Positions 1 through 62,950 of a stretch of 62,950 nt of DNA are shown here, piece after piece. Position 1 is the first letter of the stretch; the number at the start of each line of letters is the position of its first letter. The position numbers and the translations under genes were made by a program. Location: IMG/VR virus record IMGVR_UViG_3300050343_000162, positions 1-62,950 of that record; one strand, 5' to 3'. The notes beneath the pieces are model-generated. The model saw only the letters and a list, made by a program, of their open reading frames with translations, had not been told where the DNA came from and did no database searches. This stretch comes from a virus (lineage: Duplodnaviria > Caudoviricetes).

Positions 1-167
1 TAAGCTCGTCAAACGAGTTGCAAGGGGTAGAGGTCGGAGGGTTGGAGATAGTGCAGCAGAGCGCAGGAAAAAGCCTAAAAAATCTCCAAAGCTCTAAAGA
101 ATCAATAGCCCCCCCGCTAAAAAATTAATCACTTTTGTCGGCGGCAAGTGGCGGCTGTACACATATA
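1..167 (+). repeat. Left copy of terminal direct repeat
   Basis: taagctcgtcaaacgag...ggcggctgtacacatata recurs at 62780..62950 with a few indels and substitutions. Confidence 0.95.
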
Positions 168-202
168 TTATCCAACACCTCTAATCGTCTAATAAAATTT
201 TG

Positions 203-210
203 TACCTTTG
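203..210 (+). promoter_or_regulatory. Bacteroidota-type -7 promoter element (TACCTTTG)
   Basis: Matches the TAnnTTTG consensus just upstream of an ORF at 214. Confidence 0.6.
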
Positions 211-213
211 TGC

Positions 214-354
214 ATGCCGTGGGACTTAGAAATACATAACCGCATACAGTTAGGTTTTGCTTTAGGATGGTCATACTTTGCTAAAGACAATGAGCATAAC
301 TACAGTGAGTTAAATATTTATCTAGGACTTATCGGATTAACAATAAAATATTAG
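214..354 (+). CDS. Small hypothetical protein (46 aa, MPWDLEIHNRIQLGFALGWSYF...)
   Basis: Manual translation; below the ORF-track cutoff, abuts the next ORF. Confidence 0.55.
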   Translation: MPWDLEIHNRIQLGFALGWSYFAKDNEHNYSELNIYLGLIGLTIKY

Positions 355-356
355 AT

Positions 357-557
357 ATGAAAGATTACAGTAAAATAAGTGACTTCGTTGACGGACTATA
401 CGTTAAGGATGGAAGACTTATAAACGGAAGACCAAACAGCATGATGGGAATTGAGAAAGCAGCCAAGATGCGTAAGGCTGTAAAACGTCAAGACAACATT
501 GAGCAGATCGCTGAAGGAATTCAGAGAGCAAAAATGCTCGAAAGGTTTATGGATTAG
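357..557 (+). CDS. Hypothetical protein
   Basis: 66-aa ORF followed by a terminator. Confidence 0.65.
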   Translation: MKDYSKISDFVDGLYVKDGRLINGRPNSMMGIEKAAKMRKAVKRQDNIEQIAEGIQRAKMLERFMD

Positions 558-590
558 TTACCCATATTAGTTAGTTTTAATGTGTAAAAG

Positions 591-621
591 AGGTTACCTC
601 TAAGGGGTAGCCTTTTTTTTT
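591..621 (+). terminator. Rho-independent terminator
   Basis: aggttacctc-taa-ggggtagcct stem followed by a T-run. Confidence 0.75.
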
Positions 622-652
622 ATTTTAAAAAACTAGCCAAAAAACGTCATTT

Positions 653-853
653 ATGTTGAAAGTCAACATTTCTATGTTAAAAATATTTTTTTTCAACATG
701 GACTTAACTTACTTATTCTTAATTACTTAACTACTACTTTTATTGATTTATGTTGAAATGTTAAAAAGGAGTCAGGTTTTCCTTATATAAAAAAAAGAAA
801 AATAAAAAAAATATATATTGTAAGTTGGAGAGCTATTTTCAACATTTCAACAT
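653..853. repeat. Array of about 8 ATGTT(G/A)AAA / TTTCAACAT motifs in both orientations around an A-rich core (origin- or operator-like)
   Basis: Copies near 653, 663, 674, 691, 750, 758, 837 and 845 in non-coding DNA. Confidence 0.6.
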
Positions 854-902
854 GTAGGTTTAAAATTATTTTATATCTTCGTTTTAAATTAAATCAAATC
901 TA

Positions 903-2498
903 ATGAATACATCAGGGGGGTACTCACCGAAAGACTTACATTTTAGTCACAAAGCACAGAAGAAACTTATCAGCGGAATATCAAAGATGGCTATGGCCGT
1001 CAAGTCAACGCTTGGGCCTATGGGAAACACAGTTCTTATAGAGTCGCCTAGTCATACCCACGGTATAACCGTGACCAAGGATGGGGTGACGGTTGCCAAG
1101 TCCATACAACTATTAGATCCTGTGGAGAACCTAGCTGTTCAAATGCTGCGTGAAGCGGCATCGAAGACTGCAGCCAATGCAGGGGATGGGACAACTACGG
1201 CTATTGTTCTGACAGAAGCGATAGTGACTAAGGGTATGGAGCTTATACAGGAGGAGGATAATAAAACTCAGGTCCTTCGTGATATGGTCACACTAACCAA
1301 TGAGGTAGTGGACAATCTAAAGAAGAAGACTCGTAAGGTGAGCAAACAAAAACTGCTAGATGTGGCGACCATCTCCTCGAACAATGACAGGGGGGTAGGA
1401 AAAATAATAGCCGACACTTATAATAGTGTGGGTAAAAATGGGATAGTAACGGTGGAGAAATCCCAGGGAGCTGAGACAAGCTTCGAGACTACCAATGGTC
1501 TAAAGGTAGACAGGGGATATTCATCACCGCTGTTTATAAACAACCATAAAAAAGATGAGTGTATACTCGAGGATGTCTATGTGCTAGTATCTGATGCAGA
1601 GATTAGCAACATACTGTCCATAGAGAATATATTAAAACCAATAATAAACGAGGGGAAGAAATTATTAATTGTAGCCCCATGTTCACAAAACGTGATAAAC
1701 ACCCTAGCGGCGAATGTCATGAAGAACAGCTTGAAGCTTTGCGCCATAATTCCACCCTCCTTTGGCTATAAGCAACATGAACTGATGGGCGATATCGCAC
1801 TGTCAGTGGGTGCTACATATTTTTCAGAGAAGACCGGTGATGATTTGAGCATTATAAACTTTGAGGACCTAGGTCACGCACAAAGGATAATAGTGGGCAA
1901 GGACTCAACGATCATATTGAAAGACAATGACCATGTGGACCAGACGGCAATCAAAGAAAGAGTGGACCAGCTATGGGACGCACACAAAATTACACAGGCA
2001 AAAGTAGATAAGGAATTTATACTATCACGTATCGCTTCGCTCACAGGAGGCGTTGGTGTTATCTACGTGGGTGGAAACACAGACCTTGAACAAAAAGAAC
2101 TATTCGATAGGGTTGATGACGCAGTATGCGCAGTCCGTAGTGCCCTAGAGGAAGGCATACTCCCTGGGGCTGGACTGGCTCTGTATCAAGAGGGGCTGTT
2201 AATGCAAGGGGAGAAAAATTCTGATAAAAAAATCGCCAAGGCGATTTTGGGGGGAGCACTGTTAGAGCCCCTAAAGCAAATACAAGAGAACGCAGGGATA
2301 GAAAACCACCGAGTGTATAACGAGAAGAACATAGGGCTTGACGTTAAGACAGGACAGGAGGGAGATTTAATTGAGATGGGGATAATAGACCCACTGAAGG
2401 TTACCAAGCAGGCACTTCAAAACGCAGTCTCGGTAGCGGTGACTATACTTTCTACTAACGCTATAGTTACTATGGCAAGATCAATAGAAACACAATGA
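903..2498 (+). CDS. groEL: Phage chaperonin GroEL (Cpn60)
   Basis: TLGPMG, VTKDGVTVAK, AGDGTTTA ATP-binding motif, EGILPGAG, GIIDPLKV; 531 aa; lacks the GGM tail. Confidence 0.97.
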   Translation: MNTSGGYSPKDLHFSHKAQKKLISGISKMAMAVKSTLGPMGNTVLIESPSHTHGITVTKDGVTVAKSIQLLDPVENLAVQMLREAASKTAANAGDGTTTAIVLTEAIVTKGMELIQEEDNKTQVLRDMVTLTNEVVDNLKKKTRKVSKQKLLDVATISSNNDRGVGKIIADTYNSVGKNGIVTVEKSQGAETSFETTNGLKVDRGYSSPLFINNHKKDECILEDVYVLVSDAEISNILSIENILKPIINEGKKLLIVAPCSQNVINTLAANVMKNSLKLCAIIPPSFGYKQHELMGDIALSVGATYFSEKTGDDLSIINFEDLGHAQRIIVGKDSTIILKDNDHVDQTAIKERVDQLWDAHKITQAKVDKEFILSRIASLTGGVGVIYVGGNTDLEQKELFDRVDDAVCAVRSALEEGILPGAGLALYQEGLLMQGEKNSDKKIAKAILGGALLEPLKQIQENAGIENHRVYNEKNIGLDVKTGQEGDLIEMGIIDPLKVTKQALQNAVSVAVTILSTNAIVTMARSIETQ

Positions 2499-2770
2499 AA
2501 TATATATCACTAACAAATTATAATCATATTTTAGAAAATTATGAAGACTACAAACAGTTTCTTTCAGAAAAGATGGTTATGATAAATAACACCTATAGGT
2601 TTTGTTTTATTAATTCAGATGGAAGCGTTGATTTTTCTAAAAAAATAAATGATGCTGATTTAAAGCTAGACCTTTTGGACGCTGGATATAAAGTGGGAGC
2701 TCGAGATTTTAAAAGATTTTTAAAGTCGGACAGGATGAAAAAAATAAAAGATCCTAATGCGGCTTTTTAA
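2495..2770 (+). CDS. Hypothetical protein
   Basis: 91-aa ORF overlapping the groEL stop. Confidence 0.6.
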   Translation: MKYISLTNYNHILENYEDYKQFLSEKMVMINNTYRFCFINSDGSVDFSKKINDADLKLDLLDAGYKVGARDFKRFLKSDRMKKIKDPNAAF

Positions 2771-2939
2771 GTTTACACTAATCTGGATAAGTCAAAACCT
2801 AGCCATACCTTTTTGGATTGTAGGGCATGTGCATTTATCGATACATTCGTTTCATGACCTAGTAGAGGTAGCGTCCTCAATTGGTATGAATCTACTTGTG
2901 GCTATTGGGTTTGTAATAGATTATAAAAGCAGTAAATGA
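2757..2939 (+). CDS. Small membrane protein (2 hydrophobic segments, HVH motif)
   Basis: Hydrophobic 60-aa ORF overlapping the previous gene. Confidence 0.6.
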   Translation: MRLFKFTLIWISQNLAIPFWIVGHVHLSIHSFHDLVEVASSIGMNLLVAIGFVIDYKSSK

Positions 2940-3026
2940 AAAACTTTTTAGAAGAAATACTAGATTACCTAATACTTTTCTTTCTGTTAATTCTTTTTGT
3001 ATTAGCAGCATCTTAAAATAAACAAT

Positions 3027-3284
3027 ATGAAACCAATCGGAAAAAACATAATCATCCAACCTATAGAAGAGGAAATCAAAACACAATCAGGATTACTACT
3101 TAGCTCTGAAGACACCAACCAACTAAGATACAAAAAAGGAATTGTGGTTATAGAGGGAACAGACGTGAGTGTAATTAAATCTCACGATACCATCTACTAT
3201 GACAAAAGGGCTGGGTTTACCATGCTAATTAACAATAAACCTTTCACTATTATTCAGGAGAAAGACGTCGTTGTTGTCGTATAA
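3027..3284 (+). CDS. groES: Co-chaperonin GroES (Cpn10)
   Basis: MKPIGKNIIIQP..EEIKTQSGLLL mobile loop, G-x-VV, C-terminal IIQEKDVV. Confidence 0.9.
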   Translation: MKPIGKNIIIQPIEEEIKTQSGLLLSSEDTNQLRYKKGIVVIEGTDVSVIKSHDTIYYDKRAGFTMLINNKPFTIIQEKDVVVVV

Positions 3285-3693
3285 CTTCATTCATCTGTAG
3301 AATCATATTGCGATATACTTTGTCTGTATACTTTACATTCTTTGCAAACATAGGATTGCCTGATAAAGAGGTTGGTATTTCTTCTCCAGAAAGCTTTTTA
3401 TAAATACCACTGATAACTCTTTCAGTTTTATAACTTAGGGTATACAAAGACTTTGTGGTTTTCTTACGATTACGAAACACCTCTATCCATCCTTCCTTGT
3501 ACAGGCGATTGAATCTTTCACCATCCCATATAAGCAGGTTGTCAAACTCTTCAAACTTTTTTTTAGAAAATATCTCTTCGCTGTATAGAAACAGTAGCAT
3601 GTCAAGATCAGCGGTTGAGAGTCCGTACTTAGCTTTGATAAAGTATCTGATAACTCTCCAGTATTTTAGGCAATCGTTTACTTGTGATTTCAT
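3250..3693 (-). CDS. Conserved-looking hypothetical protein, possible winged-helix regulator
   Basis: 147 aa; YGLSTADLDMLLFLY...RLYKEGWIEVF...LYTLS pattern; preceded by an aaatctaatcta leader. Confidence 0.6.
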   Translation of the reverse strand: MKSQVNDCLKYWRVIRYFIKAKYGLSTADLDMLLFLYSEEIFSKKKFEEFDNLLIWDGERFNRLYKEGWIEVFRNRKKTTKSLYTLSYKTERVISGIYKKLSGEEIPTSLSGNPMFAKNVKYTDKVYRNMILQMNEVIRQQRRLSPE

Positions 3694-3707
3694 TAGATTA
3701 GATTTCT

Positions 3708-3715
3708 TATCTTTG
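3708..3715 (+). promoter_or_regulatory. -7 promoter element TATCTTTG
   Basis: TAnnTTTG upstream of the ATG at 3746. Confidence 0.6.
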
Positions 3716-3745
3716 TATAAATATATTTATAAAATAATAACTATT

Positions 3746-4195
3746 ATGGCATTAGCTGGAAAAAAAGACCCATTAAAAAAACAGAAGGACTCATTAAACT
3801 TTAAAAACAATGCTATAACTAGAATGCACGGGTTTGCAATTAATAAACAAACTGGTCAGGTTGGTTTAACTGAAAAGCAAGCAAAGCTTACAAACCATCC
3901 AAATATTAGCCCAAAAGATAAAAAATTTGTCACTAAAGCGTATCAAAGAGTAAATCTTGAAAAAGCTTACAAGCCTATTAGAGAGTCTGGTAAAAAAACT
4001 ATAGATTCTTTAAACAACACAGAGAGACCTTTTATGGGTAGCTATAGTACTCATACAAAAGATTTCGCTGCTTATATGAAAAGAGAAAATAAAAGAGATA
4101 GTGTTAGGGAAAGAGCAAGACATAAAGCTTTTAACCGAGGTGTAGGACAAGAAGGCAATCCTTTTAAAAATAAATTTAAATCTAAAAAAAAATAA
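3746..4195 (+). CDS. Basic hypothetical protein (true start MALAGKK)
   Basis: ATG after the promoter; the upstream extension in the ORF track is antisense shadow. Confidence 0.65.
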   Translation: MALAGKKDPLKKQKDSLNFKNNAITRMHGFAINKQTGQVGLTEKQAKLTNHPNISPKDKKFVTKAYQRVNLEKAYKPIRESGKKTIDSLNNTERPFMGSYSTHTKDFAAYMKRENKRDSVRERARHKAFNRGVGQEGNPFKNKFKSKKK

Positions 4196-4202
4196 GAATA
4201 TT

Positions 4203-4451
4203 ATGCCTAGAGGAACAAGACCTAGTAAAAAAAATAAGTCCAAGTCAGTAGGAATCCGTAAAATGGATAATTACGACTCTGTGGGATTTCGTAATTCAGC
4301 AATTAGAAGAATTAATTCCACGCCAGGGGATGTAGAGATTTATAACCCTTCGACAGGTATATCTAAATTGGTATACGCACCAAAGGGTTCAAGAGAAGAA
4401 AAAATTCTTCACGCTACTATGAAAACTAAAAATCCAATGGATAAAAGATAA
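4203..4451 (+). CDS. Small basic protein
   Basis: 82-aa K/R-rich ORF. Confidence 0.6.
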   Translation: MPRGTRPSKKNKSKSVGIRKMDNYDSVGFRNSAIRRINSTPGDVEIYNPSTGISKLVYAPKGSREEKILHATMKTKNPMDKR

Positions 4452-4470
4452 TAATCAAAATAAATAAATT

Positions 4471-4623
4471 ATGCCAACAGTAAAATTTCCAGGCGGTAAA
4501 AAAACATTTCCCTACAACGCCGTAGGTAAAGCACAAGCTCACTCATTTGCAAAAATGATGAAGGGTAAAATAAAAAACAATCCAAACTACGGTATGGAGA
4601 AAAAAACGGTTTCAGGATATTAA
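4471..4623 (+). CDS. Small basic protein (MPTVKFPGGKKTFPYNAVGKAQA...)
   Basis: Manual translation, 50 aa, TAATG-coupled to the next gene. Confidence 0.6.
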   Translation: MPTVKFPGGKKTFPYNAVGKAQAHSFAKMMKGKIKNNPNYGMEKKTVSGY

Positions 4624-4778
4624 TGGCTAAGAAAAAAACAGGACGTAAGAACAAAATTTGTCCAGCAGGTATTGCTTGGGCAAAGAGAACGTTTGATACG
4701 TACCCGTCTGCCTACGCTAATATGGCAGCAAGTAAATATTGTAAAGATCCTAACTACGCAAAAAAAAGTAAGAAATGA
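4623..4778 (+). CDS. Small basic protein with YPSAYAN motif
   Basis: Manual translation MAKKKTGRKNKICPAGIAWAKRTFDTYPSAYANMAASKYC. Confidence 0.6.
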   Translation: MAKKKTGRKNKICPAGIAWAKRTFDTYPSAYANMAASKYCKDPNYAKKSKK

Positions 4779-5092
4779 GTAAATTAAACAAAAAGTCCAG
4801 AGACAGTAAAGGCCTAAAACTCGGTTAGTCCCAAGATAGGTATTGGAAGAAAAAAGCAAGGCTCAAAAAACCATAGCTCCACCAATCAAGCAATTAAATA
4901 TAATGATACGTTAATGGCTATCAAAAGAAGAATTGGAAAAGCAGGGGGCGTTACAACCTCTAACGAAAGTTTATATAATCAAAATATACAGTCTAGAAAA
5001 AGAAAAGCACGAGCACAAAGTATTTTTATGGAAATAAGGTTGGGCCAAAAAAACCTAAATTAAAACCTGGAAATTAAAATAAATAAAAAGTA

Positions 5093-5335
5093 ATGGGTGC
5101 TTTAAAAGATTGGGTAAATCAAGATTGGGTTCGCATTGGAACTGATGGTAAAATAAAAGGCAAATGCGGCACGAGTAAAGATAAAAAGAATCCAGACAGA
5201 TGTCTTCCAAGAAAAAAAGCATTAAGACTTTCTAAAAGACAATTAGCCCAAACAGCTCGTAAGAAAAAAAGAGAAGGAGCAAAAGGTAGAACAGTAGTAG
5301 CAAATACTAAAGCAGCAAAAGTAAGAAACGCATAA
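5093..5335 (+). CDS. Small basic phage protein (LKDWVNQDWV..CG..RCLP)
   Basis: 80 aa; pattern recurrent in marine phage small proteins. Confidence 0.7.
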   Translation: MGALKDWVNQDWVRIGTDGKIKGKCGTSKDKKNPDRCLPRKKALRLSKRQLAQTARKKKREGAKGRTVVANTKAAKVRNA

Positions 5336-5589
5336 TGGCAAGACCAAGACAAGGTAAAGCAAAAGTAAAAGTAACATCTGACGGTAGAAGAATAAGCTAT
5401 GGTCAGGCAGGTAAAGCTAAAGGTGGGGGTCCTAGAGTTAGACCTGGTACTACTAAAGGGGACAGCTACTGCGCAAGAAGTCTAGGTATTAAAAGACGTC
5501 TAAGCAAAAAGAAACAAAACGATCCAAACACTCCAAATAACTTATCTAGAAAGCGCTGGAAATGTAAAGGAGCTAAGTCTACCAAATAA
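5335..5589 (+). CDS. Small basic phage protein (YGQAG..GDSYCARS..SRKRWKC)
   Basis: 84 aa, TAATG-coupled. Confidence 0.7.
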   Translation: MARPRQGKAKVKVTSDGRRISYGQAGKAKGGGPRVRPGTTKGDSYCARSLGIKRRLSKKKQNDPNTPNNLSRKRWKCKGAKSTK

Positions 5590-5601
5590 TATAAACCATT
5601 A

Positions 5602-6189
5602 ATGTCATTATTATTTCAATTAGCAGACAGCAGTTTAACAGATAAAGGAACTCAACACTGCTACCTAGGTGTCTATGAGTATTTATTTTATAAAAAAAAA
5701 GAAACCGCAACCACTGTTATAGAGGTTGGTATAGGTTGTTTTTTTGATAAGAACGGTGGCAGCTTAAAACTGTGGAAAGACTTTTTTAAAAATGCAACAA
5801 TATACGGAGTTGACATACTTCCAAAAGACAGGGTAATTGATGACCTTTTAAACAATCCTAATATTGTTCTTCATTGTGAAAGCAACGCATATAGTCCAGA
5901 TTTTGTAAATAATAATTTTACTAAAAAAAATATTAAAGCGGATATAATTATAGATGATGGAGCTCACACTTATGAATCTATGATGGCTTATATAAGTTTA
6001 TATTTACCGCTTTTAAAAGACGACGGTATTTTGGTTATTGAAGACGTACAAGATATTAATTGGGTTGAGGGTTTAAAAAATTGTATTCCTGAAGATTTAA
6101 AAGACTGTATAGAAGTAATAGATTTAAGACACATGAAAAATCGTTATGATGATATTCTTTTTGTAGTAAACAAATCCAAAAAGACCTAA
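5602..6189 (+). CDS. Class I SAM-dependent methyltransferase, sugar O-methyltransferase-like (MycE/Methyltransf_24-like)
   Basis: TDK..H.Y..VY, IEVGIG, GVDI, IIIDDGAH, GILVIEDV motifs. Confidence 0.8.
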   Translation: MSLLFQLADSSLTDKGTQHCYLGVYEYLFYKKKETATTVIEVGIGCFFDKNGGSLKLWKDFFKNATIYGVDILPKDRVIDDLLNNPNIVLHCESNAYSPDFVNNNFTKKNIKADIIIDDGAHTYESMMAYISLYLPLLKDDGILVIEDVQDINWVEGLKNCIPEDLKDCIEVIDLRHMKNRYDDILFVVNKSKKT

Positions 6190-6201
6190 TAAAAATATTA
6201 G

Positions 6202-6209
6202 TATCTTTG
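6202..6209 (+). promoter_or_regulatory. -7 promoter element TATCTTTG
   Basis: TAnnTTTG upstream of the ATG at 6231. Confidence 0.6.
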
Positions 6210-6230
6210 TATAAATAAAAATTTTATATT

Positions 6231-6386
6231 ATGAAAAAACAAGGATACAATTCAAGAGACGACGAAGCAATCGCAGCTCGTAACGGTAAGAAAAAACAAT
6301 CTTTAAAAGACAGAAGAAACGAGTCTAAAGGAATGTACAAGTATTACGGAGAACACCCATACTCAGCTGATTCAAACATGAAGTAA
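6231..6386 (+). CDS. Small basic protein (MKKQGYNSRDDE...)
   Basis: Manual translation, 51 aa, coupled to the next ORF. Confidence 0.55.
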   Translation: MKKQGYNSRDDEAIAARNGKKKQSLKDRRNESKGMYKYYGEHPYSADSNMK

Positions 6387-6592
6387 TGGCTGCAAAAGGT
6401 AGAACTAAAAAAAATGCGTTTCCTGAAATTAAAAAAAAGAATGAAGGAAAGTTTACTAACTGGGTAAATAAAAATATGCCAGGTAAGTCTACTTGTTCTG
6501 CTGCATCAGCAGTAATGAAAAATACAGACAAGTATTCTAAAGCGGTAGTAGCCATGGCTAACTACGCAAACAATTTTGGTTGTAAAAAATAA
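6386..6592 (+). CDS. Small basic protein
   Basis: 68-aa ORF, IKKKNEGKFT...ANYANN pattern. Confidence 0.65.
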   Translation: MAAKGRTKKNAFPEIKKKNEGKFTNWVNKNMPGKSTCSAASAVMKNTDKYSKAVVAMANYANNFGCKK

Positions 6593-6755
6593 ATATTATG
6601 AAAAAACTAGGAGCATGGCTTATCAAAACATCGCACGCAATCGCAAGATGGTGGGGTGGTTTGACACATAATTTTAAATGTAACTGGAATAAGATTATAT
6701 TTGCAATATCATTTAAGATGAAAGATTGTAAAAAAGAAAAGTGTATATGTATAAA

Positions 6756-6920
6756 ATGAAGTCCAGGGGTCTGGGAGATGATATAGAAAAGTTTACTAAG
6801 TTTACAGGTATAAAAAAAGCTGTAGATGTAGTATCACAAAAACTTAATAAAGATTGCGGGTGCAGCGAAAGACGAGATGGTCTTAATCGTTTGTTTCCGT
6901 ATAGTAAAAAAAATAATTAA
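6756..6920 (+). CDS. Small protein with GLGD...CGC..R..LN motif
   Basis: Manual translation MKSRGLGDDIEKFTKFTGIKKAVDVVSQKLNKDCGCSERRDGLNRLFPY. Confidence 0.6.
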   Translation: MKSRGLGDDIEKFTKFTGIKKAVDVVSQKLNKDCGCSERRDGLNRLFPYSKKNN

Positions 6921-6922
6921 AA

Positions 6923-7390
6923 ATGGCATACCAAAAATTACAAGGATATAGAGCATGGCCTGTTAACAAATCAGACTTAACAGACATTCCAAACATAGGA
7001 ATAGTAGGTCCAAGTGGAACAACAACATCTGCTGCAACCAAGCAACTAATTGATAGCAATGCAAACTTTACAGCGGAAACAGTTCAAACTGGTATGATCG
7101 TAGTAAATACTACAGATGGTACTCAGACAACAGTCCTGAGTATAGAGAATACAACCACGTTAAACTTGACTGATGATATTATGGCAAATGCAAAGGCTTA
7201 TCAGTTATACGATGGTAATCAAGAAGGTGCCGTGTTGTATATAGGTACAGCAGGAAATTTAAAAGTAACAACCGTAGGTGGTGATGAGGTTACTTTTCAA
7301 GGAGTAAACACAGGAACTTTTTTCCCAGTGAATGTAGTTAAGGTTTTTGCGACAGGAACAAGTGCTGATAACATAATAGCTCTTTGGTAA
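6923..7390 (+). CDS. Putative virion structural protein
   Basis: Thr/Gly-rich beta protein ending LYIGTAGNLKV...PVNVVKVFATGT.A.NIIALW. Confidence 0.65.
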   Translation: MAYQKLQGYRAWPVNKSDLTDIPNIGIVGPSGTTTSAATKQLIDSNANFTAETVQTGMIVVNTTDGTQTTVLSIENTTTLNLTDDIMANAKAYQLYDGNQEGAVLYIGTAGNLKVTTVGGDEVTFQGVNTGTFFPVNVVKVFATGTSADNIIALW

Positions 7391-7391
7391 T

Positions 7392-7532
7392 ATGCCGTCA
7401 TTTATTGCCATAGGGAATTGGATTGGACAAAGAGAAGCGGGGCAAGCTCCGTTCGGAAGTGAAGATATTATAACTGAACTTTCAATCCAAATGGTTTCAG
7501 AATTAAATAGTAATGACTTAATAACAGAATAA
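7392..7532 (+). CDS. Small virion-associated protein with IITE..MVSE..LITE repeats
   Basis: Manual translation, 46 aa. Confidence 0.5.
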   Translation: MPSFIAIGNWIGQREAGQAPFGSEDIITELSIQMVSELNSNDLITE

Positions 7533-7543
7533 ATTAAAATAAA

Positions 7544-8214
7544 ATGGCAGTAAAATTTTCACAATTTACAACAGGTTCTTCCCTAGCAGATATAGATTAT
7601 TTCGTTGGGTATAAAGGAACTGACAATATACAAGTAGCGAAGTCCTTGTTATCTGGAACTACATATACGATAGATGTTCCAGCGGCAACTACAAACATCA
7701 ACTTAGCAGGTAGTGATTCTACGAATGATGCTATTACTCTGACAGGAGGAACAGGACATTGACTTTAACAAGAGTAAGTGCAAATGAGATATCATATTGC
7801 GTCACTGCGACTGTTGGAGACACGTATACTATAAAAGCGGGTGCAAAAGCTGGAAGTAGTGTTCCTTTACAATTAGACGCTGCTACTGGAACTGACTCAG
7901 CTGTAAATTTAACTCAAGGAGCTGGTATAACGCTAACTCAAACTTCTGCTACTGAAATTACAATTGCTGCTACTGCCACAGGAACATCAGTTGTTAAAGA
8001 TCAGTTTACAGGAAACAACTCAACAACAGCATTTACATTATCAGTAACGCCAACGGCAGCTGCTAATCTAAATATATTTATTAGCGGTGTATATCAAAAC
8101 TCCAAAGATTCTGGGGGAACGGCAAACTATACAGTTGCAGGAACGACATTAACTTTCGCAACAGCGCCACCGACAACCGCAGCAAATGGAATAGAAGTAG
8201 TAATAACACAATAA
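7544..8214 (+). CDS. Tail fibre/appendage protein (frameshifted)
   Basis: MAVKFSQF N-terminus, Thr-rich repeats, C-terminal FTGNNSTTAFTLS...ISGVYQ...YTVAGTTLTF module. Confidence 0.65.
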
Positions 8215-8224
8215 CGTTTAGCTC

Positions 8225-9290
8225 ATGGCAACAAACAAAGTAACTACAAACGTAATTGACATGAGTGGTAACACTGGAGGTCTAGTGTGGGCAAAGGGAA
8301 CTTCGAAGCTCAAAGACCAACGGGAGTTGCTGGAGACCTACGTTTAAATACAACAGACAGCAGACTCGAATACAAAGACAACGCAGACTGGAAGAGATTC
8401 TCTGAAGGAGCAGCATCACCTAGTGTAGATTTTGAAGCAGACTTTTTAGTAGTAGCTGGAGGTGGAGGAGGTGGTGCAAATAGTGGAGGTGGAGCTGGAG
8501 CAGGTGGACTTCGTACATCTTTTGGTAGTACATCGGGAGGTGGTGCGTCAAATGAATCTAAATTTGGTGTTGCTTTAAGCACTTCATACACTGTGACAGT
8601 TGGAGCGGGTGGTGCGGGAGTATCACAGGCGGAATCAAATAGTGGAAATGGTACTCATTCTAGTTTTTCAACTATAACTTCAATTGCAGGAGGTAGGGCT
8701 GCAAACCGTAAGCTTATACCAGAGGCTGCAGTAGGTGGTTCTGGTGGTGGAGGAGCAGGAACAAACCCTGGTGACTCAAGACGGGTGAGCTGGAACAGCT
8801 AACCAAGGATTTGGAGGTGGTAATGGAGATGGAGATGGTGGAGGAGGTGGAGGTGCTGCTGGTGGTGGAGGAGCGTGGAGCTGCTGTCTACGAACGCTAC
8901 GTCTTCAGCTTCAACAGGCAGGTGGAGTGGGGCTGTATCAGTAAGTATAACAGGAGCATGCAGTATCTTACGGAGGAGGTGGAGGTGCATCAGGAGCTTC
9001 TGGAGTATCACCAACTTCAGGTGGAACAGGACTGGTGGAGGTGGTAAGGTAAATATAATGCTAATGGAAATTCTGGCTCAACAAACACTGGAGGAGGTGG
9101 AGGAGGAGCACTAATTACACCGTGCAATGGTTAGAACCGGAGGTTCAGGTAGCGGAATAGTAATCATTAGATATCCCAACACCTATACAATATACAGTAG
9201 GTTCAGGTCTAACAAGTTCAACAGCTACGGATGGTAGTGATAAAGTAACCAGTTTCACAGCTGGGAACAGATACAATAAGTTTTAGTTAA
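8225..9290 (+). CDS. Glycine-rich tail fibre protein (frameshifted)
   Basis: MATNKVT start, AQRP..G.LRLNTT adapter, FLVVAGGGGGG...GGAGGLRTS Gly-rich domain across ORF fragments. Confidence 0.7.
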
Positions 9291-9291
9291 T

Positions 9292-10274
9292 ATGGCACAT
9301 TACGCATTTTTAAATAACGACCACACAACAGAAACTCTAAGAGAAGAGCTTGAAGTATTATGGAGTGAGATGAGCACGCTTACTTCTATCGAAGAGCCTA
9401 CAGAGGAAGATACAGCTGCGATTGAAGCAAAGCAAGAAGAGATAGATGCAAAGTACCAAGAAATAGACAATTGTCTTTGTGTAGTAACTGGAGTAATTAC
9501 TGGAGTGCTGAGACGTATGAGAAATCTGCAAGAGACGAAACGATTGAGCAGGAGATAAAAGATTTAGAAGACAGCAGAACTGCAGATAAAACACAAGAAG
9601 AAATTACAGCGATAGAGGCTGAGATACAAGTAAAGCTTGAAGAGCTTCATGCGCTTCCACCAGAGGTTATAGACAATACGATTTACTGGGAAGGGTATTA
9701 TGGAAAAGGCGGACTATGCAAAAGAACTTCTTACAATACAATAGGTGGTGTTCACCAAAATGGAGGCACACCGTTTAGAAAAAATTATGCAGGGGTAGGT
9801 ATACTTACGACCCTGTAAGAGATGCGTTTTATGCGCCACAGCCATTTGAGTCTTGGACTTTAAATGAAGAGTCTTGTCTATGGGAATGTCCAGTAGAAAA
9901 ACCAGAGGGAGAATACTGGTGGAAAGAAGATACTACTGAGTGGGTAGATTATTTGTATTTATCTCAGCCTTATAACTCAGAAGCTCCTTATCCTAGCTGG
10001 TCGTGGAGCACAGAGACAGGATGGACAGCTCCAGTAGAAAAAGTAGAAGGAAAGATTTTTGGTGTGAAGAAGCACAAGATGTGGTACAACAAGAATGCCT
10101 GTAGGCCCTAAACCTTATCCTAGCTGGATATTAGTAGATAAGATATAAGTCCTGAAGTTTTTTACAGACGGGACATCTATTTATTCCGATTGGGCAGCTC
10201 CTGTAGATAAACCAAATGATGGAAAATCGTATCTTTGGGATGAAGAAACAGTAAATTGGATAGAAAAAGAATAA
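9292..10274 (+). CDS. Fibre-associated accessory/assembly protein (frameshifted)
   Basis: MAHYAFL...KRTSYNT...PFRKNYAG...YAPQPFESW motifs; paralog of 14687..15065. Confidence 0.6.
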
Positions 10275-10275
10275 T

Positions 10276-10800
10276 ATGGCAACAACAAAAGTAATAGGAG
10301 ACGTACTAGATTTAAATGAGTCGACTTCAGAGAGCGGCCTAAAAATACCTACAGGTACAAAGCTGAACAGACCTGCTACCGATGTGGCTGGTATGATTAG
10401 AAACAATACCAATGAAAATGAAGCATCTTCAGAAGGTTCAGCTTCTTGTGAAGAATATTACAATGGAGCGGCTTGGAAAAAAATAAACAATGCATCGGTC
10501 ACGGATTATCACAAACACCCGACGTGGTTTTATATAAACAATCGAGTCAAATTGCAAGTTGGTGGTGGTACACTAGTCTTATAGATGGAAGTTTTGATTA
10601 TATTAAACTTAACGCAGGAGATGCAAAAGGTGATTCATCTGGCGCAGGTTTTGATTCAACAACAATATTTGCAGAATCAGGTTCAGGAGGGCAAACAATG
10701 AACGCATATTGTTTCCATTCAGTCGAAGGGTACTCAAAGTTTGGCGTATATACAGGAACAGGAGCTGCCGGTAATACGGTAACAGTAGGATTTCAATTAT
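10276..10800 (+). CDS. Short or truncated tail fibre (frameshifted)
   Basis: MATTKVI..LKIPTGT..RP adapter followed by one GHGL..P / YCFHSVEGYSKFGVYTGTG module. Confidence 0.5.
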
Positions 10801-13800
10801 GGCAACAACAAAAATTACATCAAACCCGGATTTATTTAACTTAGAAAGTTTAAACACTGCTTTAAAGTTGCCTAGTGGAACTACTGCGCAGAGACCGACT
10901 AGTCCAAGTACAGGTGAGTGGAGATATAACACGACTACTAACTTAGTAGAGTTTTGGGATGGAGGAGAATGGAGAGATTTACAATCAGAGATATACCCCC
11001 AATACCTAGCGAGAACTTTAATACGGTTATATGGACAGGAGATGGTTCAGCTCAAGAGCAATAACAGGAGTAGGTTTCCAACCAGATTGGTTTGGTACAA
11101 AAAGTGAGTGCTTCTAATGACCACAATGCAGTTTGACTCGACAAGAGGGCAACAAATCAATTAGTACAAAATAACCAATGCTAGCGGTTATAATGTCCAC
11201 AACTGACCAAATTACATCTTTTGATGCTGATGGATTTACTGTTGGTAATGCAATGGAGGTGATGCTAAATCAAAATGGAGCTACTTATGTAGCTTGGTGT
11301 TGGAAAGCAAACGGAGGAACTACAAGCAGCAATACTGATGGAACAATTACAAGTACAGTACAAGCAAATACAAAAGCAGGATTTAGTATTGTTCAAATAT
11401 ACAGGTAGATGGAACTTCAGCTATCAACTGTAGGTCATAATTTAGGAGTTGCACCAGAAAGTAGTTATTTATCAAGAGAACAGAATCAGTGCGAAGTTGG
11501 ATTGGGTAAGTCATACCAGCTTTAGGTTTAAGTGGACAAAATATTTAGCAGTTAAATTTAACTGACCAAGTTTTTTCAGATACTTGCAAATGTATTTTGC
11601 AATGGAACTGCACCAACTTCAACAGTATTTTTTAGGTAATACATGCAGGTAGTGTTAACGGAAGTGGAAGTGATTATATAGCTTATTGTTTTGCAGAAAA
11701 AGATGGCTTTTCAAAGTTTGGCTCATACACAGGTAATGGTTCAACAAATGGACCGATTGTAGAAACAGGATTTGAACCTGCTTTTGTTAATGATAAAAGA
11801 ACAGATGCTGCAGTGATAATTGGTTAATATTTGATAATAAAAGAAGTCACTTCTAACCCAAGAAATTTAGCATTAATTCCTAATAGTTCATCAGCTGAAG
11901 TGAACTGCATAGGAGATCAGGTATCACTGTAGATTTCTTTAACTAATGGATTTCCAAGTTAAAGGTTCAACAGAAACCAAGGTGGAGCTAATGAACTCAA
12001 TGGAGGTACATTATATCTACATAGCCTTTGCTGCTGACCGCTTCAGCTGCACCAGCTTTACCGGATAGTTTTGCAAATAAATTATATACAGGTACTGGTG
12101 TTCTGGTCAAAGCTGTTACAGGATTAGGTTTTAGACCAAGTATAGTTTGGATAAAAAATAGAGATTACAGTTAGAGACCATAATTTAGCTGATATAATTC
12201 AAGGGGTAAGTAAAGAGATAACACCTAATACAACGGAGGCTCAAGAAAGTAGAAGTGTAACATCATTTGATTCAGATGGTTTTACTTTAGATAATGCTTC
12301 AGGTAATTATAATGCTAATGGAGAAAATTACGTTGCATGGAACTGGAAAGCAAATCCAATACCAACAATCAACAATGACGGAACAATACAATCTTTAGTT
12401 AGCGCCAATCAAGCAGCTGGATTAAGTATTGTTAAGTGGACAACAAATGGTTCTGCATCACAAACAGTTGGTCACGGCCTTTCAGTAGCACCTTCAATTA
12501 TTATTTACAAAAGATTAGACGGGGCACAAGATTGGTTTTTTGAAACAGATATAGTAGACGGCTCTTACGATTATTTAAACTTAAACACCTCAGGGGCATC
12601 ACAAGATGGTGGGGCAGCATGGTCTACAAGGTCTACAAGCACAACTATTAGCGCTTTTACAAGTAGTAATAATTTTGATTACATAGCTTACTGTTTTACT
12701 TCTATATCTGGATTTAGCAAGATGGGAAGTTATACAGGAAATGGCTCTTCAACTGGGCCAGTTGTACCTACAGGGTTTGAACCTTCTTTTGTAATGATTA
12801 AAGAGGCCAGTCAGGCTAATGATTGGAATATATATGACAATAAAAGAACAACTACAAACCCAAGAGATGTACAATTACAAGCAAATTCAAATGCTGCTGA
12901 AAGTACTAATTCATCTTTAGAAATAGATTTCCTAAGTGATTCATTTCAGCCTAAAGGAACAGGAGGGGGTTCTAATCGTAATGGCTCAACATACATCTAC
13001 ATGGCTTATAAAGCCAACCTAGCGCAATATCCTATACCTTCTGGACAGATGGGATATTTAGTAGCAGCAGGTGGTGGTAGTGGATTTTATTCTACAGGTG
13101 CCGGTGGTGTTGGTGGTGGTGGTGCTGGTGGATTTAGAACTACTTATGGACTTACCTCTGGAGGTGGCGCAAGCGCAGAAACAAATTTAACTTTAGCAAC
13201 TGGTACTTACACAGTAACCATTGGTGCTGGTGGAGCAATGACTTCAGGTGCTGGTAATGATGGAAATGATTCATCAATAACAGGTTTAGTTACTATTACT
13301 ACTACTGGTGGTGGTGCTGGTGGAGGCGGTAATGCTGTAGGAAGTGCAGGTGGTTCAGGTGGAGGAGCAGGTGAATTAAACTCTGGTACATCATTAGCAG
13401 GTGGAGCAGGTACAGCAAACCAAGGATTTGCAGGAGGAACGTCTGTTGTAAACTTTAATGGTGCTGGTGGTGGTGGTGCAAGTTCAGTTGGCGCAAACAA
13501 TGGCGCTAATTTAGCAGGTAATGGAGGTGCAGGAATAACATCTGCAATCACAGGAAGCAATGTTGGTTATGCTGGTGGTGGTGGAGGAGCTGCATACCAA
13601 TCAAGTAGTACAGGAGGTAATGGAACTTATGGTGGTGGTGATGGAACTTTAAATGGTATTAGAACAGCTTCTACAGCAGGAGGTATTAACACCGGAGGAG
13701 GTGGAGGTGCATTAGGTGGAAGTATTGGAGCTGGTGGTTATACTACGGGAGGTTCAGGGATAGTTGTTCTTAGAATGAATACATCTGACTTTTCTGGAGC

Positions 13801-14653
13801 TACTTCAGGAAGCCCAACAATATCTGCAATTGGTTCAGAAACAATATTACAATATTTAGCAAGTGGAAGTTATACTCATAACCCAAGCACAGCAGCCGGC
13901 ACAATGAACTACATGGTTTTAGCTGGTGGAGCATCAGGAGCATCCAACGGTGGTGGTGGTGGTGCTGGTGGACTTAGAAGTTCTTGGTATGCTAGTGGTG
14001 GTGGTGCTGGCGGAGAAACACCTTTAACTTTATCAAGTGGAACATATACAATTACAATTGGTGCTGGTGGTGCAGAAGTAACAACATACCAAGACCCAGG
14101 TAATGACGGAACAGCGACTACGATCTCTGGAAATGCTACAGTGAATACTGTAGGAGGAGGAGGAGGAGGTTCTAATAACACTAATGCTGGTAGAAATGGT
14201 GGTTCTGGTGGTGGTGCGGGAGCTCATCCAGGTGCTGCATATAACGGAGGCTCTGGAACAGCTGGAGAAGGTTTTGATGGGGGTAGAGCTGGAGCAGTTA
14301 ATCAACCATACACAGGAGCTGGTGGAGGTGGAACGGGTGCTGTAGGAGAACCTAACAGCGCAAGTGCTGCGGGGGCTGGTGGAAATGGATTAGCATTAGG
14401 TATAACAGGAGCTTTAGTTAACTACGGTGGTGGTGGTGGAGGTACTGGAGGTACTGCAACAGGCGGGCTTAGTGGTGGTGCTGGTGGAGCTGGTGGAGGT
14501 GGTGCTGGTGGAGCCTGGTGGTTCAGGAAAAGTAATTTTAAGATTGATTACTTCTGAATACTCTGGAACAACAACAGGTTCTCCAACAGTAACAACAGAT
14601 GGAATGAAACAATATTAACATATACAGGGAGTGGAACATACGTTCACTCATAA
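10799..14653 (+). CDS. Long tail fibre with repeated YVAWCWKA/GFSKFGSYTGNG modules and two Gly-rich domains (multiple frameshifts)
   Basis: Adapter LKLPSGTTAQRP..GEWRYNTT; repeat modules 11000-13000; poly-Gly domains 13050-14550. Confidence 0.75.
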
Positions 14654-14665
14654 ATAAAATTTAAT

Positions 14666-14673
14666 TAACTTTG
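14666..14673 (+). promoter_or_regulatory. -7 promoter element TAACTTTG
   Basis: TAnnTTTG upstream of the ATG at 14687. Confidence 0.55.
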
Positions 14674-14686
14674 TAAAAATAATATT

Positions 14687-15065
14687 ATGGCACATTTTGC
14701 AGAACTTGACGAAAACAACATAGTACTACAAGTAATTGTTGTACACAACAATGAACTGCTTAGATGGTGAAACAGAAAGCGAAGCTAAAGGAGTAGAGTT
14801 TTGTTCTACGCTCTTTGGTCATACGAACTGGGTGCAAACTTCTTACAATCATAATATAAGAAAACAGTTTGCTGGAACAGGCTATACCTACGACTCAGAC
14901 AGTGATGTCTTTGTTGCACCTCAGCCCTACCCAAGTTGGTCTTTAGACGATAACTTTGATTGGCAACCCCCAACGCCAATGCCAGAGGATGATAACCTAT
15001 ATAACTGGAATGAGGAAACTCAAAATTGGGATTTAGTTGAACTTAATAATGATGACACAGAATAA
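14687..15065 (+). CDS. Fibre-associated accessory protein (one frameshift)
   Basis: MAHFAELDENNIV...WVQTSYNHNIRKQFAGTGYTYD..DVFVAPQPYPSW. Confidence 0.7.
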
Positions 15066-15066
15066 C

Positions 15067-15216
15067 ATGAATTTAGATTTTGAACCTACGGTACTTGGTA
15101 TTACTGTTTTAGTAGTTAGTATAGCGGAAATTAACCAAGGGTTGCAAAGTTTATTGTTTCTTGCTACCTTAGTGTATACAATCATTAAAATTGTTCAACT
15201 AATAAAGAAAAAGTGA
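15067..15216 (+). CDS. Small 2-TM protein, holin-like
   Basis: MNLDFEPTVLGITVLVVSIAEINQGLQSLLFLATLVYTIIKIVQLIKKK, overlapping the endolysin start. Confidence 0.55.
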   Translation: MNLDFEPTVLGITVLVVSIAEINQGLQSLLFLATLVYTIIKIVQLIKKK

Positions 15217-15569
15217 AATACTTTACACATGCAGAATTTGATTCTCCTGACTCTACTGACAGTGGAAGTAACATGGATGAATCTTTTTTACGTATGTTAG
15301 ACAGCGCACGTGAGGCTGCAGGAACACCATTCAGAATTAATTCAGGATTTAGAACACCTAAGCATAACAAGAAAGTGGGTGGCTCAGAGAACTCATCACA
15401 CCTAAGAGGGTTTGCAGCTGACATACATGTAGCGTCAAACAGCACAAGATATGTAATACTAGAAGCTTTGCTTAATGTAGGCTTTAATAGAATAGGAATA
15501 GCAGATACATTTATTCATGTAGATGCTGACCCAATAAAAACAAAAAACGTAATTTGGACGTATGCTTAA
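15213..15569 (+). CDS. Endolysin, peptidase M15A family
   Basis: INSGFRT..HNKKVGG..SSHLRG.AADI and FIHVD Zn-binding motifs. Confidence 0.9.
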   Translation: MKYFTHAEFDSPDSTDSGSNMDESFLRMLDSAREAAGTPFRINSGFRTPKHNKKVGGSENSSHLRGFAADIHVASNSTRYVILEALLNVGFNRIGIADTFIHVDADPIKTKNVIWTYA

Positions 15570-15933
15570 GCTTTTAAAAAAATTATTAGGATTTAGTGAC
15601 TCAGGCGTTGATGGCTTAGGTTTAGAGATAAGACAGCTTATTAAGGGAAAAGAGATTGACCCTCAAAAACTTATAGAGATGCAAACTGCTATCAATGAGA
15701 TGGAGGCAAAGCACAGAACAATCTTTGTGGCCGGATGGCGTCCCTTCATAGGCTGGGTGTGCGGGATTGCCCTTGCATATAATTTTATAATAAGAGATAT
15801 GCTAGTGTGGTATATGGGCGTAGAAACAGCGCCACCTGCTCTTCAGATGGAACATCTTATGACCGTGCTTATCGGTATGCTAGGACTGGGTGGTATGAGA
15901 ACGTTTGAAAAAATAAATAATAAATCTAATTAA
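15562..15933 (+). CDS. Holin (3TM, GTA-holin-like)
   Basis: FVAGWRPFIGWVCG...LIGMLGLGGMRTFEK signature. Confidence 0.85.
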   Translation: MLKLLKKLLGFSDSGVDGLGLEIRQLIKGKEIDPQKLIEMQTAINEMEAKHRTIFVAGWRPFIGWVCGIALAYNFIIRDMLVWYMGVETAPPALQMEHLMTVLIGMLGLGGMRTFEKINNKSN

Positions 15934-16068
15934 ATGGCACAATCAATGTCCGGTCTGCGCTACGAAAAACCAAAGACTCGTAGGCCAGGGGTACACGCAA
16001 AAACAAAATCTTCTAAGGTAAAATCATCTAAGTATTACCAAAAAAAATACAGAGGTCAAGGCAGGTAA
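15934..16068 (+). CDS. Small basic protein ending KKYRGQGR
   Basis: Manual translation, 44 aa. Confidence 0.55.
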   Translation: MAQSMSGLRYEKPKTRRPGVHAKTKSSKVKSSKYYQKKYRGQGR

Positions 16069-16076
16069 ATAATTTA

Positions 16077-16084
16077 TATCTTTG
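16077..16084 (+). promoter_or_regulatory. -7 promoter element TATCTTTG
   Basis: Upstream of the packaging gene block. Confidence 0.6.
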
Positions 16085-16104
16085 TATTAATCAAATTTAA
16101 TCAA

Positions 16105-16329
16105 ATGGATATAAGAAAAGTATCAATAGGCGCTGATTATAAATCAGGAGCGATGCACTATATAGTAGGGCAGGAAGTATTAGGAAAGAATTACATTATA
16201 CACTTAATACAGTTCGACCAAGAATCTAAAGGTTTTAAAATTTGGATTCAACATAAAGATGAAATACTTTTATGGAAGGAGTTCAATGTCAACATGCCTG
16301 TATCAATCGAATATAATATAAACTTTTAA
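16105..16329 (+). CDS. Hypothetical protein
   Basis: 74-aa ORF, TAATG-coupled to the next gene. Confidence 0.7.
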   Translation: MDIRKVSIGADYKSGAMHYIVGQEVLGKNYIIHLIQFDQESKGFKIWIQHKDEILLWKEFNVNMPVSIEYNINF

Positions 16330-16901
16330 TGAGGTCACCTTTTTATTTTATCGTTAAGCCAGTAGATGATAAGCGATATAACAATACAAAAAATGTAAGT
16401 GGTATTGAACTCATCACAAGTACATCAGAGGAGAATCACAAAGCTTCTAACCGAGAAGGAATAGTTGAGGCTACCCCGCTAGGGTACACTGGCGATATAA
16501 GGGTAGGTGATACACTGCTAGTACATCACAACGTATTTAAGTTTTACAATGACATGAAGGGGAGAAGGCAGAGTGGTAAAAGTTATTTTAAAGACAACCT
16601 GTTCTTTATAGAGAACGACCAGTTCTTTATGTACAAACAAGATGGACAGTGGCATTGTCATGACAGGTATTGTTTTGTGAAGCCTGCGGCAAAAGAAGAT
16701 TCAATTATAATGAAGAGAGGAGAAGAAGAGCCGTTGATTGGTTATATGAAATATCCTAATAAGTATTTATTATCTAAAGGGGTAAACAAAGGAGACAAGA
16801 TATCATTTAAACCAGAGAGTGAATATGAGTTTATGGTAGATGATGAAAAGTTATATAGAATGTATGACCACCAAATAACATGGTATTATGAACTCAGATG
16901 A
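16329..16901 (+). CDS. GroES-like protein, apparently a tandem double domain
   Basis: Two units FIVKP..SGIEL..G.V..IRVGDTLLV and CFVKP..IG.MKY..GVNKGDKISF. Confidence 0.55.
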   Translation: MRSPFYFIVKPVDDKRYNNTKNVSGIELITSTSEENHKASNREGIVEATPLGYTGDIRVGDTLLVHHNVFKFYNDMKGRRQSGKSYFKDNLFFIENDQFFMYKQDGQWHCHDRYCFVKPAAKEDSIIMKRGEEEPLIGYMKYPNKYLLSKGVNKGDKISFKPESEYEFMVDDEKLYRMYDHQITWYYELR

Positions 16902-17166
16902 ATTAAAAAAAGAAATCATACACGCAGGGCGTAGAGCTGTAGAGCAACTAATAAAGGTAGCGAAAGAAGATATTATAAAGCCTGACCCAGACGATGAGTT
17001 GGCGGCAGATAGATTAAAGAACGCAGCAGCAACTAAGAAGCTTGCTATATTTGATGCGTTTGAGATACTAAATAAAATAGATTCAGAGGAAGAAGTAATA
17101 AACTCTGGAGGACACGTAGATAAAACAAATACAAAACAAGGGTTTGCAGAACGAAGGTCAAAATAA
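16888..17166 (+). CDS. Candidate terminase small subunit
   Basis: Helical 92-aa protein directly upstream of terL; assignment by position only. Confidence 0.4.
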   Translation: MNSDELKKEIIHAGRRAVEQLIKVAKEDIIKPDPDDELAADRLKNAAATKKLAIFDAFEILNKIDSEEEVINSGGHVDKTNTKQGFAERRSK

Positions 17167-19393
17167 ACTATATCAAGAATTAAGTAATTATATTCCTAAG
17201 TCTGGTGTATTTAAAAAAAAGAATACAAGCAAGACGTGGCTATATGGGTATAGTGAAAAATATGATTTAGTTATTATATCTAAAACAGGTCGAATAGGAA
17301 AGATATTAAATTAACGGTTTGGTTATTGGTATGCCACCAGAGCCTAAAGAGATGTTTAAAAGAGGTAAAGAAAAAAAAGAGCAATACTGGGAGCGTGAAG
17401 AGCTTGCCTAAAGATTTATCTCGTATAAACATCTATCTTCCAGTGGAACGATAGACCTCTGCTAGTTTTAAAAACAAATGGGTTGATTACATAGAGGCTG
17501 AGTTTGATAGAAGAGAGCTGGGATATTGGTTTTATAATAATGGAAAGCCTACTTATATGACAGGTTCGCATTATATGTATCTTCAGTGGACAAGTATAGA
17601 TGTTGGGTATCCAGACTTTAGAGAAGCTAATAGAATCTTTTTTATATACTGGGAAGCTTGTAAGGCTGACAAGAGGTGTTTTGGTATGGATTATTTAAAG
17701 ATAAGACGTTCAGGGTTTTCTTTTATGGGTTCATCTGAGTGTGTAAACACAGGAACTCTGGCTAGAGATTCAAGAGTTGGTATATTATCAAAGACTGGTT
17801 CGGATGCTAAAAAATGTTTACAGATAAAGTTGTTCCTATAGCTAATAGACTGCCATTCTTTTTTAAACCTATTCAGGATGGTATGGATAAACCTAAAACA
17901 GAGTTAGCTTTTAGGATTCCAGCTTCTAAAGATTACCAAGAAAAATATGCACGAGGTGATGGATGATGAGATGACAGGCTTAGATACAACAATTGACTGG
18001 AAGAATACGGATGATAACTCGTATGATGGTGAGAAACTTTTGCTTTTAGTTCATGATGAATCAGGTAAGTGGCTTAAGCCAAACAACATTCAAAACAACT
18101 GGCGTGTTACTAAAACTTGTTTAAGACTAGGTAGTAAGATAATAGGTAAGTGTATGATGGGTTCTACTTCAAATGCGCTTAGTAAAGGTGGTGAGAACTT
18201 TAAGCGTTTGTTTGAGGATTCAGATTTAAAGACTCGTAATGCAAATGGTCAGACTAAATCAGGACTGTATAATCTATTTATTCCTATGGAGTGGAACATG
18301 GAAGGGTTTATAGATAGGTTTGGTATGCCTGTGTTTAGAAAGCCTGAGAAAAAAATTAGAGGGGTAGATGATGAGTGGATTACAAACGGAGCAATAGATT
18401 ATTGGGAAGCAGAGGTAGAGTCATTAAAGAAAGATGCGGATGCACTGAATGAATTTTACAGACAGTTCCCTCGAACCGAGTCGCACGCATTTAGAGATGA
18501 GAGTAAGTCATCGCTGTTTAACTTAACTAAGATATATCAGCAGATAGATTATAATGATTCATTAATCATGGAGCATCACGTTAACAAGAGGTAGGTTTTA
18601 CTGGAAAGATGGAATCAAAGACTCAGAGGTTATATGGACGCCAGATTCAAGAGGACGATTCAAAGTGTCCTGGACTCCTAAGAAAGGTTTAAACAATGCT
18701 AAGTATTCTAAACACGGAGTGTTCTTTCCATCAAATGAACATATAGGAGCATTTGGATGTGACTCGTATGATATATCTGGAACTGTAGGAGGAGGAGGTT
18801 CTAATGGAGCGCTACATGGTTTGACAAAGTATAGTATGGAAGAAGCTCCAAGCAATGAGTTTTTTTTAGAGTATGTTGCTAGACCACAAACAGCAGAGAT
18901 ATTTTTTGAAGAAGTATTAATGGCTTGTGTGTTTTATGGGATGCCTATACTGGTTGAGAATAACAAGCCTAGGCTACTCTATCACTTTAAAAACAGAGGG
19001 TATAGAGGGTTTAGCATGAACAGGCCGGACAAACATTACACTAAACTATCTAAGACAGAAAAAGAACTTGGAGGTATACCGAATACTTCTGAGGATATTA
19101 AGCAGTCTCATGCTGCCGCTATAGAGTCGTACATAGAAAAATATGTAGGTTTAGATTTAGATGGTGGTTATAGAGCTGGAGAAATGGGTAGTATGTATTT
19201 TACTAGGACTTTAGAAGATTGGGCTAGGTTTGATATAAGTGCTAGAACTAAGTTTGATGCTAGTATTAGTTCAGGTTTAGCTATTATGGCAAATCAAAAG
19301 CATGTATATCTACCGCAGAAAAAAGAGTCAAAAATAAGTCTTAACTTTGCAACATATAATAACAAAGGAACATTAAGTGAATTAATTAGATGA
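17144..19393 (+). CDS. terL: Terminase large subunit (frameshifted into several ORFs)
   Basis: Walker A-like KIRRSGFS, Walker B LLVHDESGKW, MMGST coupling motif, nuclease FGCDSYD; start approximate. Confidence 0.9.
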
Positions 19394-21824
19394 AAGAGGT
19401 AAACATAAACATTTCATCAGTAGGATTCCCTAGTCAATTTGTATCTGATGCTGAGAAAGCGACCGATGAGTTTGGGTTACAAATAGGACAAGCTATTCAA
19501 TATGAATGGTTTCGTAAAGATTCTAACGGATGCCGATACTATAGTCAGTGGAGGGACTTTAACAGACTACGTCTATATGCAAGAGGCGAACAATCAATTG
19601 CAAAATATAAAAATGAATTAGCAGTAGACGGAGATTTGTCTTACTTAAATCTTGACTGGACTCCAGTTCCTATTATTCCAAAGTTTGTGGATATAGTTGT
19701 GAACGGAATGTCAGATAGGCTGTTTAAAGTAAAAGCGTATGCTCAAGATGCATTGTCACAAGGAAAAAGAAGTAAGTATCAAGAAATGATTGAAGGTCAA
19801 ATGGCTGCTAAAGATGTTCTTGAAATAGTTAAAGGAAATACAGGCTTTGATCCATTTATAATGAATCCAGATGAACTTGCCTGCAAGTGATGAAGAGTTA
19901 TCTCTTTATATGAATTTAAATTATAAACCAGCTATAGAGATTGCAGAAGAAGAAGCAATTGATACAATGTTTGCTGAGAATCATTATGATGATATTCGTA
20001 AACGATTAGATTATGATATGATGGTAACTGGTATGTCTGTAGCAAAACATGAATTTCTTCCTGGCTCTGGAGTTAAAGTATCTTATGTAGACCCAGCTAA
20101 TGTAGTTTATAGTTATACAGAAGACCCTCACTTTAAAGATTGTTTTTACTGGGGTGAAATTAAAACGGTTCCTATTGCTGAGTTAATGAAGATTGACCCT
20201 ACCCTTACAAATGATGATTTAGATAAAATATCTAAATATTCTCAAAGCTGGTATAATTATTTTAATACAGCTCAGTTTTACGAAAACGATATATTCTATC
20301 GTGACACTTGTACGTTGATGTACTTTAATTATAAAACCACTAAGAAGATGGTTTATAAGAAAAAAGTTAAAGAGAACGGTAATATGAGTATGATAGAAAA
20401 AGATGATGGTTTTAATCCACCTGATGAGATGATGGAAGAAAACAATTTTGAAAAAGTAGAAAAGACAATTGATGTTTGGTATGATGGAGTAATGGTTATG
20501 GGTACAAACATAATTTTAAAATGGGAGCTTGCTAAGAATATGGTAAGACCTAAGTCTTCATCTCAACACGCAATACCTAATTATGTAGCTGTAGCTCCTA
20601 GAATGTATAAAGGAGTTATTGAGTCTTTAGTTAGAAGAATGATTCCGTATGCTGATTTGATTCAGATGACACATTTAAAGTTACAACAAGTTATTGCTCG
20701 AACAGTACCTGATGGTGTGTATATAGATGCAGATGGTTTAAATGAGGTTGACTTGGGTACGGGAGCAGCATATAATCCAGAAGATGCCTTCGTTTATATT
20801 TTCAAACAGGTAGTGTTATTGGTAGAAGTTATACGCAAGAAGGAGATTACAATCAAGGTAAAATTCCTATACAGCAGCTAACAAGCAATTCAGGAGCTTC
20901 TAAGACGTCAAATGCTTAATAGCTAACCTAAATCACTATTTAGATATGATTCGAGCTGTAACAGGCTTAAATGAAGCGAGAGATGGTAGTGGAGCTAACT
21001 CTGATGCACTAGTTGGTGTACAAAAATTAGCAGCATTAAGTTCTAATACCGCTACTCGTCATATATTAGATGGAAGTCTTTACATATATAGAACGTTAGC
21101 TGAAGCTTTAACTTACAGGGTAGCGGATATTTTAGAATACGCAGACTTTAAAGATGACTTTATAAATAAAATTGGTAAATACAATGTAAGTATACTTGGA
21201 GATATATCTGATTTATATATTTATGACTTTGGTGTATTTATTGAGATTGTCTCCAGACGAAGAACAAAAAGCTATGCTTGAGCAAAATATTCAAATGGCT
21301 TTATCAAAACAAGATATAAACCTAGAAGATGCTATTGATATACGTGAGATTAAAATCTTAAACTTGCAAATCAATTACTTAAAGTAAAACGTAAAGCTAA
21401 GCAAGAGCAAGATCAGCAAATGGAAATGCAAAAGCAAGCAATGATTACTCAGCAACAATTGAAATCTCAACAAATGCAGCACAAGTAGCTATGCAAAAAA
21501 TACAAGCTGAGACTCAAGCTAAGATGCAGTATAGACAAGCAGACGTTGCTTTTGAAATTGAAAAACAAAAAGCTGAAGCTCAATTAAAAGCTCAGTTAAT
21601 GCAGCAAGAGTTTAATTATAACCTGCAATTGCAGGGTATGACTCAAGCTCAATTATCTCAAAGAGAAAGCGATAAAGAGCAAGCAAAAAGCGATAGAATA
21701 AGTCAGCAAAATACTGAGCAATCTAAATTAATTACTCAAAGAAAAATAATTTACCTCCGCAAAATTTTGAATCTAATGAAGATTCTTTAGATGGTTTGAC
21801 TTAGCTGAATTTGAACCAAGATAA
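19390..21824 (+). CDS. Portal protein (frameshifted)
   Basis: Follows terL; WTPVPIIPKFVDIVVNG, TGLNEARDG, Gln-rich C-terminal coiled coil. Confidence 0.85.
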
Positions 21825-21841
21825 TATGTTTAAATTTTGCG

Positions 21842-21849
21842 TAACTTTG
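21842..21849 (+). promoter_or_regulatory. -7 promoter element TAACTTTG
   Basis: Upstream of scaffold/capsid genes. Confidence 0.6.
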
Positions 21850-21872
21850 TAATATAAATTAAATCAAATCAA

Positions 21873-23029
21873 ATGGATATTAAAGTAAGAGAAGTAACGG
21901 CTGATGAAAAATCAACTCAGCAAATAGAACAAGAACTCCTTGATAAGCATGAGGAGAAACAACAGTCAGAGACTGAACAAGAATCAATAGAGGTAAAGGC
22001 TGTAGAGCCAGAAGCAGAAGTTGAGGTTAAAGAAGATAATACACAGGAAGAAACTCCTGTTGAAGAGGTAGTTGAAGAACAACCTCCACAGCTAGAAGCT
22101 CAACCTGAATTAAATGAAGACGAAGTTCTTTCATATATTGGAAAAAGATACGGTAAGGAAATTAATTCTATTGATGAATTAGTTAGCAAACGTGAAGAAA
22201 GCGAACCGCTTCCAGAAGACGTTGCCGCTTACCTAAAGTATAAAAAAGAAACTGGACGTGGTTTTAATGATTTTGCAAAATTGCAAAAAGATTATTCTGA
22301 TTTAAGTCCAGATGCTTTGCTAAAAGAATATTATACTATAACAGAAGAAGGTTTAGACCCTGAAGATATAGATGATCTAATGGAAGATTATTTTTTTGAT
22401 GAAGAAATACATGAACCAACTGAGATTAAAAAAATAAAACTAGCAAAGAAAAAAGAGATTGCTAAAGCAAAAAAGTTTTTAAACAACAGCAAGAACAATA
22501 CAAACAGCCCCTTGAGTCAAGGGAAAGTTCTGCCTGCTGAAATGAATGAACTGATAGAATATAGGCAATATTTAGAGTCAGCTAAAACTCAAGAGGAGCA
22601 AGCAAATCATAAAAGACAATGGTTTGTCAAAAAAAGCGACGAAGTATTTAGCACCGAATTTAAAGGTTTTAAATTCAATGTAGGTGAAAATGATGTAGTT
22701 TATACTCCAGGCAGTGCTTCTGAACTTAAAAAAGCTCAAGAGACTCCACTAAATTTTGTAAATAAATTTTTGGATTCTAATGGGTTTTAAAAGATGCAGA
22801 AGGATATCACCGCTCTTTAGCAATTGCAATGAATCCTGAAAAGTTTGCTCAGTTCTTTTATGAACAAGGCAAATCGCAGGCAACAGATGATGTAATACGT
22901 AAAACGAAAAACATAAACATGAGTGAGCGTACTGCACCAGAGGTTACTACAAAATCAGGACTTCAAGTAAAATCAGTTTCACAACCTTCGAGTCGTGGAC
23001 TAAAAATTAAGAGTATTAAAAGAAGTTAA
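21873..23029 (+). CDS. Putative scaffolding protein (frameshifted)
   Basis: Very acidic N-terminus, located between portal and capsid, C-terminal AMNPEKFAQFFYEQGK. Confidence 0.7.
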
Positions 23030-23056
23030 TAATTTAAATAAATAAATAATAATATT

Positions 23057-24524
23057 ATGGCAGGACAAGTATTAGCAACCCCAGGGTTTGCTTTGACACC
23101 GAGTTCAGAAAGAACTCCAACACCGGAAAACTATTTAACTAATGCAGATTTCAATTGGTTGAATCAGTACTTACCAGATACTTACGAAAAAGAATTTGAA
23201 AGATATGGTAATAGAACAATCTCCTCATTCCTTAGAATGGTAGGAGCAGAAATGCCTACAAACTCAGACCTTATCAAATGGGCAGAGCAAGGTAGGTTAC
23301 ACACGAAATATACACAAGTAGGTTGTGCCGCTGCGAGCAGGAGGTAATGACCAAGTTGTATTTCAAGTAAATGATGCGCTAGACCCAGCAGCAGCTCAAC
23401 AAGTAATCAGAGTAGGACAAACTATTGTAGTTGTTCAAAACGATGGTTCAGGAGTTAACAAAGCGGTTGTAAGTGCAGTTAATAATGCCGGTGGTGGTAG
23501 AGGACAGTTCACAGCTGACTTTTACGAAGCAGGTGGTTTAGTAACTACAGGTACTGGAGTCGGTAACGCAGACGTTACAGTATTCATTTACGGTTCAGAA
23601 TTTAGAAAAGGAACAGCAGGAATGGTTGGTTCATTAGAAGCTAATGACTTCATCTTCGACAACAAGCCTATTATCATTAAAGATACTTACACAGTATCTG
23701 GTTCTGATATGGCTCAAATTGGTTGGGTTGAAATCACTACTGAAGATGGCGCAACTGGTTACCTATGGTACTTAAAGTCTGAGCACGAAACAAGATTAAG
23801 ATTCGATGACTATTTAGAAACAGCAATGATTGAAGCTGTACCTGCAGAGCAAAACTCTGGAGCTGCTGCTATCTTAGGTAGTGCCGGTGGTGCTGCTGAC
23901 CCAGGAGCTGGTTCAGATGGTATATTCTACGTAGTAGGATTAAGAGGAAATGTTTGGGATGGTGGAAATCCAGTAGCCCTAGCAGACTTCGATTCTATAA
24001 TCAGTAGATTAGATAAGCAAGGTTCTATTGAGGAAAACGTTATTTTCCTTAACAGACAATTTGGATTTGACATTGACGATATGTTAGCAGCACAAAACTC
24101 TTACGGAGCAGGTGGTACTTCTTATGGTCTATTTGACAATGACGAAGAAATGGCTTTAAACTTAGGATTCACAGGATTCAGAAGAGGTTACGACTTCTAT
24201 AAGACTGACTGGAAATACCTAAATGACCCTACAATGAGAGGTGGATTACCATCAGGAGCAACATCAGGGAAGATCAATGGTCTTCTAGTTCCAGCTGGTT
24301 CAACAAGTGTTTATGACCAAATTCTTGGTAAAAACGCTAAGAGACCTTTCTTACATGTTAGATATAGAGCTTCAGAAACTGAAGACAGAAGATATAAGAC
24401 TTGGATTACTGGTTCTGCTGGTGGTGCTGCAACGTCAGATATCGATAACATGCAAGTAAACTTCTTGTCTGAGAGAGCTGTATGTACTTTAGGTGCAAAC
24501 AACTTCTTCTTATTTCAAGACTAG
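23057..24524 (+). CDS. Major capsid protein (one frameshift near 23335)
   Basis: About 490 aa combined, follows scaffold, strong terminator after; QYLPDTYEKEFERYGNR, LNLGFTGFRRGYDFYK. Confidence 0.85.
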
Positions 24525-24537
24525 TAATTAAATATTA

Positions 24538-24563
24538 GGGGCGTAGCAATGCGCCCCTTTTTT
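24538..24563 (+). terminator. Rho-independent terminator after capsid gene
   Basis: ggggcgta-gcaa-tgcgcccc-tttttt. Confidence 0.85.
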
Positions 24564-24588
24564 AAATAATCAAATTAAATTAAATCAA

Positions 24589-25413
24589 ATGAAAAAAGAA
24601 AATACTACCCCAGAAGTAGTTGAGAAAGCTGAAACTAAAACAGTTGCTCAACCAAAACCAAAAAAACAATCACCTAAATTTGTTGACAAATCTTATAAGC
24701 TTACAAGAGAGGTTGCACCTTTATCTTTAATCTTAGCATCAAGGCATACTAATAGGTTTCCCTTATTGCATTTTGATGAAGAGACAGGAATTAACAGACC
24801 TTTAAGATATGCAAGAAATCAGAACAGTCCATTTCAAGACGAACAAGATGACAATGCTATTTTAGAGCCTGTAATATTTGAAGATGGATTTTTGTTTGTT
24901 CCAAAAAACAATCAAATACTACAAAAGTTTTTACATTATCATCCTGGTAATGGAAGAATATTTGTTGAAGTTAACAAAGCAAAAGAAGCTGCTGACCTTG
25001 TAGAAGATTTAAACTTAGAAGTTGATGCTCTTATAGAGGCTAGACAGTTAGATGTTGCGCAAGTGGAGAATGTTGCTAGAGTTTTATTTCAACAAGACGT
25101 TACTAAGGTAACAACTGCTGAGCTTAGACGAGATATATTAATATTTGCTAAACAAAACCCAGGTGGTTTTATGCAGCTATTGAGCGACCCTATGCTAAAA
25201 CTTAATGCAACGGTACAAGAGTTTTTAGATAAAAACTTAATACAGTTAAGAAATAGCAAAAAAGAAGTGTGGTTTAATACACCATCTAATAAAAAGAAAA
25301 TGTGTAATATACCATTTGGTGAAGATCCAATGTATATTATGACATCTTTTTTTCAAAGTGATGATGGACTAGAAGTATTTAAACACTTAAAAGCATTAGC
25401 TAAAAATTCGTAA
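24589..25413 (+). CDS. Hypothetical protein in head module
   Basis: 274-aa intact ORF after the capsid gene. Confidence 0.8.
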   Translation: MKKENTTPEVVEKAETKTVAQPKPKKQSPKFVDKSYKLTREVAPLSLILASRHTNRFPLLHFDEETGINRPLRYARNQNSPFQDEQDDNAILEPVIFEDGFLFVPKNNQILQKFLHYHPGNGRIFVEVNKAKEAADLVEDLNLEVDALIEARQLDVAQVENVARVLFQQDVTKVTTAELRRDILIFAKQNPGGFMQLLSDPMLKLNATVQEFLDKNLIQLRNSKKEVWFNTPSNKKKMCNIPFGEDPMYIMTSFFQSDDGLEVFKHLKALAKNS

Positions 25414-25452
25414 CTTTACGACTTGTTTAACCCATTAAAAACTTTTTATAAA

Positions 25453-25731
25453 ATGGAAAAATTTATCAAAATTACAAACGCTCCTATTACTAATGCACTA
25501 ATTAGTGTTAACGGAATAAAGTCAATAGGTACTGCAACAGCAACTGCAACAACTGTGGTAATTAAGTATGCAGACGGAACAGCAACTACAGTAACAACTG
25601 CAGCACAAGTTGGTCATGATGTTTATACAGCTATCCTAAATGCTACTGAAGGCGCTTTAGTTACAAGCTGGACAAACCCAATGTTTTCTTTAGCTTTACC
25701 TAAAGCTGTAACAAGTATTGTAAATGCTTAA
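25453..25731 (+). CDS. Small Thr/Ala-rich putative virion protein
   Basis: Likely start MEKFIKIT; followed by a terminator. Confidence 0.6.
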   Translation: MEKFIKITNAPITNALISVNGIKSIGTATATATTVVIKYADGTATTVTTAAQVGHDVYTAILNATEGALVTSWTNPMFSLALPKAVTSIVNA

Positions 25732-25761
25732 CTAGTTTAAGTATTGTACTAAATTAAGAAG

Positions 25762-25787
25762 AAGCACCCAAATAAGGGTGCTTTTTT
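25762..25787 (+). terminator. Rho-independent terminator
   Basis: aagcaccc-aaataa-gggtgctt-tttt. Confidence 0.8.
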
Positions 25788-25795
25788 ATTTTGTG

Positions 25796-25803
25796 TATCT
25801 TTG
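25796..25803 (+). promoter_or_regulatory. -7 promoter element TATCTTTG
   Basis: Immediately after the terminator, before tail ring genes. Confidence 0.6.
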
Positions 25804-25818
25804 TAAAAAGATTTTCAA

Positions 25819-26551
25819 ATGATAAATTCTGTAAGAAATACTGTGCTTGCTATTATCAACAAAAATAACTATGGGTATATATCTCCTAGTGATTTTAATT
25901 TGTTTGCTAAACAAGCACAGTTAGATTTGTTTGACGAATATTTTATAAATTATAATCAGCAAATTAACGAGGAAAATGCAAGGGTTTCGGGAACGGGATA
26001 TGCTGATATAAAACTTGGTTATGAAGAAGTGATTGATACTTTTTCTGTTACAAAAACTTTAGTACAAAACTCTAATAACATATATTATCTTCCTAGTCAA
26101 ACGACTACTGGTGATGATTATTATTTATTAAATAAAGTTCTGTGTTTTGAGGGAGGTGTTTAAAGGGTCAAGCTGAAAAAGTTAGTATTAATAAAATAGA
26201 TTTGTTAAATAAATCTCTTTTAACCGCTCCCTCATCTCAATATCCAGCATATACTCAAAAGGGAGATTCTATAACTATTTTTCCTGATACATTCAATGGA
26301 GCTTTAGATATACAAGCACAACTTACGTTCGATATCCATTAGACCCAAAATGGACTTATGTTACTTTATATAATGGTGAACCTTTGTTTGACCAAACGCA
26401 AAGTGATTACCAAGATTTTGAATTACCGATTGATGACTCTAATAATTTAGTAGCAAGAATATTACAATATGCAGGTATATCAATAAGAGAAGCTGATGTA
26501 TTTCAGTTTGGACAAATAGAAGAGCAACAACAAAATCAAACTAATACATAA
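25819..26551 (+). CDS. Head-tail adaptor/tail ring protein (frameshifted)
   Basis: MINSVRNTVLAIINKNNYGYISPSDFNLFAKQAQL...QDFELP...ILQYAGISIRE. Confidence 0.65.
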
Positions 26552-26553
26552 TT

Positions 26554-27474
26554 ATGGCATATATAAATCAACGAAAATATTATACTAATGATGGGGTTGC
26601 ACCCACAGATAGTAATTGGGGGTCTTATCAATACGTAAGCTTGGATAACATAATGACTAATTTTGAATTAATGTATGATGGAAATCATTCGTTAGTTAAT
26701 AATGAAAATAGATATAAGATATTATTTCACGCAAAGAGAGCAATTCAAGAATTAAACTACGATGCTTTTAAAGAAATAAAAGCATTAGAGTTAACAGTAT
26801 ATGATGATTTGCGTTTTGTTTTACCATCTGATTATGTAAACTGGGTAAAGCTTTATTTGTTTCAAGGTAACACCTTAAGAGAATTAACTGAAAATATTCA
26901 AGTACAATCTTCCATTCAATACCTACAAAACTCTACTGCTGTTTTTGGGTATGATGGAAATAATAATGTATCAACTATAGAGTCAAATTTAGATACTGCA
27001 AGAAAAGATGGGTCTTTAAATAGTATTTATTTAAATCAAAATAATGAAGCGGATGAGAACGGTAACTGTATTGATTGTGATGGCGACATATACAATTCTC
27101 GTATTGGAGCTAGATATGGTTTAAATACAGAAACAGCCAACATTAATCCTACTTTTACTATTGATAAAAAAGCTGGTGTTATTAATTTTGATTCAACTAT
27201 GGCCAATAGACAATGTGTGTTACAATACATATCTGATGGAATGGAAAATGGTGATGACTCACAAATAAGTGTAAATAAATTATTTGAAGATTATATTTAT
27301 GCTTATATACAATATGCTATATTAAATAGTAAATTTGGAGTGCAAGAGTATATTATTAATAGAGCAAGAAAAAACAAACAAGCTTTATTAAGAAATGCTA
27401 AAATCAGATTAAGTAACATTCACCCAAGTAGATTGCTTATGAATCTTAGAGGTGAAGATAAGTGGATAAAATAA
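26554..27474 (+). CDS. Tail ring/tubular structural protein
   Basis: AKRAIQEL.YD, LPSDYVNWVKL, LQYISDG pattern of podoviral ring proteins. Confidence 0.65.
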   Translation: MAYINQRKYYTNDGVAPTDSNWGSYQYVSLDNIMTNFELMYDGNHSLVNNENRYKILFHAKRAIQELNYDAFKEIKALELTVYDDLRFVLPSDYVNWVKLYLFQGNTLRELTENIQVQSSIQYLQNSTAVFGYDGNNNVSTIESNLDTARKDGSLNSIYLNQNNEADENGNCIDCDGDIYNSRIGARYGLNTETANINPTFTIDKKAGVINFDSTMANRQCVLQYISDGMENGDDSQISVNKLFEDYIYAYIQYAILNSKFGVQEYIINRARKNKQALLRNAKIRLSNIHPSRLLMNLRGEDKWIK

Positions 27475-27475
27475 A

Positions 27476-30400
27476 ATGGCAAACATTCAAAGAAATTTTG
27501 TAGCTGGGCGTATGAATAAAAGCCTTGACGAAAGGCTTATACCAAACGGAGAGTATATAGATGCTTTGAATGTTAGACTTGGTTCTACTGAAGAATCAGA
27601 AATAGGGGCTGTTGAAAATGCTAAGGGTAATACTACAGGTTACATCACTACAATATATAGACGGTACTGCACTAAGCAGCTCAGCTAGATGTATAGGAGC
27701 TTTTGAAGATGGTGCAAATGAAACTATTTATTGGTTTGTTCACGACCCTGCATTTACTGTAGGAGCAACTGGTAAATTAGATTTAATTGTTTCTTATAAT
27801 GTAATAACAGGCTCTCTTATTTATCATGTTATTAGTATTAATTCTGGTGATAATACAAATACTACTTTAAATTTTAATCCAAATTTTTTTAATAACATCT
27901 GTAAATAAAATAGATAATTTAATTTTTTTTACAGATAATTTAAATGCTCCAAGAGTAATTAATATAGATTTTAATTACTCTGTTCCATTTAATAATGTAG
28001 ACCAATTTAGCAATGAAGAAATTTTAGTAATAAAAAAACCGCCTCTGGCTGCACCAACATTAAATTTATTAAGCACTACTTTAGAAGATTCTTTTTTAGA
28101 AGATAATTTTATTTGTTTTGCTTATAGATATAAATATTCAAATGGCGAATATTCAGCTGTTTCGCAGTTTAGTGAACCTGCTTTTGACCCAAGTTTTTTT
28201 GAATTTTCTTCAAATAGTTTTTTAAACGAAGGAATGGTTAACTCCAAAAATGGAGTACAAATTACATATAATACGGGAAGTTCATTAGTAGTTGGTATAG
28301 ATTTATTATTTAAAGAAGCAAACGATCCTACTATAAAAATAATTGAAAAAATAAAAAAATCACCATTAGGACCACATAACACTAATGCAACTTATGTTTT
28401 TACAAACAGTAAAATATTTACTGTTCTTCCTGAAAGTGAAATATTAAGATTATATGATAATGTACCTAGACAAGCGAAAGCTCAAACTTTAATGGGTAAT
28501 AGATTGATTTATGGTAATTATACAGAAGGATATAATTTAATAGATATAAATAATCAACCACTAAATTTACAATTACACTGTTGCTTTAGACACTGAAGAT
28601 GCTAGTGGAGGTAGATTTAAATTCATCTAATTTATTGACATTTACTTATGACAGCTTTTGGTAATAATCAAAACATAAATACGGCTGGGTTTACTTTTGA
28701 TTTAGGTGGATATGAAAGTAAATTAATTCAAGGAGCTAATTAAATTTTCTTTTACTTATCAACATTTATCTTACAATAATGGGACAGATACCCAACTCAA
28801 CTGCAAGGAGAAACCCTAATTAATTTTCAATATGTTTTAGTTGATAATTATACTACAGTTTCAGCTTATATAATAGCTCAGATTTTCAATCAAAAATAGG
28901 GTTTAATAAGTTCTCAATTCAAACTGTAGCAGATGCTCAAAATGGTTTAGGTGCTAACGTTAACTGATGCGTTTAATTTTTCTTTATCACCAACTTTTCA
29001 GGTGGGGGAGTTAGTTAATATCTATAAATCAAACTGGATTAACTTCAAGCACAAGCTCAGTTCCTCCATCCTAATAAAGGTGAACCAATAATTCAATTTT
29101 AGTCGGAACTGAAATACAACTTTTATTTCCTGTAGCTCAATATATTCAAACATCACCAGGAACAAGTAATTTAATTGTATCATACAATACCTTTACATCT
29201 ATTAGTGCTACATTACAAGCTACTGCAGATTTACAAAGCTTACATAGTAATAGAGGTTATGAATTAGGAATAGTATACATGGATGAATATAACAGAGCTT
29301 CGACAGCTTTAGTTAGCAATAATAACACAGTAAATATTCCGTGCAGAAACTCTAAACTTTAAATAAAATTATTGCTACAATACCAACTACCCAAAGAGCT
29401 CCTTCTTGGGCAACAAGATATAAGTTTTGTTTAAAACCAGATAGAACAACTTATGAGACCATATATTCAAGCATATTTATTAATGACCCAAATTCAATAA
29501 TACTTTTTATTATTAGAAGGAGATAATATTGCTAAAGTTGAAGAAGGCGATAGATTAATTGTAAAAAGAGATGCTAACGGCCCGGTTGACAATCTTGTGT
29601 ATTATGCAACTGTTTTAGAAAAACAAACACAAGTCTGCGGACTTTATTACCCCTGCTAGTGGAAATCCTGTTCCAGGAGGAACATATATGAAAATGAACA
29701 TCTCAAGATTTTTCTACTGAGGAAAGTGCTATTGATATTATTTCTTTAGGAACTTTTCAGCAAAAAGCAGATAATCCTAATGAAAATCCAGTAGCAGCAT
29801 ATCCTTTTATACACTCAGAAACAGATGGAGCAACAAGCACAAATTATTAATGTGCCTAGCGGAAGTAGAATAGTAATGAAAATAAAACAAAGAAGAGAGG
29901 TGGGGGTGGGCCATGTGAAGAAAGAGACTAGTGTAATAGAAGAACAATTTATTGCGCAAGATACTTACACAGATATGTATCAATGGTTTATTGGCGATAA
30001 CAATGCAACATATGTAATAGAAAATAATGCTACTACTTATAGTGGAAACCTTTTCATGACCCGGTAGGAAACGTTGTTATTTCAGGTTTAGTTCCTGGTT
30101 CACCTACAGGTACTCCAGAAACAAATGGATACGCAGGAAATAATTTAGGTAATTGAACAATGTACACTATATTTGGAGGACAATCAAACAGCCCATCGAC
30201 GTGAAAGTGATTTACTTTTAAATAACTATTATAGGTTTTATGAAAAAAATACAAACAATACATATTCAATTTTTGTAAGCGGAACTGAAGCTTGTAATAA
30301 TGCTAGTACAGGAAGTAGATATAGGTCTCGTGTTGAAATTACTTTTACTGTTTTAGAAGAGATTCTGTGATTGTTTTTGAAACTGAACCACAAGAAGCTT

Positions 30401-33400
30401 TACCTGATGTGTGGTATGAAAATGAAGAATCATTTTCTATTGATTCAAAGGAAATCATAGTGGTAACATAACTAATCAAGATATATCTACAGGTGTTGCT
30501 GGAGTAGTTAATACAAATTTTTTAATTGTTTTGCTTTTGGTAATGGTGTAGAAAGTTATAAAATAAGAGATTCTTTAAATGGTAAATCTTTTAATTTAGG
30601 TAATAGAGTATTTACAACTTCTAACGTAGAATATAAAGAAGCTCATAGGTTTGCTGATTTAACTTATAGTGGTGTATATAATGATGAAACTAATGTTAAT
30701 AAATTAAATGAATTTAATTTAGGTTTAGCTAAATTTTAAACCACTTGAAGAAAGTTATGGGGATGTTGAAATATTATATGCAAGAAGAACTGATATACTT
30801 AGTTTTACAAGAAGATAAAATATCATACGTATTAGCATCTAAAAATATTATATCTGATTCTACTGGAGGAGGTTTAGTAGCTTCAGTTCCAGAAGTTTTA
30901 GGAAATCAAATAGCACGTATAGAAAACTATGGTATTAGTAATAACCCAGAAAGTTTTGTGGCTTGGGGTGAAAATAAATATTTTACTGATGTTAAAAGAG
31001 GTGCTGTAACTTCAATTAATGGGTGGCTCTGCTTCAGATGAAAGACTTATAGTTATATCTGAAACTGGAATGAGAAGCTGGTTTAGAGATTTATTTACAG
31101 AGCATTTACTACTCAAAAATTAGGAGGTTACGACCCTTACATGGATGAGTATGTTTTAACTTCAAATACAATATTAAAACCTGAAATACCAGTTTGTTTA
31201 GCGTGTGGTGTTACTAAAGATATAACAATAATAGCTAATCAAGACTTTGTTTATTGTGTAGATGTTACTGAGCAAACAGGAACTGTAACAGTAAGTTATG
31301 TAATCCCACAAGAAGGAGAGCAAGATATTGAAAGCGAAACTAGCGTATTGATGACAGATGAATCTGGAATTCAACTAATTACAGAGGGTCTCAATCTCAA
31401 ATTGGTTATACAATAAAAGCTATATATAAAGGTGTAACATATACATCAGGTTCTGTTACTGCTTCAGGTAGTTTTACATTTGATAAAAATGTTCCAAGTG
31501 TAGAAGAGGTTACATAGTGGTTAGTTCAAATTCAGACCAAAACGATACTATTCAAATAAATGTAAGTTGTCCAGAGAGCAGGCGCATTAAACATATATAA
31601 CATTTGTGTTACTGACCCACTTGAAGCTGGACAATTTATACACAACGAATTTAGTTGGACTGACGGAACTACTGTTTCACCAATAGAATCTAATTTAGTA
31701 GAATTTACAAGCACATCTTCTTCTTTTGCTATATCACAATACCAGTTATTTTCTGGACCACAGGGAAGTGGAGTTTTCCAACTGACGGGTCTACTGTAAC
31801 TGTATCTTCAAACAAAATTAATTTTGATGATTTTGTATTTAACCCTTCAACAGATAGATTAAAATATTTAAGAACAAACACTTTTTATCAAAATAATGTA
31901 ACAGACATAACAAGTTTACTTTCTTTAGCAATTGATGCAACACCAATATCTACAGTTGGCGCTCCAACAATTTATTCGGTAGATTTCACTATGCCAGCAA
32001 GCGGAAGTATTTTATATTTAGTGTGGGATTATAGGTCTACAGCATCTCCAACGCCAACACCTACGCCTACACCAACTTCCACTGGCCCAACGCCGACTCC
32101 GACTCAGACGCCTACGCCGACTCCGACTCCGACTCCGACTCCGACTCCTGGTCCAACACCAACTCCGACACCGGTTGGTCCAAGCCCAACTCCGACTCCG
32201 ACTCCTGGCCCAACACCAACTCCGACTCCTGGTCCGAGCCCAACACCTGGTCCGAGCCCAACACCTGGTCCAACGCCTACTCCAGGTCCAACGCCTAGTC
32301 CTTCTACTAGTTGTAGTGAGTGGACGCTAGCTTGTCCAAGTGGAAGCAGTGGATGTGGTTATTCCTACACTGATTGTGATGGAAACACTCAATCAGGAGT
32401 ATTACCTGGAGATTATGATATAGACGTTTGTGTATTAGACGGAACAACACCTATTATTAGTAATGGTAGTGCAAACAATACAAATATAGCTTGTCAACCT
32501 ACACCATCGCCTAGTCCTGGACCAACACCAACACCAACACCAACTGGTCCAAGTCCAACACCTACACCTTCTGCAAATTGTACGGAGTGGGTATTAGCTT
32601 GTCCAAGTGGTTCAGGAGGATGTAACTTTAGTTATACTAATTGTGATGGAGATGTTATAAGCGGATCATTAGCACCAGACTTTGATGTAGATGTATGTGT
32701 GTTAGTTGGAACAACCCCTACAGTAACCGGAGGTAGCGCTAATGACACTGGTGTAAGTTGTCCTACACCATCGCCTGGACCTAGTCCATCGCCTAGTCCG
32801 TCACCTAGTCCATCGCCTAACCCTGGACCTAGTCCTACACCTACCCCGACGCCAACACCTGTACCATCACCAGCTTGTACAGAGTGGACGTTAACGTGTC
32901 CTAGCGGAGGAACAGGATGTAGCTATTCTTATACAGATTGTGACGGAAACACTCAGACAGGAAATTTACCAGGCGATTATGATATTGATGTTTGTGTTCA
33001 AACTGGAACCACTCCAAATGTAAATGGAGGAACAGCCTCTAATACAAACGTCGCTTGTGTTCCACCACCAGCGCCTACACCTACACCTGTAGCGCCTACA
33101 CCTACACCTACACCTGTAGCGCCTAGTCCTACACCAACGCCTAGTCCTACACCGAGTCCAGTTGCACCGACGCCTACACCAACACCTGTAGCACCGACAC
33201 CTACGCCTACACCTACTATATCGTATGATGATTATACAATTACAAGGTGTGATGGAGGATTTAATAATTATACTGTAGGTAGAGCAGTGGCGGGAACATT
33301 CCCAACCAATTCTGTGCTGTTGATGCCAGATGGTAACTGTTATGAAATAATTGACCCTACTGGAACATTAGGTACAATAGCTAATGCAATATACTCGAAT

Positions 33401-33865
33401 TGTTCTGCATGTTCAACGCCTACGCCTAGTCCTACGCCTACGCCTACGCCTACTATACCTAGTCCTACGCCTAGTCCTACGCCTAGTCCTACGCCAAGCC
33501 CTACGCCAAGCCCTACACCAAGTCCTACGCCTACGCCAACTGTGCCAAGCCCTACACCTACGCCGGTGCCGGTGCCGTCTCCAACCCCTGCGCCAAGACC
33601 TACGCCTACACCTACAGCGTGTATTGGAATTGAAGTTGGATACTCCACAGGTCTTTATTACGGTTGTTGTGCACCTCCAGATAATAGTGGTATTAAATAC
33701 TTTAATGCAAATTCTATAGCTACAGCTACAAGAATGTATGATGGGTTTACTTGCTCTACACTTGAGAGCGGAACAATTTATGTTAGTGAGTTTGGTTCTA
33801 CTTATTATGAATTTTTCAACGGAGTTAAAACTGCAGGACCAATATCTTGTCCATCATGTCCGTAA
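27476..33865 (+). CDS. Tail nozzle/stabilization protein with C-terminal Pro/Thr-rich, Cys-repeat extension (heavily frameshifted; 31991..33865 intact)
   Basis: N-terminal [28 protein letters not shown]; GNRLIYGNY; [10 protein letters not shown]; continues via LYLVWDYR into (PT)n tracts. Confidence 0.7.
32045..33620 (+). repeat. Pro-Thr/Pro-Ser coding tracts interspersed with three ~60-aa Cys-rich repeats
   Basis: ccgact/cctacg/cctagt hexamer arrays; CxEWxLxCPSGxxGCxxSYTxCDG repeats near 32312, 32579 and 32876. Confidence 0.95.
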
Positions 33866-34291
33866 AAACAAAAGAGTTTATACATAAAGTCAATAAACAT
33901 TTAAATGGCAATGTAATTGTTTTAGGCGGTTGGTCTAAACATTTTAATGGTTACATAGAGAATTATGACAAACACTGGATAGATATAAGTATTACTCCTG
34001 AATCTGTAGATTTAGTTTGTGAGTTAGGATTAAAATTAGATATAAATGGAGGTCATTCCTGGGGAGGATCATATAATAAATCAATTTACTGTCATGTGTG
34101 GTGTTAAACCAAACCGATATTTTTTAGATGTTTTTGTGTCAAATAAATTAGAGGGGTATAAAGAAATAAATGATTTAAAAATATTAACACCTCAAGCAAA
34201 TATAAAGTGGCATAAAGAAGCTTATGATATGCTTCAATACGAATGGTTGTCAGAAAAAATTACGAATCTAAAAAACCTTTACAATATTTAA
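33856..34291 (+). CDS. Nucleotidyltransferase-fold-like protein (frameshift in the G-run near 34061)
   Basis: IVLGGWS...WIDISI...LDVF resembles a degenerate Pol-beta NTase motif. Confidence 0.4.
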
Positions 34292-34345
34292 TATTTTTTT
34301 AATTGGTTTATAATTAATAACTTTAATTAAATTTAATCTAATCTA

Positions 34346-35618
34346 ATGCAAGAATATAAAAATTTCCTCACACCCGAGGAGTGTCAAGAATTAATTAAAA
34401 TGATTGACGCAAACCACAGTAGATCATCAGTTGTTGAGGGTGGAACCGATAGAACTGCAATATCTGATTACAGAACATCAAGCACCTGTAATCTTGACTC
34501 CTAACAACCCATTAATTAAAAGTATACATAACAGAATAGCTGATTTATTAGGTATAGATATTAAAAAAGGTGAAGCTTTACAAGGGCAACTTTATGAGGT
34601 AGGACAATATTTTAAACAACATAATGATTTTTTTGAAGGAGCTGGATACGATATGCATTGCAAAGCCTCTGGCAATAGAACGCATACTTTTATGGTATAT
34701 TTAAATGAAGGAATTAAAGGAGGTGGAACTAATTTTCCAAATCTTAATAAAGTTGTAGAGCCTGAATTAGGTAAGGCTTTAATGTGGGAAAATATGAAAG
34801 ATGGAGAATTGCAACACCAATACCTGCATGAAGGTGTTTCTGTTGAAGAGGGTAAAAAATATATTGTTACATCTTGGTGGAGAGAAAAATCGTGGGATGG
34901 AGCTGGGGATGAAAAATTAGCATCCCAACCGCAAGAAAAACCTAAACAAGAAATACAAAAAAAATCATATATAGTTAAATCCTCTGAATTAACTAAAGAA
35001 GCTGAAAAAGAACAAATAAAAATTCAACCAGTTAAATATACCCATAAAGACCAGATACCTAAATTTACAGAATTAGGATTTTCTTTAGTAAAATGCCCTG
35101 AAGAAACATGGAATATTATAAAAGATTCTTATGAGATACTAAAGGGTAAGATTACCAACGAGCAATTTGCGGGTAAAGAAGATATTATAAAAGGTGGAGA
35201 AAGCGAAATAATGTCATTCGATCATTTGCCTTCAATTAAAAAAATTATACACGAACAACTTTTAACAATTCATCAAAACTGGATTAAGGTTCAAAATATA
35301 ATTCCATCTGCTATATATGGAATTAGGTCATATAAAAGAGGTGCAACTTTATCAAAGCATGTAGACCGAGTAGAAACTCATCATATAAGTTCTATTATTA
35401 TTGTAGATAAAGATTTAAATTGTGGCTGTCAAAACAGAAAATATGGAGACGATTGGCCATTAGATATTCAAGGGCATGATGGAGAATGGTATAAAGTTTT
35501 TGCTGAGCCAGGAGACATGATTATGTATGAGTCAGCAATATGTGAACACGGAAGAGAAGAAGCTTTTCAAGGCACTCATTATAGAAATTTTTATGTTCAT
35601 TATAAATTAACAAATTAA
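34346..35618 (+). CDS. Prolyl 4-hydroxylase fused to a second 2OG-Fe(II) oxygenase domain (one frameshift near 34500)
   Basis: Off-track N-terminus MQEYKNFLTPEECQELI..RSSV..RTSS; ALQGQLYEVGQYFKQHND, MVYLN..GGGTNFP, LHEG..V.EG.KY..TSW; second domain YGIRSY..LSKHVD...CEHGR. Confidence 0.85.
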
Positions 35619-35625
35619 ATTTTAT

Positions 35626-36642
35626 ATGAGTAAAACAATACTTATAACAGGCGGCGCAGGTTTTATTGCTCATCATGTGATTGAAGAAATATTAAATAAA
35701 ACTGATTGGAACGTTATAAGTTTAGACAGGTTAGATTTTAGTGGCAACTTAAATAGGCTACAAGATATAGTTGGAGAACGAAAAGATAAGAAAAGAGTTA
35801 AAGTCGTTTATCATGATTTAAAAGCACCTTTAAATTCACAAATTATTTCCTCTATAGGCAGGGTAGATTACATTGCACATCTTGCCGCAGGCTCACATGT
35901 AGATAGAAGTATAGATTATCCAATGGAATTTGTTCTTGATAATGTAGTCGGAACTGCTAATATTCTTGATTATGCTAAAAGCATAGACAGCTTAGATAAG
36001 TTTGTATATTTCAGCACGGATGAAGTATTTGGTCCAGCTCCTAAAGAAATAAACTACAAAGAGAACGACAGATATAACTCTACTAATCCATACAGCGCAA
36101 CCAAAGCAGGGGCAGAAGAATTAGTTGTGGCTTATGAAAATACTTATAGGATGCCAAACATAATCACTCATACCATGAATGTATTTGGTGAAAGACAACA
36201 TCCTGAAAAGTTTATACCTATGTGTATTAACAAGATTTTAAAAGGAGAAAAAATATTTATACACGGCAACAAAGAAAAAACCTTAGCTGGGAGCAGGCAC
36301 TATATTCATGCTAAAGATGTAGCTGATGCCCTGTTGTTTTTACTCCAAAATAACACCCCATCTGTTGCTGATGAAACTGGCATCAAGTGTCCTAAATTTA
36401 ACATAGTCGGTTCAGAGGAAATTGATAATCTATCATTAGCTTTATATATTGCTGATGTACTTGATAAAAAATTAAATTATGAAATAATTGATTTTCATTC
36501 TTCAAGACCAGGGCATGATTTACGCTACGCTCTTTGTGGAAATAAAATGAAACAAATGGGGTGGACACCGAGTGAAGTATATAAAAAGTTAAAAGAAACA
36601 GTCAATTGGACTGTGTCTAACAATATATGGCTTAAAATATAA
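35626..36642 (+). CDS. NDP-glucose 4,6-dehydratase (RmlB-like extended SDR)
   Basis: GGAGFIA, HLAAGSHVDRS, STDEVFG, YSATK, QHPEKFIP, RPGHDLRY. Confidence 0.92.
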   Translation: MSKTILITGGAGFIAHHVIEEILNKTDWNVISLDRLDFSGNLNRLQDIVGERKDKKRVKVVYHDLKAPLNSQIISSIGRVDYIAHLAAGSHVDRSIDYPMEFVLDNVVGTANILDYAKSIDSLDKFVYFSTDEVFGPAPKEINYKENDRYNSTNPYSATKAGAEELVVAYENTYRMPNIITHTMNVFGERQHPEKFIPMCINKILKGEKIFIHGNKEKTLAGSRHYIHAKDVADALLFLLQNNTPSVADETGIKCPKFNIVGSEEIDNLSLALYIADVLDKKLNYEIIDFHSSRPGHDLRYALCGNKMKQMGWTPSEVYKKLKETVNWTVSNNIWLKI

Positions 36643-37476
36643 ATGATAAGATTTTTACCTAGCGCAATAGTTGATCCTCGATATAAATGGATGGCAAACT
36701 TTTGGGCATACTGCCAAAAAAAAGTATACGGTAAGGATGCTTTATATAATAGTCTAGTAACTATTGTTAATCAAAATACATATAATAGTAAAGTATATAA
36801 TTCAGTCGATTGGGATTTACTTGGATTGCCTCATTACATAAGCCCTCCCGTTTGGAATTACGTTGATAGTAAAAATGATTTATGTATAGTAATTAATGTA
36901 GTATCTTCTTTAAAACCCCTGCTTAAAGATTTTGATGACAACGATACTTTAGTATTGTGTGATATGGATATGGTTTTATTAAAACCGTATGATAGTATTT
37001 TACCTGACGACAACACTATTATTTGTTATGATGGTTACGAGGATTGGCACATGTTTATAGCTAATAAAGAAAAACAAAACTATAATAAAATAGTACCGTA
37101 TTTAAAACATCAAGACCAGGGGTATATGAATGGTGGCTTTGTTCCTATTTTTATAAAAGCAAAACTATTAAAAAAAATTATAGATGAATTAATAGCAACT
37201 GCTGAAGAAATTGTGGAGTCTGAAGAAGATCCACCATGGAAATGGTGGAGCTGTATGACTGCTTTATCAATAGTATGCCATAACAATAAAATTAAAATGG
37301 TTGGTCAAGATAATACCTATATACCTAATTTTAATAAGTATAACCAAGACAAACATTACTTCGCCCATTATAGCGTAGACCCTATATTTAACAAAAGAAC
37401 TTTTCCTAATCATAAAATAGACGAGTATCCAAACAACTCTTTTTATAACGTTATTAAGGAATGGATTGTCCGATAA
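36643..37476 (+). CDS. GT-A glycosyltransferase resembling hydroxyproline O-arabinosyltransferase (GT95) / peptidyl-Ser galactosyltransferase (GT96)
   Basis: RYKWMANFWAYCQKK, IVIN, LCDMDMVLLKP (DxD), VPIFIKAKLLKKI, WWSCMTALS, AHYS..FNKR in the HPAT motif order. Confidence 0.65.
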   Translation: MIRFLPSAIVDPRYKWMANFWAYCQKKVYGKDALYNSLVTIVNQNTYNSKVYNSVDWDLLGLPHYISPPVWNYVDSKNDLCIVINVVSSLKPLLKDFDDNDTLVLCDMDMVLLKPYDSILPDDNTIICYDGYEDWHMFIANKEKQNYNKIVPYLKHQDQGYMNGGFVPIFIKAKLLKKIIDELIATAEEIVESEEDPPWKWWSCMTALSIVCHNNKIKMVGQDNTYIPNFNKYNQDKHYFAHYSVDPIFNKRTFPNHKIDEYPNNSFYNVIKEWIVR

Positions 37477-37497
37477 AAGACATTGCATTTAAATTCG

Positions 37498-37505
37498 TAT
37501 TTTTG
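37498..37505 (+). promoter_or_regulatory. -7 promoter element TATTTTTG
   Basis: Upstream of the ATG at 37522. Confidence 0.5.
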
Positions 37506-37521
37506 TAGTTATTAATCAATA

Positions 37522-40113
37522 ATGAGTTGTAAAGAATCTAAAATAATATGTCCAATAGGGGCAACAGGAGGAGAGTGTACATTTGATATTTTATGTTGTG
37601 GTGATTTAGAAGACCAGTATTCATCCCATACTATAAGCGCTGGTGTACAAAAAACAGTTTGTGTACAAGACAGTGATTTAGAACCTGTAATTGTTACATC
37701 TATATCAGGTAGTAGAACGAACTCATCAGTAGTTTGTAGTTCTTTTTGTGGAGAATTAAATCCTGCTCCAAGCCCAAGCCCTTCACCTGCTCCAAGCCCA
37801 AGCCCTTCACCAACACCTACTCCAACTTCAGGATGTCAATGTTATCAATTGTTATATGAAGATGCTGGAACAGCAACTATAAATTACACAGCGTGTGGTG
37901 GTGGAGCAACAAGTATAGTAATAAATCCTTTAACGTTATATTATATATGTTCTACAACAACTCCTACTACTAGTGACCCGGCTGTAACAATATCAGCGTT
38001 TGGCAGTCCAGGCGGGTGTACAACAAATACAGATTGTGACCCAAATCCTCCGACTCCAACACCAGTACCGACGCCTACGCCGACACCAGGGCCAACACCA
38101 ACACCCGTGCCAGCCCCTACTCCGACACCTACGCCTCTTCCGACACCCACACCTGTGCCAACTGGTGTTCAGTGTTATGAATGGACATTGGTATGTCCAA
38201 GTGGCTCCATAGGTTGTTCTTATGAATTTATAGATTGTAATGCAGTAACACAAACAGGAACTCTTGCTCCTGACACAGATATAGATGCGTGTGTTTTATT
38301 CCCAAACACACCTCAAGTAACAAATGGAACAGCTATAGAAACAGGAGTGGCTTGTCAAGCCCCTAGCCCTAGCCCTAGCCCTAGCCCTGGTCCTGCTCCA
38401 ACACCTACACCTAGCCCTACTCCAACTCCTTCATCTGGATGTACCGAATGGACTTTATTATGTCCGAGTGGCGCTTCTAGTTGTACTTATTATTATAGGG
38501 ACTGTGATAACGTAGTACAAACTGGTACTATGTCACCAGATTTTGATTTTGATGCTTGTGTTTTAGCGGGCAACATACCTACTGTGCAAAACGGAAGCAC
38601 GTTTAACACAAATCAACCTTGTGATCCAACGCCAAGTCCTGCACCCTCACCAGTTTATGAATATAAAGAATACAGTAAGTGTAACGACAGCAGTACAGTT
38701 CAAGTATTTTATGGACCTAGTGGATATAATTTTCCTTCAGTAGTGGTTTACAATGAAAGTTGTTATGAAAATCCACAGCCCACTGGAACTTCTACAGGAG
38801 CTAACATTTTAGGACTCCCAACATATTCTAATTGTACAGATTGTTTGGATGTAAATCCAGACCCTAACTTTTGTTTAGGGTTAACCAATACAGTATTAAT
38901 TGTTAATAGAGGTTCAGGTAATGAATATGAATTTAATGGGCAAGATGGTAACCCATACGGAACATCAACAGGAACATACACGCTATTATCTGTTCCATCT
39001 GCACACCCTATTGCTATATTAAATAATGGTAAAGAGTCTTTAATTTCATACACAGGAACTACTAGCGCAGGTACAGGGACAGCTCCAGATGGAAACACAT
39101 ACACATATTATATCGGTGACGTTACATTGACGGTAACCGGAGATTACCAGACAGTAAGTTATGCTTGTTTATATCACGGATATATGGGTGGTCAAGACAA
39201 CTTAGGATTTAATTCTACAGTTTGTAGTGTGCCGCCAGCGCCTAGTCCATCGCCTGGACCAAGCCCTACACCGACACCCTCAAGCGTAGTTCCTCCTATA
39301 CCATCGCCTGTAGATACGGAGTACACTTTAACATATAGTCAAACGTCTAAAGGGTGGCCTTCTTTTTATTCTTATATACCAAATTTTATGCTTGGTATGA
39401 ATCAGTATTTTTATTCATTTGATGCAGGAAATCTTTATCAACATAATGTAAATGGAAGTAGAAATAATTTTTATGGACAGCAATATAGTTCTCAAATAAC
39501 GACGGTGTTTAATCAAAACCCGCTTGAGAATAAAATATTTAAAACTATCAATTTAGAATCAGATCAGGCGTGGCAAGCGAATTTAGAAACAGATATACAA
39601 CAAAACGGATTTATTGAAAGCACTTGGTTTAAAGAAAAAGAAGGTGCTTATTTTGCATTCCTAAGACAAAACGGAGAAGTGCCAGCGCTTCCAGGACAAT
39701 ACGCAATGAGGTCAGCTAACGGAATAGGAAAATCAGTAAGTTATACAACTGTCGGCAGCACCACAACTTTAAATTTTTCTACTAACCCTGTTGTTGAAAT
39801 TGGAAACATTGTAAGTATTGGAGATTATTTATATTTTTCCCTACCAAGCTATACTAGTATAAGTTTAGCTGGAAAGATAACAAATATTAATATTAATATA
39901 CGTACAGGCATAAACCAGATATCAATAGATACAAGTATATCTGGTGCTATACCGATAACTATTCAAGATGCGTTTATACTTTATATTAAAAGTTCTGTTG
40001 CAGAATCCCACGGTTTACTTGGTCACTATTGTATATTTACTTTAATAAATGATAGCACTAAATCCACCGAACTCTTTGCAGTTGAATCCGAAGTAATGAA
40101 AAGCTATCCGTAA
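37522..40113 (+). CDS. Virion protein: N-terminal Pro/Thr/Ser tracts and Cys repeats, cupredoxin-like domain, C-terminal stabilization-protein-like domain
   Basis: (PS/PT)n tracts, two CxEWTLxCPSG repeats, HP...CLYHGYMGG, then TLTYS..SKGWPSFYSY...TELFAVESEV. Confidence 0.8.
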   Translation: MSCKESKIICPIGATGGECTFDILCCGDLEDQYSSHTISAGVQKTVCVQDSDLEPVIVTSISGSRTNSSVVCSSFCGELNPAPSPSPSPAPSPSPSPTPTPTSGCQCYQLLYEDAGTATINYTACGGGATSIVINPLTLYYICSTTTPTTSDPAVTISAFGSPGGCTTNTDCDPNPPTPTPVPTPTPTPGPTPTPVPAPTPTPTPLPTPTPVPTGVQCYEWTLVCPSGSIGCSYEFIDCNAVTQTGTLAPDTDIDACVLFPNTPQVTNGTAIETGVACQAPSPSPSPSPGPAPTPTPSPTPTPSSGCTEWTLLCPSGASSCTYYYRDCDNVVQTGTMSPDFDFDACVLAGNIPTVQNGSTFNTNQPCDPTPSPAPSPVYEYKEYSKCNDSSTVQVFYGPSGYNFPSVVVYNESCYENPQPTGTSTGANILGLPTYSNCTDCLDVNPDPNFCLGLTNTVLIVNRGSGNEYEFNGQDGNPYGTSTGTYTLLSVPSAHPIAILNNGKESLISYTGTTSAGTGTAPDGNTYTYYIGDVTLTVTGDYQTVSYACLYHGYMGGQDNLGFNSTVCSVPPAPSPSPGPSPTPTPSSVVPPIPSPVDTEYTLTYSQTSKGWPSFYSYIPNFMLGMNQYFYSFDAGNLYQHNVNGSRNNFYGQQYSSQITTVFNQNPLENKIFKTINLESDQAWQANLETDIQQNGFIESTWFKEKEGAYFAFLRQNGEVPALPGQYAMRSANGIGKSVSYTTVGSTTTLNFSTNPVVEIGNIVSIGDYLYFSLPSYTSISLAGKITNININIRTGINQISIDTSISGAIPITIQDAFILYIKSSVAESHGLLGHYCIFTLINDSTKSTELFAVESEVMKSYP

Positions 40114-40135
40114 AAATTAGTATCTTTACACTAGT

Positions 40136-40543
40136 ATGGACTTTAGTATAAGAAAATTAAAGACATCTGATTATGATGAGTTATTGGTAGGGTGGTGGAA
40201 AGATTGGGGGTGGAAACCTCCAGAAAGAGAAGTATTGCCAGATAATGCTAAATCAGGGTTAATAATTTTTGATAAAACTAAACCTATATGCGCTGGTTTT
40301 ATTTATTTAACTAACTCCAAGGTTGCGTTAATTGAATGGGTAATATCAGATAAAAAATATAATGATAAAAGAAAAAAAGTAAAAGCTTTAAATTTATTAA
40401 TAGACGCATTAATATTAACTTGCAGCATATTAAAGATTAAATATATAAAAGCTGATAATGAAAGTAAAAGTTTAACAAAAGCTTTTATAAAAAAAGGTTT
40501 TGAAAAAGGAGATATAGTTACACATCTAATAAAAAAAATATAA
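40136..40543 (+). CDS. GNAT-fold-like protein preceding internal virion genes
   Basis: IRKL..SDY, PICAGFIY, EWVISD, terminal KKGF; position typical of podoviral acetyltransferase-like genes. Confidence 0.55.
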   Translation: MDFSIRKLKTSDYDELLVGWWKDWGWKPPEREVLPDNAKSGLIIFDKTKPICAGFIYLTNSKVALIEWVISDKKYNDKRKKVKALNLLIDALILTCSILKIKYIKADNESKSLTKAFIKKGFEKGDIVTHLIKKI

Positions 40544-40544
40544 T

Positions 40545-41207
40545 ATGGGAGCAGGATTCGGAAACATAGCAGATACAGCAACTAAAGCCACTGGCGCAGC
40601 GGGAGGTGGTGGATTCTTAGGTAGTTTAGGTGGAGCTTTAGGTAAAATAGCTGGGCCATTAGGGTTGGTTACAGGTATTGCTGGTTCAATAATGAGTTTT
40701 AGTCAAGCAAAAAAACAAAGAGAAATGCAACAAGAAGCTCAACGTGAAGCTGATAAAGCATTTAAAGAAGCTCAAGACAAATTAGAAGTTAATTATTTAG
40801 AAGGTCTCTCAATAGCTAAAGAACCTTATGAATTAGAAAGAGAAGCCTTACTTCAAGCTGGAGCTTCAGCCTTACAAGCTGGAGTAGAAGGAGAAACTAG
40901 AGGGGCGGCTGCAGTAGCAGGGCAAGCCTTGATGGCTCAGCAAGCAGGGGCAGCAGGACAAAGAGCGGCAATGTCTAGAGAAATGCAACAACTACAGCAG
41001 TTAGCCGCACAAGAAGAGTCAAGGCTACAAGGCGCAAGAGTTGAATTAGATTTAGGAAAAGCTAAAGGATATCAAGCGCAGTTAGCTGATTTAAGAGCTA
41101 GTGAGGCAGCATCAAGATTACAGGGGGTGCAAGGAATTGCTCAAACATCTGGTGATTTATTTAAAGCATTTACTCCTTTATATAATCCTAACGAACAAGA
41201 TTCATAG
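40545..41207 (+). CDS. Putative ejection (internal virion) protein 1
   Basis: Gly/Ala-rich hydrophobic N-terminus plus Gln/Ala coiled coil. Confidence 0.65.
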   Translation: MGAGFGNIADTATKATGAAGGGGFLGSLGGALGKIAGPLGLVTGIAGSIMSFSQAKKQREMQQEAQREADKAFKEAQDKLEVNYLEGLSIAKEPYELEREALLQAGASALQAGVEGETRGAAAVAGQALMAQQAGAAGQRAAMSREMQQLQQLAAQEESRLQGARVELDLGKAKGYQAQLADLRASEAASRLQGVQGIAQTSGDLFKAFTPLYNPNEQDS

Positions 41208-41210
41208 ATT

Positions 41211-42848
41211 ATGGCATACGGATACGTAAGAGATAAAGAACCGCTAGGTATAAACTGGGCAGAGATATCAAAAAATTTTAATGATAGACTAGCTGCTGAT
41301 GAGGCAGAGAGACAGGGTAAAAGAGATGACATACAAAAACAGTATGATGAGTTATCTCAAGAGCTTATAGATAAACCTACTGGGGCTGATATAGATTTAA
41401 ATAGCGCTATATCATCTTTTTCTACACAAGCTTCACAAGCTTCATTAGATGCATTAAACAGACTTAAAAGAGGGGAAATATCAGAGCAAGAATATTACAA
41501 TCGTAGAGCTAATCTTAAAAGTAGTACAAGTAATTTATTTTTGTATGCTAATAATTTTAATAGTCAATTAGAGGAAAATTTAAAATTAATACAGTCGCAA
41601 GACCCAGACAACCAAGGTTCAGGTAGGATGGCTTTTCAAATGGCTTTGGCTCAAGACATGTTAAATTTTAAAAATACCGTAGCTATAATAGATCCAGCAA
41701 CTGATGAGGTGATGTTGGTTAAAACAGATGAAGAAGGAAATCCAACTAATGAAGTGGTGAGTGTTTCACAGTTAGGAAATCTTTCAAGTCAAAAAGAAAA
41801 TTCATATAACTATAAAGGTAGGATAGCTAGAGCTTTAGAAAATAGAGGAGTGGCAAAATACACCAAGGATGGTAAAGTGATAACAACAATACAAGGAGTG
41901 GATATAAAGCCTGGGACTGCTACAGCAACAATAGATAAATTAGCGGAATCATTTGTAGGAGATGAGTCACAAATTCTAAGTATATTATATCAAAATGGCT
42001 ATCAATATACTCAAGATGAAAGTTTAAAAGGAAAAGATAAGTACATATATTATGATATAAAAAATGGTACTTACGATTATGATAAAGATAAAGCTGTTGA
42101 TTTTGTAAAAGAAGATATAAATAATTCTATACCGGTAGAAGTAAAAGATGAATTAACTACTTTTCAGAAAGCAAATTTAGAAAATCAAAAATTAAACAGA
42201 GAAGAATCAATTAGACAATTTAATATTAAAATTGCGTTAGATAGAGAAAGACTGGGTATAGAAAGTGGAAATCAAGAAGGAGTTAATTCACCATTAAATA
42301 TAATTCAAACTACTGACGGAAGACAGATTGCTGGAAATAATTATATAAGAACAATTTCTGAAAATAATTTTAAAAATTTTAAAAATAAAAAAGATGTATC
42401 TATTAATTTATCAGAAGTATTAAAAGAGGCAGATATTCCAGGTGTCACTATTACATATACAGAAGGAGGTCAAGATGTTTCGCCTATAACTGACTTAGTT
42501 AAATCACAAGGAGGGCTTACAAATGTCCCAATGGGTCACTTTGTAACTGGTTCAAGCAGTAATCCTACCATTAGAACACTGGAAACAATAGATATATTTG
42601 TTCCTGAAATAATGGATCAACCAATTAGAATTCCTATAACCGAAACAATTAGCGAGGATATTGAAAGAGTTTTTACTGTAATTGAATTAAGAAAAAAAGG
42701 AGGCGATAAAATCATTGGAAACGAAATAAACTTTATACCTTTTAATGAGTACTATAACCCTATATCAAGACAAGAAGAGGTAGTAGAAGAGGTTGAAAAC
42801 GAATCGGTAAATAATAGTAATAGAGCAACTGGTTTTAATCCTGATTAA
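41211..42848 (+). CDS. Putative ejection protein 2
   Basis: 545 aa, helical, between ejection-like genes. Confidence 0.6.
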   Translation: MAYGYVRDKEPLGINWAEISKNFNDRLAADEAERQGKRDDIQKQYDELSQELIDKPTGADIDLNSAISSFSTQASQASLDALNRLKRGEISEQEYYNRRANLKSSTSNLFLYANNFNSQLEENLKLIQSQDPDNQGSGRMAFQMALAQDMLNFKNTVAIIDPATDEVMLVKTDEEGNPTNEVVSVSQLGNLSSQKENSYNYKGRIARALENRGVAKYTKDGKVITTIQGVDIKPGTATATIDKLAESFVGDESQILSILYQNGYQYTQDESLKGKDKYIYYDIKNGTYDYDKDKAVDFVKEDINNSIPVEVKDELTTFQKANLENQKLNREESIRQFNIKIALDRERLGIESGNQEGVNSPLNIIQTTDGRQIAGNNYIRTISENNFKNFKNKKDVSINLSEVLKEADIPGVTITYTEGGQDVSPITDLVKSQGGLTNVPMGHFVTGSSSNPTIRTLETIDIFVPEIMDQPIRIPITETISEDIERVFTVIELRKKGGDKIIGNEINFIPFNEYYNPISRQEEVVEEVENESVNNSNRATGFNPD

Positions 42849-42850
42849 AA

Positions 42851-45800
42851 ATGAACGAAGCATTAGAAACAGCGTATACGTTTTTTACAGAACAAGGTTA
42901 CAATGGGAGCATTGAAGAGTTTGTTAAATTAATAAATACCAATACTGACGCATTAGATTTATCGTACACGCTATTTACAGAAGAAGGTTACGCTGGTTCA
43001 CTCGATGATTTTTCAGGATTGATGGGTGTAAAAAAAAAAGTCGAACCCGATATGGTTTCACCATTGGAAACTGGCACTTCTCAGCCCAGCGCATTATCAC
43101 GAAACCAACGTCTTAACGTAGGAGCTGGACCTGAAAAAGATACAGCAATAGAAAGAGCTTTTGGTAAAAACGAAGTCACAGATTTTTTTGGAGATATATA
43201 TAGAGCTTGGAAAACAGGAGCTGGACAAGGGGCAACTGTTGATGATGCTATAAAAGTATTTGCTTCAGGTTCAAATGTCTCAGATAAAAACCTACAACAA
43301 TATATAAACGCAGTTGAAAACATGGAGTCCTTTGCACCCTCAGAAGAGATGCAAGATTTTAGTAGAATATACGAAGCGGAAGGAAAAGGAATTAAAGGTT
43401 TTATAAAAGGTATTGCTAAAAATCCTACAGCAGCTATACAGGTAGCTACCTCTTCCCTCAGAGCTATGTTAAACCCAGCCTCTATTGGAGCGGGAGCGGC
43501 AGGAGCAGGAGCGGGAGCATTAGCTGGCCCAGCAGGTGTAGGTGCAGGAGCAATACTTGGAATGACGGGAGCTCTTGAAACAGGCTTATCTTTTACTGAG
43601 TTTTTAAAAGAAGAATTAAATGAAAAAAGTTTAGATTTTACAGACGACAATATTAGAACCATACTAGAAGATGATGAGGCTATGGGTAATATTACTAGAA
43701 GATCATTAGCAAGAGGTGCTACTATATCAACAATAAGCGCACTAACAGGTGGTTTAGCAGCTGGAGTTGGAGCTAATGTAGGTAGAAATGTAGCCCTAAA
43801 ATTAGGAACGCAAGCAGGAAGAGCTGCATCAGGAGTAGCAGGTCTTGGAGTACAAGCAGTAGGAGGTGGAGCAGGAGAAGCCATCGGTAGAGCGGCGGCA
43901 GGCCAAGAAATGGATGTAGCAGAGATTGGTTTTGAAGCTATTGGAGAAATAGCAAGTCCATCTTTAATAGGTACTGTAACAGCTGTAGCTAAAGTTCCTA
44001 AATACAAAGTAAATACCGAAGAGGTTTCCGAGGACTTTGTAAAAGATATAATTGGTAAATCTAAAAATTATTTAGAATTAGATAATATAGATATAGAAAT
44101 TATAGACAATCCTGTATTAGAAGCAGAGGTACAAAAAAGAAAAAAGGAGTTATTAGATATTGAAAATTATAAAAAAGGAATGAGTCCACAACAGCTAGCT
44201 AATGCTACTGAAGAGGATATATTAGAATTAGTATCTTTACAAAATGAATTAACTAAGTATAACGAGAGCGGAAATGAAGCTGGAAAAGATAATGCAGCAA
44301 ATAAAAAAGCTCAAATAATAAATAAATTAAATGCCCTTCAAGAGCCAAGCACAGAGAAAGTGGATGTACAAGAACCTGCCGCAGATAGCGAAACAGTGGG
44401 AGAGGGAGACGCCCAACAACAGCAGCCTGCCACAGAGGCTCCATCCGAGCAAGCCGAAACCCCAGCGCAACCAGCCGAAGAGGTCGAGACTGAGGTTGAG
44501 GCTGAGGAGAGCGAGGTAGTAGAGGAAACCTATACACTACCAGAAGATCCGAGAAAAGCCAAGAAAGATTTTCAAATTATAGACAACAGAGATGGCTCTA
44601 TAATAGAATTAGATGAAGATGGAAGTAATAAGTGGATTCTTAGAAATATTAAAACAGATTTTATAGGAACCTCTACTACTAAAACTGAGGCTCAACAATT
44701 TTTAAATAATACAGTAAACAGGGAGGGAATGACTATGGATTACGGAGAAGGTGAACCTGTACTTGAAGAGTTTAGAACTCAGGTAGAAGAAGAGGTTGTT
44801 GAGGAAGTAGCTCCAGCTACAAATAAAATAGGAAACTTTGATGTAGTAATAAAAGACAATAAGATTGTTAGTATTACTAAGGATGGAAAGAAACCATCTG
44901 CAAGATCTTTATCTAGAGTACAGAAAAAAATATTAGACCAAGGGTTAATTAATGTAGAAGAGGGAGAATCAGTAGTTTTTGAAGGAGGTGAGGAAGTAGA
45001 TTTTTCAACTGAAGTTTCTATTAAAAGTAATAATCCCAAAGAAGTAGCTCAGCAATTTGAAAGAGTTCAGGAAAAAATAAAAGAACAAAAGCAAACAAGC
45101 TCCGATATATCATTAAATCCTTTAGGTGTATTATTTTCAATAAAATTTACTCCCGAATCTTATGAATTTGTAACAGGTAAAAAATTAATAAATACTTCTC
45201 CTGAGTTTAGAAAAACTTGGATTGCAAAAAAAGATAAAGGCGGAGTCAGTTTAGAAGACGGATGGGCAGAAACTTTTATTGATAATAATTTACCTATTCC
45301 GGACTTAGTCGAAGTTACAGATTTTATAAATGAATTTCAAACAAAAGCTCAATTTAATAGATCGTTAGAGGTTTTTACGCCTAACCTACTAACAGATTTA
45401 AAAAATAGATTTGAAGAATTAACAGGACTAAACGCTTCTCCAACAAACATTCAAAGAGTTATTGACGCATCACCAGAGACAACTCAAAGAATTGCAGAAG
45501 AGGAGGCGGTGGATGTAAATGTAAAAGAAGAAAAACAAAAAGAACAGGCGCAGAAAAAACTAACTAAAAAAGAAATAAGTGAGGCTAAAAAAGAAGCGGT
45601 TGAAAAAGAAAGAAAGAAAACCATTGATAACAGAAATAGAAAAAATGCGTTAGGTAATATTAAAAAAGGTAAGCTGGGTACAGAGGAGACAACAGTGGTT
45701 CTTAAAAATATATTTACAATTCAACCTAAAATAATAAGAGCTGCAATTAAAGAAGGGGTTTTACCTGCGGAAATATTAACTAGGTATAATGAGCTAGCAA

Positions 45801-48754
45801 AACTGATAGGGCAAAGAAAGGCTGTTCTTAGAGATCTTCCAGAGGTTAGAGAGATAAAGAAAAAAGCGGACGCTTTATATAATGAATTAATAGATGGTAT
45901 AAATAAAGAGATAGAGGAGGCGGGAGAAGCTGAGGTTGAAGAAGTAGATGTTGAAAAACTTAAGTCTGACATTCTTTCTATGCCGGTAAAAATAAACACA
46001 GGGCTCGATAAAGCTTCACGTGATTTAGCTACTAAAATAAAAAGATTGTCTGATGCAGATTTAGATTTATTAATAGAAGAAACTGAAGATGGCTCACAAG
46101 ATATAAGAAAATTAAATCAACTAGAGTTAATTAAAAAAAATATAAACGCAGGGTTTGTTCCTGCAGCTGCTAACGATATAATAAATACAATAGAAACAAG
46201 AAAAGATACTAAGTCTTTAACGCCTAAATTTGAAAAAATTTCAACTAAAGGTTTGCAAGGAGGTTTAAGAAAATCCTTTTTTAATATTGGAAGAGCCCTT
46301 GGTTTAATAAAAACAGGAAACTTTTTTGAAGCTGTGTTTAAATCAAATCCCAAAACAGTTTTTGATGATTTGATGGGTAATGCAAATGACACAACCATAT
46401 TTGAAAAGTTAATTAGACCTTTAGCTGCTGCGTTTTCACAGTATGATGTACAGAGAAGTAATGTGCTAAAAGAATCAATTGAAAAAATTGAAAAATTAAT
46501 TGCATTTGATGGTAATAAAAGAATTGAAAGATCTCAAAATGAAATTATAAAAGATAAAATGAAAATCATGACCTATCTTTTACAGTTAGAGCATGAATCA
46601 AACCCTATCGAAAGCAATCAAGAACAGAACTTAACACCACCTGCGCTTGCTTTTATTGAAGAAACAATTAATTATTATATAGAAAATTCACCAGCTGAAG
46701 CTGATGTTACAGTAGAAATGTTACAGGAAATAAAAAAAGAATTTACTGTTAACGGAAAGATTGATTTAGGTAAACTTAAAAATTCTTTTTCAACTAATAT
46801 AAATAAAGCAGTAGATGAATACCGTAAGGCTTTTGATAATCTAGCTGATAAAACAGATTTTGTTTCTGCAGTTCTTAGAAGAAACAAAGTAAACCTTTTT
46901 AATAACTACGTGAAACACGTGGTATTATATAACCCAAGTGATAAAGAAGCTGTATACAATGCGCAAAGAGATAAGTTTACACAAAAAGCTTCTGCTAAAT
47001 CAGGGTCAATAGAGGAAAGAATTCCTGGAGCAAAAGCATTAAGCTTTGACCCTTCTTATGCTCTTATGAAAGCTACGGATGATATTTTATTAGATTTCAA
47101 TATGACTAATGAAATAAGAAAATTTAGAATGAAAATAAATTCTTTAAAGAAAACAGAAGGATTAACTCCTTTACAACAACAAGCAGTTATAGCTTTAGAA
47201 AGATCAATGGAGAAAGCATTGGCGTCAACTTTTGATTCTATAAACTCTGACCCATCAGCAACTACTACTCTTATAAATGAAATAAGAAGAATTGGTTACG
47301 AGGCTGCATTAGTTTCTGCTCCAAGAGCAGTGGCGGAATTATCATCAAACTTTTTGTTTGCTATATCTGCAAACCCTGACGCTACATTGGATGGTATTAA
47401 AAACTACGGAGGTGTAGCAAAAGAAAATGGAACTATGTTGAATTTTCTAAGCAACATAGGCTCAACAGAGGCAACTAAATTAGCTAATGTAGATGAGATT
47501 ACAGGTAAATTAACAGATGATTTAGGTGTAGATAAATACGTTAGTAAATCAGGGAAGGCTGCTCCACAATTAAAAAGCATATTATTACAAATAAATAATT
47601 ACGGTCCAAAACAATTAAGGAATTTTACAGCTGACTTATCTAATAAAATACTTTCTTATCCTGACCAAATGATAGGAAGACCTTTATATTTGGGTGAGTT
47701 TGTGAGGGTGTTTGAACAGGAAACAGGTATAAGATTGACTGAAGACGACATAAGAAAAATGGCTAAAGGTCCTGGAGAGTCTAAATATTTAAGTCAAGAA
47801 TATGCAGAGGCTATAAAAAAAGCTGCAATTGCTGCTGACAAGCAAGCCATTATGTCTACAACTTCACGTAATCCAATATTAGCTATAGAAAAATTTAAAA
47901 GAAAAAAAGACGCTGGTGCATTTCAGGAAATATATAGGGAGGCAAATGCTTTTATGTCTAACTTTTTTGCCTTTGAATATACAACAGCTAGAACAGCTGT
48001 AAATGCTTTATTTAACCAAGGGGCAATTAGTAACAAGCAAGCCTTAGGATTACTCCTAGGAATTACCATGAGAATGTCAATGTATCAAATAATTTACAAA
48101 GTATTAAGTGATAATGTTGACCAGGCATTTAGAGAAAAAGATGAGGATGATATCGATGAGACTCAAGAGATAGTAGATGAAACAGCAAGATCCTTAACTG
48201 GGTCTATACTTACCCTTCTAACAAGACAGACCATGGGTAATGTTCCTTTTGCAGCTATTGCTTATGGTTTAGAAAGATTTAATGAAAACAATTTAGGAAT
48301 ACTAAGAAGTGATGAAGAGTATGATGCTTTTAAACATTCAATTGTTTACTCTCAACTTGGTAAAAAAGATTTAGAGTCAGAAAACTTAATGACTAATTTA
48401 GCGACACTTTTTGCTGGGCCTTATGGAACTATACTTAGAAGGTCAGAGAGAGCTTTAGAGTTAATTCAAAGAACTCAAACAAGAAAAACAGAATCAGCTA
48501 GACAAGAAGCTCAAGATGAGTTAAATAGAAATATAATTTTAGATATTTCTGGTAACGCAGGTCTTCTTCCATTTTATAAAGATGTAAGAAGAATTATAAA
48601 CGCTAAGCGTAATAAAGAATATAAGGAAAAACAAGGAGCAATGTCTAAGTCTGAGCTTAGAAAATTAAATCCAAAGCTTTACAAAAAACTATATGGTCCT
48701 GGTAGTGCAGAGGCGAGACTTAGAGCTTTAAAAAGAAAGCTTAAGCCTAATTAA
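42851..48754 (+). CDS. Large putative ejection/internal virion protein
   Basis: 1967 aa intact ORF; Ala/Gly hydrophobic stretch near the N-terminus; last gene of the late strand. Confidence 0.7.
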   Translation: MNEALETAYTFFTEQGYNGSIEEFVKLINTNTDALDLSYTLFTEEGYAGSLDDFSGLMGVKKKVEPDMVSPLETGTSQPSALSRNQRLNVGAGPEKDTAIERAFGKNEVTDFFGDIYRAWKTGAGQGATVDDAIKVFASGSNVSDKNLQQYINAVENMESFAPSEEMQDFSRIYEAEGKGIKGFIKGIAKNPTAAIQVATSSLRAMLNPASIGAGAAGAGAGALAGPAGVGAGAILGMTGALETGLSFTEFLKEELNEKSLDFTDDNIRTILEDDEAMGNITRRSLARGATISTISALTGGLAAGVGANVGRNVALKLGTQAGRAASGVAGLGVQAVGGGAGEAIGRAAAGQEMDVAEIGFEAIGEIASPSLIGTVTAVAKVPKYKVNTEEVSEDFVKDIIGKSKNYLELDNIDIEIIDNPVLEAEVQKRKKELLDIENYKKGMSPQQLANATEEDILELVSLQNELTKYNESGNEAGKDNAANKKAQIINKLNALQEPSTEKVDVQEPAADSETVGEGDAQQQQPATEAPSEQAETPAQPAEEVETEVEAEESEVVEETYTLPEDPRKAKKDFQIIDNRDGSIIELDEDGSNKWILRNIKTDFIGTSTTKTEAQQFLNNTVNREGMTMDYGEGEPVLEEFRTQVEEEVVEEVAPATNKIGNFDVVIKDNKIVSITKDGKKPSARSLSRVQKKILDQGLINVEEGESVVFEGGEEVDFSTEVSIKSNNPKEVAQQFERVQEKIKEQKQTSSDISLNPLGVLFSIKFTPESYEFVTGKKLINTSPEFRKTWIAKKDKGGVSLEDGWAETFIDNNLPIPDLVEVTDFINEFQTKAQFNRSLEVFTPNLLTDLKNRFEELTGLNASPTNIQRVIDASPETTQRIAEEEAVDVNVKEEKQKEQAQKKLTKKEISEAKKEAVEKERKKTIDNRNRKNALGNIKKGKLGTEETTVVLKNIFTIQPKIIRAAIKEGVLPAEILTRYNELAKLIGQRKAVLRDLPEVREIKKKADALYNELIDGINKEIEEAGEAEVEEVDVEKLKSDILSMPVKINTGLDKASRDLATKIKRLSDADLDLLIEETEDGSQDIRKLNQLELIKKNINAGFVPAAANDIINTIETRKDTKSLTPKFEKISTKGLQGGLRKSFFNIGRALGLIKTGNFFEAVFKSNPKTVFDDLMGNANDTTIFEKLIRPLAAAFSQYDVQRSNVLKESIEKIEKLIAFDGNKRIERSQNEIIKDKMKIMTYLLQLEHESNPIESNQEQNLTPPALAFIEETINYYIENSPAEADVTVEMLQEIKKEFTVNGKIDLGKLKNSFSTNINKAVDEYRKAFDNLADKTDFVSAVLRRNKVNLFNNYVKHVVLYNPSDKEAVYNAQRDKFTQKASAKSGSIEERIPGAKALSFDPSYALMKATDDILLDFNMTNEIRKFRMKINSLKKTEGLTPLQQQAVIALERSMEKALASTFDSINSDPSATTTLINEIRRIGYEAALVSAPRAVAELSSNFLFAISANPDATLDGIKNYGGVAKENGTMLNFLSNIGSTEATKLANVDEITGKLTDDLGVDKYVSKSGKAAPQLKSILLQINNYGPKQLRNFTADLSNKILSYPDQMIGRPLYLGEFVRVFEQETGIRLTEDDIRKMAKGPGESKYLSQEYAEAIKKAAIAADKQAIMSTTSRNPILAIEKFKRKKDAGAFQEIYREANAFMSNFFAFEYTTARTAVNALFNQGAISNKQALGLLLGITMRMSMYQIIYKVLSDNVDQAFREKDEDDIDETQEIVDETARSLTGSILTLLTRQTMGNVPFAAIAYGLERFNENNLGILRSDEEYDAFKHSIVYSQLGKKDLESENLMTNLATLFAGPYGTILRRSERALELIQRTQTRKTESARQEAQDELNRNIILDISGNAGLLPFYKDVRRIINAKRNKEYKEKQGAMSKSELRKLNPKLYKKLYGPGSAEARLRALKRKLKPN
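44331..44519 (+). CDS. Nested +1-frame small basic protein (MPFKSQAQRKWMY...)
   Basis: Recognisable small-phage-protein N-terminus; A-rich leader aaataataaataaattaa before the ATG. Confidence 0.5.
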   Translation: MPFKSQAQRKWMYKNLPQIAKQWERETPNNSSLPQRLHPSKPKPQRNQPKRSRLRLRLRRAR

Positions 48755-48834
48755 ATAAGTTCCAAAAGATAACGTAAAGTATCACTGCGTTTATTATAAA
48801 GACAATTATAAAGTTTAGTTGAGGCTTTGAGAAT

Positions 48835-49059
48835 TTATATTTCATTCTCTAAAGAATCAGTGATGGTTTTAAGTTGGGCGTTAATCTTGGAAACCTCACC
48901 CTTTAAAGCACCATATTCATGGTCTATTAGTAGTTCATATATATTGTTTACAGACTCATGAAGATCATTCATAATATAATTTATATTACGGATGCGTTTC
49001 TTTTCTAGTGGAGAGATATTCATAACTACTTTATTTCTCTTAGCATCATTCCGCCCCAA
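48835..49059 (-). CDS. Hypothetical protein
   Basis: Last ORF of the minus-strand block. Confidence 0.6.
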   Translation of the reverse strand: MGRNDAKRNKVVMNISPLEKKRIRNINYIMNDLHESVNNIYELLIDHEYGALKGEVSKINAQLKTITDSLENEI

Positions 49060-49256
49060 TACTCATCGAGTGATTTAACTGCTTTGTAAATTTTACGTGA
49101 TTGTTTGTGTGTGGTATCAAGCTCTGTCTTAGTGGAGTCCTTTCCTTGATTGCAATACAGGTCAGCGTCAATCTCAAATAAGGCGTCGATTTTTCTTTTA
49201 TTACTCCAACTAGTAAAGCTTAAAATTTTATCTATATCATCTATATTGTAAGACAT
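49026..49256 (-). CDS. Hypothetical protein
   Basis: 76-aa ORF. Confidence 0.65.
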   Translation of the reverse strand: MSYNIDDIDKILSFTSWSNKRKIDALFEIDADLYCNQGKDSTKTELDTTHKQSRKIYKAVKSLDEYWGGMMLREIK

Positions 49257-49277
49257 AAGTATACCTGATACTTAAAG

Positions 49278-49700
49278 TTAGGAAATTTTTTCTTTACTTC
49301 TTTTTAAATTATAATATTTTTGTTTCAAGTTTATGTAATGGTTTAATAGAAATTGAAACTTATCCTCCTCTGACTTGGCTAATAAATTGTTTGCAAACTT
49401 GAATTTACTTTTAAGAATTAGTCTGATTTCGTGATACAATTGTAAAAGATAAGTCTCCTCCCAAGCCCTAAAGTTTTTAAATATTTTTAAACCATGAAGC
49501 ACACTAGCGTGGTCTTTATTTACCACCGAACCTATATCGGTTAATGAATGTGTAGTGAAATCTTTACATAACTGATAGTATAAAGCTCTACCATATACAT
49601 AAGAACGTTGTCGCCTACCATCTGATATATCTATTTTAAGTGAAGAGTTCACATATTCTTTTATTGTTTCTAATTCGTTGACCTGTCTAGTCCTGTTCAT
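49278..49700 (-). CDS. DnaA C-terminal (domain IV)-like HTH DNA-binding protein
   Basis: RRQRSYVYGRALYYQLC...SLTDIGSVVNKDHASVLHG matches the DnaA_C signature. Confidence 0.8.
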   Translation of the reverse strand: MNRTRQVNELETIKEYVNSSLKIDISDGRRQRSYVYGRALYYQLCKDFTTHSLTDIGSVVNKDHASVLHGLKIFKNFRAWEETYLLQLYHEIRLILKSKFKFANNLLAKSEEDKFQFLLNHYINLKQKYYNLKRSKEKIS

Positions 49701-50031
49701 TCTTTATGGTTTTGTTTAGGTTAATGTAATCTAAGTAAGCATCACTATCTATGACGTTAAATTTAAAAAAAAGAGGATGCATTGATTTACTGTTTAAATA
49801 TTCAACGCTAAAAAACAAAGGACTTTTTAGCTGAACAACTCCAGCTATTAAGCCAAACCTTTTACTTGGTTTAGATAGTTTATTTTGTTCATACATCTCT
49901 TCAGCTAAACGATCTAACTGCATTATAATTCCTGCGCTATAAATAGAAGGCAAGTTTTCTAGCTCTTCTAGAAAGGTTTCTTCCATTTCATAGTAGTGCT
50001 CATCCCCTGTATATCTCTGCGGTAAATCCAT
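49687..50031 (-). CDS. Hypothetical protein
   Basis: 114-aa ORF overlapping both neighbours. Confidence 0.65.
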   Translation of the reverse strand: MDLPQRYTGDEHYYEMEETFLEELENLPSIYSAGIIMQLDRLAEEMYEQNKLSKPSKRFGLIAGVVQLKSPLFFSVEYLNSKSMHPLFFKFNVIDSDAYLDYINLNKTIKNEQD

Positions 50032-50239
50032 ATTGTCTTAATTCTTTTAATCGGTACTCCTGAAGCTTAGACACTCTACCCTTCTTGGTTTTGATTTCGT
50101 AGAACTCAATCCCATACTCAGGGTGCAATGCAAGTACATCTGGTATACCATTCTTGTTTGTCTTTATTAACTTTAAAACAAAGTAACCATCAGCTTCCAA
50201 CTCTTTAATCTTTTTTGTTTGAATCTGTTGCTCTGTCAT
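50000..50239 (-). CDS. VRR-NUC domain nuclease (resolvase-like)
   Basis: TEQQIQ..GIPD...FYEIK..GRVSKLQ PD-(D/E)xK motif. Confidence 0.85.
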   Translation of the reverse strand: MTEQQIQTKKIKELEADGYFVLKLIKTNKNGIPDVLALHPEYGIEFYEIKTKKGRVSKLQEYRLKELRQYGFTAEIYRG

Positions 50240-50252
50240 ATTATAAATTTAG

Positions 50253-50456
50253 TTAATCTTTTGATTGCTTTTTTTCTTTTTCAGCATCTGCTTTTAATTC
50301 CTTCAGAGCTTTGTCATACCCCTTCATTCTCTTGATGGTTTCCAGGGTACCAACCGATAGGTTTTTTAGGTTATACATTTCCTGTATTACCTGTTGCATA
50401 ATTTCGTCAAGCTTGTTGACTTTGTTCATCATCTCAATTAATTTTTGTTCTTTCAT
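50253..50456 (-). CDS. Hypothetical coiled-coil protein
   Basis: 67-aa ORF. Confidence 0.6.
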   Translation of the reverse strand: MKEQKLIEMMNKVNKLDEIMQQVIQEMYNLKNLSVGTLETIKRMKGYDKALKELKADAEKEKKQSKD

Positions 50457-50458
50457 AT

Positions 50459-51685
50459 TTATAAACTTAGTAAATCTTTTTCAAAATGTTTTAGCGTGTA
50501 ATCTTTTTTCTTAGTGACCGCTCGGTATATCTTTTCCTCAATACCATTCTCTGAAAATATCCAGTACACATCATTCTGGATAGAGTCTTTGGTTGTCATT
50601 CTGTCACGTGACTGCCAATAGCTAAGGGCAGAGAAATCTATGTTGTAATTCACAAGACAATCCGCTTCCTTTAAACTAATACCTTCACGTCCACTCACCA
50701 CTTGGAGCGCTATGTTTTTATCAGTGGTTTTAAATTCTTTTAATTCATTAGTCAAGTCATCCCCGTAGACCTCTTTTAAAGCATCATACTCGGCTTTAAA
50801 CTTATAGAATATACCTATCTTCTGATTCTTAAATTGAGTGCGTATAAACTCAGCTTTCGATAGGTCTATAACGGTTGCTTTTCCGCTCTCAAACTTTACT
50901 GTTCCAGAGAAGAGTTGGTGTAATTTAGACATCAGCTTCACACCGGTATCTGCCAGCACCACCTCATCAGTTCCCTCGATAACTAAATTCTTTTTCAGTT
51001 GCTTGACCATGTTATAGGTAAGGTCAGACATCTTAACCTTCAATACCTTTTCAATGGTTTCTACTTTAAACCCTGCTTCCTTTTGAGTATAGCTAATCAT
51101 ATATGGTTTCATCTGATCTAATATAGACTGCTTGCCTTTTGTGTAGTTATTGTGAGGCATAGCCCCTATTCTAATTTGCACCACATCCACATAATGTTTA
51201 GCAAACTTATAAAAGTTGGTATAGTTTCTAAAAGGATTTTGTGGGCAGGCAAATACCTGGTGATACATCTGACTAAAAGATTCTGGAGTTGGAGTTCCAG
51301 ACATTAAGATAACAAACGGGTTCTGCTTTTTAATTATCTGCTTTATCATCTTAGTTCTCTTGCTCGGCTTGGGATATGCACCCATACCATGAGCTTCATC
51401 CAGAACTATGCATTCATATTCACCTTCAACCTTATGTAGACTCTCGTAGTTAATAACAGTAAGATGAAACTTAGGACTAAGTAATTTATAGTCATCCTCT
51501 ATGGAGGAGATGGCTTTCTTCTTGGTTACGAATAACATATTGTCAACGCCTAGCTTCTGGGCTGTACCCATAGCGGTCAAAGTCTTTCCTGTTCGCACCT
51601 GCATAGACAGATAAACAAACCTATACTTAACAAGCACATCAAAAGCCTTGTCTATAATTTCCGATTGGTATTTTCTAAATTTCAA
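50459..51685 (-). CDS. SF2 (SNF2-like) helicase
   Basis: FRKYQ, RTGKT, LDEAH, MSGTP, SGREGISL, QSRDR motifs. Confidence 0.88.
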   Translation of the reverse strand: MKFRKYQSEIIDKAFDVLVKYRFVYLSMQVRTGKTLTAMGTAQKLGVDNMLFVTKKKAISSIEDDYKLLSPKFHLTVINYESLHKVEGEYECIVLDEAHGMGAYPKPSKRTKMIKQIIKKQNPFVILMSGTPTPESFSQMYHQVFACPQNPFRNYTNFYKFAKHYVDVVQIRIGAMPHNNYTKGKQSILDQMKPYMISYTQKEAGFKVETIEKVLKVKMSDLTYNMVKQLKKNLVIEGTDEVVLADTGVKLMSKLHQLFSGTVKFESGKATVIDLSKAEFIRTQFKNQKIGIFYKFKAEYDALKEVYGDDLTNELKEFKTTDKNIALQVVSGREGISLKEADCLVNYNIDFSALSYWQSRDRMTTKDSIQNDVYWIFSENGIEEKIYRAVTKKKDYTLKHFEKDLLSL

Positions 51686-54105
51686 AATGGTATATAATTT
51701 GATTCATCCTCGTCTTTTTCTTCCTCTTTATCGCTAATAACTATCCACTTTCCTACAAGGTCCCTACCCTCTTGTGGTTTCTCTCCGGTTTTGTAAACAC
51801 AATAGGCATTGATCCATTTGTAAAACCTCTGCCTACTTATAGTCATCTTAGACTTCGGCCCGTAGTCAGGATACTCGTTTATAAAATCAAAGTACACCTC
51901 GTTTAAATGTATGGTTATCTCTGGTGCTATCTTTAAGTTTGGCTCCGCACCCTCAAGCAATCCACACCACTCAATAAAATCATGACTCGTCTCGGCAGAA
52001 AGTTGTCTAATTTTTAGATTAACAAACTCACTCTGTATTAACCCTTTATTTAAGTAAAGTTGAATGCATTGTATCATATAGTTATCAAACACACACCACT
52101 CATCATCATCCCAATCTCCAAAGAACAACCTGCCAAACTCATCTTGTGGTGTATAGTTTTTGTTGTAATGCTGGTGAAGCTCTAGCTCCCACTTCCTTCT
52201 TTGAAATGAATTACCCGCCCCTTTAATTGCATAATTTGTCGTGATGGAAATCTTAGGACTCTTGCTGAATGGAATTTTTATAGCATCTTTATTCTTTTTC
52301 TCAAGAGTTAATCCTTCAGTCACTACACTAAACAATCTTTCAAAGTCAAAGTATTTCTTTACATCATCAAAGCAAAGTATCTGAGTATCTGCTGATACTA
52401 ATTGATAAGCAAATGATTTAGAGAAATCGAAAGCCTTACCATCGATAGTCACTAGCTTTTTCATGTGACTCAGAGCATTCATAAAGATTCCCTTACCTGT
52501 TCCTCCCTCTGGATTGTCAGAGATAACCTCATCATTTAGAATTACCGCAGGACAATACGATAAATTCTTGTGACCATGCATTAGAAATCCTATCGTTGAC
52601 TGCATTGACTCTGTTCTGACAGGATTGTTAGCGCTTATGTTTTCAATAAACTTCTTGTAATCACAATCAACTTGCTCACATCTTTTATAAACTCTATCTA
52701 TGACATGATCTTTCCATACATACCCTCCTAAATCTACATAGTCAATGTCTATTACCTCGTCCTTCTTGACTTGTACTGCGCAGTTCCTGTAATACAAGTA
52801 AGATGAATCCTTAGTATCCGCTATAAAATATATATCAATAGTACCAAGCAGAGTTAAAAACTCTTCACGAAAAAACCTGGTTTGTTCTGCAAAGTAATTG
52901 TATATCGATACATCCTCGAAATGGTATAGCTTGTCAAGTATAAAATCTTTTATCTCCTTCTCGCTTGTATGGTCTATAAGATTATTGGTAACCTTTACAA
53001 ACACATAGTTCTTCCCACCCTCTGGACAATACTTATAAAAGCCATTGTCCTCTAAGAATCTTTTAAAAAGCAAAGGAACAATCTTAATGGTACCCTTCTC
53101 GTTTTTAGTCCAGAAATGCTCATCTTCCTGCTCCTCTGCTTTGTCGATAACGGCCTCAATGTCATCGATTTTTAAATTAGTTTCTTGTAAATCTCTTCGT
53201 ATGTCTTTTTTAGAATCTCCCCTTTTGATTCTTTGCTTTATATCATTGATGGTTTCAGTATCTTCATAGAACTTAGTGTTAAAATCTGCGGTGTTTCTGT
53301 ATGCTGAATCAATCGTGGTTTGTATCTCTACTTTACTAAAGCCTGATGACTCATACTGCGAACACACAAACGAGGCTATGTTTTTACTAACACCAAACTC
53401 ATTCAACGCCATAGCTAGTATATATAAGTTGTGGTTTCTTTGACCTTCAACCATAGGGTATTTGCTCTGGTGCCACTTTGTTAGTATCTCTATTATCTTA
53501 TTCTCGCTTGTAATTTTTAGAACAGGTACATCTTTGATAACACTTCTCTCTTCATACTCCTCCTCCTCAATCTTCTCCCAAACAGATGATGTCTCGTTTA
53601 TAAAAAGCAAACGATCATAAGACTCGTAACATACCCTTGATATATTTTTAGAGGTAGAATCAAAATAAGAAGAGTTAAACTCTTTCTTTAGTGAGTTGAA
53701 ATACTTGGTGTGATTCTCTGGCTCTGGTGGTATCTTAACTAAAACCTTTAGACCATTACCTGATGGAGAAACAAATACAGAATAAACAAACTTATTGTTT
53801 TGGAAGTTCTCCTTGTCTTCCAACATATCCTTTTTCTTTTTGTAACCATCAAAGTCTAAACAAATAAGTCCACTATGTTTTTCTATTGATGAGTCTGCTC
53901 TCTTTTTAAATTCACCCGAGAAGCATATAGCTGGAAGATTTTTCTTTAAATCATTTCTTTTACTCTTATCCTTTTCAGCTCTAATTTTTTTTACTAAGTC
54001 CTGGTTCTTTCCATTCTTAATTCTTTGTAAGATGTATGTTACATCTTTTATAAATGGCGTTTCTGTTTCTCTTATGTTCTGAAATATTGTTACTATGTGA
54101 GGCAT
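51682..54105 (-). CDS. Primase-helicase (VirE-N/BT4734-like primase, PriCT, SF3-like helicase)
   Basis: KKNLP, CLDFD, FVSPSGNGLK, EGQRNH, EGGTGKG Walker A, CFDDV Walker B, ITTN. Confidence 0.88.
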   Translation of the reverse strand: MPHIVTIFQNIRETETPFIKDVTYILQRIKNGKNQDLVKKIRAEKDKSKRNDLKKNLPAICFSGEFKKRADSSIEKHSGLICLDFDGYKKKKDMLEDKENFQNNKFVYSVFVSPSGNGLKVLVKIPPEPENHTKYFNSLKKEFNSSYFDSTSKNISRVCYESYDRLLFINETSSVWEKIEEEEYEERSVIKDVPVLKITSENKIIEILTKWHQSKYPMVEGQRNHNLYILAMALNEFGVSKNIASFVCSQYESSGFSKVEIQTTIDSAYRNTADFNTKFYEDTETINDIKQRIKRGDSKKDIRRDLQETNLKIDDIEAVIDKAEEQEDEHFWTKNEKGTIKIVPLLFKRFLEDNGFYKYCPEGGKNYVFVKVTNNLIDHTSEKEIKDFILDKLYHFEDVSIYNYFAEQTRFFREEFLTLLGTIDIYFIADTKDSSYLYYRNCAVQVKKDEVIDIDYVDLGGYVWKDHVIDRVYKRCEQVDCDYKKFIENISANNPVRTESMQSTIGFLMHGHKNLSYCPAVILNDEVISDNPEGGTGKGIFMNALSHMKKLVTIDGKAFDFSKSFAYQLVSADTQILCFDDVKKYFDFERLFSVVTEGLTLEKKNKDAIKIPFSKSPKISITTNYAIKGAGNSFQRRKWELELHQHYNKNYTPQDEFGRLFFGDWDDDEWCVFDNYMIQCIQLYLNKGLIQSEFVNLKIRQLSAETSHDFIEWCGLLEGAEPNLKIAPEITIHLNEVYFDFINEYPDYGPKSKMTISRQRFYKWINAYCVYKTGEKPQEGRDLVGKWIVISDKEEEKDEDESNYIPF

Positions 54106-54202
54106 GATTTGATTTTATTTGATTAAAAAAAGATGGGAGGATGACTAATAATATGAAAAAAAAACGATTCCTCCCACCTTAACATTAAAATTAATTTTAA
54201 AA

Positions 54203-54454
54203 CTAGAAAGGCAGATTGTCCTTTTCCTCAGACTTATCTGCTTTATCTCCTGTTTTTACATAGGGTGTACTAACTTGAATGGACAGCTTGTAGTCTCCTG
54301 CCTGGGTAGTTCCCTCCCATGCAGAAATCTCAAACTCTTTACCATCTAGGTCAGTCATTGTTCCCTTTAAATCCGGTTGGGTATCCTTTTCTTTGTAACT
54401 ATTTTTGAAAAGTGAACCTCTTCCTTCTTTGTGTTTGTATTTAGTTGTACTCAT
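54203..54454 (-). CDS. Small ssDNA-binding-like protein
   Basis: GSLFKN..KE...PDLKG...ISAW and acidic tail ending DNLPF. Confidence 0.65.
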   Translation of the reverse strand: MSTTKYKHKEGRGSLFKNSYKEKDTQPDLKGTMTDLDGKEFEISAWEGTTQAGDYKLSIQVSTPYVKTGDKADKSEEKDNLPF

Positions 54455-54469
54455 AGATTATATATTAAA

Positions 54470-55252
54470 TTAAAATTCTCCTTTAAAAATTATATCCTCG
54501 ATACTTTCCTCTGCACCTTTTGCAAAATATTTATCGTAGTGATACAATGCTTGTTCCACCTTCTCCTTTGCTCTCGCAATTGTTTCAGGAGTTGGATTAA
54601 ATATACCGACATCATAAGTCATTGTGCCTGGTTTTGTTCCGATAGGCTTTTTGGTTTTTCCAATTACAAAAAATACCATAGGCATACCTGACAAGGTTTG
54701 ATATATATACGATTGTGTATCGTAATAGTAGTAAGGTGCATTTCTGGTAAACTTAGCGACATCTCCAGATGTCTTGAGATCTATTACCATTCCCTTGCTT
54801 ATACAATCTGCCTTCCCTTTAAACTGATGCCCCATAATTTCGCCAATCATTGGCTCTTCATACTTAGCATCAAAGTCTAAAAGGTAATCCTTCATAAACT
54901 TAACCTTGTTGTTATTCTCGTTCATAAACCAATCGACTAACTCTTTAATCTCATCTGCCTCTGATGTTTTTAAAGCAAAGTCCACCTTGTTGTCTTCCAA
55001 AAACTTTTTATAAGAAGCGTCTCTCCTGGATACATCTGCTATTAAAAAGTCTTTAGCTTTGTCAGGTTGTAGAATTAATTCGTGAAACAATTTACCCTTC
55101 TCTAAGTTCTCGTTAGATTTTACCGGCAAATGAAACGCCTCTGGATTTTCTCTAAGTACTTTGATGTCACTGTTTGAAATCCATTGTTGTCCATATTTCC
55201 CGTAGTAATGTTTGTCCTCTCTTAGCTTCTCAATAATCTTTTTATTTTCCAT
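54470..55252 (-). CDS. PD-(D/E)xK exonuclease, RecE/ExoVIII (DUF3799)-like
   Basis: ISNSDIK, GKLFHELIL, FKGKAD...VIDLKT, Y..QSYIY. Confidence 0.8.
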   Translation of the reverse strand: MENKKIIEKLREDKHYYGKYGQQWISNSDIKVLRENPEAFHLPVKSNENLEKGKLFHELILQPDKAKDFLIADVSRRDASYKKFLEDNKVDFALKTSEADEIKELVDWFMNENNNKVKFMKDYLLDFDAKYEEPMIGEIMGHQFKGKADCISKGMVIDLKTSGDVAKFTRNAPYYYYDTQSYIYQTLSGMPMVFFVIGKTKKPIGTKPGTMTYDVGIFNPTPETIARAKEKVEQALYHYDKYFAKGAEESIEDIIFKGEF

Positions 55253-55859
55253 AGAGTTCTTTGTTAAGTTTTTCTATCTGAGTCTCGTCCACTATGTACT
55301 TATCCATAAGTCTTGATAAGATAGTATCCCACTTTACTTTCTGAGACTGAAGCCTCTTTGATGTCTCTACTATCTTAGACCAATTGTCGTCTGTTACCTT
55401 GACTTTTTTAACCGAACTCTCTTGGTTTGACTTGCTAATTTCCTCAGCAGTTATTTGAGGTATATCCTCCCCTGCGTATATATATAGTCCCATTCCATGC
55501 ATAGCTAAGTTTTTAGTTAAACATCTCATAAGTGTACTATTGATCTGAGTTGAATTTGGTTTCAAAACCGATTGGTTTCTATTGTCCATAACAGGAAGCC
55601 ACATCTCTAGTGTTTCCTCTTTAATCGTTACAGAAGTATGACAAAAAGCACCCACCCCCTCCTTGTAGGAGAATGGTAAGTTGGTTTCTGAGTCTCTGTA
55701 ATATGTATAGGTAGCATCAGGAAAAGTTTTCTTTACCTCTTGCCACGCCCACGACCAAGACAGATAAGTAAGTTGACCTTTCTTTTCTGTCCTATCGTTC
55801 ACATTGACTGCATTCAGCACATCAAATGTGGATTTTTTATTAATAGTTTTACTTGGCAT
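55242..55859 (-). CDS. Sak-like single-strand annealing protein (DUF1071)
   Basis: LTYLSWSWAW, MWLPVMDNRN, INSTLMRCLTKNLAMHGMGLYIYAGED. Confidence 0.88.
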   Translation of the reverse strand: MPSKTINKKSTFDVLNAVNVNDRTEKKGQLTYLSWSWAWQEVKKTFPDATYTYYRDSETNLPFSYKEGVGAFCHTSVTIKEETLEMWLPVMDNRNQSVLKPNSTQINSTLMRCLTKNLAMHGMGLYIYAGEDIPQITAEEISKSNQESSVKKVKVTDDNWSKIVETSKRLQSQKVKWDTILSRLMDKYIVDETQIEKLNKELYGK

Positions 55860-56259
55860 TTGTTTTAATTTTAGTTAGTTTTTGAGTAACCTTATAATAC
55901 TTATTTAGGATTTGCTGTCTGGCTTCTTTTAAATATAAAAGCCTTTTGTTACTCTTGTTCCCATTAAGTTCGCTTGATATTCCTAATTTAATTCTATCAA
56001 GTTTTTTTTTATATTTTTCTAATGTAATTTTATATACTCCTACACTCCACCCCTGATTTAAAATAATTTCTAAATTTTCTCCTTGCATTTCTACATAATA
56101 ATTACCCGCAGAGGATAAGTCATATATCTTTACCCTCTTTGTCTCTATATCTTGAGCTATTTTTATTCCTAATTTCATTCTGGCTTTGTAACCTTTTCCG
56201 TCCATTGAAGTTGTCCCTGGATCATTTACTGCCTCCATAAAAATACTACTCAACATCAT
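55849..56259 (-). CDS. Hypothetical protein
   Basis: 136-aa ORF in the operon. Confidence 0.65.
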   Translation of the reverse strand: MMLSSIFMEAVNDPGTTSMDGKGYKARMKLGIKIAQDIETKRVKIYDLSSAGNYYVEMQGENLEIILNQGWSVGVYKITLEKYKKKLDRIKLGISSELNGNKSNKRLLYLKEARQQILNKYYKVTQKLTKIKTNAK

Positions 56260-56557
56260 GGTTTATCTTACTTAATTTATCTATAATATAAACATAATCT
56301 TTATCTTCCTCAATTAGTTTTTTAAATGCAGTTATACCATAGTGTATGATTTCTTGCGGTACATCTTGGTTAATCTTTTTAAGATAACCGCTTATTTCTT
56401 TTTGTCCCATGTTTGATTTAACACTACATAAATAAAACAGCATTTGTCTTGGCTTTACTATTTCATCTTTCTTCGTTTTTTCAAATAATTCTTCAACAGA
56501 AATATCTAAATAGTTAAGTATGTTCTCCAGGTATTGTTTGAATATGTGTTCTTTCAT
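56246..56557 (-). CDS. Second DnaA_C-like HTH protein
   Basis: ISVEELF.KTKKDEIVKPRQMLFYLC...IIHYG. Confidence 0.65.
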   Translation of the reverse strand: MKEHIFKQYLENILNYLDISVEELFEKTKKDEIVKPRQMLFYLCSVKSNMGQKEISGYLKKINQDVPQEIIHYGITAFKKLIEEDKDYVYIIDKLSKINHDVE

Positions 56558-56724
56558 TGTATTTCTTTTAAGTCGGTTATAATTTCTTCAAGTTGATTGC
56601 CTTGTACGTATGATAGGTTTCCAGAGGTATCTTGCAGTTTCTCTAGCTTGTCAATGGACTCAGAGACTCTATTTATGATAGCCTCTATTCTATACTCATA
56701 CAATTTTATTTGTTCTTCCATAAA

Positions 56725-59081
56725 TTAAAAGTTTAAGAGTTGTAATCTTTTGCTATATTTTTTTTGAAGTTTTGTTTTGAATATTATTTTACGAATAAGA
56801 GTTTTATCATTGACGGATCTTAACCTCTTTCTCAAATTGTCGCATTCAAAATCTAAACATAATATATACTCAGCAATATATTGTCTATGTTTTTTCTTTC
56901 TGATTAGTTTTTTTAGTTTCATTTTTAATAAAATAGTTGTTAGTTATAGTGTATTTGACATCATAAAATAATGTTCCTTGATGTTTGCAGTCCAGACAAA
57001 TGTAATCATGTGAAGCATAATCGCCTAAATATTCAAAAGTTTCTAGCACTATGTTTTTACTCTCACACTTTTTACAAAACTGATTGTCCATTTTGCAAAT
57101 ATATTAATTTTAATAATAATTTAAATAAATTTTAATAATAATCATATCATTTTATTTATTTTTTATATTCATTTCATATATAATTTCAGTCGCTTCTTTA
57201 TATATTTCTTTATTGTTTTTTGAATTAGGTGTTAAGTAAACGTCCTCTTTATATACATCAATGTTTTCTACTCCAGAATCAGAATAATAATCACAGCTAA
57301 CTCTATAAATATTTTTATTGTACTGAAATTTAACATCTACCAGGAAGATGTGAGCCTGGACTTTTTGGTTTAATATTTTTCTCATTACCAATCCAAAGTT
57401 TTTTGATCTATATGAAACTGCTCTCTGAAAAACACATCAACTTGATGTTCTAATTCATCAGTAATTTCTAAATCCTTGTCCACCCCATATATATTTATAT
57501 CATATATACCTTGACCATTGACTTCGTAATAACAATACGCCCCATACTTTTCATTTTTATATACAAAGTATATAGTTAAGGAGAAGTGGTTAACTTCTGC
57601 TAATTCTGAGGTAACATTAATTACGCTATCCTCTCTTTCTTTTAATTCGTAGTCGTGTCGTTCCATAATTTTAAATGTTTAAATAATTTGTTTCATGAAT
57701 CCAATCGTATTGAATATCCTCTGAATCTTCAAAAAATCTTTCTAATGCTAAATCATAATTAACATTATTTTTGTCCAATATTTCTAATGTAGAGTTTAAC
57801 TCATTTAATTCTTGTGGGTGTATGTTATAATATACATCAGTATCTTTAAGGTATTTTTTATAATCTTTTTGATCGCACATTATTACAAAAGCTAATTTTG
57901 TTTTATTTCTATTTAATTTTTTTACTAAGTTTTCCATAGTTTTAGTTTTTAGATGATGTTTTCTTTGTTACAATTTTATTTAAAGAATCTCCAATTCTTT
58001 TTAGAGTTTTATTATCAAACCAATTTATCCAATCATAAGCTGATAGCTGAATAATAATTTCTTTATTATCCCAATCTAACATTTGAATTGTTAAGTGATC
58101 TGATTCTTTATCTGGATAGGATAGCCCTATTATTTCTTTTATTTCTGATTTGATAACCTTTGCCTTTCCTAAGCAAATGGTTGCTTCTTTGTTGTCTGTT
58201 AGAGTCATAGTTTTAGAGTTTAGTTAGCTTTAATTAAAAAAAAAGCCTTGAGTTTATCGAATCGGTCATGCTCAAGTGAAGCGTATCGCCCTTTTAGTTT
58301 CGTGCCTTTGCCTACTTTTTTATTTTATTTTTTTAGTTCGTTGTTTGTTATTACTCCTAAATCTTCTAGTTCAGAGAATATTTCATACTCGTTGTCTATA
58401 ACATAGTCGTAAATTTTATCGTTAATAAATTCAATAATCTTTTCTGAATATACTTCAATAGATTCTTGACAGATTTCAAGAAAAAAATCTTTTTGTTTTT
58501 TAGTTAATTCTTCATCTTGTTTTATATCTATTTTATATCCAGAGTCCGATCTCATTTCTACTTGGTGTGATACTTTGTAAAATGTATCTAAGTATCTCCA
58601 ATCTAATGTGCAATGTTTTACTTTTTTGTCCATAGTTTTAGTTATTTTTAAGTTGCTCATTTAGTTTTACATATTCTTTCCATACTTCCTGGAATGTTCC
58701 TTTCATCTGGAATACCTTTTCTCCTTTGTTTACTCTGTCTCTATTTGATTTGTTCTTGTTTTTCATTGTTTATTATTTTAAGTTTGACATTTATACCCCC
58801 TCAAGATCTTCAAAAAAGTTCTCTGGAGTTGTTGTTGTTGGTATTGGCTTATCGCAGTAAGCACAATAGAATTTACCAAATTCTCCATTAGTTAGGAATT
58901 TAGTTTGTTTATTTACTTCTAATTTTTTATGGTCTGGCAAGTCCTTGAATTGAACTACAATCTCGTTGCCCCTACAATCTTCTTGTGCCTCGTTTTTGTC
59001 GGCAAAGAATACAATGTCTCCATTGTTAAATGTATACAAGCTATCGTTAGCTTTATCATATAAGTAATAATCTGTATTCAT
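56725..59081 (-). CDS. Array of small hypothetical genes (56725-56922, 56885-57091 CxxC/CxxC Zn ribbon, 57152-57391, 57385-57666, 57671-57937, 57942-58208, 58325-58660, 58791-59081)
   Basis: Tightly packed co-oriented 65-111 aa ORFs with AT-rich leaders. Confidence 0.65.
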
Positions 59082-59107
59082 ATTAGTTATTTAATTAAAG
59101 TTAAAAT

Positions 59108-59136
59108 AAACCTGGAGAATCAATCCAGGTTTTTTT
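59108..59136. terminator. Possible bidirectional terminator hairpin
   Basis: aaacctgga-gaatcaa-tccaggtttttt. Confidence 0.55.
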
Positions 59137-59202
59137 GGCTATGGAGTCATAACTTCCATTGATTCAGATATTACGGTTTATGTTGAATATCCGCCACTTA
59201 GT

Positions 59203-59355
59203 AATAGGGGGGAGGACTCGAACCTCCGACTTCTATACCCACCATTTCCGCTTGTTCTAGAATTGAGTTCCTGGTGTTGTTAGAATTAATTAATAGCTTA
59301 ATTACGGCTTTAAATTAACTTCAAGTATAGCTTCTACCTACTGAATTACCCCTTT
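59203..59355 (-). ncRNA. tRNA-like RNA with an 86-nt loop in place of the anticodon loop
   Basis: Acceptor AAAGGGG/CCCCTAT, D-arm ATTC-AGTAGGTA-GAAG, stem CTATAC/GTATAG, variable loop AAGTC, perfect T-arm GGAGG-TTCGAGT-CCTCC. Confidence 0.7.
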
Positions 59356-59361
59356 TAATTG

Positions 59362-59817
59362 TTACCAGGAAGCTTTATAGGAAAACTCATCTTCTAAAGC
59401 TTCACTATTGCTTAATATTTCCTCAAGCTCATCAGCAGTTACCTGGAGATCTTGCCAATAATCTTCGTCATATTCATCAGAGCCAAAGAAAAAACCTCTT
59501 GAAGTCGGAAGCACCGACTCCGCATGGTCTTTGTTTTTCAATGAATATAATATATCGTCCAGGAGGTTTGCTAATTGCTCGCTACTTACATAATATTCAG
59601 CACAATTATCAATTCCGTTTTGAATATTCTTAACAAACCATTGATGAATTTGATTAGCTTTACGCCAATAAATTTCCTCAAATTCTATTGTCATTACTTT
59701 TGAGGAGTCAATACTTCTTCCATTTCTGGAAATTTTGACATTATGTTTTTGTTCCTCTGGAGTATGCTCCCAATTTTTAACATACTTTTTCCTGGTTAAA
59801 TACATATCTAATCCCAT
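59362..59817 (-). CDS. Conserved phage hypothetical protein (MGLDMYL...YWRKANQIH...GFFFGS)
   Basis: Recognisable widespread phage motif set. Confidence 0.8.
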   Translation of the reverse strand: MGLDMYLTRKKYVKNWEHTPEEQKHNVKISRNGRSIDSSKVMTIEFEEIYWRKANQIHQWFVKNIQNGIDNCAEYYVSSEQLANLLDDILYSLKNKDHAESVLPTSRGFFFGSDEYDEDYWQDLQVTADELEEILSNSEALEDEFSYKASW

Positions 59818-59943
59818 TATTTCAAAATTTTATGAAGAGCGTTAATCTCCTGGTTAGACATTTTATTTATTTTATCCCAATTTATAACGCTTGGTTTTTT
59901 ACCGCCAAATGCATTATTAATGAAATCTAAATCATCTTTAATT

Positions 59944-60300
59944 TTATTTTTGCTCATAATTTTTAATTTTAGTTATCATATTAGTAATTTGGTCGGTCGT
60001 TTGCCAACCTAAAACATCATCAAAAGAATCTTCAAACTCCTTTGTAATGAATTTATTTTCTTGGTCTAATACCGCTACTTCAAAACTTGTTTTTCCGTTG
60101 CCGTAATATCCCTGATTTTCTCCCGCTACTACTGAAAGCGTGAAGCCGTTTTCAAAGGTATATTTTGCCTTTTTTTCTCCTAACATTCCTACTTTGAATA
60201 TTAGTTCCTCGAAATAACTAATGTCTTCAACATTCTTTACTTCGTCAATAATACTATATTTTATTAAATCTTTTAATATTTCTGTATTTGATTTTTCCAT
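59944..60300 (-). CDS. Conserved phage hypothetical protein (FENG..SVV..YG...FEVAVL..DDVLGW)
   Basis: 118-aa ORF with a recurrent early-gene motif. Confidence 0.7.
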   Translation of the reverse strand: MEKSNTEILKDLIKYSIIDEVKNVEDISYFEELIFKVGMLGEKKAKYTFENGFTLSVVAGENQGYYGNGKTSFEVAVLDQENKFITKEFEDSFDDVLGWQTTDQITNMITKIKNYEQK

Positions 60301-60315
60301 AATTTTTGAATTTTT

Positions 60316-60338
60316 AAAAGGGGAGACTAGGTCTCCCC
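60316..60338 (-). terminator. Rho-independent terminator (minus strand)
   Basis: ggggagac-tag-gtctcccc with an A-run on the + side. Confidence 0.75.
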
Positions 60339-60350
60339 ATGTTAAACTAA

Positions 60351-60737
60351 TTAATTGACTAACATTGATTCCATTTCTGAAATCAAATTCTTTATATCAT
60401 CTTCGGTTAATCGGTCGGATAGTTCAACCTCTAATGAATTTAGAAGCTCTTGTCCTTTCCAATATGCGTAATGATTTACTAGGGTTTCGGAATTGTCAAA
60501 AGTCGTCTGAATTTCCCCGAAATTGACCTTTTCTTGCTCGTTGCAGTAACTCATCACTTCCCAAACTGATAAATCGTTATCTTTAAGCCATTGGTTAGCT
60601 CTGGAGTAATAAGTTATAAAATAATCTTCATTAAATAAATAATGGTGCAGATCATCAGAATATTTATCCTCTAGGGATCCGTCTTCGAGTTTATCAATTG
60701 CGTGTTCAATTATACTCGATTCAATTGTTTTTGTCAT
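60351..60737 (-). CDS. Acidic early protein, possible Ocr-like DNA mimic
   Basis: D/E-rich helical 128 aa, DDLHHYLFNEDY motif. Confidence 0.45.
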   Translation of the reverse strand: MTKTIESSIIEHAIDKLEDGSLEDKYSDDLHHYLFNEDYFITYYSRANQWLKDNDLSVWEVMSYCNEQEKVNFGEIQTTFDNSETLVNHYAYWKGQELLNSLEVELSDRLTEDDIKNLISEMESMLVN

Positions 60738-60741
60738 AATT

Positions 60742-61107
60742 TTAAAATTTAAGTTGAAATTGTTTTGCTTTTTTTACTTCCTCCTGGAGTTGTTTTATTT
60801 TCTCCTTGAGTTCTTTTATCTCTTTACTTTTACCTTTATCAGCCCATATCTGTTTTTGTTCGTCTTCTTTTTCAGATTGTCTATAATCCTCTATATATAG
60901 AAATATTCTATTTAAAACTAAGCCGACATTTTTTGCCTTTATAGTTTCTCTTGTAGATTTTTCCGCACCTCTAAAAAAAACTTCTTTCCATGCTTCCTGG
61001 ACTTCTTTTAAATCTGTTTCTTCGGGTCGCATTAAAACTCCTATCGGAATTCCACTCAAGTAAAAATCATAATCGTAAAATTTTATATCTGGGTATTTAT
61101 AAGCCAT
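60742..61107 (-). CDS. Hypothetical protein
   Basis: 121-aa ORF. Confidence 0.65.
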   Translation of the reverse strand: MAYKYPDIKFYDYDFYLSGIPIGVLMRPEETDLKEVQEAWKEVFFRGAEKSTRETIKAKNVGLVLNRIFLYIEDYRQSEKEDEQKQIWADKGKSKEIKELKEKIKQLQEEVKKAKQFQLKF

Positions 61108-61413
61108 AATTTTATTTTTTTATATAATTTGGAAGATGTTTGATGTATTCATTTAAATCATCATTTGTAAATACATCTGCGTATTTTGACGGGTTTTTAT
61201 CTTCTTTGATAAAATCATAATCTCGGGAACAATCCCAAAATTTCATAGCTCGGTCATCTGTATCACAAATAAATGCGTCAATGTTTTGAAATTCATCGCA
61301 AAGCTCCAGAGCCGTTTTTTTTATCTGGAGCTTTTATATTAAAGTCATATTCATAAGTTACAACCATTCTAAATTTAAATTGTTTCATGTTAGTATTTAT
61401 TAGTTATTAAAAG

Positions 61414-61641
61414 TTATCTCTCATTGCGTTTTTTAAGTAGCATTTGAGTAGTGTTAGCAATACCCCATTTTCTAAATGTTGGGATATTTTTTCGGCAATG
61501 AAACATTATTGTCTCATCCTCGTCTAAATTTCTGCACTCTAATTGTTTTCCTGTTATATCAGTTACAGGAAACCATTTATTTCCAAAGTCGTCATCTAGA
61601 AAAGTTATCCAAGCCATTTCTTTATTTAAGTTAATTTTCAT
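61414..61641 (-). CDS. Hypothetical protein
   Basis: 75-aa ORF. Confidence 0.6.
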   Translation of the reverse strand: MKINLNKEMAWITFLDDDFGNKWFPVTDITGKQLECRNLDEDETIMFHCRKNIPTFRKWGIANTTQMLLKKRNER

Positions 61642-61678
61642 TTTATTAATTTTTAGTTAGAAAAAAAATGGGGGGTTT

Positions 61679-61927
61679 TTAATTCCCCCAATCATCATAA
61701 GTTAAAGTTTCTGTGAGATATATTTTTTGATTTCCCTCAGATGAATTGAAATAAAATTCAAATTCTGTATCTGTATAAATTTCAAAAATTCCGTTTTCTT
61801 CTTTAGCTTTTGCAATTTGATTTTTTGTGAATTCTTCCGCTTTCTCTCTATCTGTGAAAACGTAATAATCATTATAATCTTGTAACTCTTCAGTTAATGC
61901 AACTAGATAAATTAAAATTTTTTTCAT
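61679..61927 (-). CDS. Hypothetical acidic protein
   Basis: 82-aa ORF. Confidence 0.6.
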   Translation of the reverse strand: MKKILIYLVALTEELQDYNDYYVFTDREKAEEFTKNQIAKAKEENGIFEIYTDTEFEFYFNSSEGNQKIYLTETLTYDDWGN

Positions 61928-61950
61928 GTTAGTAATTTTTTTAATTAGTC

Positions 61951-61977
61951 AAAAAAAGCGGAGCAATTAAGCTCCGC
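61951..61977 (-). terminator. Rho-independent terminator (minus strand)
   Basis: aaaaaaa-gcggagc-aattaa-gctccgc. Confidence 0.75.
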
Positions 61978-61989
61978 CAATTAATTAGT

Positions 61990-62253
61990 TTATTCTTCCA
62001 GAGCTTCCAGAATTTCATAATAATCAACTTTGTCAAAGTCAATATCGTCTATAAATAAATTCTTGAATTGCTTGATAGTAAATAATAAAATCAAAGCTCT
62101 TCGCTCTTTGTTCTCTGGCTCTATTTCTTGCCAGGCACATTTGCGATTGAATGACTCCAGAAGTGGAGTATAAATTTCGCTAGTGTTCATTATGTTGAGA
62201 TTACATCTCCAAGTATCAATATTAGCCCAACCATTATAATTAATTTTTGTCAT
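61990..62253 (-). CDS. Conserved early phage protein (YNGWAN..TW motif)
   Basis: YNGWANIDTW...KVDYYEI pattern. Confidence 0.7.
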   Translation of the reverse strand: MTKINYNGWANIDTWRCNLNIMNTSEIYTPLLESFNRKCAWQEIEPENKERRALILLFTIKQFKNLFIDDIDFDKVDYYEILEALEE

Positions 62254-62477
62254 AGCTCTAAAATATTGTTTTCAATGTCATCTCCTAATCTTCCTGATAA
62301 GTCAAAAATTTCATCTTGAATTATCATTTGTGTATCTTCTGGAAGCTCTTCAATTTGGCTTTCCAGAGCGTCCCAAATCAGACGTTCTATTTTCGTCTGG
62401 AAATGTAATTCCAGATTTTGAGTTTTATCCTGGAGAACTTTTAAAAGTCCGCTCTCCTGGAGTTCATAATATTCCAT
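62250..62477 (-). CDS. Acidic hypothetical protein, first gene of the minus-strand block
   Basis: 75-aa ORF overlapping the next start. Confidence 0.65.
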   Translation of the reverse strand: MEYYELQESGLLKVLQDKTQNLELHFQTKIERLIWDALESQIEELPEDTQMIIQDEIFDLSGRLGDDIENNILEL

Positions 62478-62779
62478 TTTTTTAAGTTTAAAGTTTCAGT
62501 ATTTCAAAGACGGATTTTTTACTAATACCTAGTCTGTGGCTAGTGGCGGAAATCTGGTAACGCCCATTTGAATTATAAAATTAATCAAATAAACTGAAAA
62601 AACAAATAAATTACTTATCAAATATTATCCAGCTAGATCCCCAGAGATATTTATTTGCTTCTCTGGAGAGCAAGTTTTTAATTTTCAAAGCTTTGAGCTT
62701 CAAAAAATCTCCGTTTAATTTGTTCTCTCTGGAAGTGGTGGAGGTATAAAAGGGAAGGTGTGAACACCTCTTCCTCTTC

Positions 62780-62950
62780 TAAGCTCGTCAAACGAGTTAG
62801 CAAGGGGTAGGAGGTCGGAGGGTTGGAGATAGTGCAGCAGGAGCGCAGGCAAAAAGCCTAAAAAATCTGCAAAGCTCTAAAAAATCAATAGCCCCCCCGC
62901 TAAAAAATTAATGACTTTTGTCGGCGGCAAGTGGCGGCTGTACACATATA
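62780..62950 (+). repeat. Right copy of terminal direct repeat
   Basis: Near-identical to 1..167; implies a complete genome (true DTR or circular overlap). Confidence 0.95.

Follow-up and report, generated by a model that had tools for sequence, protein, structure and literature searches.

The window, a stretch of 62,950 bp that is the complete genome of an uncultured marine phage related to Cellulophaga and Flavobacterium podophages, carries among its tail genes a cassette whose enzymes, to judge from sequence, would modify the phage's own tail post-translationally; we give this reading a probability of about 0.6. By means of these genes, summarized in Table 1, the phage probably hydroxylates and sugar-coats its own tail. 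The cassette and both flanking tail genes are all on the plus strand, where an earlier sequence-only reading had placed them. That reading also set the cassette within the tail module, in agreement with the neighbouring genes, which match PHROG virion structural proteins, and with the crAss_MUZ_C domain of the 863-aa protein. Between two tract-bearing proteins the order is an NTase-like gene, a two-domain oxygenase, a 4,6-dehydratase-like SDR and a GT-A transferase, all co-directional with gaps of -19 to about 54 nt and embedded in the string of structural genes. The four genes originally described are present, but the second oxygenase domain had been overlooked, as had the frameshifts in three genes (those for the large virion protein, the small NTase-like protein and the oxygenase), which are probably assembly errors.

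Table 1. Cassette genes and flanking virion genes in the window.
Feature	Coordinates	Strand	Listed ORF	Match
Virion structural protein, 306 aa	26554..27474	+		phrog_13977 'virion structural protein', E 2e-38
Large virion/tail structural protein, ~2,130 aa	27476..33865	+	31991-33865 (624 aa)	phrog_14478, E 7.5e-208
Small accessory gene, 147 aa if intact	33847..34291	+	33847-34291 (two overlapping small ORFs, one gene)	
Two-domain Fe(II)/2-oxoglutarate oxygenase	34346..35618	+	34404-35618 (404 aa)	PF13640, E 1.1e-13
Extended SDR, NDP-hexose 4,6-dehydratase-like	35626..36642	+	35626-36642 (338 aa)	PF16363, 2.4e-51; PF01370, 2.5e-49; phrog_540, 1.2e-96
Soluble GT-A glycosyltransferase, 277 aa	36643..37476	+	36643-37476 (277 aa)	Pfam HPAT (PF23452), matched by the family
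Muzzle-like tail protein, 863 aa	37522..40113	+	37522-40113 (863 aa)	PF25729 crAss_MUZ_C, E 2.2e-20; phrog_38031, 2.3e-96

Upstream of the large tail protein, the 306-aa protein forms a conserved anchor of synteny, with 69-96% identity in relatives. It is syntenic with gp113 of Cellulophaga phage phi18:3, annotated as structural from MS/MS in that record, and homologues of neighbouring genes in phi18:3 are annotated as structural from MS/MS proteomics. The large virion gene is one unbroken ORF in the relatives L001 (2979-9374, 2,131 aa) and L060; in the window it has at least six frame changes between 27476 and about 32000, and the tblastn matches of the L001 protein switch frame. The first flanking protein of the sequence-only reading does contain tracts, but its 624 aa are merely the C-terminal end of this gene product. 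Eight (Thr/Ser-Pro)n tracts of 11-65 residues each lie in that end and space out three 62-aa Cys modules (CxEWxLxCPSG) and two other Cys-rich modules. The muzzle-like protein begins with an extension peculiar to the clade (residues 1-586), in which six (Ser/Thr/Ala-Pro)n tracts occur together with Cys-rich modules; the rest, residues 587-863, is the conserved C-terminal part of the muzzle. Relatives that lack the cassette have this part by itself, at 241-296 aa, such short homologues being encoded in MW202828.1, by gp115 of phi18:3 and in 49 IMG/VR loci.

In a regular-expression scan of both strands, covering all stop-to-stop frames of 60 aa or more, 247 tract residues were found in frame 31694-33862 and 109 in frame 37516-40110; the remaining matches in the window have at most 29 residues, and all are antisense frames of other genes. 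It was therefore correct that long (Thr/Ser-Pro)n tracts occur in only two proteins, which flank the cassette. Of the 146 prolines in the first flanking protein 122 lie within tracts, as do 57 of the 96 in the muzzle-like protein, mostly preceded by Thr or Ser, and the GC content of the two tract regions is 0.467 and 0.396 compared with about 0.30-0.35 nearby.

The true start of the oxygenase is the ATG at 34346, and its frame is split by a 1-nt insertion near 34499 in this assembly. The protein consists of a P4H N-domain, a disordered linker and a divergent second 2OG oxygenase C-domain with its own HxD...H...R, which resembles cyanophage oxygenases. By its sequence the N-domain is a prolyl 4-hydroxylase, as had been proposed; it is of the collagen type, none of the catalytic residues is missing, and the fold agrees. 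All eight PDB sequence matches are prolyl 4-hydroxylases; the phmmer values are 6.8e-18 for the B. anthracis enzyme, 2.9e-15 for human C-P4H alpha-2, 4.7e-8 for that of PBCV-1 and 2e-5 for that of Chlamydomonas. Foldseek also returned prolyl 4-hydroxylases, with target-length-normalised TM scores of 0.63-0.72 to these same enzymes, the value for the algal P4H solved with a (Ser-Pro)5 peptide (3gze) being 0.72. H92, D94, H161, K171, H401 and R413 are the same in all 22 sequences compared; H338 and D340 are almost invariant.

The small accessory gene, confined to the window's nearest relatives, has a 1-nt insertion near 34068 (DNA alignment against L060 and L001) and is intact in L060 (4805-5248) and L001 (9356-9799). 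It has no match in Pfam, NCBIfam or PHROG. The NTase-like call has a language-model lead as its sole basis, with 3 of 30 matches in an Atlas feature search being aminoglycoside-2''-adenylyltransferase clusters at 0.96, and the product is possibly a minimal nucleotidyltransferase.

The SDR begins 7 nt past the oxygenase stop, and we assign it a putative role in sugar-nucleotide supply. Its identification as an NDP-glucose 4,6-dehydratase agrees with the Pfam and PHROG matches, but the score against NCBIfam TIGR01181 (dTDP-glucose 4,6-dehydratase) is 247 bits, below the equivalog cut-off of 365.1. The cassette contains no 3,5-epimerase or 4-reductase. The GT gene begins at the base right after the SDR stop. 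Its product has no membrane anchor; the AF2 model (pLDDT 95, pTM 0.92) opens with a strand at residue 2 and has a GT-A fold, predicted with confidence. The best Foldseek matches were GT6 GT-A enzymes (E 1e-7, TM about 0.5). The proposed likeness to GT95/GT96 is supported at the level of the family, not of the window's copy. The sole Pfam family matched by this small, mostly viral GT family is HPAT (hydroxyproline O-arabinosyltransferase), found in 22 of 30 aligned members (E<=0.01, best 2.3e-12), with 25-47 bits against a cut-off of 23.9 in the members rescanned, and precomputed in 19 of 29 homologues; the window's own GT has no HPAT match, and 8 of the 30 members likewise have none. D107 and D109 of the DxD motif are invariant in the family alignment. 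A profile search of 1.84 billion representatives gave only 80 relatives, among which no canonical plant-type HPAT was seen (10 of the 80 were Pfam-scanned), so the tie to GT95 is remote.

The sequence-only reading had suggested looking for co-occurrence of cassette and tracts in relatives, and it was found. A neutral set of 80 loci was assembled with the muzzle C-domain as the only criterion. P4H occurs in 28 of them, all with tracts and 27 with a GT; of the 52 lacking P4H, 49 encode a short muzzle protein and are devoid of both tracts and GT. Of the 31 loci in the set that have tracts, 28 keep P4H, and one of the other three is not long enough for a verdict. L033 has P4H and a slot without GT. 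The cultured relatives are in the same empty state, with neither cassette nor tracts. In a quick tree of the muzzle C-domain, the loci positive for P4H and tracts form one clade (27 rows, SH-aLRT 95); as the co-occurrence is confined to this clade, a single gain is probable.

The glycan genes are a swappable island: relatives retain P4H and tracts and exchange the sugar genes, often for GT60 enzymes. In those without the HPAT-like gene, the slot directly after P4H is taken by PF11397 enzymes (E 6e-14 to 2.3e-39). The genes swapped in are of GT60, O-FucT-like, GT32-like, carbamoyl-, sulfo- and deacetylase types, and four proteins (P0042, P0046, P0054 and P0057) fuse the HPAT-like and GT60 types. 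PF11397 is equated with GT60 in PMC6418280. The replacement speaks for the tail-modification reading, GT60 being the family of the Skp1 hydroxyproline GlcNAc-transferase and of the T. cruzi polypeptide GlcNAc-transferase (PMC6939170).

The pairing also exists beyond this clade. With a distant HPAT-like profile, 39 loci were found in other phage lineages; 20 have a P4H-domain match (18 strong), and 14 have the P4H and GT genes side by side on one strand. This clade's tail markers are absent from all 39, only a minority of which have a Pro-rich ORF within 8 kb. In Pseudohongiellaceae chromosomes, an HPAT-like domain is fused to a Cupin_8/JmjC oxygenase.

Beyond the observed gene identities, catalytic residues, architecture and co-distribution, we infer the substrate, acceptor residue, sugar and purpose. 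The P4H domain would act in the cytoplasm of the host at a late stage of infection, using Fe2+, 2-oxoglutarate and O2 to hydroxylate prolines of the (Thr/Ser/Ala/Gly-Pro)n linkers, which are C-terminal in the large virion protein and N-terminal in the muzzle-like protein. The HPAT-family GT-A enzyme, with its DxD and presumably metal-dependent, would then transfer the sugar of a nucleotide sugar to the new hydroxyproline or a neighbouring Ser/Thr, and the 4,6-dehydratase would feed or divert the donor pool towards a sugar derived from a 6-deoxy-4-keto-hexose. The products would be extensin- or mucin-like glycosylated polyproline-II spacers that hold the small Cys-rich modules out from the tail muzzle; roles in stiffness, protease resistance, camouflage or adhesion are speculation.

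The proposal that P4H and a GT95/GT96-like transferase act on the flanking tracts agrees with all the genomic tests run, but it is qualified by the single clade and by two loci, L060 (the window's sister) and L086, which have tracts and GTs, including a GT60-like and a 762-aa GT32-like gene, and no P4H. The sugars may therefore sit on Thr/Ser and not on Hyp. It is accordingly conceivable, though unlikely, that the GTs sugar Thr/Ser of the tracts directly, with P4H stiffening the linkers, acting elsewhere or being dispensable. The Thr or Ser before most tract prolines fits this, as do GT60, which also includes Thr-directed polypeptide GlcNAc-transferases (as given in PMC6939170), and GT96, the extensin Ser galactosyltransferase family related to GT95 (HPAT) according to a review (PMC8012813). 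The retention of P4H with tracts in the neutral set, the adjoining P4H and HPAT-like genes of other phages and the bacterial fusion to a hydroxylase argue against it. We see a low probability that the tracts are plain flexible linkers and the slot a hot spot for unrelated cargo, with no enzyme-substrate relation. Secreted bacterial enzymes commonly have Pro-Thr linkers as spacers, the slot content is highly variable and the association is limited to one clade; nevertheless, P4H, protein O-GT families and sugar-tailoring enzymes come together in all 27 GT-positive loci, and P4H-GT pairing recurs elsewhere.

2OG oxygenases are widespread phage auxiliary genes, and PHROGs classes these families as 'moron, auxiliary metabolic gene and host takeover'. 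The oxygenase could thus hydroxylate a host protein such as a translation factor, while glycans of the host surface would be remodelled by the dehydratase and GT; the location among tail genes would then be incidental. A host target is possible because the title of the deposited structure 5v7y describes the B. anthracis P4H, the nearest homologue with a solved structure, as modifying EF-Tu too, and the cyanophage-like C-domain points the same way. We nonetheless think this improbable, since the cassette is restricted to the clade that gained tracts, both slot GT families are protein O-glycosyltransferase families and the genes are packed within the late structural string. Phages also pair dioxygenases with GTs on DNA (bioRxiv 10.1101/2023.12.21.572611). 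For this module a role in DNA hypermodification, in which the oxygenase would hydroxylate a base and the GT glycosylate it, is barely credible: the oxygenase matches prolyl hydroxylases only and not TET/JBP-type enzymes, the GT families are protein-directed and the module lies among tail genes.

The tail-modification reading has its closest counterparts in four known systems. In the plant and green-algal HRGP pathway, P4H is followed by HPAT (CAZy GT95) on Hyp and SGT1 (GT96) on Ser. The phage has a collagen-type P4H matching the Chlamydomonas enzyme, a GT family matching Pfam HPAT and (Ser/Thr/Ala-Pro)n repeats as candidate substrates; on the other hand, its GT is soluble, only 277 aa and anchorless, would act in the bacterial cytoplasm instead of the Golgi and belongs to a family only remotely like HPAT (25-49 bits), its sugar enzyme is a 4,6-dehydratase and not of the UDP-arabinose route, and its P4H is fused to a second oxygenase domain. 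A virus-encoded collagen-type P4H is also known from chlorovirus PBCV-1 (PDB 5c5t), reportedly described by Eriksson et al. in 1999, and the N-domain resembles it in sequence and fold. PBCV-1, however, is a eukaryotic giant virus, and we know of no adjacent Hyp-GT or tract-bearing structural gene described for it. A reference-list item in the review Chloroviruses (PMC7019647) indicates that hydroxyproline was not detected in PBCV-1 particles. In the protist Skp1 pathway, as outlined in PMC6939170, the prolyl 4-hydroxylase PhyA acts before Gnt1 (GT60), which adds GlcNAc to Hyp. The cytoplasmic P4H followed by a soluble GT is similar, and relatives carry PF11397/GT60 after P4H, whereas a GT60 gene is absent from the window, modification would fall on long repeats of virion proteins and not on one Skp1 proline, and the P4H is collagen-type, not PHD-type, by best matches. 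Mycobacteriophages likewise have phage-encoded glycosyltransferases acting on their own structural proteins (Freeman et al. 2023, as cited in PMC12619734), but there, as that source presents it, the glycans are at the C-termini of capsid and tail-tube subunits, and the system involves no hydroxylase, uses other GT families and has actinobacterial hosts.

In the literature we found no published report of a bacterial virus hydroxylating and sugar-coating its own tail, consistent with the view of the sequence-only reading that no bacteriophage pathway of this kind had been described.

The genes were found where the sequence-only reading had placed them, and long (Thr/Ser-Pro)n tracts are confined to the two + strand proteins that flank the cassette, all other scoring frames being antisense. 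Tract residues number 247 in the large virion protein and 109 in the muzzle-like protein, and the residue before a tract proline is Thr or Ser in most cases. The tracts alternate with small Cys-rich modules of several types in a beads-on-string layout; one type is a 62-aa six-Cys unit with the motif CxEWxLxCPSG, present in five copies (see the table). No Pfam family was matched by any Cys-rich module between the tracts. These modules are candidate binding modules displayed on linkers.

Coordinates of the features discussed in the text
Sequence	Positions	Feature	Remarks
Window	1-12700; 27476-34500	Fragmented regions	No long ORFs over long stretches
Window	27476-33865	Large virion protein gene (~2,130 aa)	C-terminal tracts
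Window	28914, 28955, 28997, 29070, 29088, 29590, 29592, 29605, 30449	Indels	Public-run contigs versus window
Window	32312-33060; 38173-38625	62-aa six-Cys modules	Five copies
Window	33847-34291	147-aa gene	Small ORFs merged; extra base near 34068
Window	34346	Oxygenase start codon (ATG)	Extra base near 34499
Window	34404-35618	Oxygenase ORF as listed	Late start
Window	33868-34268; 34347-37473	Stretches each bridged by a run X9 contig	Joint sides 72 and 27 letters long
Window	37522-40113	Muzzle-like protein gene (863 aa)	N-terminal tracts
Window	40136-40543	135-aa gene, phrog_17252	Directly 3' of muzzle gene
L001 (nearest intact relative)	11119-15815	Variable island	Second HPAT-like GT, 237-aa protein, galactose-3-O-sulfotransferase-like (phrog_3347), APS-kinase-like, cytidylyltransferase-like, SDR, PIG-L-type deacetylase
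L030 (relative)	11122-12865	Alternative island	GT60-like gene with different partners
L017 (relative)	8935-12802	Alternative island	GT60-like gene with different partners
L060 (relative)		Locus without detected P4H	Order: tract protein, 147-aa gene, 408-aa GT60-like, 762-aa GT32-like, tract-bearing muzzle
L137 ('Mycoplasmatota' MAG)	1-2731	2.7-kb contig	SDR, 273-aa protein, GT
L138 (Pseudohongiellaceae MAGs)	7971-9920	HPAT-like domain fused to Cupin_8/JmjC oxygenase	649-679 aa, chromosomal
L143 (Planctomycetaceae MAGs)	3411-5795	FkbM methyltransferase-GT60-HPAT-like fusion	JmjC-like gene upstream

The window takes up a whole IMG/VR virus record (62,950 bp) with a CheckV completeness of 100%, and a megablast of 31000-41000 against deposited phages returned no near-identical phage. 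With the last 303 residues of the 863-aa protein, tblastn found 116 phage records, all below 60% identity (97 Flavobacterium, 15 Cellulophaga, 2 Tenacibaculum, 1 Maribacter and 1 uncultured), and residues 645-716 of this protein match Pfam PF25729 (crAss_MUZ_C) with 73.3 bits against a cut-off of 27, as a crassvirus-type muzzle protein. The gene order around the muzzle gene is common to the window, Cellulophaga phage phi18:3 (Pachyviridae) and MW202828.1: a structural protein of ~270-306 aa is followed by another of ~1,550-1,612 aa, a muzzle-like protein of 241-267 aa, a 136-aa protein and more virion proteins. Proteins of this conserved string carry an MS/MS-based 'structural' annotation in the phi18:3 record. 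Therefore, the cassette belongs to a stretch of tail/virion genes in a podophage of flavobacterial type. Promoter-like sites in the window show no excess (80 compared with 76.4 in shuffles) and terminator-like sites number 13 compared with 8.1 +/- 2.6, so that no transcription unit can be drawn from these counts. The shares found in RNA runs were small (0.05-0.19). As a separate observation, the homologue of the 135-aa phrog_17252 gene is labelled 'N-terminal acetyltransferase complex subunit' in MW202828.1. This gene is kept in relatives with and without the cassette, and it may encode another protein-modifying enzyme of the tail module.

The 624-aa tract protein of the sequence-only reading had to be extended: its ORF is the end of a gene of ~2,130 aa, the product of which matches phrog_14478 'virion structural protein' (E 7.5e-208). 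This gene is an unbroken ORF in L001 and L060 and has at least 6 frame changes in the window. The listed oxygenase ORF, owing to its late start and the extra base in the gene, lacks the first ~50 residues that are present in all relatives. In both fragmented regions, translation with code 11, TAG=Q or TGA=W leaves long stretches devoid of long ORFs. Reassigned stop codons were rejected as a cause, since neither TAG=Q nor TGA=W closes these regions and the breaks in 27476-34500 are frame changes instead. In the second region, single-base frame changes relative to the relatives account for the broken ORFs of the large tail, 147-aa and oxygenase genes. Contigs of public runs differ from the window by nine indels in the large gene, and the oxygenase 5' end is spanned by two contigs of other runs with one gap in each; contigs only were compared, and uncovered stretches and joints with sides below 30 letters were not counted as evidence. 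The breaks are probably assembly or sequencing errors in an indel-prone assembly. One contig of run X9 joins across each of two stretches of the window, the second of which is exactly the oxygenase-SDR-GT block. These joins are a hint of population variants with a different island, a weak one since their sides are short.

In the AF2 model of the intact L001 protein, the oxygenase consists of two domains and a disordered linker (pLDDT 79.8 overall; most 10-residue blocks of both domains 80-96, some N-domain blocks 42-74). The N-domain matches PF13640 (2OG-FeII_Oxy_3) with 52.4 bits against a cut-off of 27 (E 1.1e-13), in agreement with the P4H proposed before. All 8 of its PDB sequence matches at E<=1 are prolyl 4-hydroxylases, among them those of B. 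anthracis (6.8e-18), human C-P4H alpha-2 (2.9e-15), PBCV-1 (4.7e-8) and Chlamydomonas (2e-5). The Foldseek comparison with the L001 model gave the same picture, with 3itq, 3gze, 2jig, 5c5t and 7zsc at TM 0.63-0.72 (normalised by target length); an algal P4H bound to (Ser-Pro)5 is among the fold matches, and the double-stranded beta-helix can be superposed on solved P4Hs. Residues H92, D94, H161 and K171 are invariant in 22 sequences. Features of collagen-type P4Hs are an HxD...H iron triad and a 2OG-binding Lys ~10 residues past the distal His. By sequence and fold, the N-domain is of the collagen-type prolyl 4-hydroxylase family, and it would hydroxylate peptidyl proline.

The C-domain has a separate set of HxD, His and Arg residues, of which H401 and R413 are invariant while H338 and D340 vary only slightly. 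A profile search of the PDB gave nothing better than E 0.084 for it, and a Pfam scan of all 20 C-domain sequences gave chance matches only. It is 32% identical to a cyanophage oxygenase, and language-model features, as a mere lead, place it near viral 'P4H alpha 2OG' clusters (0.92-0.93). The layout recalls the two-barrel arrangement of OGFOD1/Tpa1, in which the second barrel is inactive.

For the 277-aa glycosyltransferase, the window protein alone has no match in Pfam, PHROGs or NCBIfam, a chance match only among PDB sequences (E 0.68), and no tblastn match in deposited phages. The family is small, with 80 representatives among 1.84 billion. In a search of 5.8 billion proteins, 19 of 29 homologues carry a precomputed PF23452 (HPAT) assignment, and PF23452 is the sole family found at E<=0.01 in 22 of the 30 aligned members, some of which share 80-81% identity with the window copy. 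The PF23452 model, 'Hydroxyproline O-arabinosyltransferase family', has a cut-off of 23.9 bits, and the members that were rescanned reach 25.1-47.3. The AF2 model (pLDDT 95) has a GT-A fold with an invariant DxD (D107, D109); its nearest Foldseek matches are GT6 GT-A enzymes (E 1e-7), generic viral GT-A proteins are also near, and no HPAT structure is among the 50 PDB matches listed. The GT-A glycosyltransferase expected here is supported by fold and motif, but the HPAT match is found in relatives and not in the window copy. HPATs transfer L-arabinofuranose from UDP-Araf to peptidyl Hyp. Compared with plant HPAT (GT95), which an excerpt of PMC8012813 describes as having a type II Golgi membrane anchor, the phage enzyme is a soluble form: the first strand of the model begins at residue 2, within the core sheet, and an N-terminal hydrophobic helix is lacking. 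The same excerpt relates GT95 to GT96, the extensin Ser galactosyltransferase.

On the other two genes the earlier assignments hold in part. The SDR scores best among NCBIfam families against TIGR01181 (dTDP-glucose 4,6-dehydratase, RmlB), ahead of LegB, GalE and Gmd, and its translation has the extended-SDR motifs in the stretches GGAGFIA, YSATK and STDEVFG; 4,6-dehydratases are marked by the GxxGxxG NAD site, YxxxK and a Thr-Asp-Glu catalytic stretch. An NDP-glucose 4,6-dehydratase fits in best family and motifs, but the score of 247 bits is below the equivalog cut-off of 365.1. The SDR points to a 6-deoxyhexose as the sugar; the enzymes downstream of the dehydratase are absent from the cassette, and the host may supply them. 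The neighbouring 4,6-dehydratase argues for a sugar other than L-arabinofuranose. For the 147-aa protein, the nucleotidyltransferase lead is weak. Its gene is confined to the nearest relatives of the window, and neither this protein nor the 227-, 237- and 273-aa cassette proteins match NCBIfam or PHROGs. A 192-aa L001 protein matches phrog_3347 and nothing in NCBIfam.

Oxygenase and GT searches of IMG/VR brought in 57 loci, and the same order was found in all of them: a large (or second large) protein with tracts at its end, the two-domain oxygenase, a variable island, and a muzzle-like protein that begins with tracts. The island contains an HPAT-like GT, with or without the SDR and two uncharacterised proteins; or a PF11397 GT, either by itself or next to an O-FucT-like protein, a carbamoyltransferase or a radical-SAM/SPASM protein; or a PF04488 DXD GT. 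The L001 island hints at sulfated and de-N-acetylated glycans. In L030 and L017 the GT60-like gene is accompanied by a radical-SAM/SPASM protein, or by an O-FucT-like protein, a NodU/CmcH-type carbamoyltransferase and a small PhyH-like protein, so a single clade would tailor its glycans or peptides by several routes. In an excerpt of PMC6418280, PF11397 carries the annotation GT60, and an excerpt of PMC6939170 names the Skp1 hydroxyproline GlcNAc-transferase Gnt1 and the T. cruzi polypeptide GlcNAc-transferase as GT60 members. Together with GT95 and GT96, this means that the slot was repeatedly filled by families in which the known enzymes add sugars to the Hyp, Ser or Thr residues of Pro-rich peptides. 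The contig L137, with genes 68-81% identical to those of the phage clade, is most likely a phage fragment mis-binned into a MAG.

Since the 57 loci are biased, having been picked by the cassette itself, a second search was made with the muzzle C-domain alone, and the best 80 of 545 relatives were kept. A P4H is present in 28 of the 80; every one of these has tracts, and a GT accompanies the P4H in 27, that is, in all but the short fragment L115. Among the 52 loci without P4H, 49 have neither tracts nor GT, and their muzzle protein is short (265-296 aa); at least 5 kb upstream of the muzzle gene was available in 48 of these 49. In the other three (L060, L086 and L065), tracts and GTs are present and no P4H was detected. 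With only 453 nt upstream, L065 cannot be judged; L060 and L086 are the real exceptions. Not one of the 80 loci has the cassette without tracts, the pattern by which the sequence-only reading would have been refuted. On a quick C-domain tree, the tract-bearing loci form one clade (27 rows, SH-aLRT 95) with L060 sister to the window. The co-distribution therefore reflects a single gain, followed by one or more losses of the P4H, and does not count as a series of independent events. Beyond the clade, a distant HPAT-like profile found 39 loci, all without the clade's tail markers. A P4H-domain match is present in 20 of the 39 (18 strong), the P4H gene adjoins the GT gene on the same strand in 14, and a Pro-rich ORF within 8 kb was detected by the tract regex in only some. 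Near the bacterial HPAT-like fusions L138 and L143, no Pro-rich neighbour was seen within 8 kb. From the P4H neighbours in phages and the JmjC partners in bacteria, the GT family accompanies protein hydroxylases of two kinds, as expected if the GT uses a hydroxylated side chain.

The target of the P4H could possibly be a host protein instead of the tail tracts, because the nearest solved P4H, that of B. anthracis, is reported on EF-Tu as well (title of 5v7y). The analogy with chlorovirus PBCV-1 is weakened by an entry in the reference list of PMC7019647, according to which Hyp was not detected in its particles. In the best-supported mechanism, the tract prolines would be hydroxylated and O-glycosylation would come next, both in the cytoplasm and either ahead of tail assembly or while it proceeds; from the genomic evidence we give this mechanism a probability of roughly 0.6. 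As first put forward, this reading is well supported at the genomic level; the feature exists as described, and most of the enzymes were identified correctly. The sugar may sit on Hyp or on Ser/Thr, because L060 and L086 are without P4H and both GT60 and GT96 include Ser/Thr enzymes.

A more far-reaching proposal, which we hold only tentatively and consider somewhat less probable than its opposite, is that phages carry out a complete eukaryote-like Hyp O-glycosylation in the bacterial cytoplasm. P4H and soluble HPAT/GT60-type GTs would turn the Pro-Thr/Ser-Pro spacers of the tail into extensin- or mucin-like glycorods, and a rapidly swapped island would diversify the glycan (carbamoyl, sulfo, deacetyl and 6-deoxy variants). 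If this is true, the glycans on the tail form a changeable surface, which adjusts how the phage adheres to particles and to algal or host surfaces, or lets it escape recognition, and the long-unexplained 2OG oxygenases of aquatic phages are at least partly virion-protein hydroxylases.

Hyp O-glycosylation is considered a distinguishing trait of plants, green algae and some protists, and the phage cassette would bring a form of this known pathway into a new host setting. Full-text literature searches turned up neither a bacteriophage P4H-glycosyltransferase system nor Hyp in the virions of phages. Two key enzyme types of Hyp glycosylation in phages, beside matching repeats, would extend this chemistry to bacterial viruses and the bacterial cytoplasm, and would give the abundant 2OG oxygenases of aquatic phages a concrete role. 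They would also be a second example of glycosylated phage virions, with a mechanism unlike that known from mycobacteriophages (as cited in PMC12619734). For the production of Hyp-glycosylated peptides in bacteria, useful tools could be the compact P4H and the HPAT-like enzyme, which is soluble and has 277 aa. Finally, the swappable glycan island suggests selection on the chemistry of the tail surface, a matter of relevance to host range and to the adhesion of phages in the sea.
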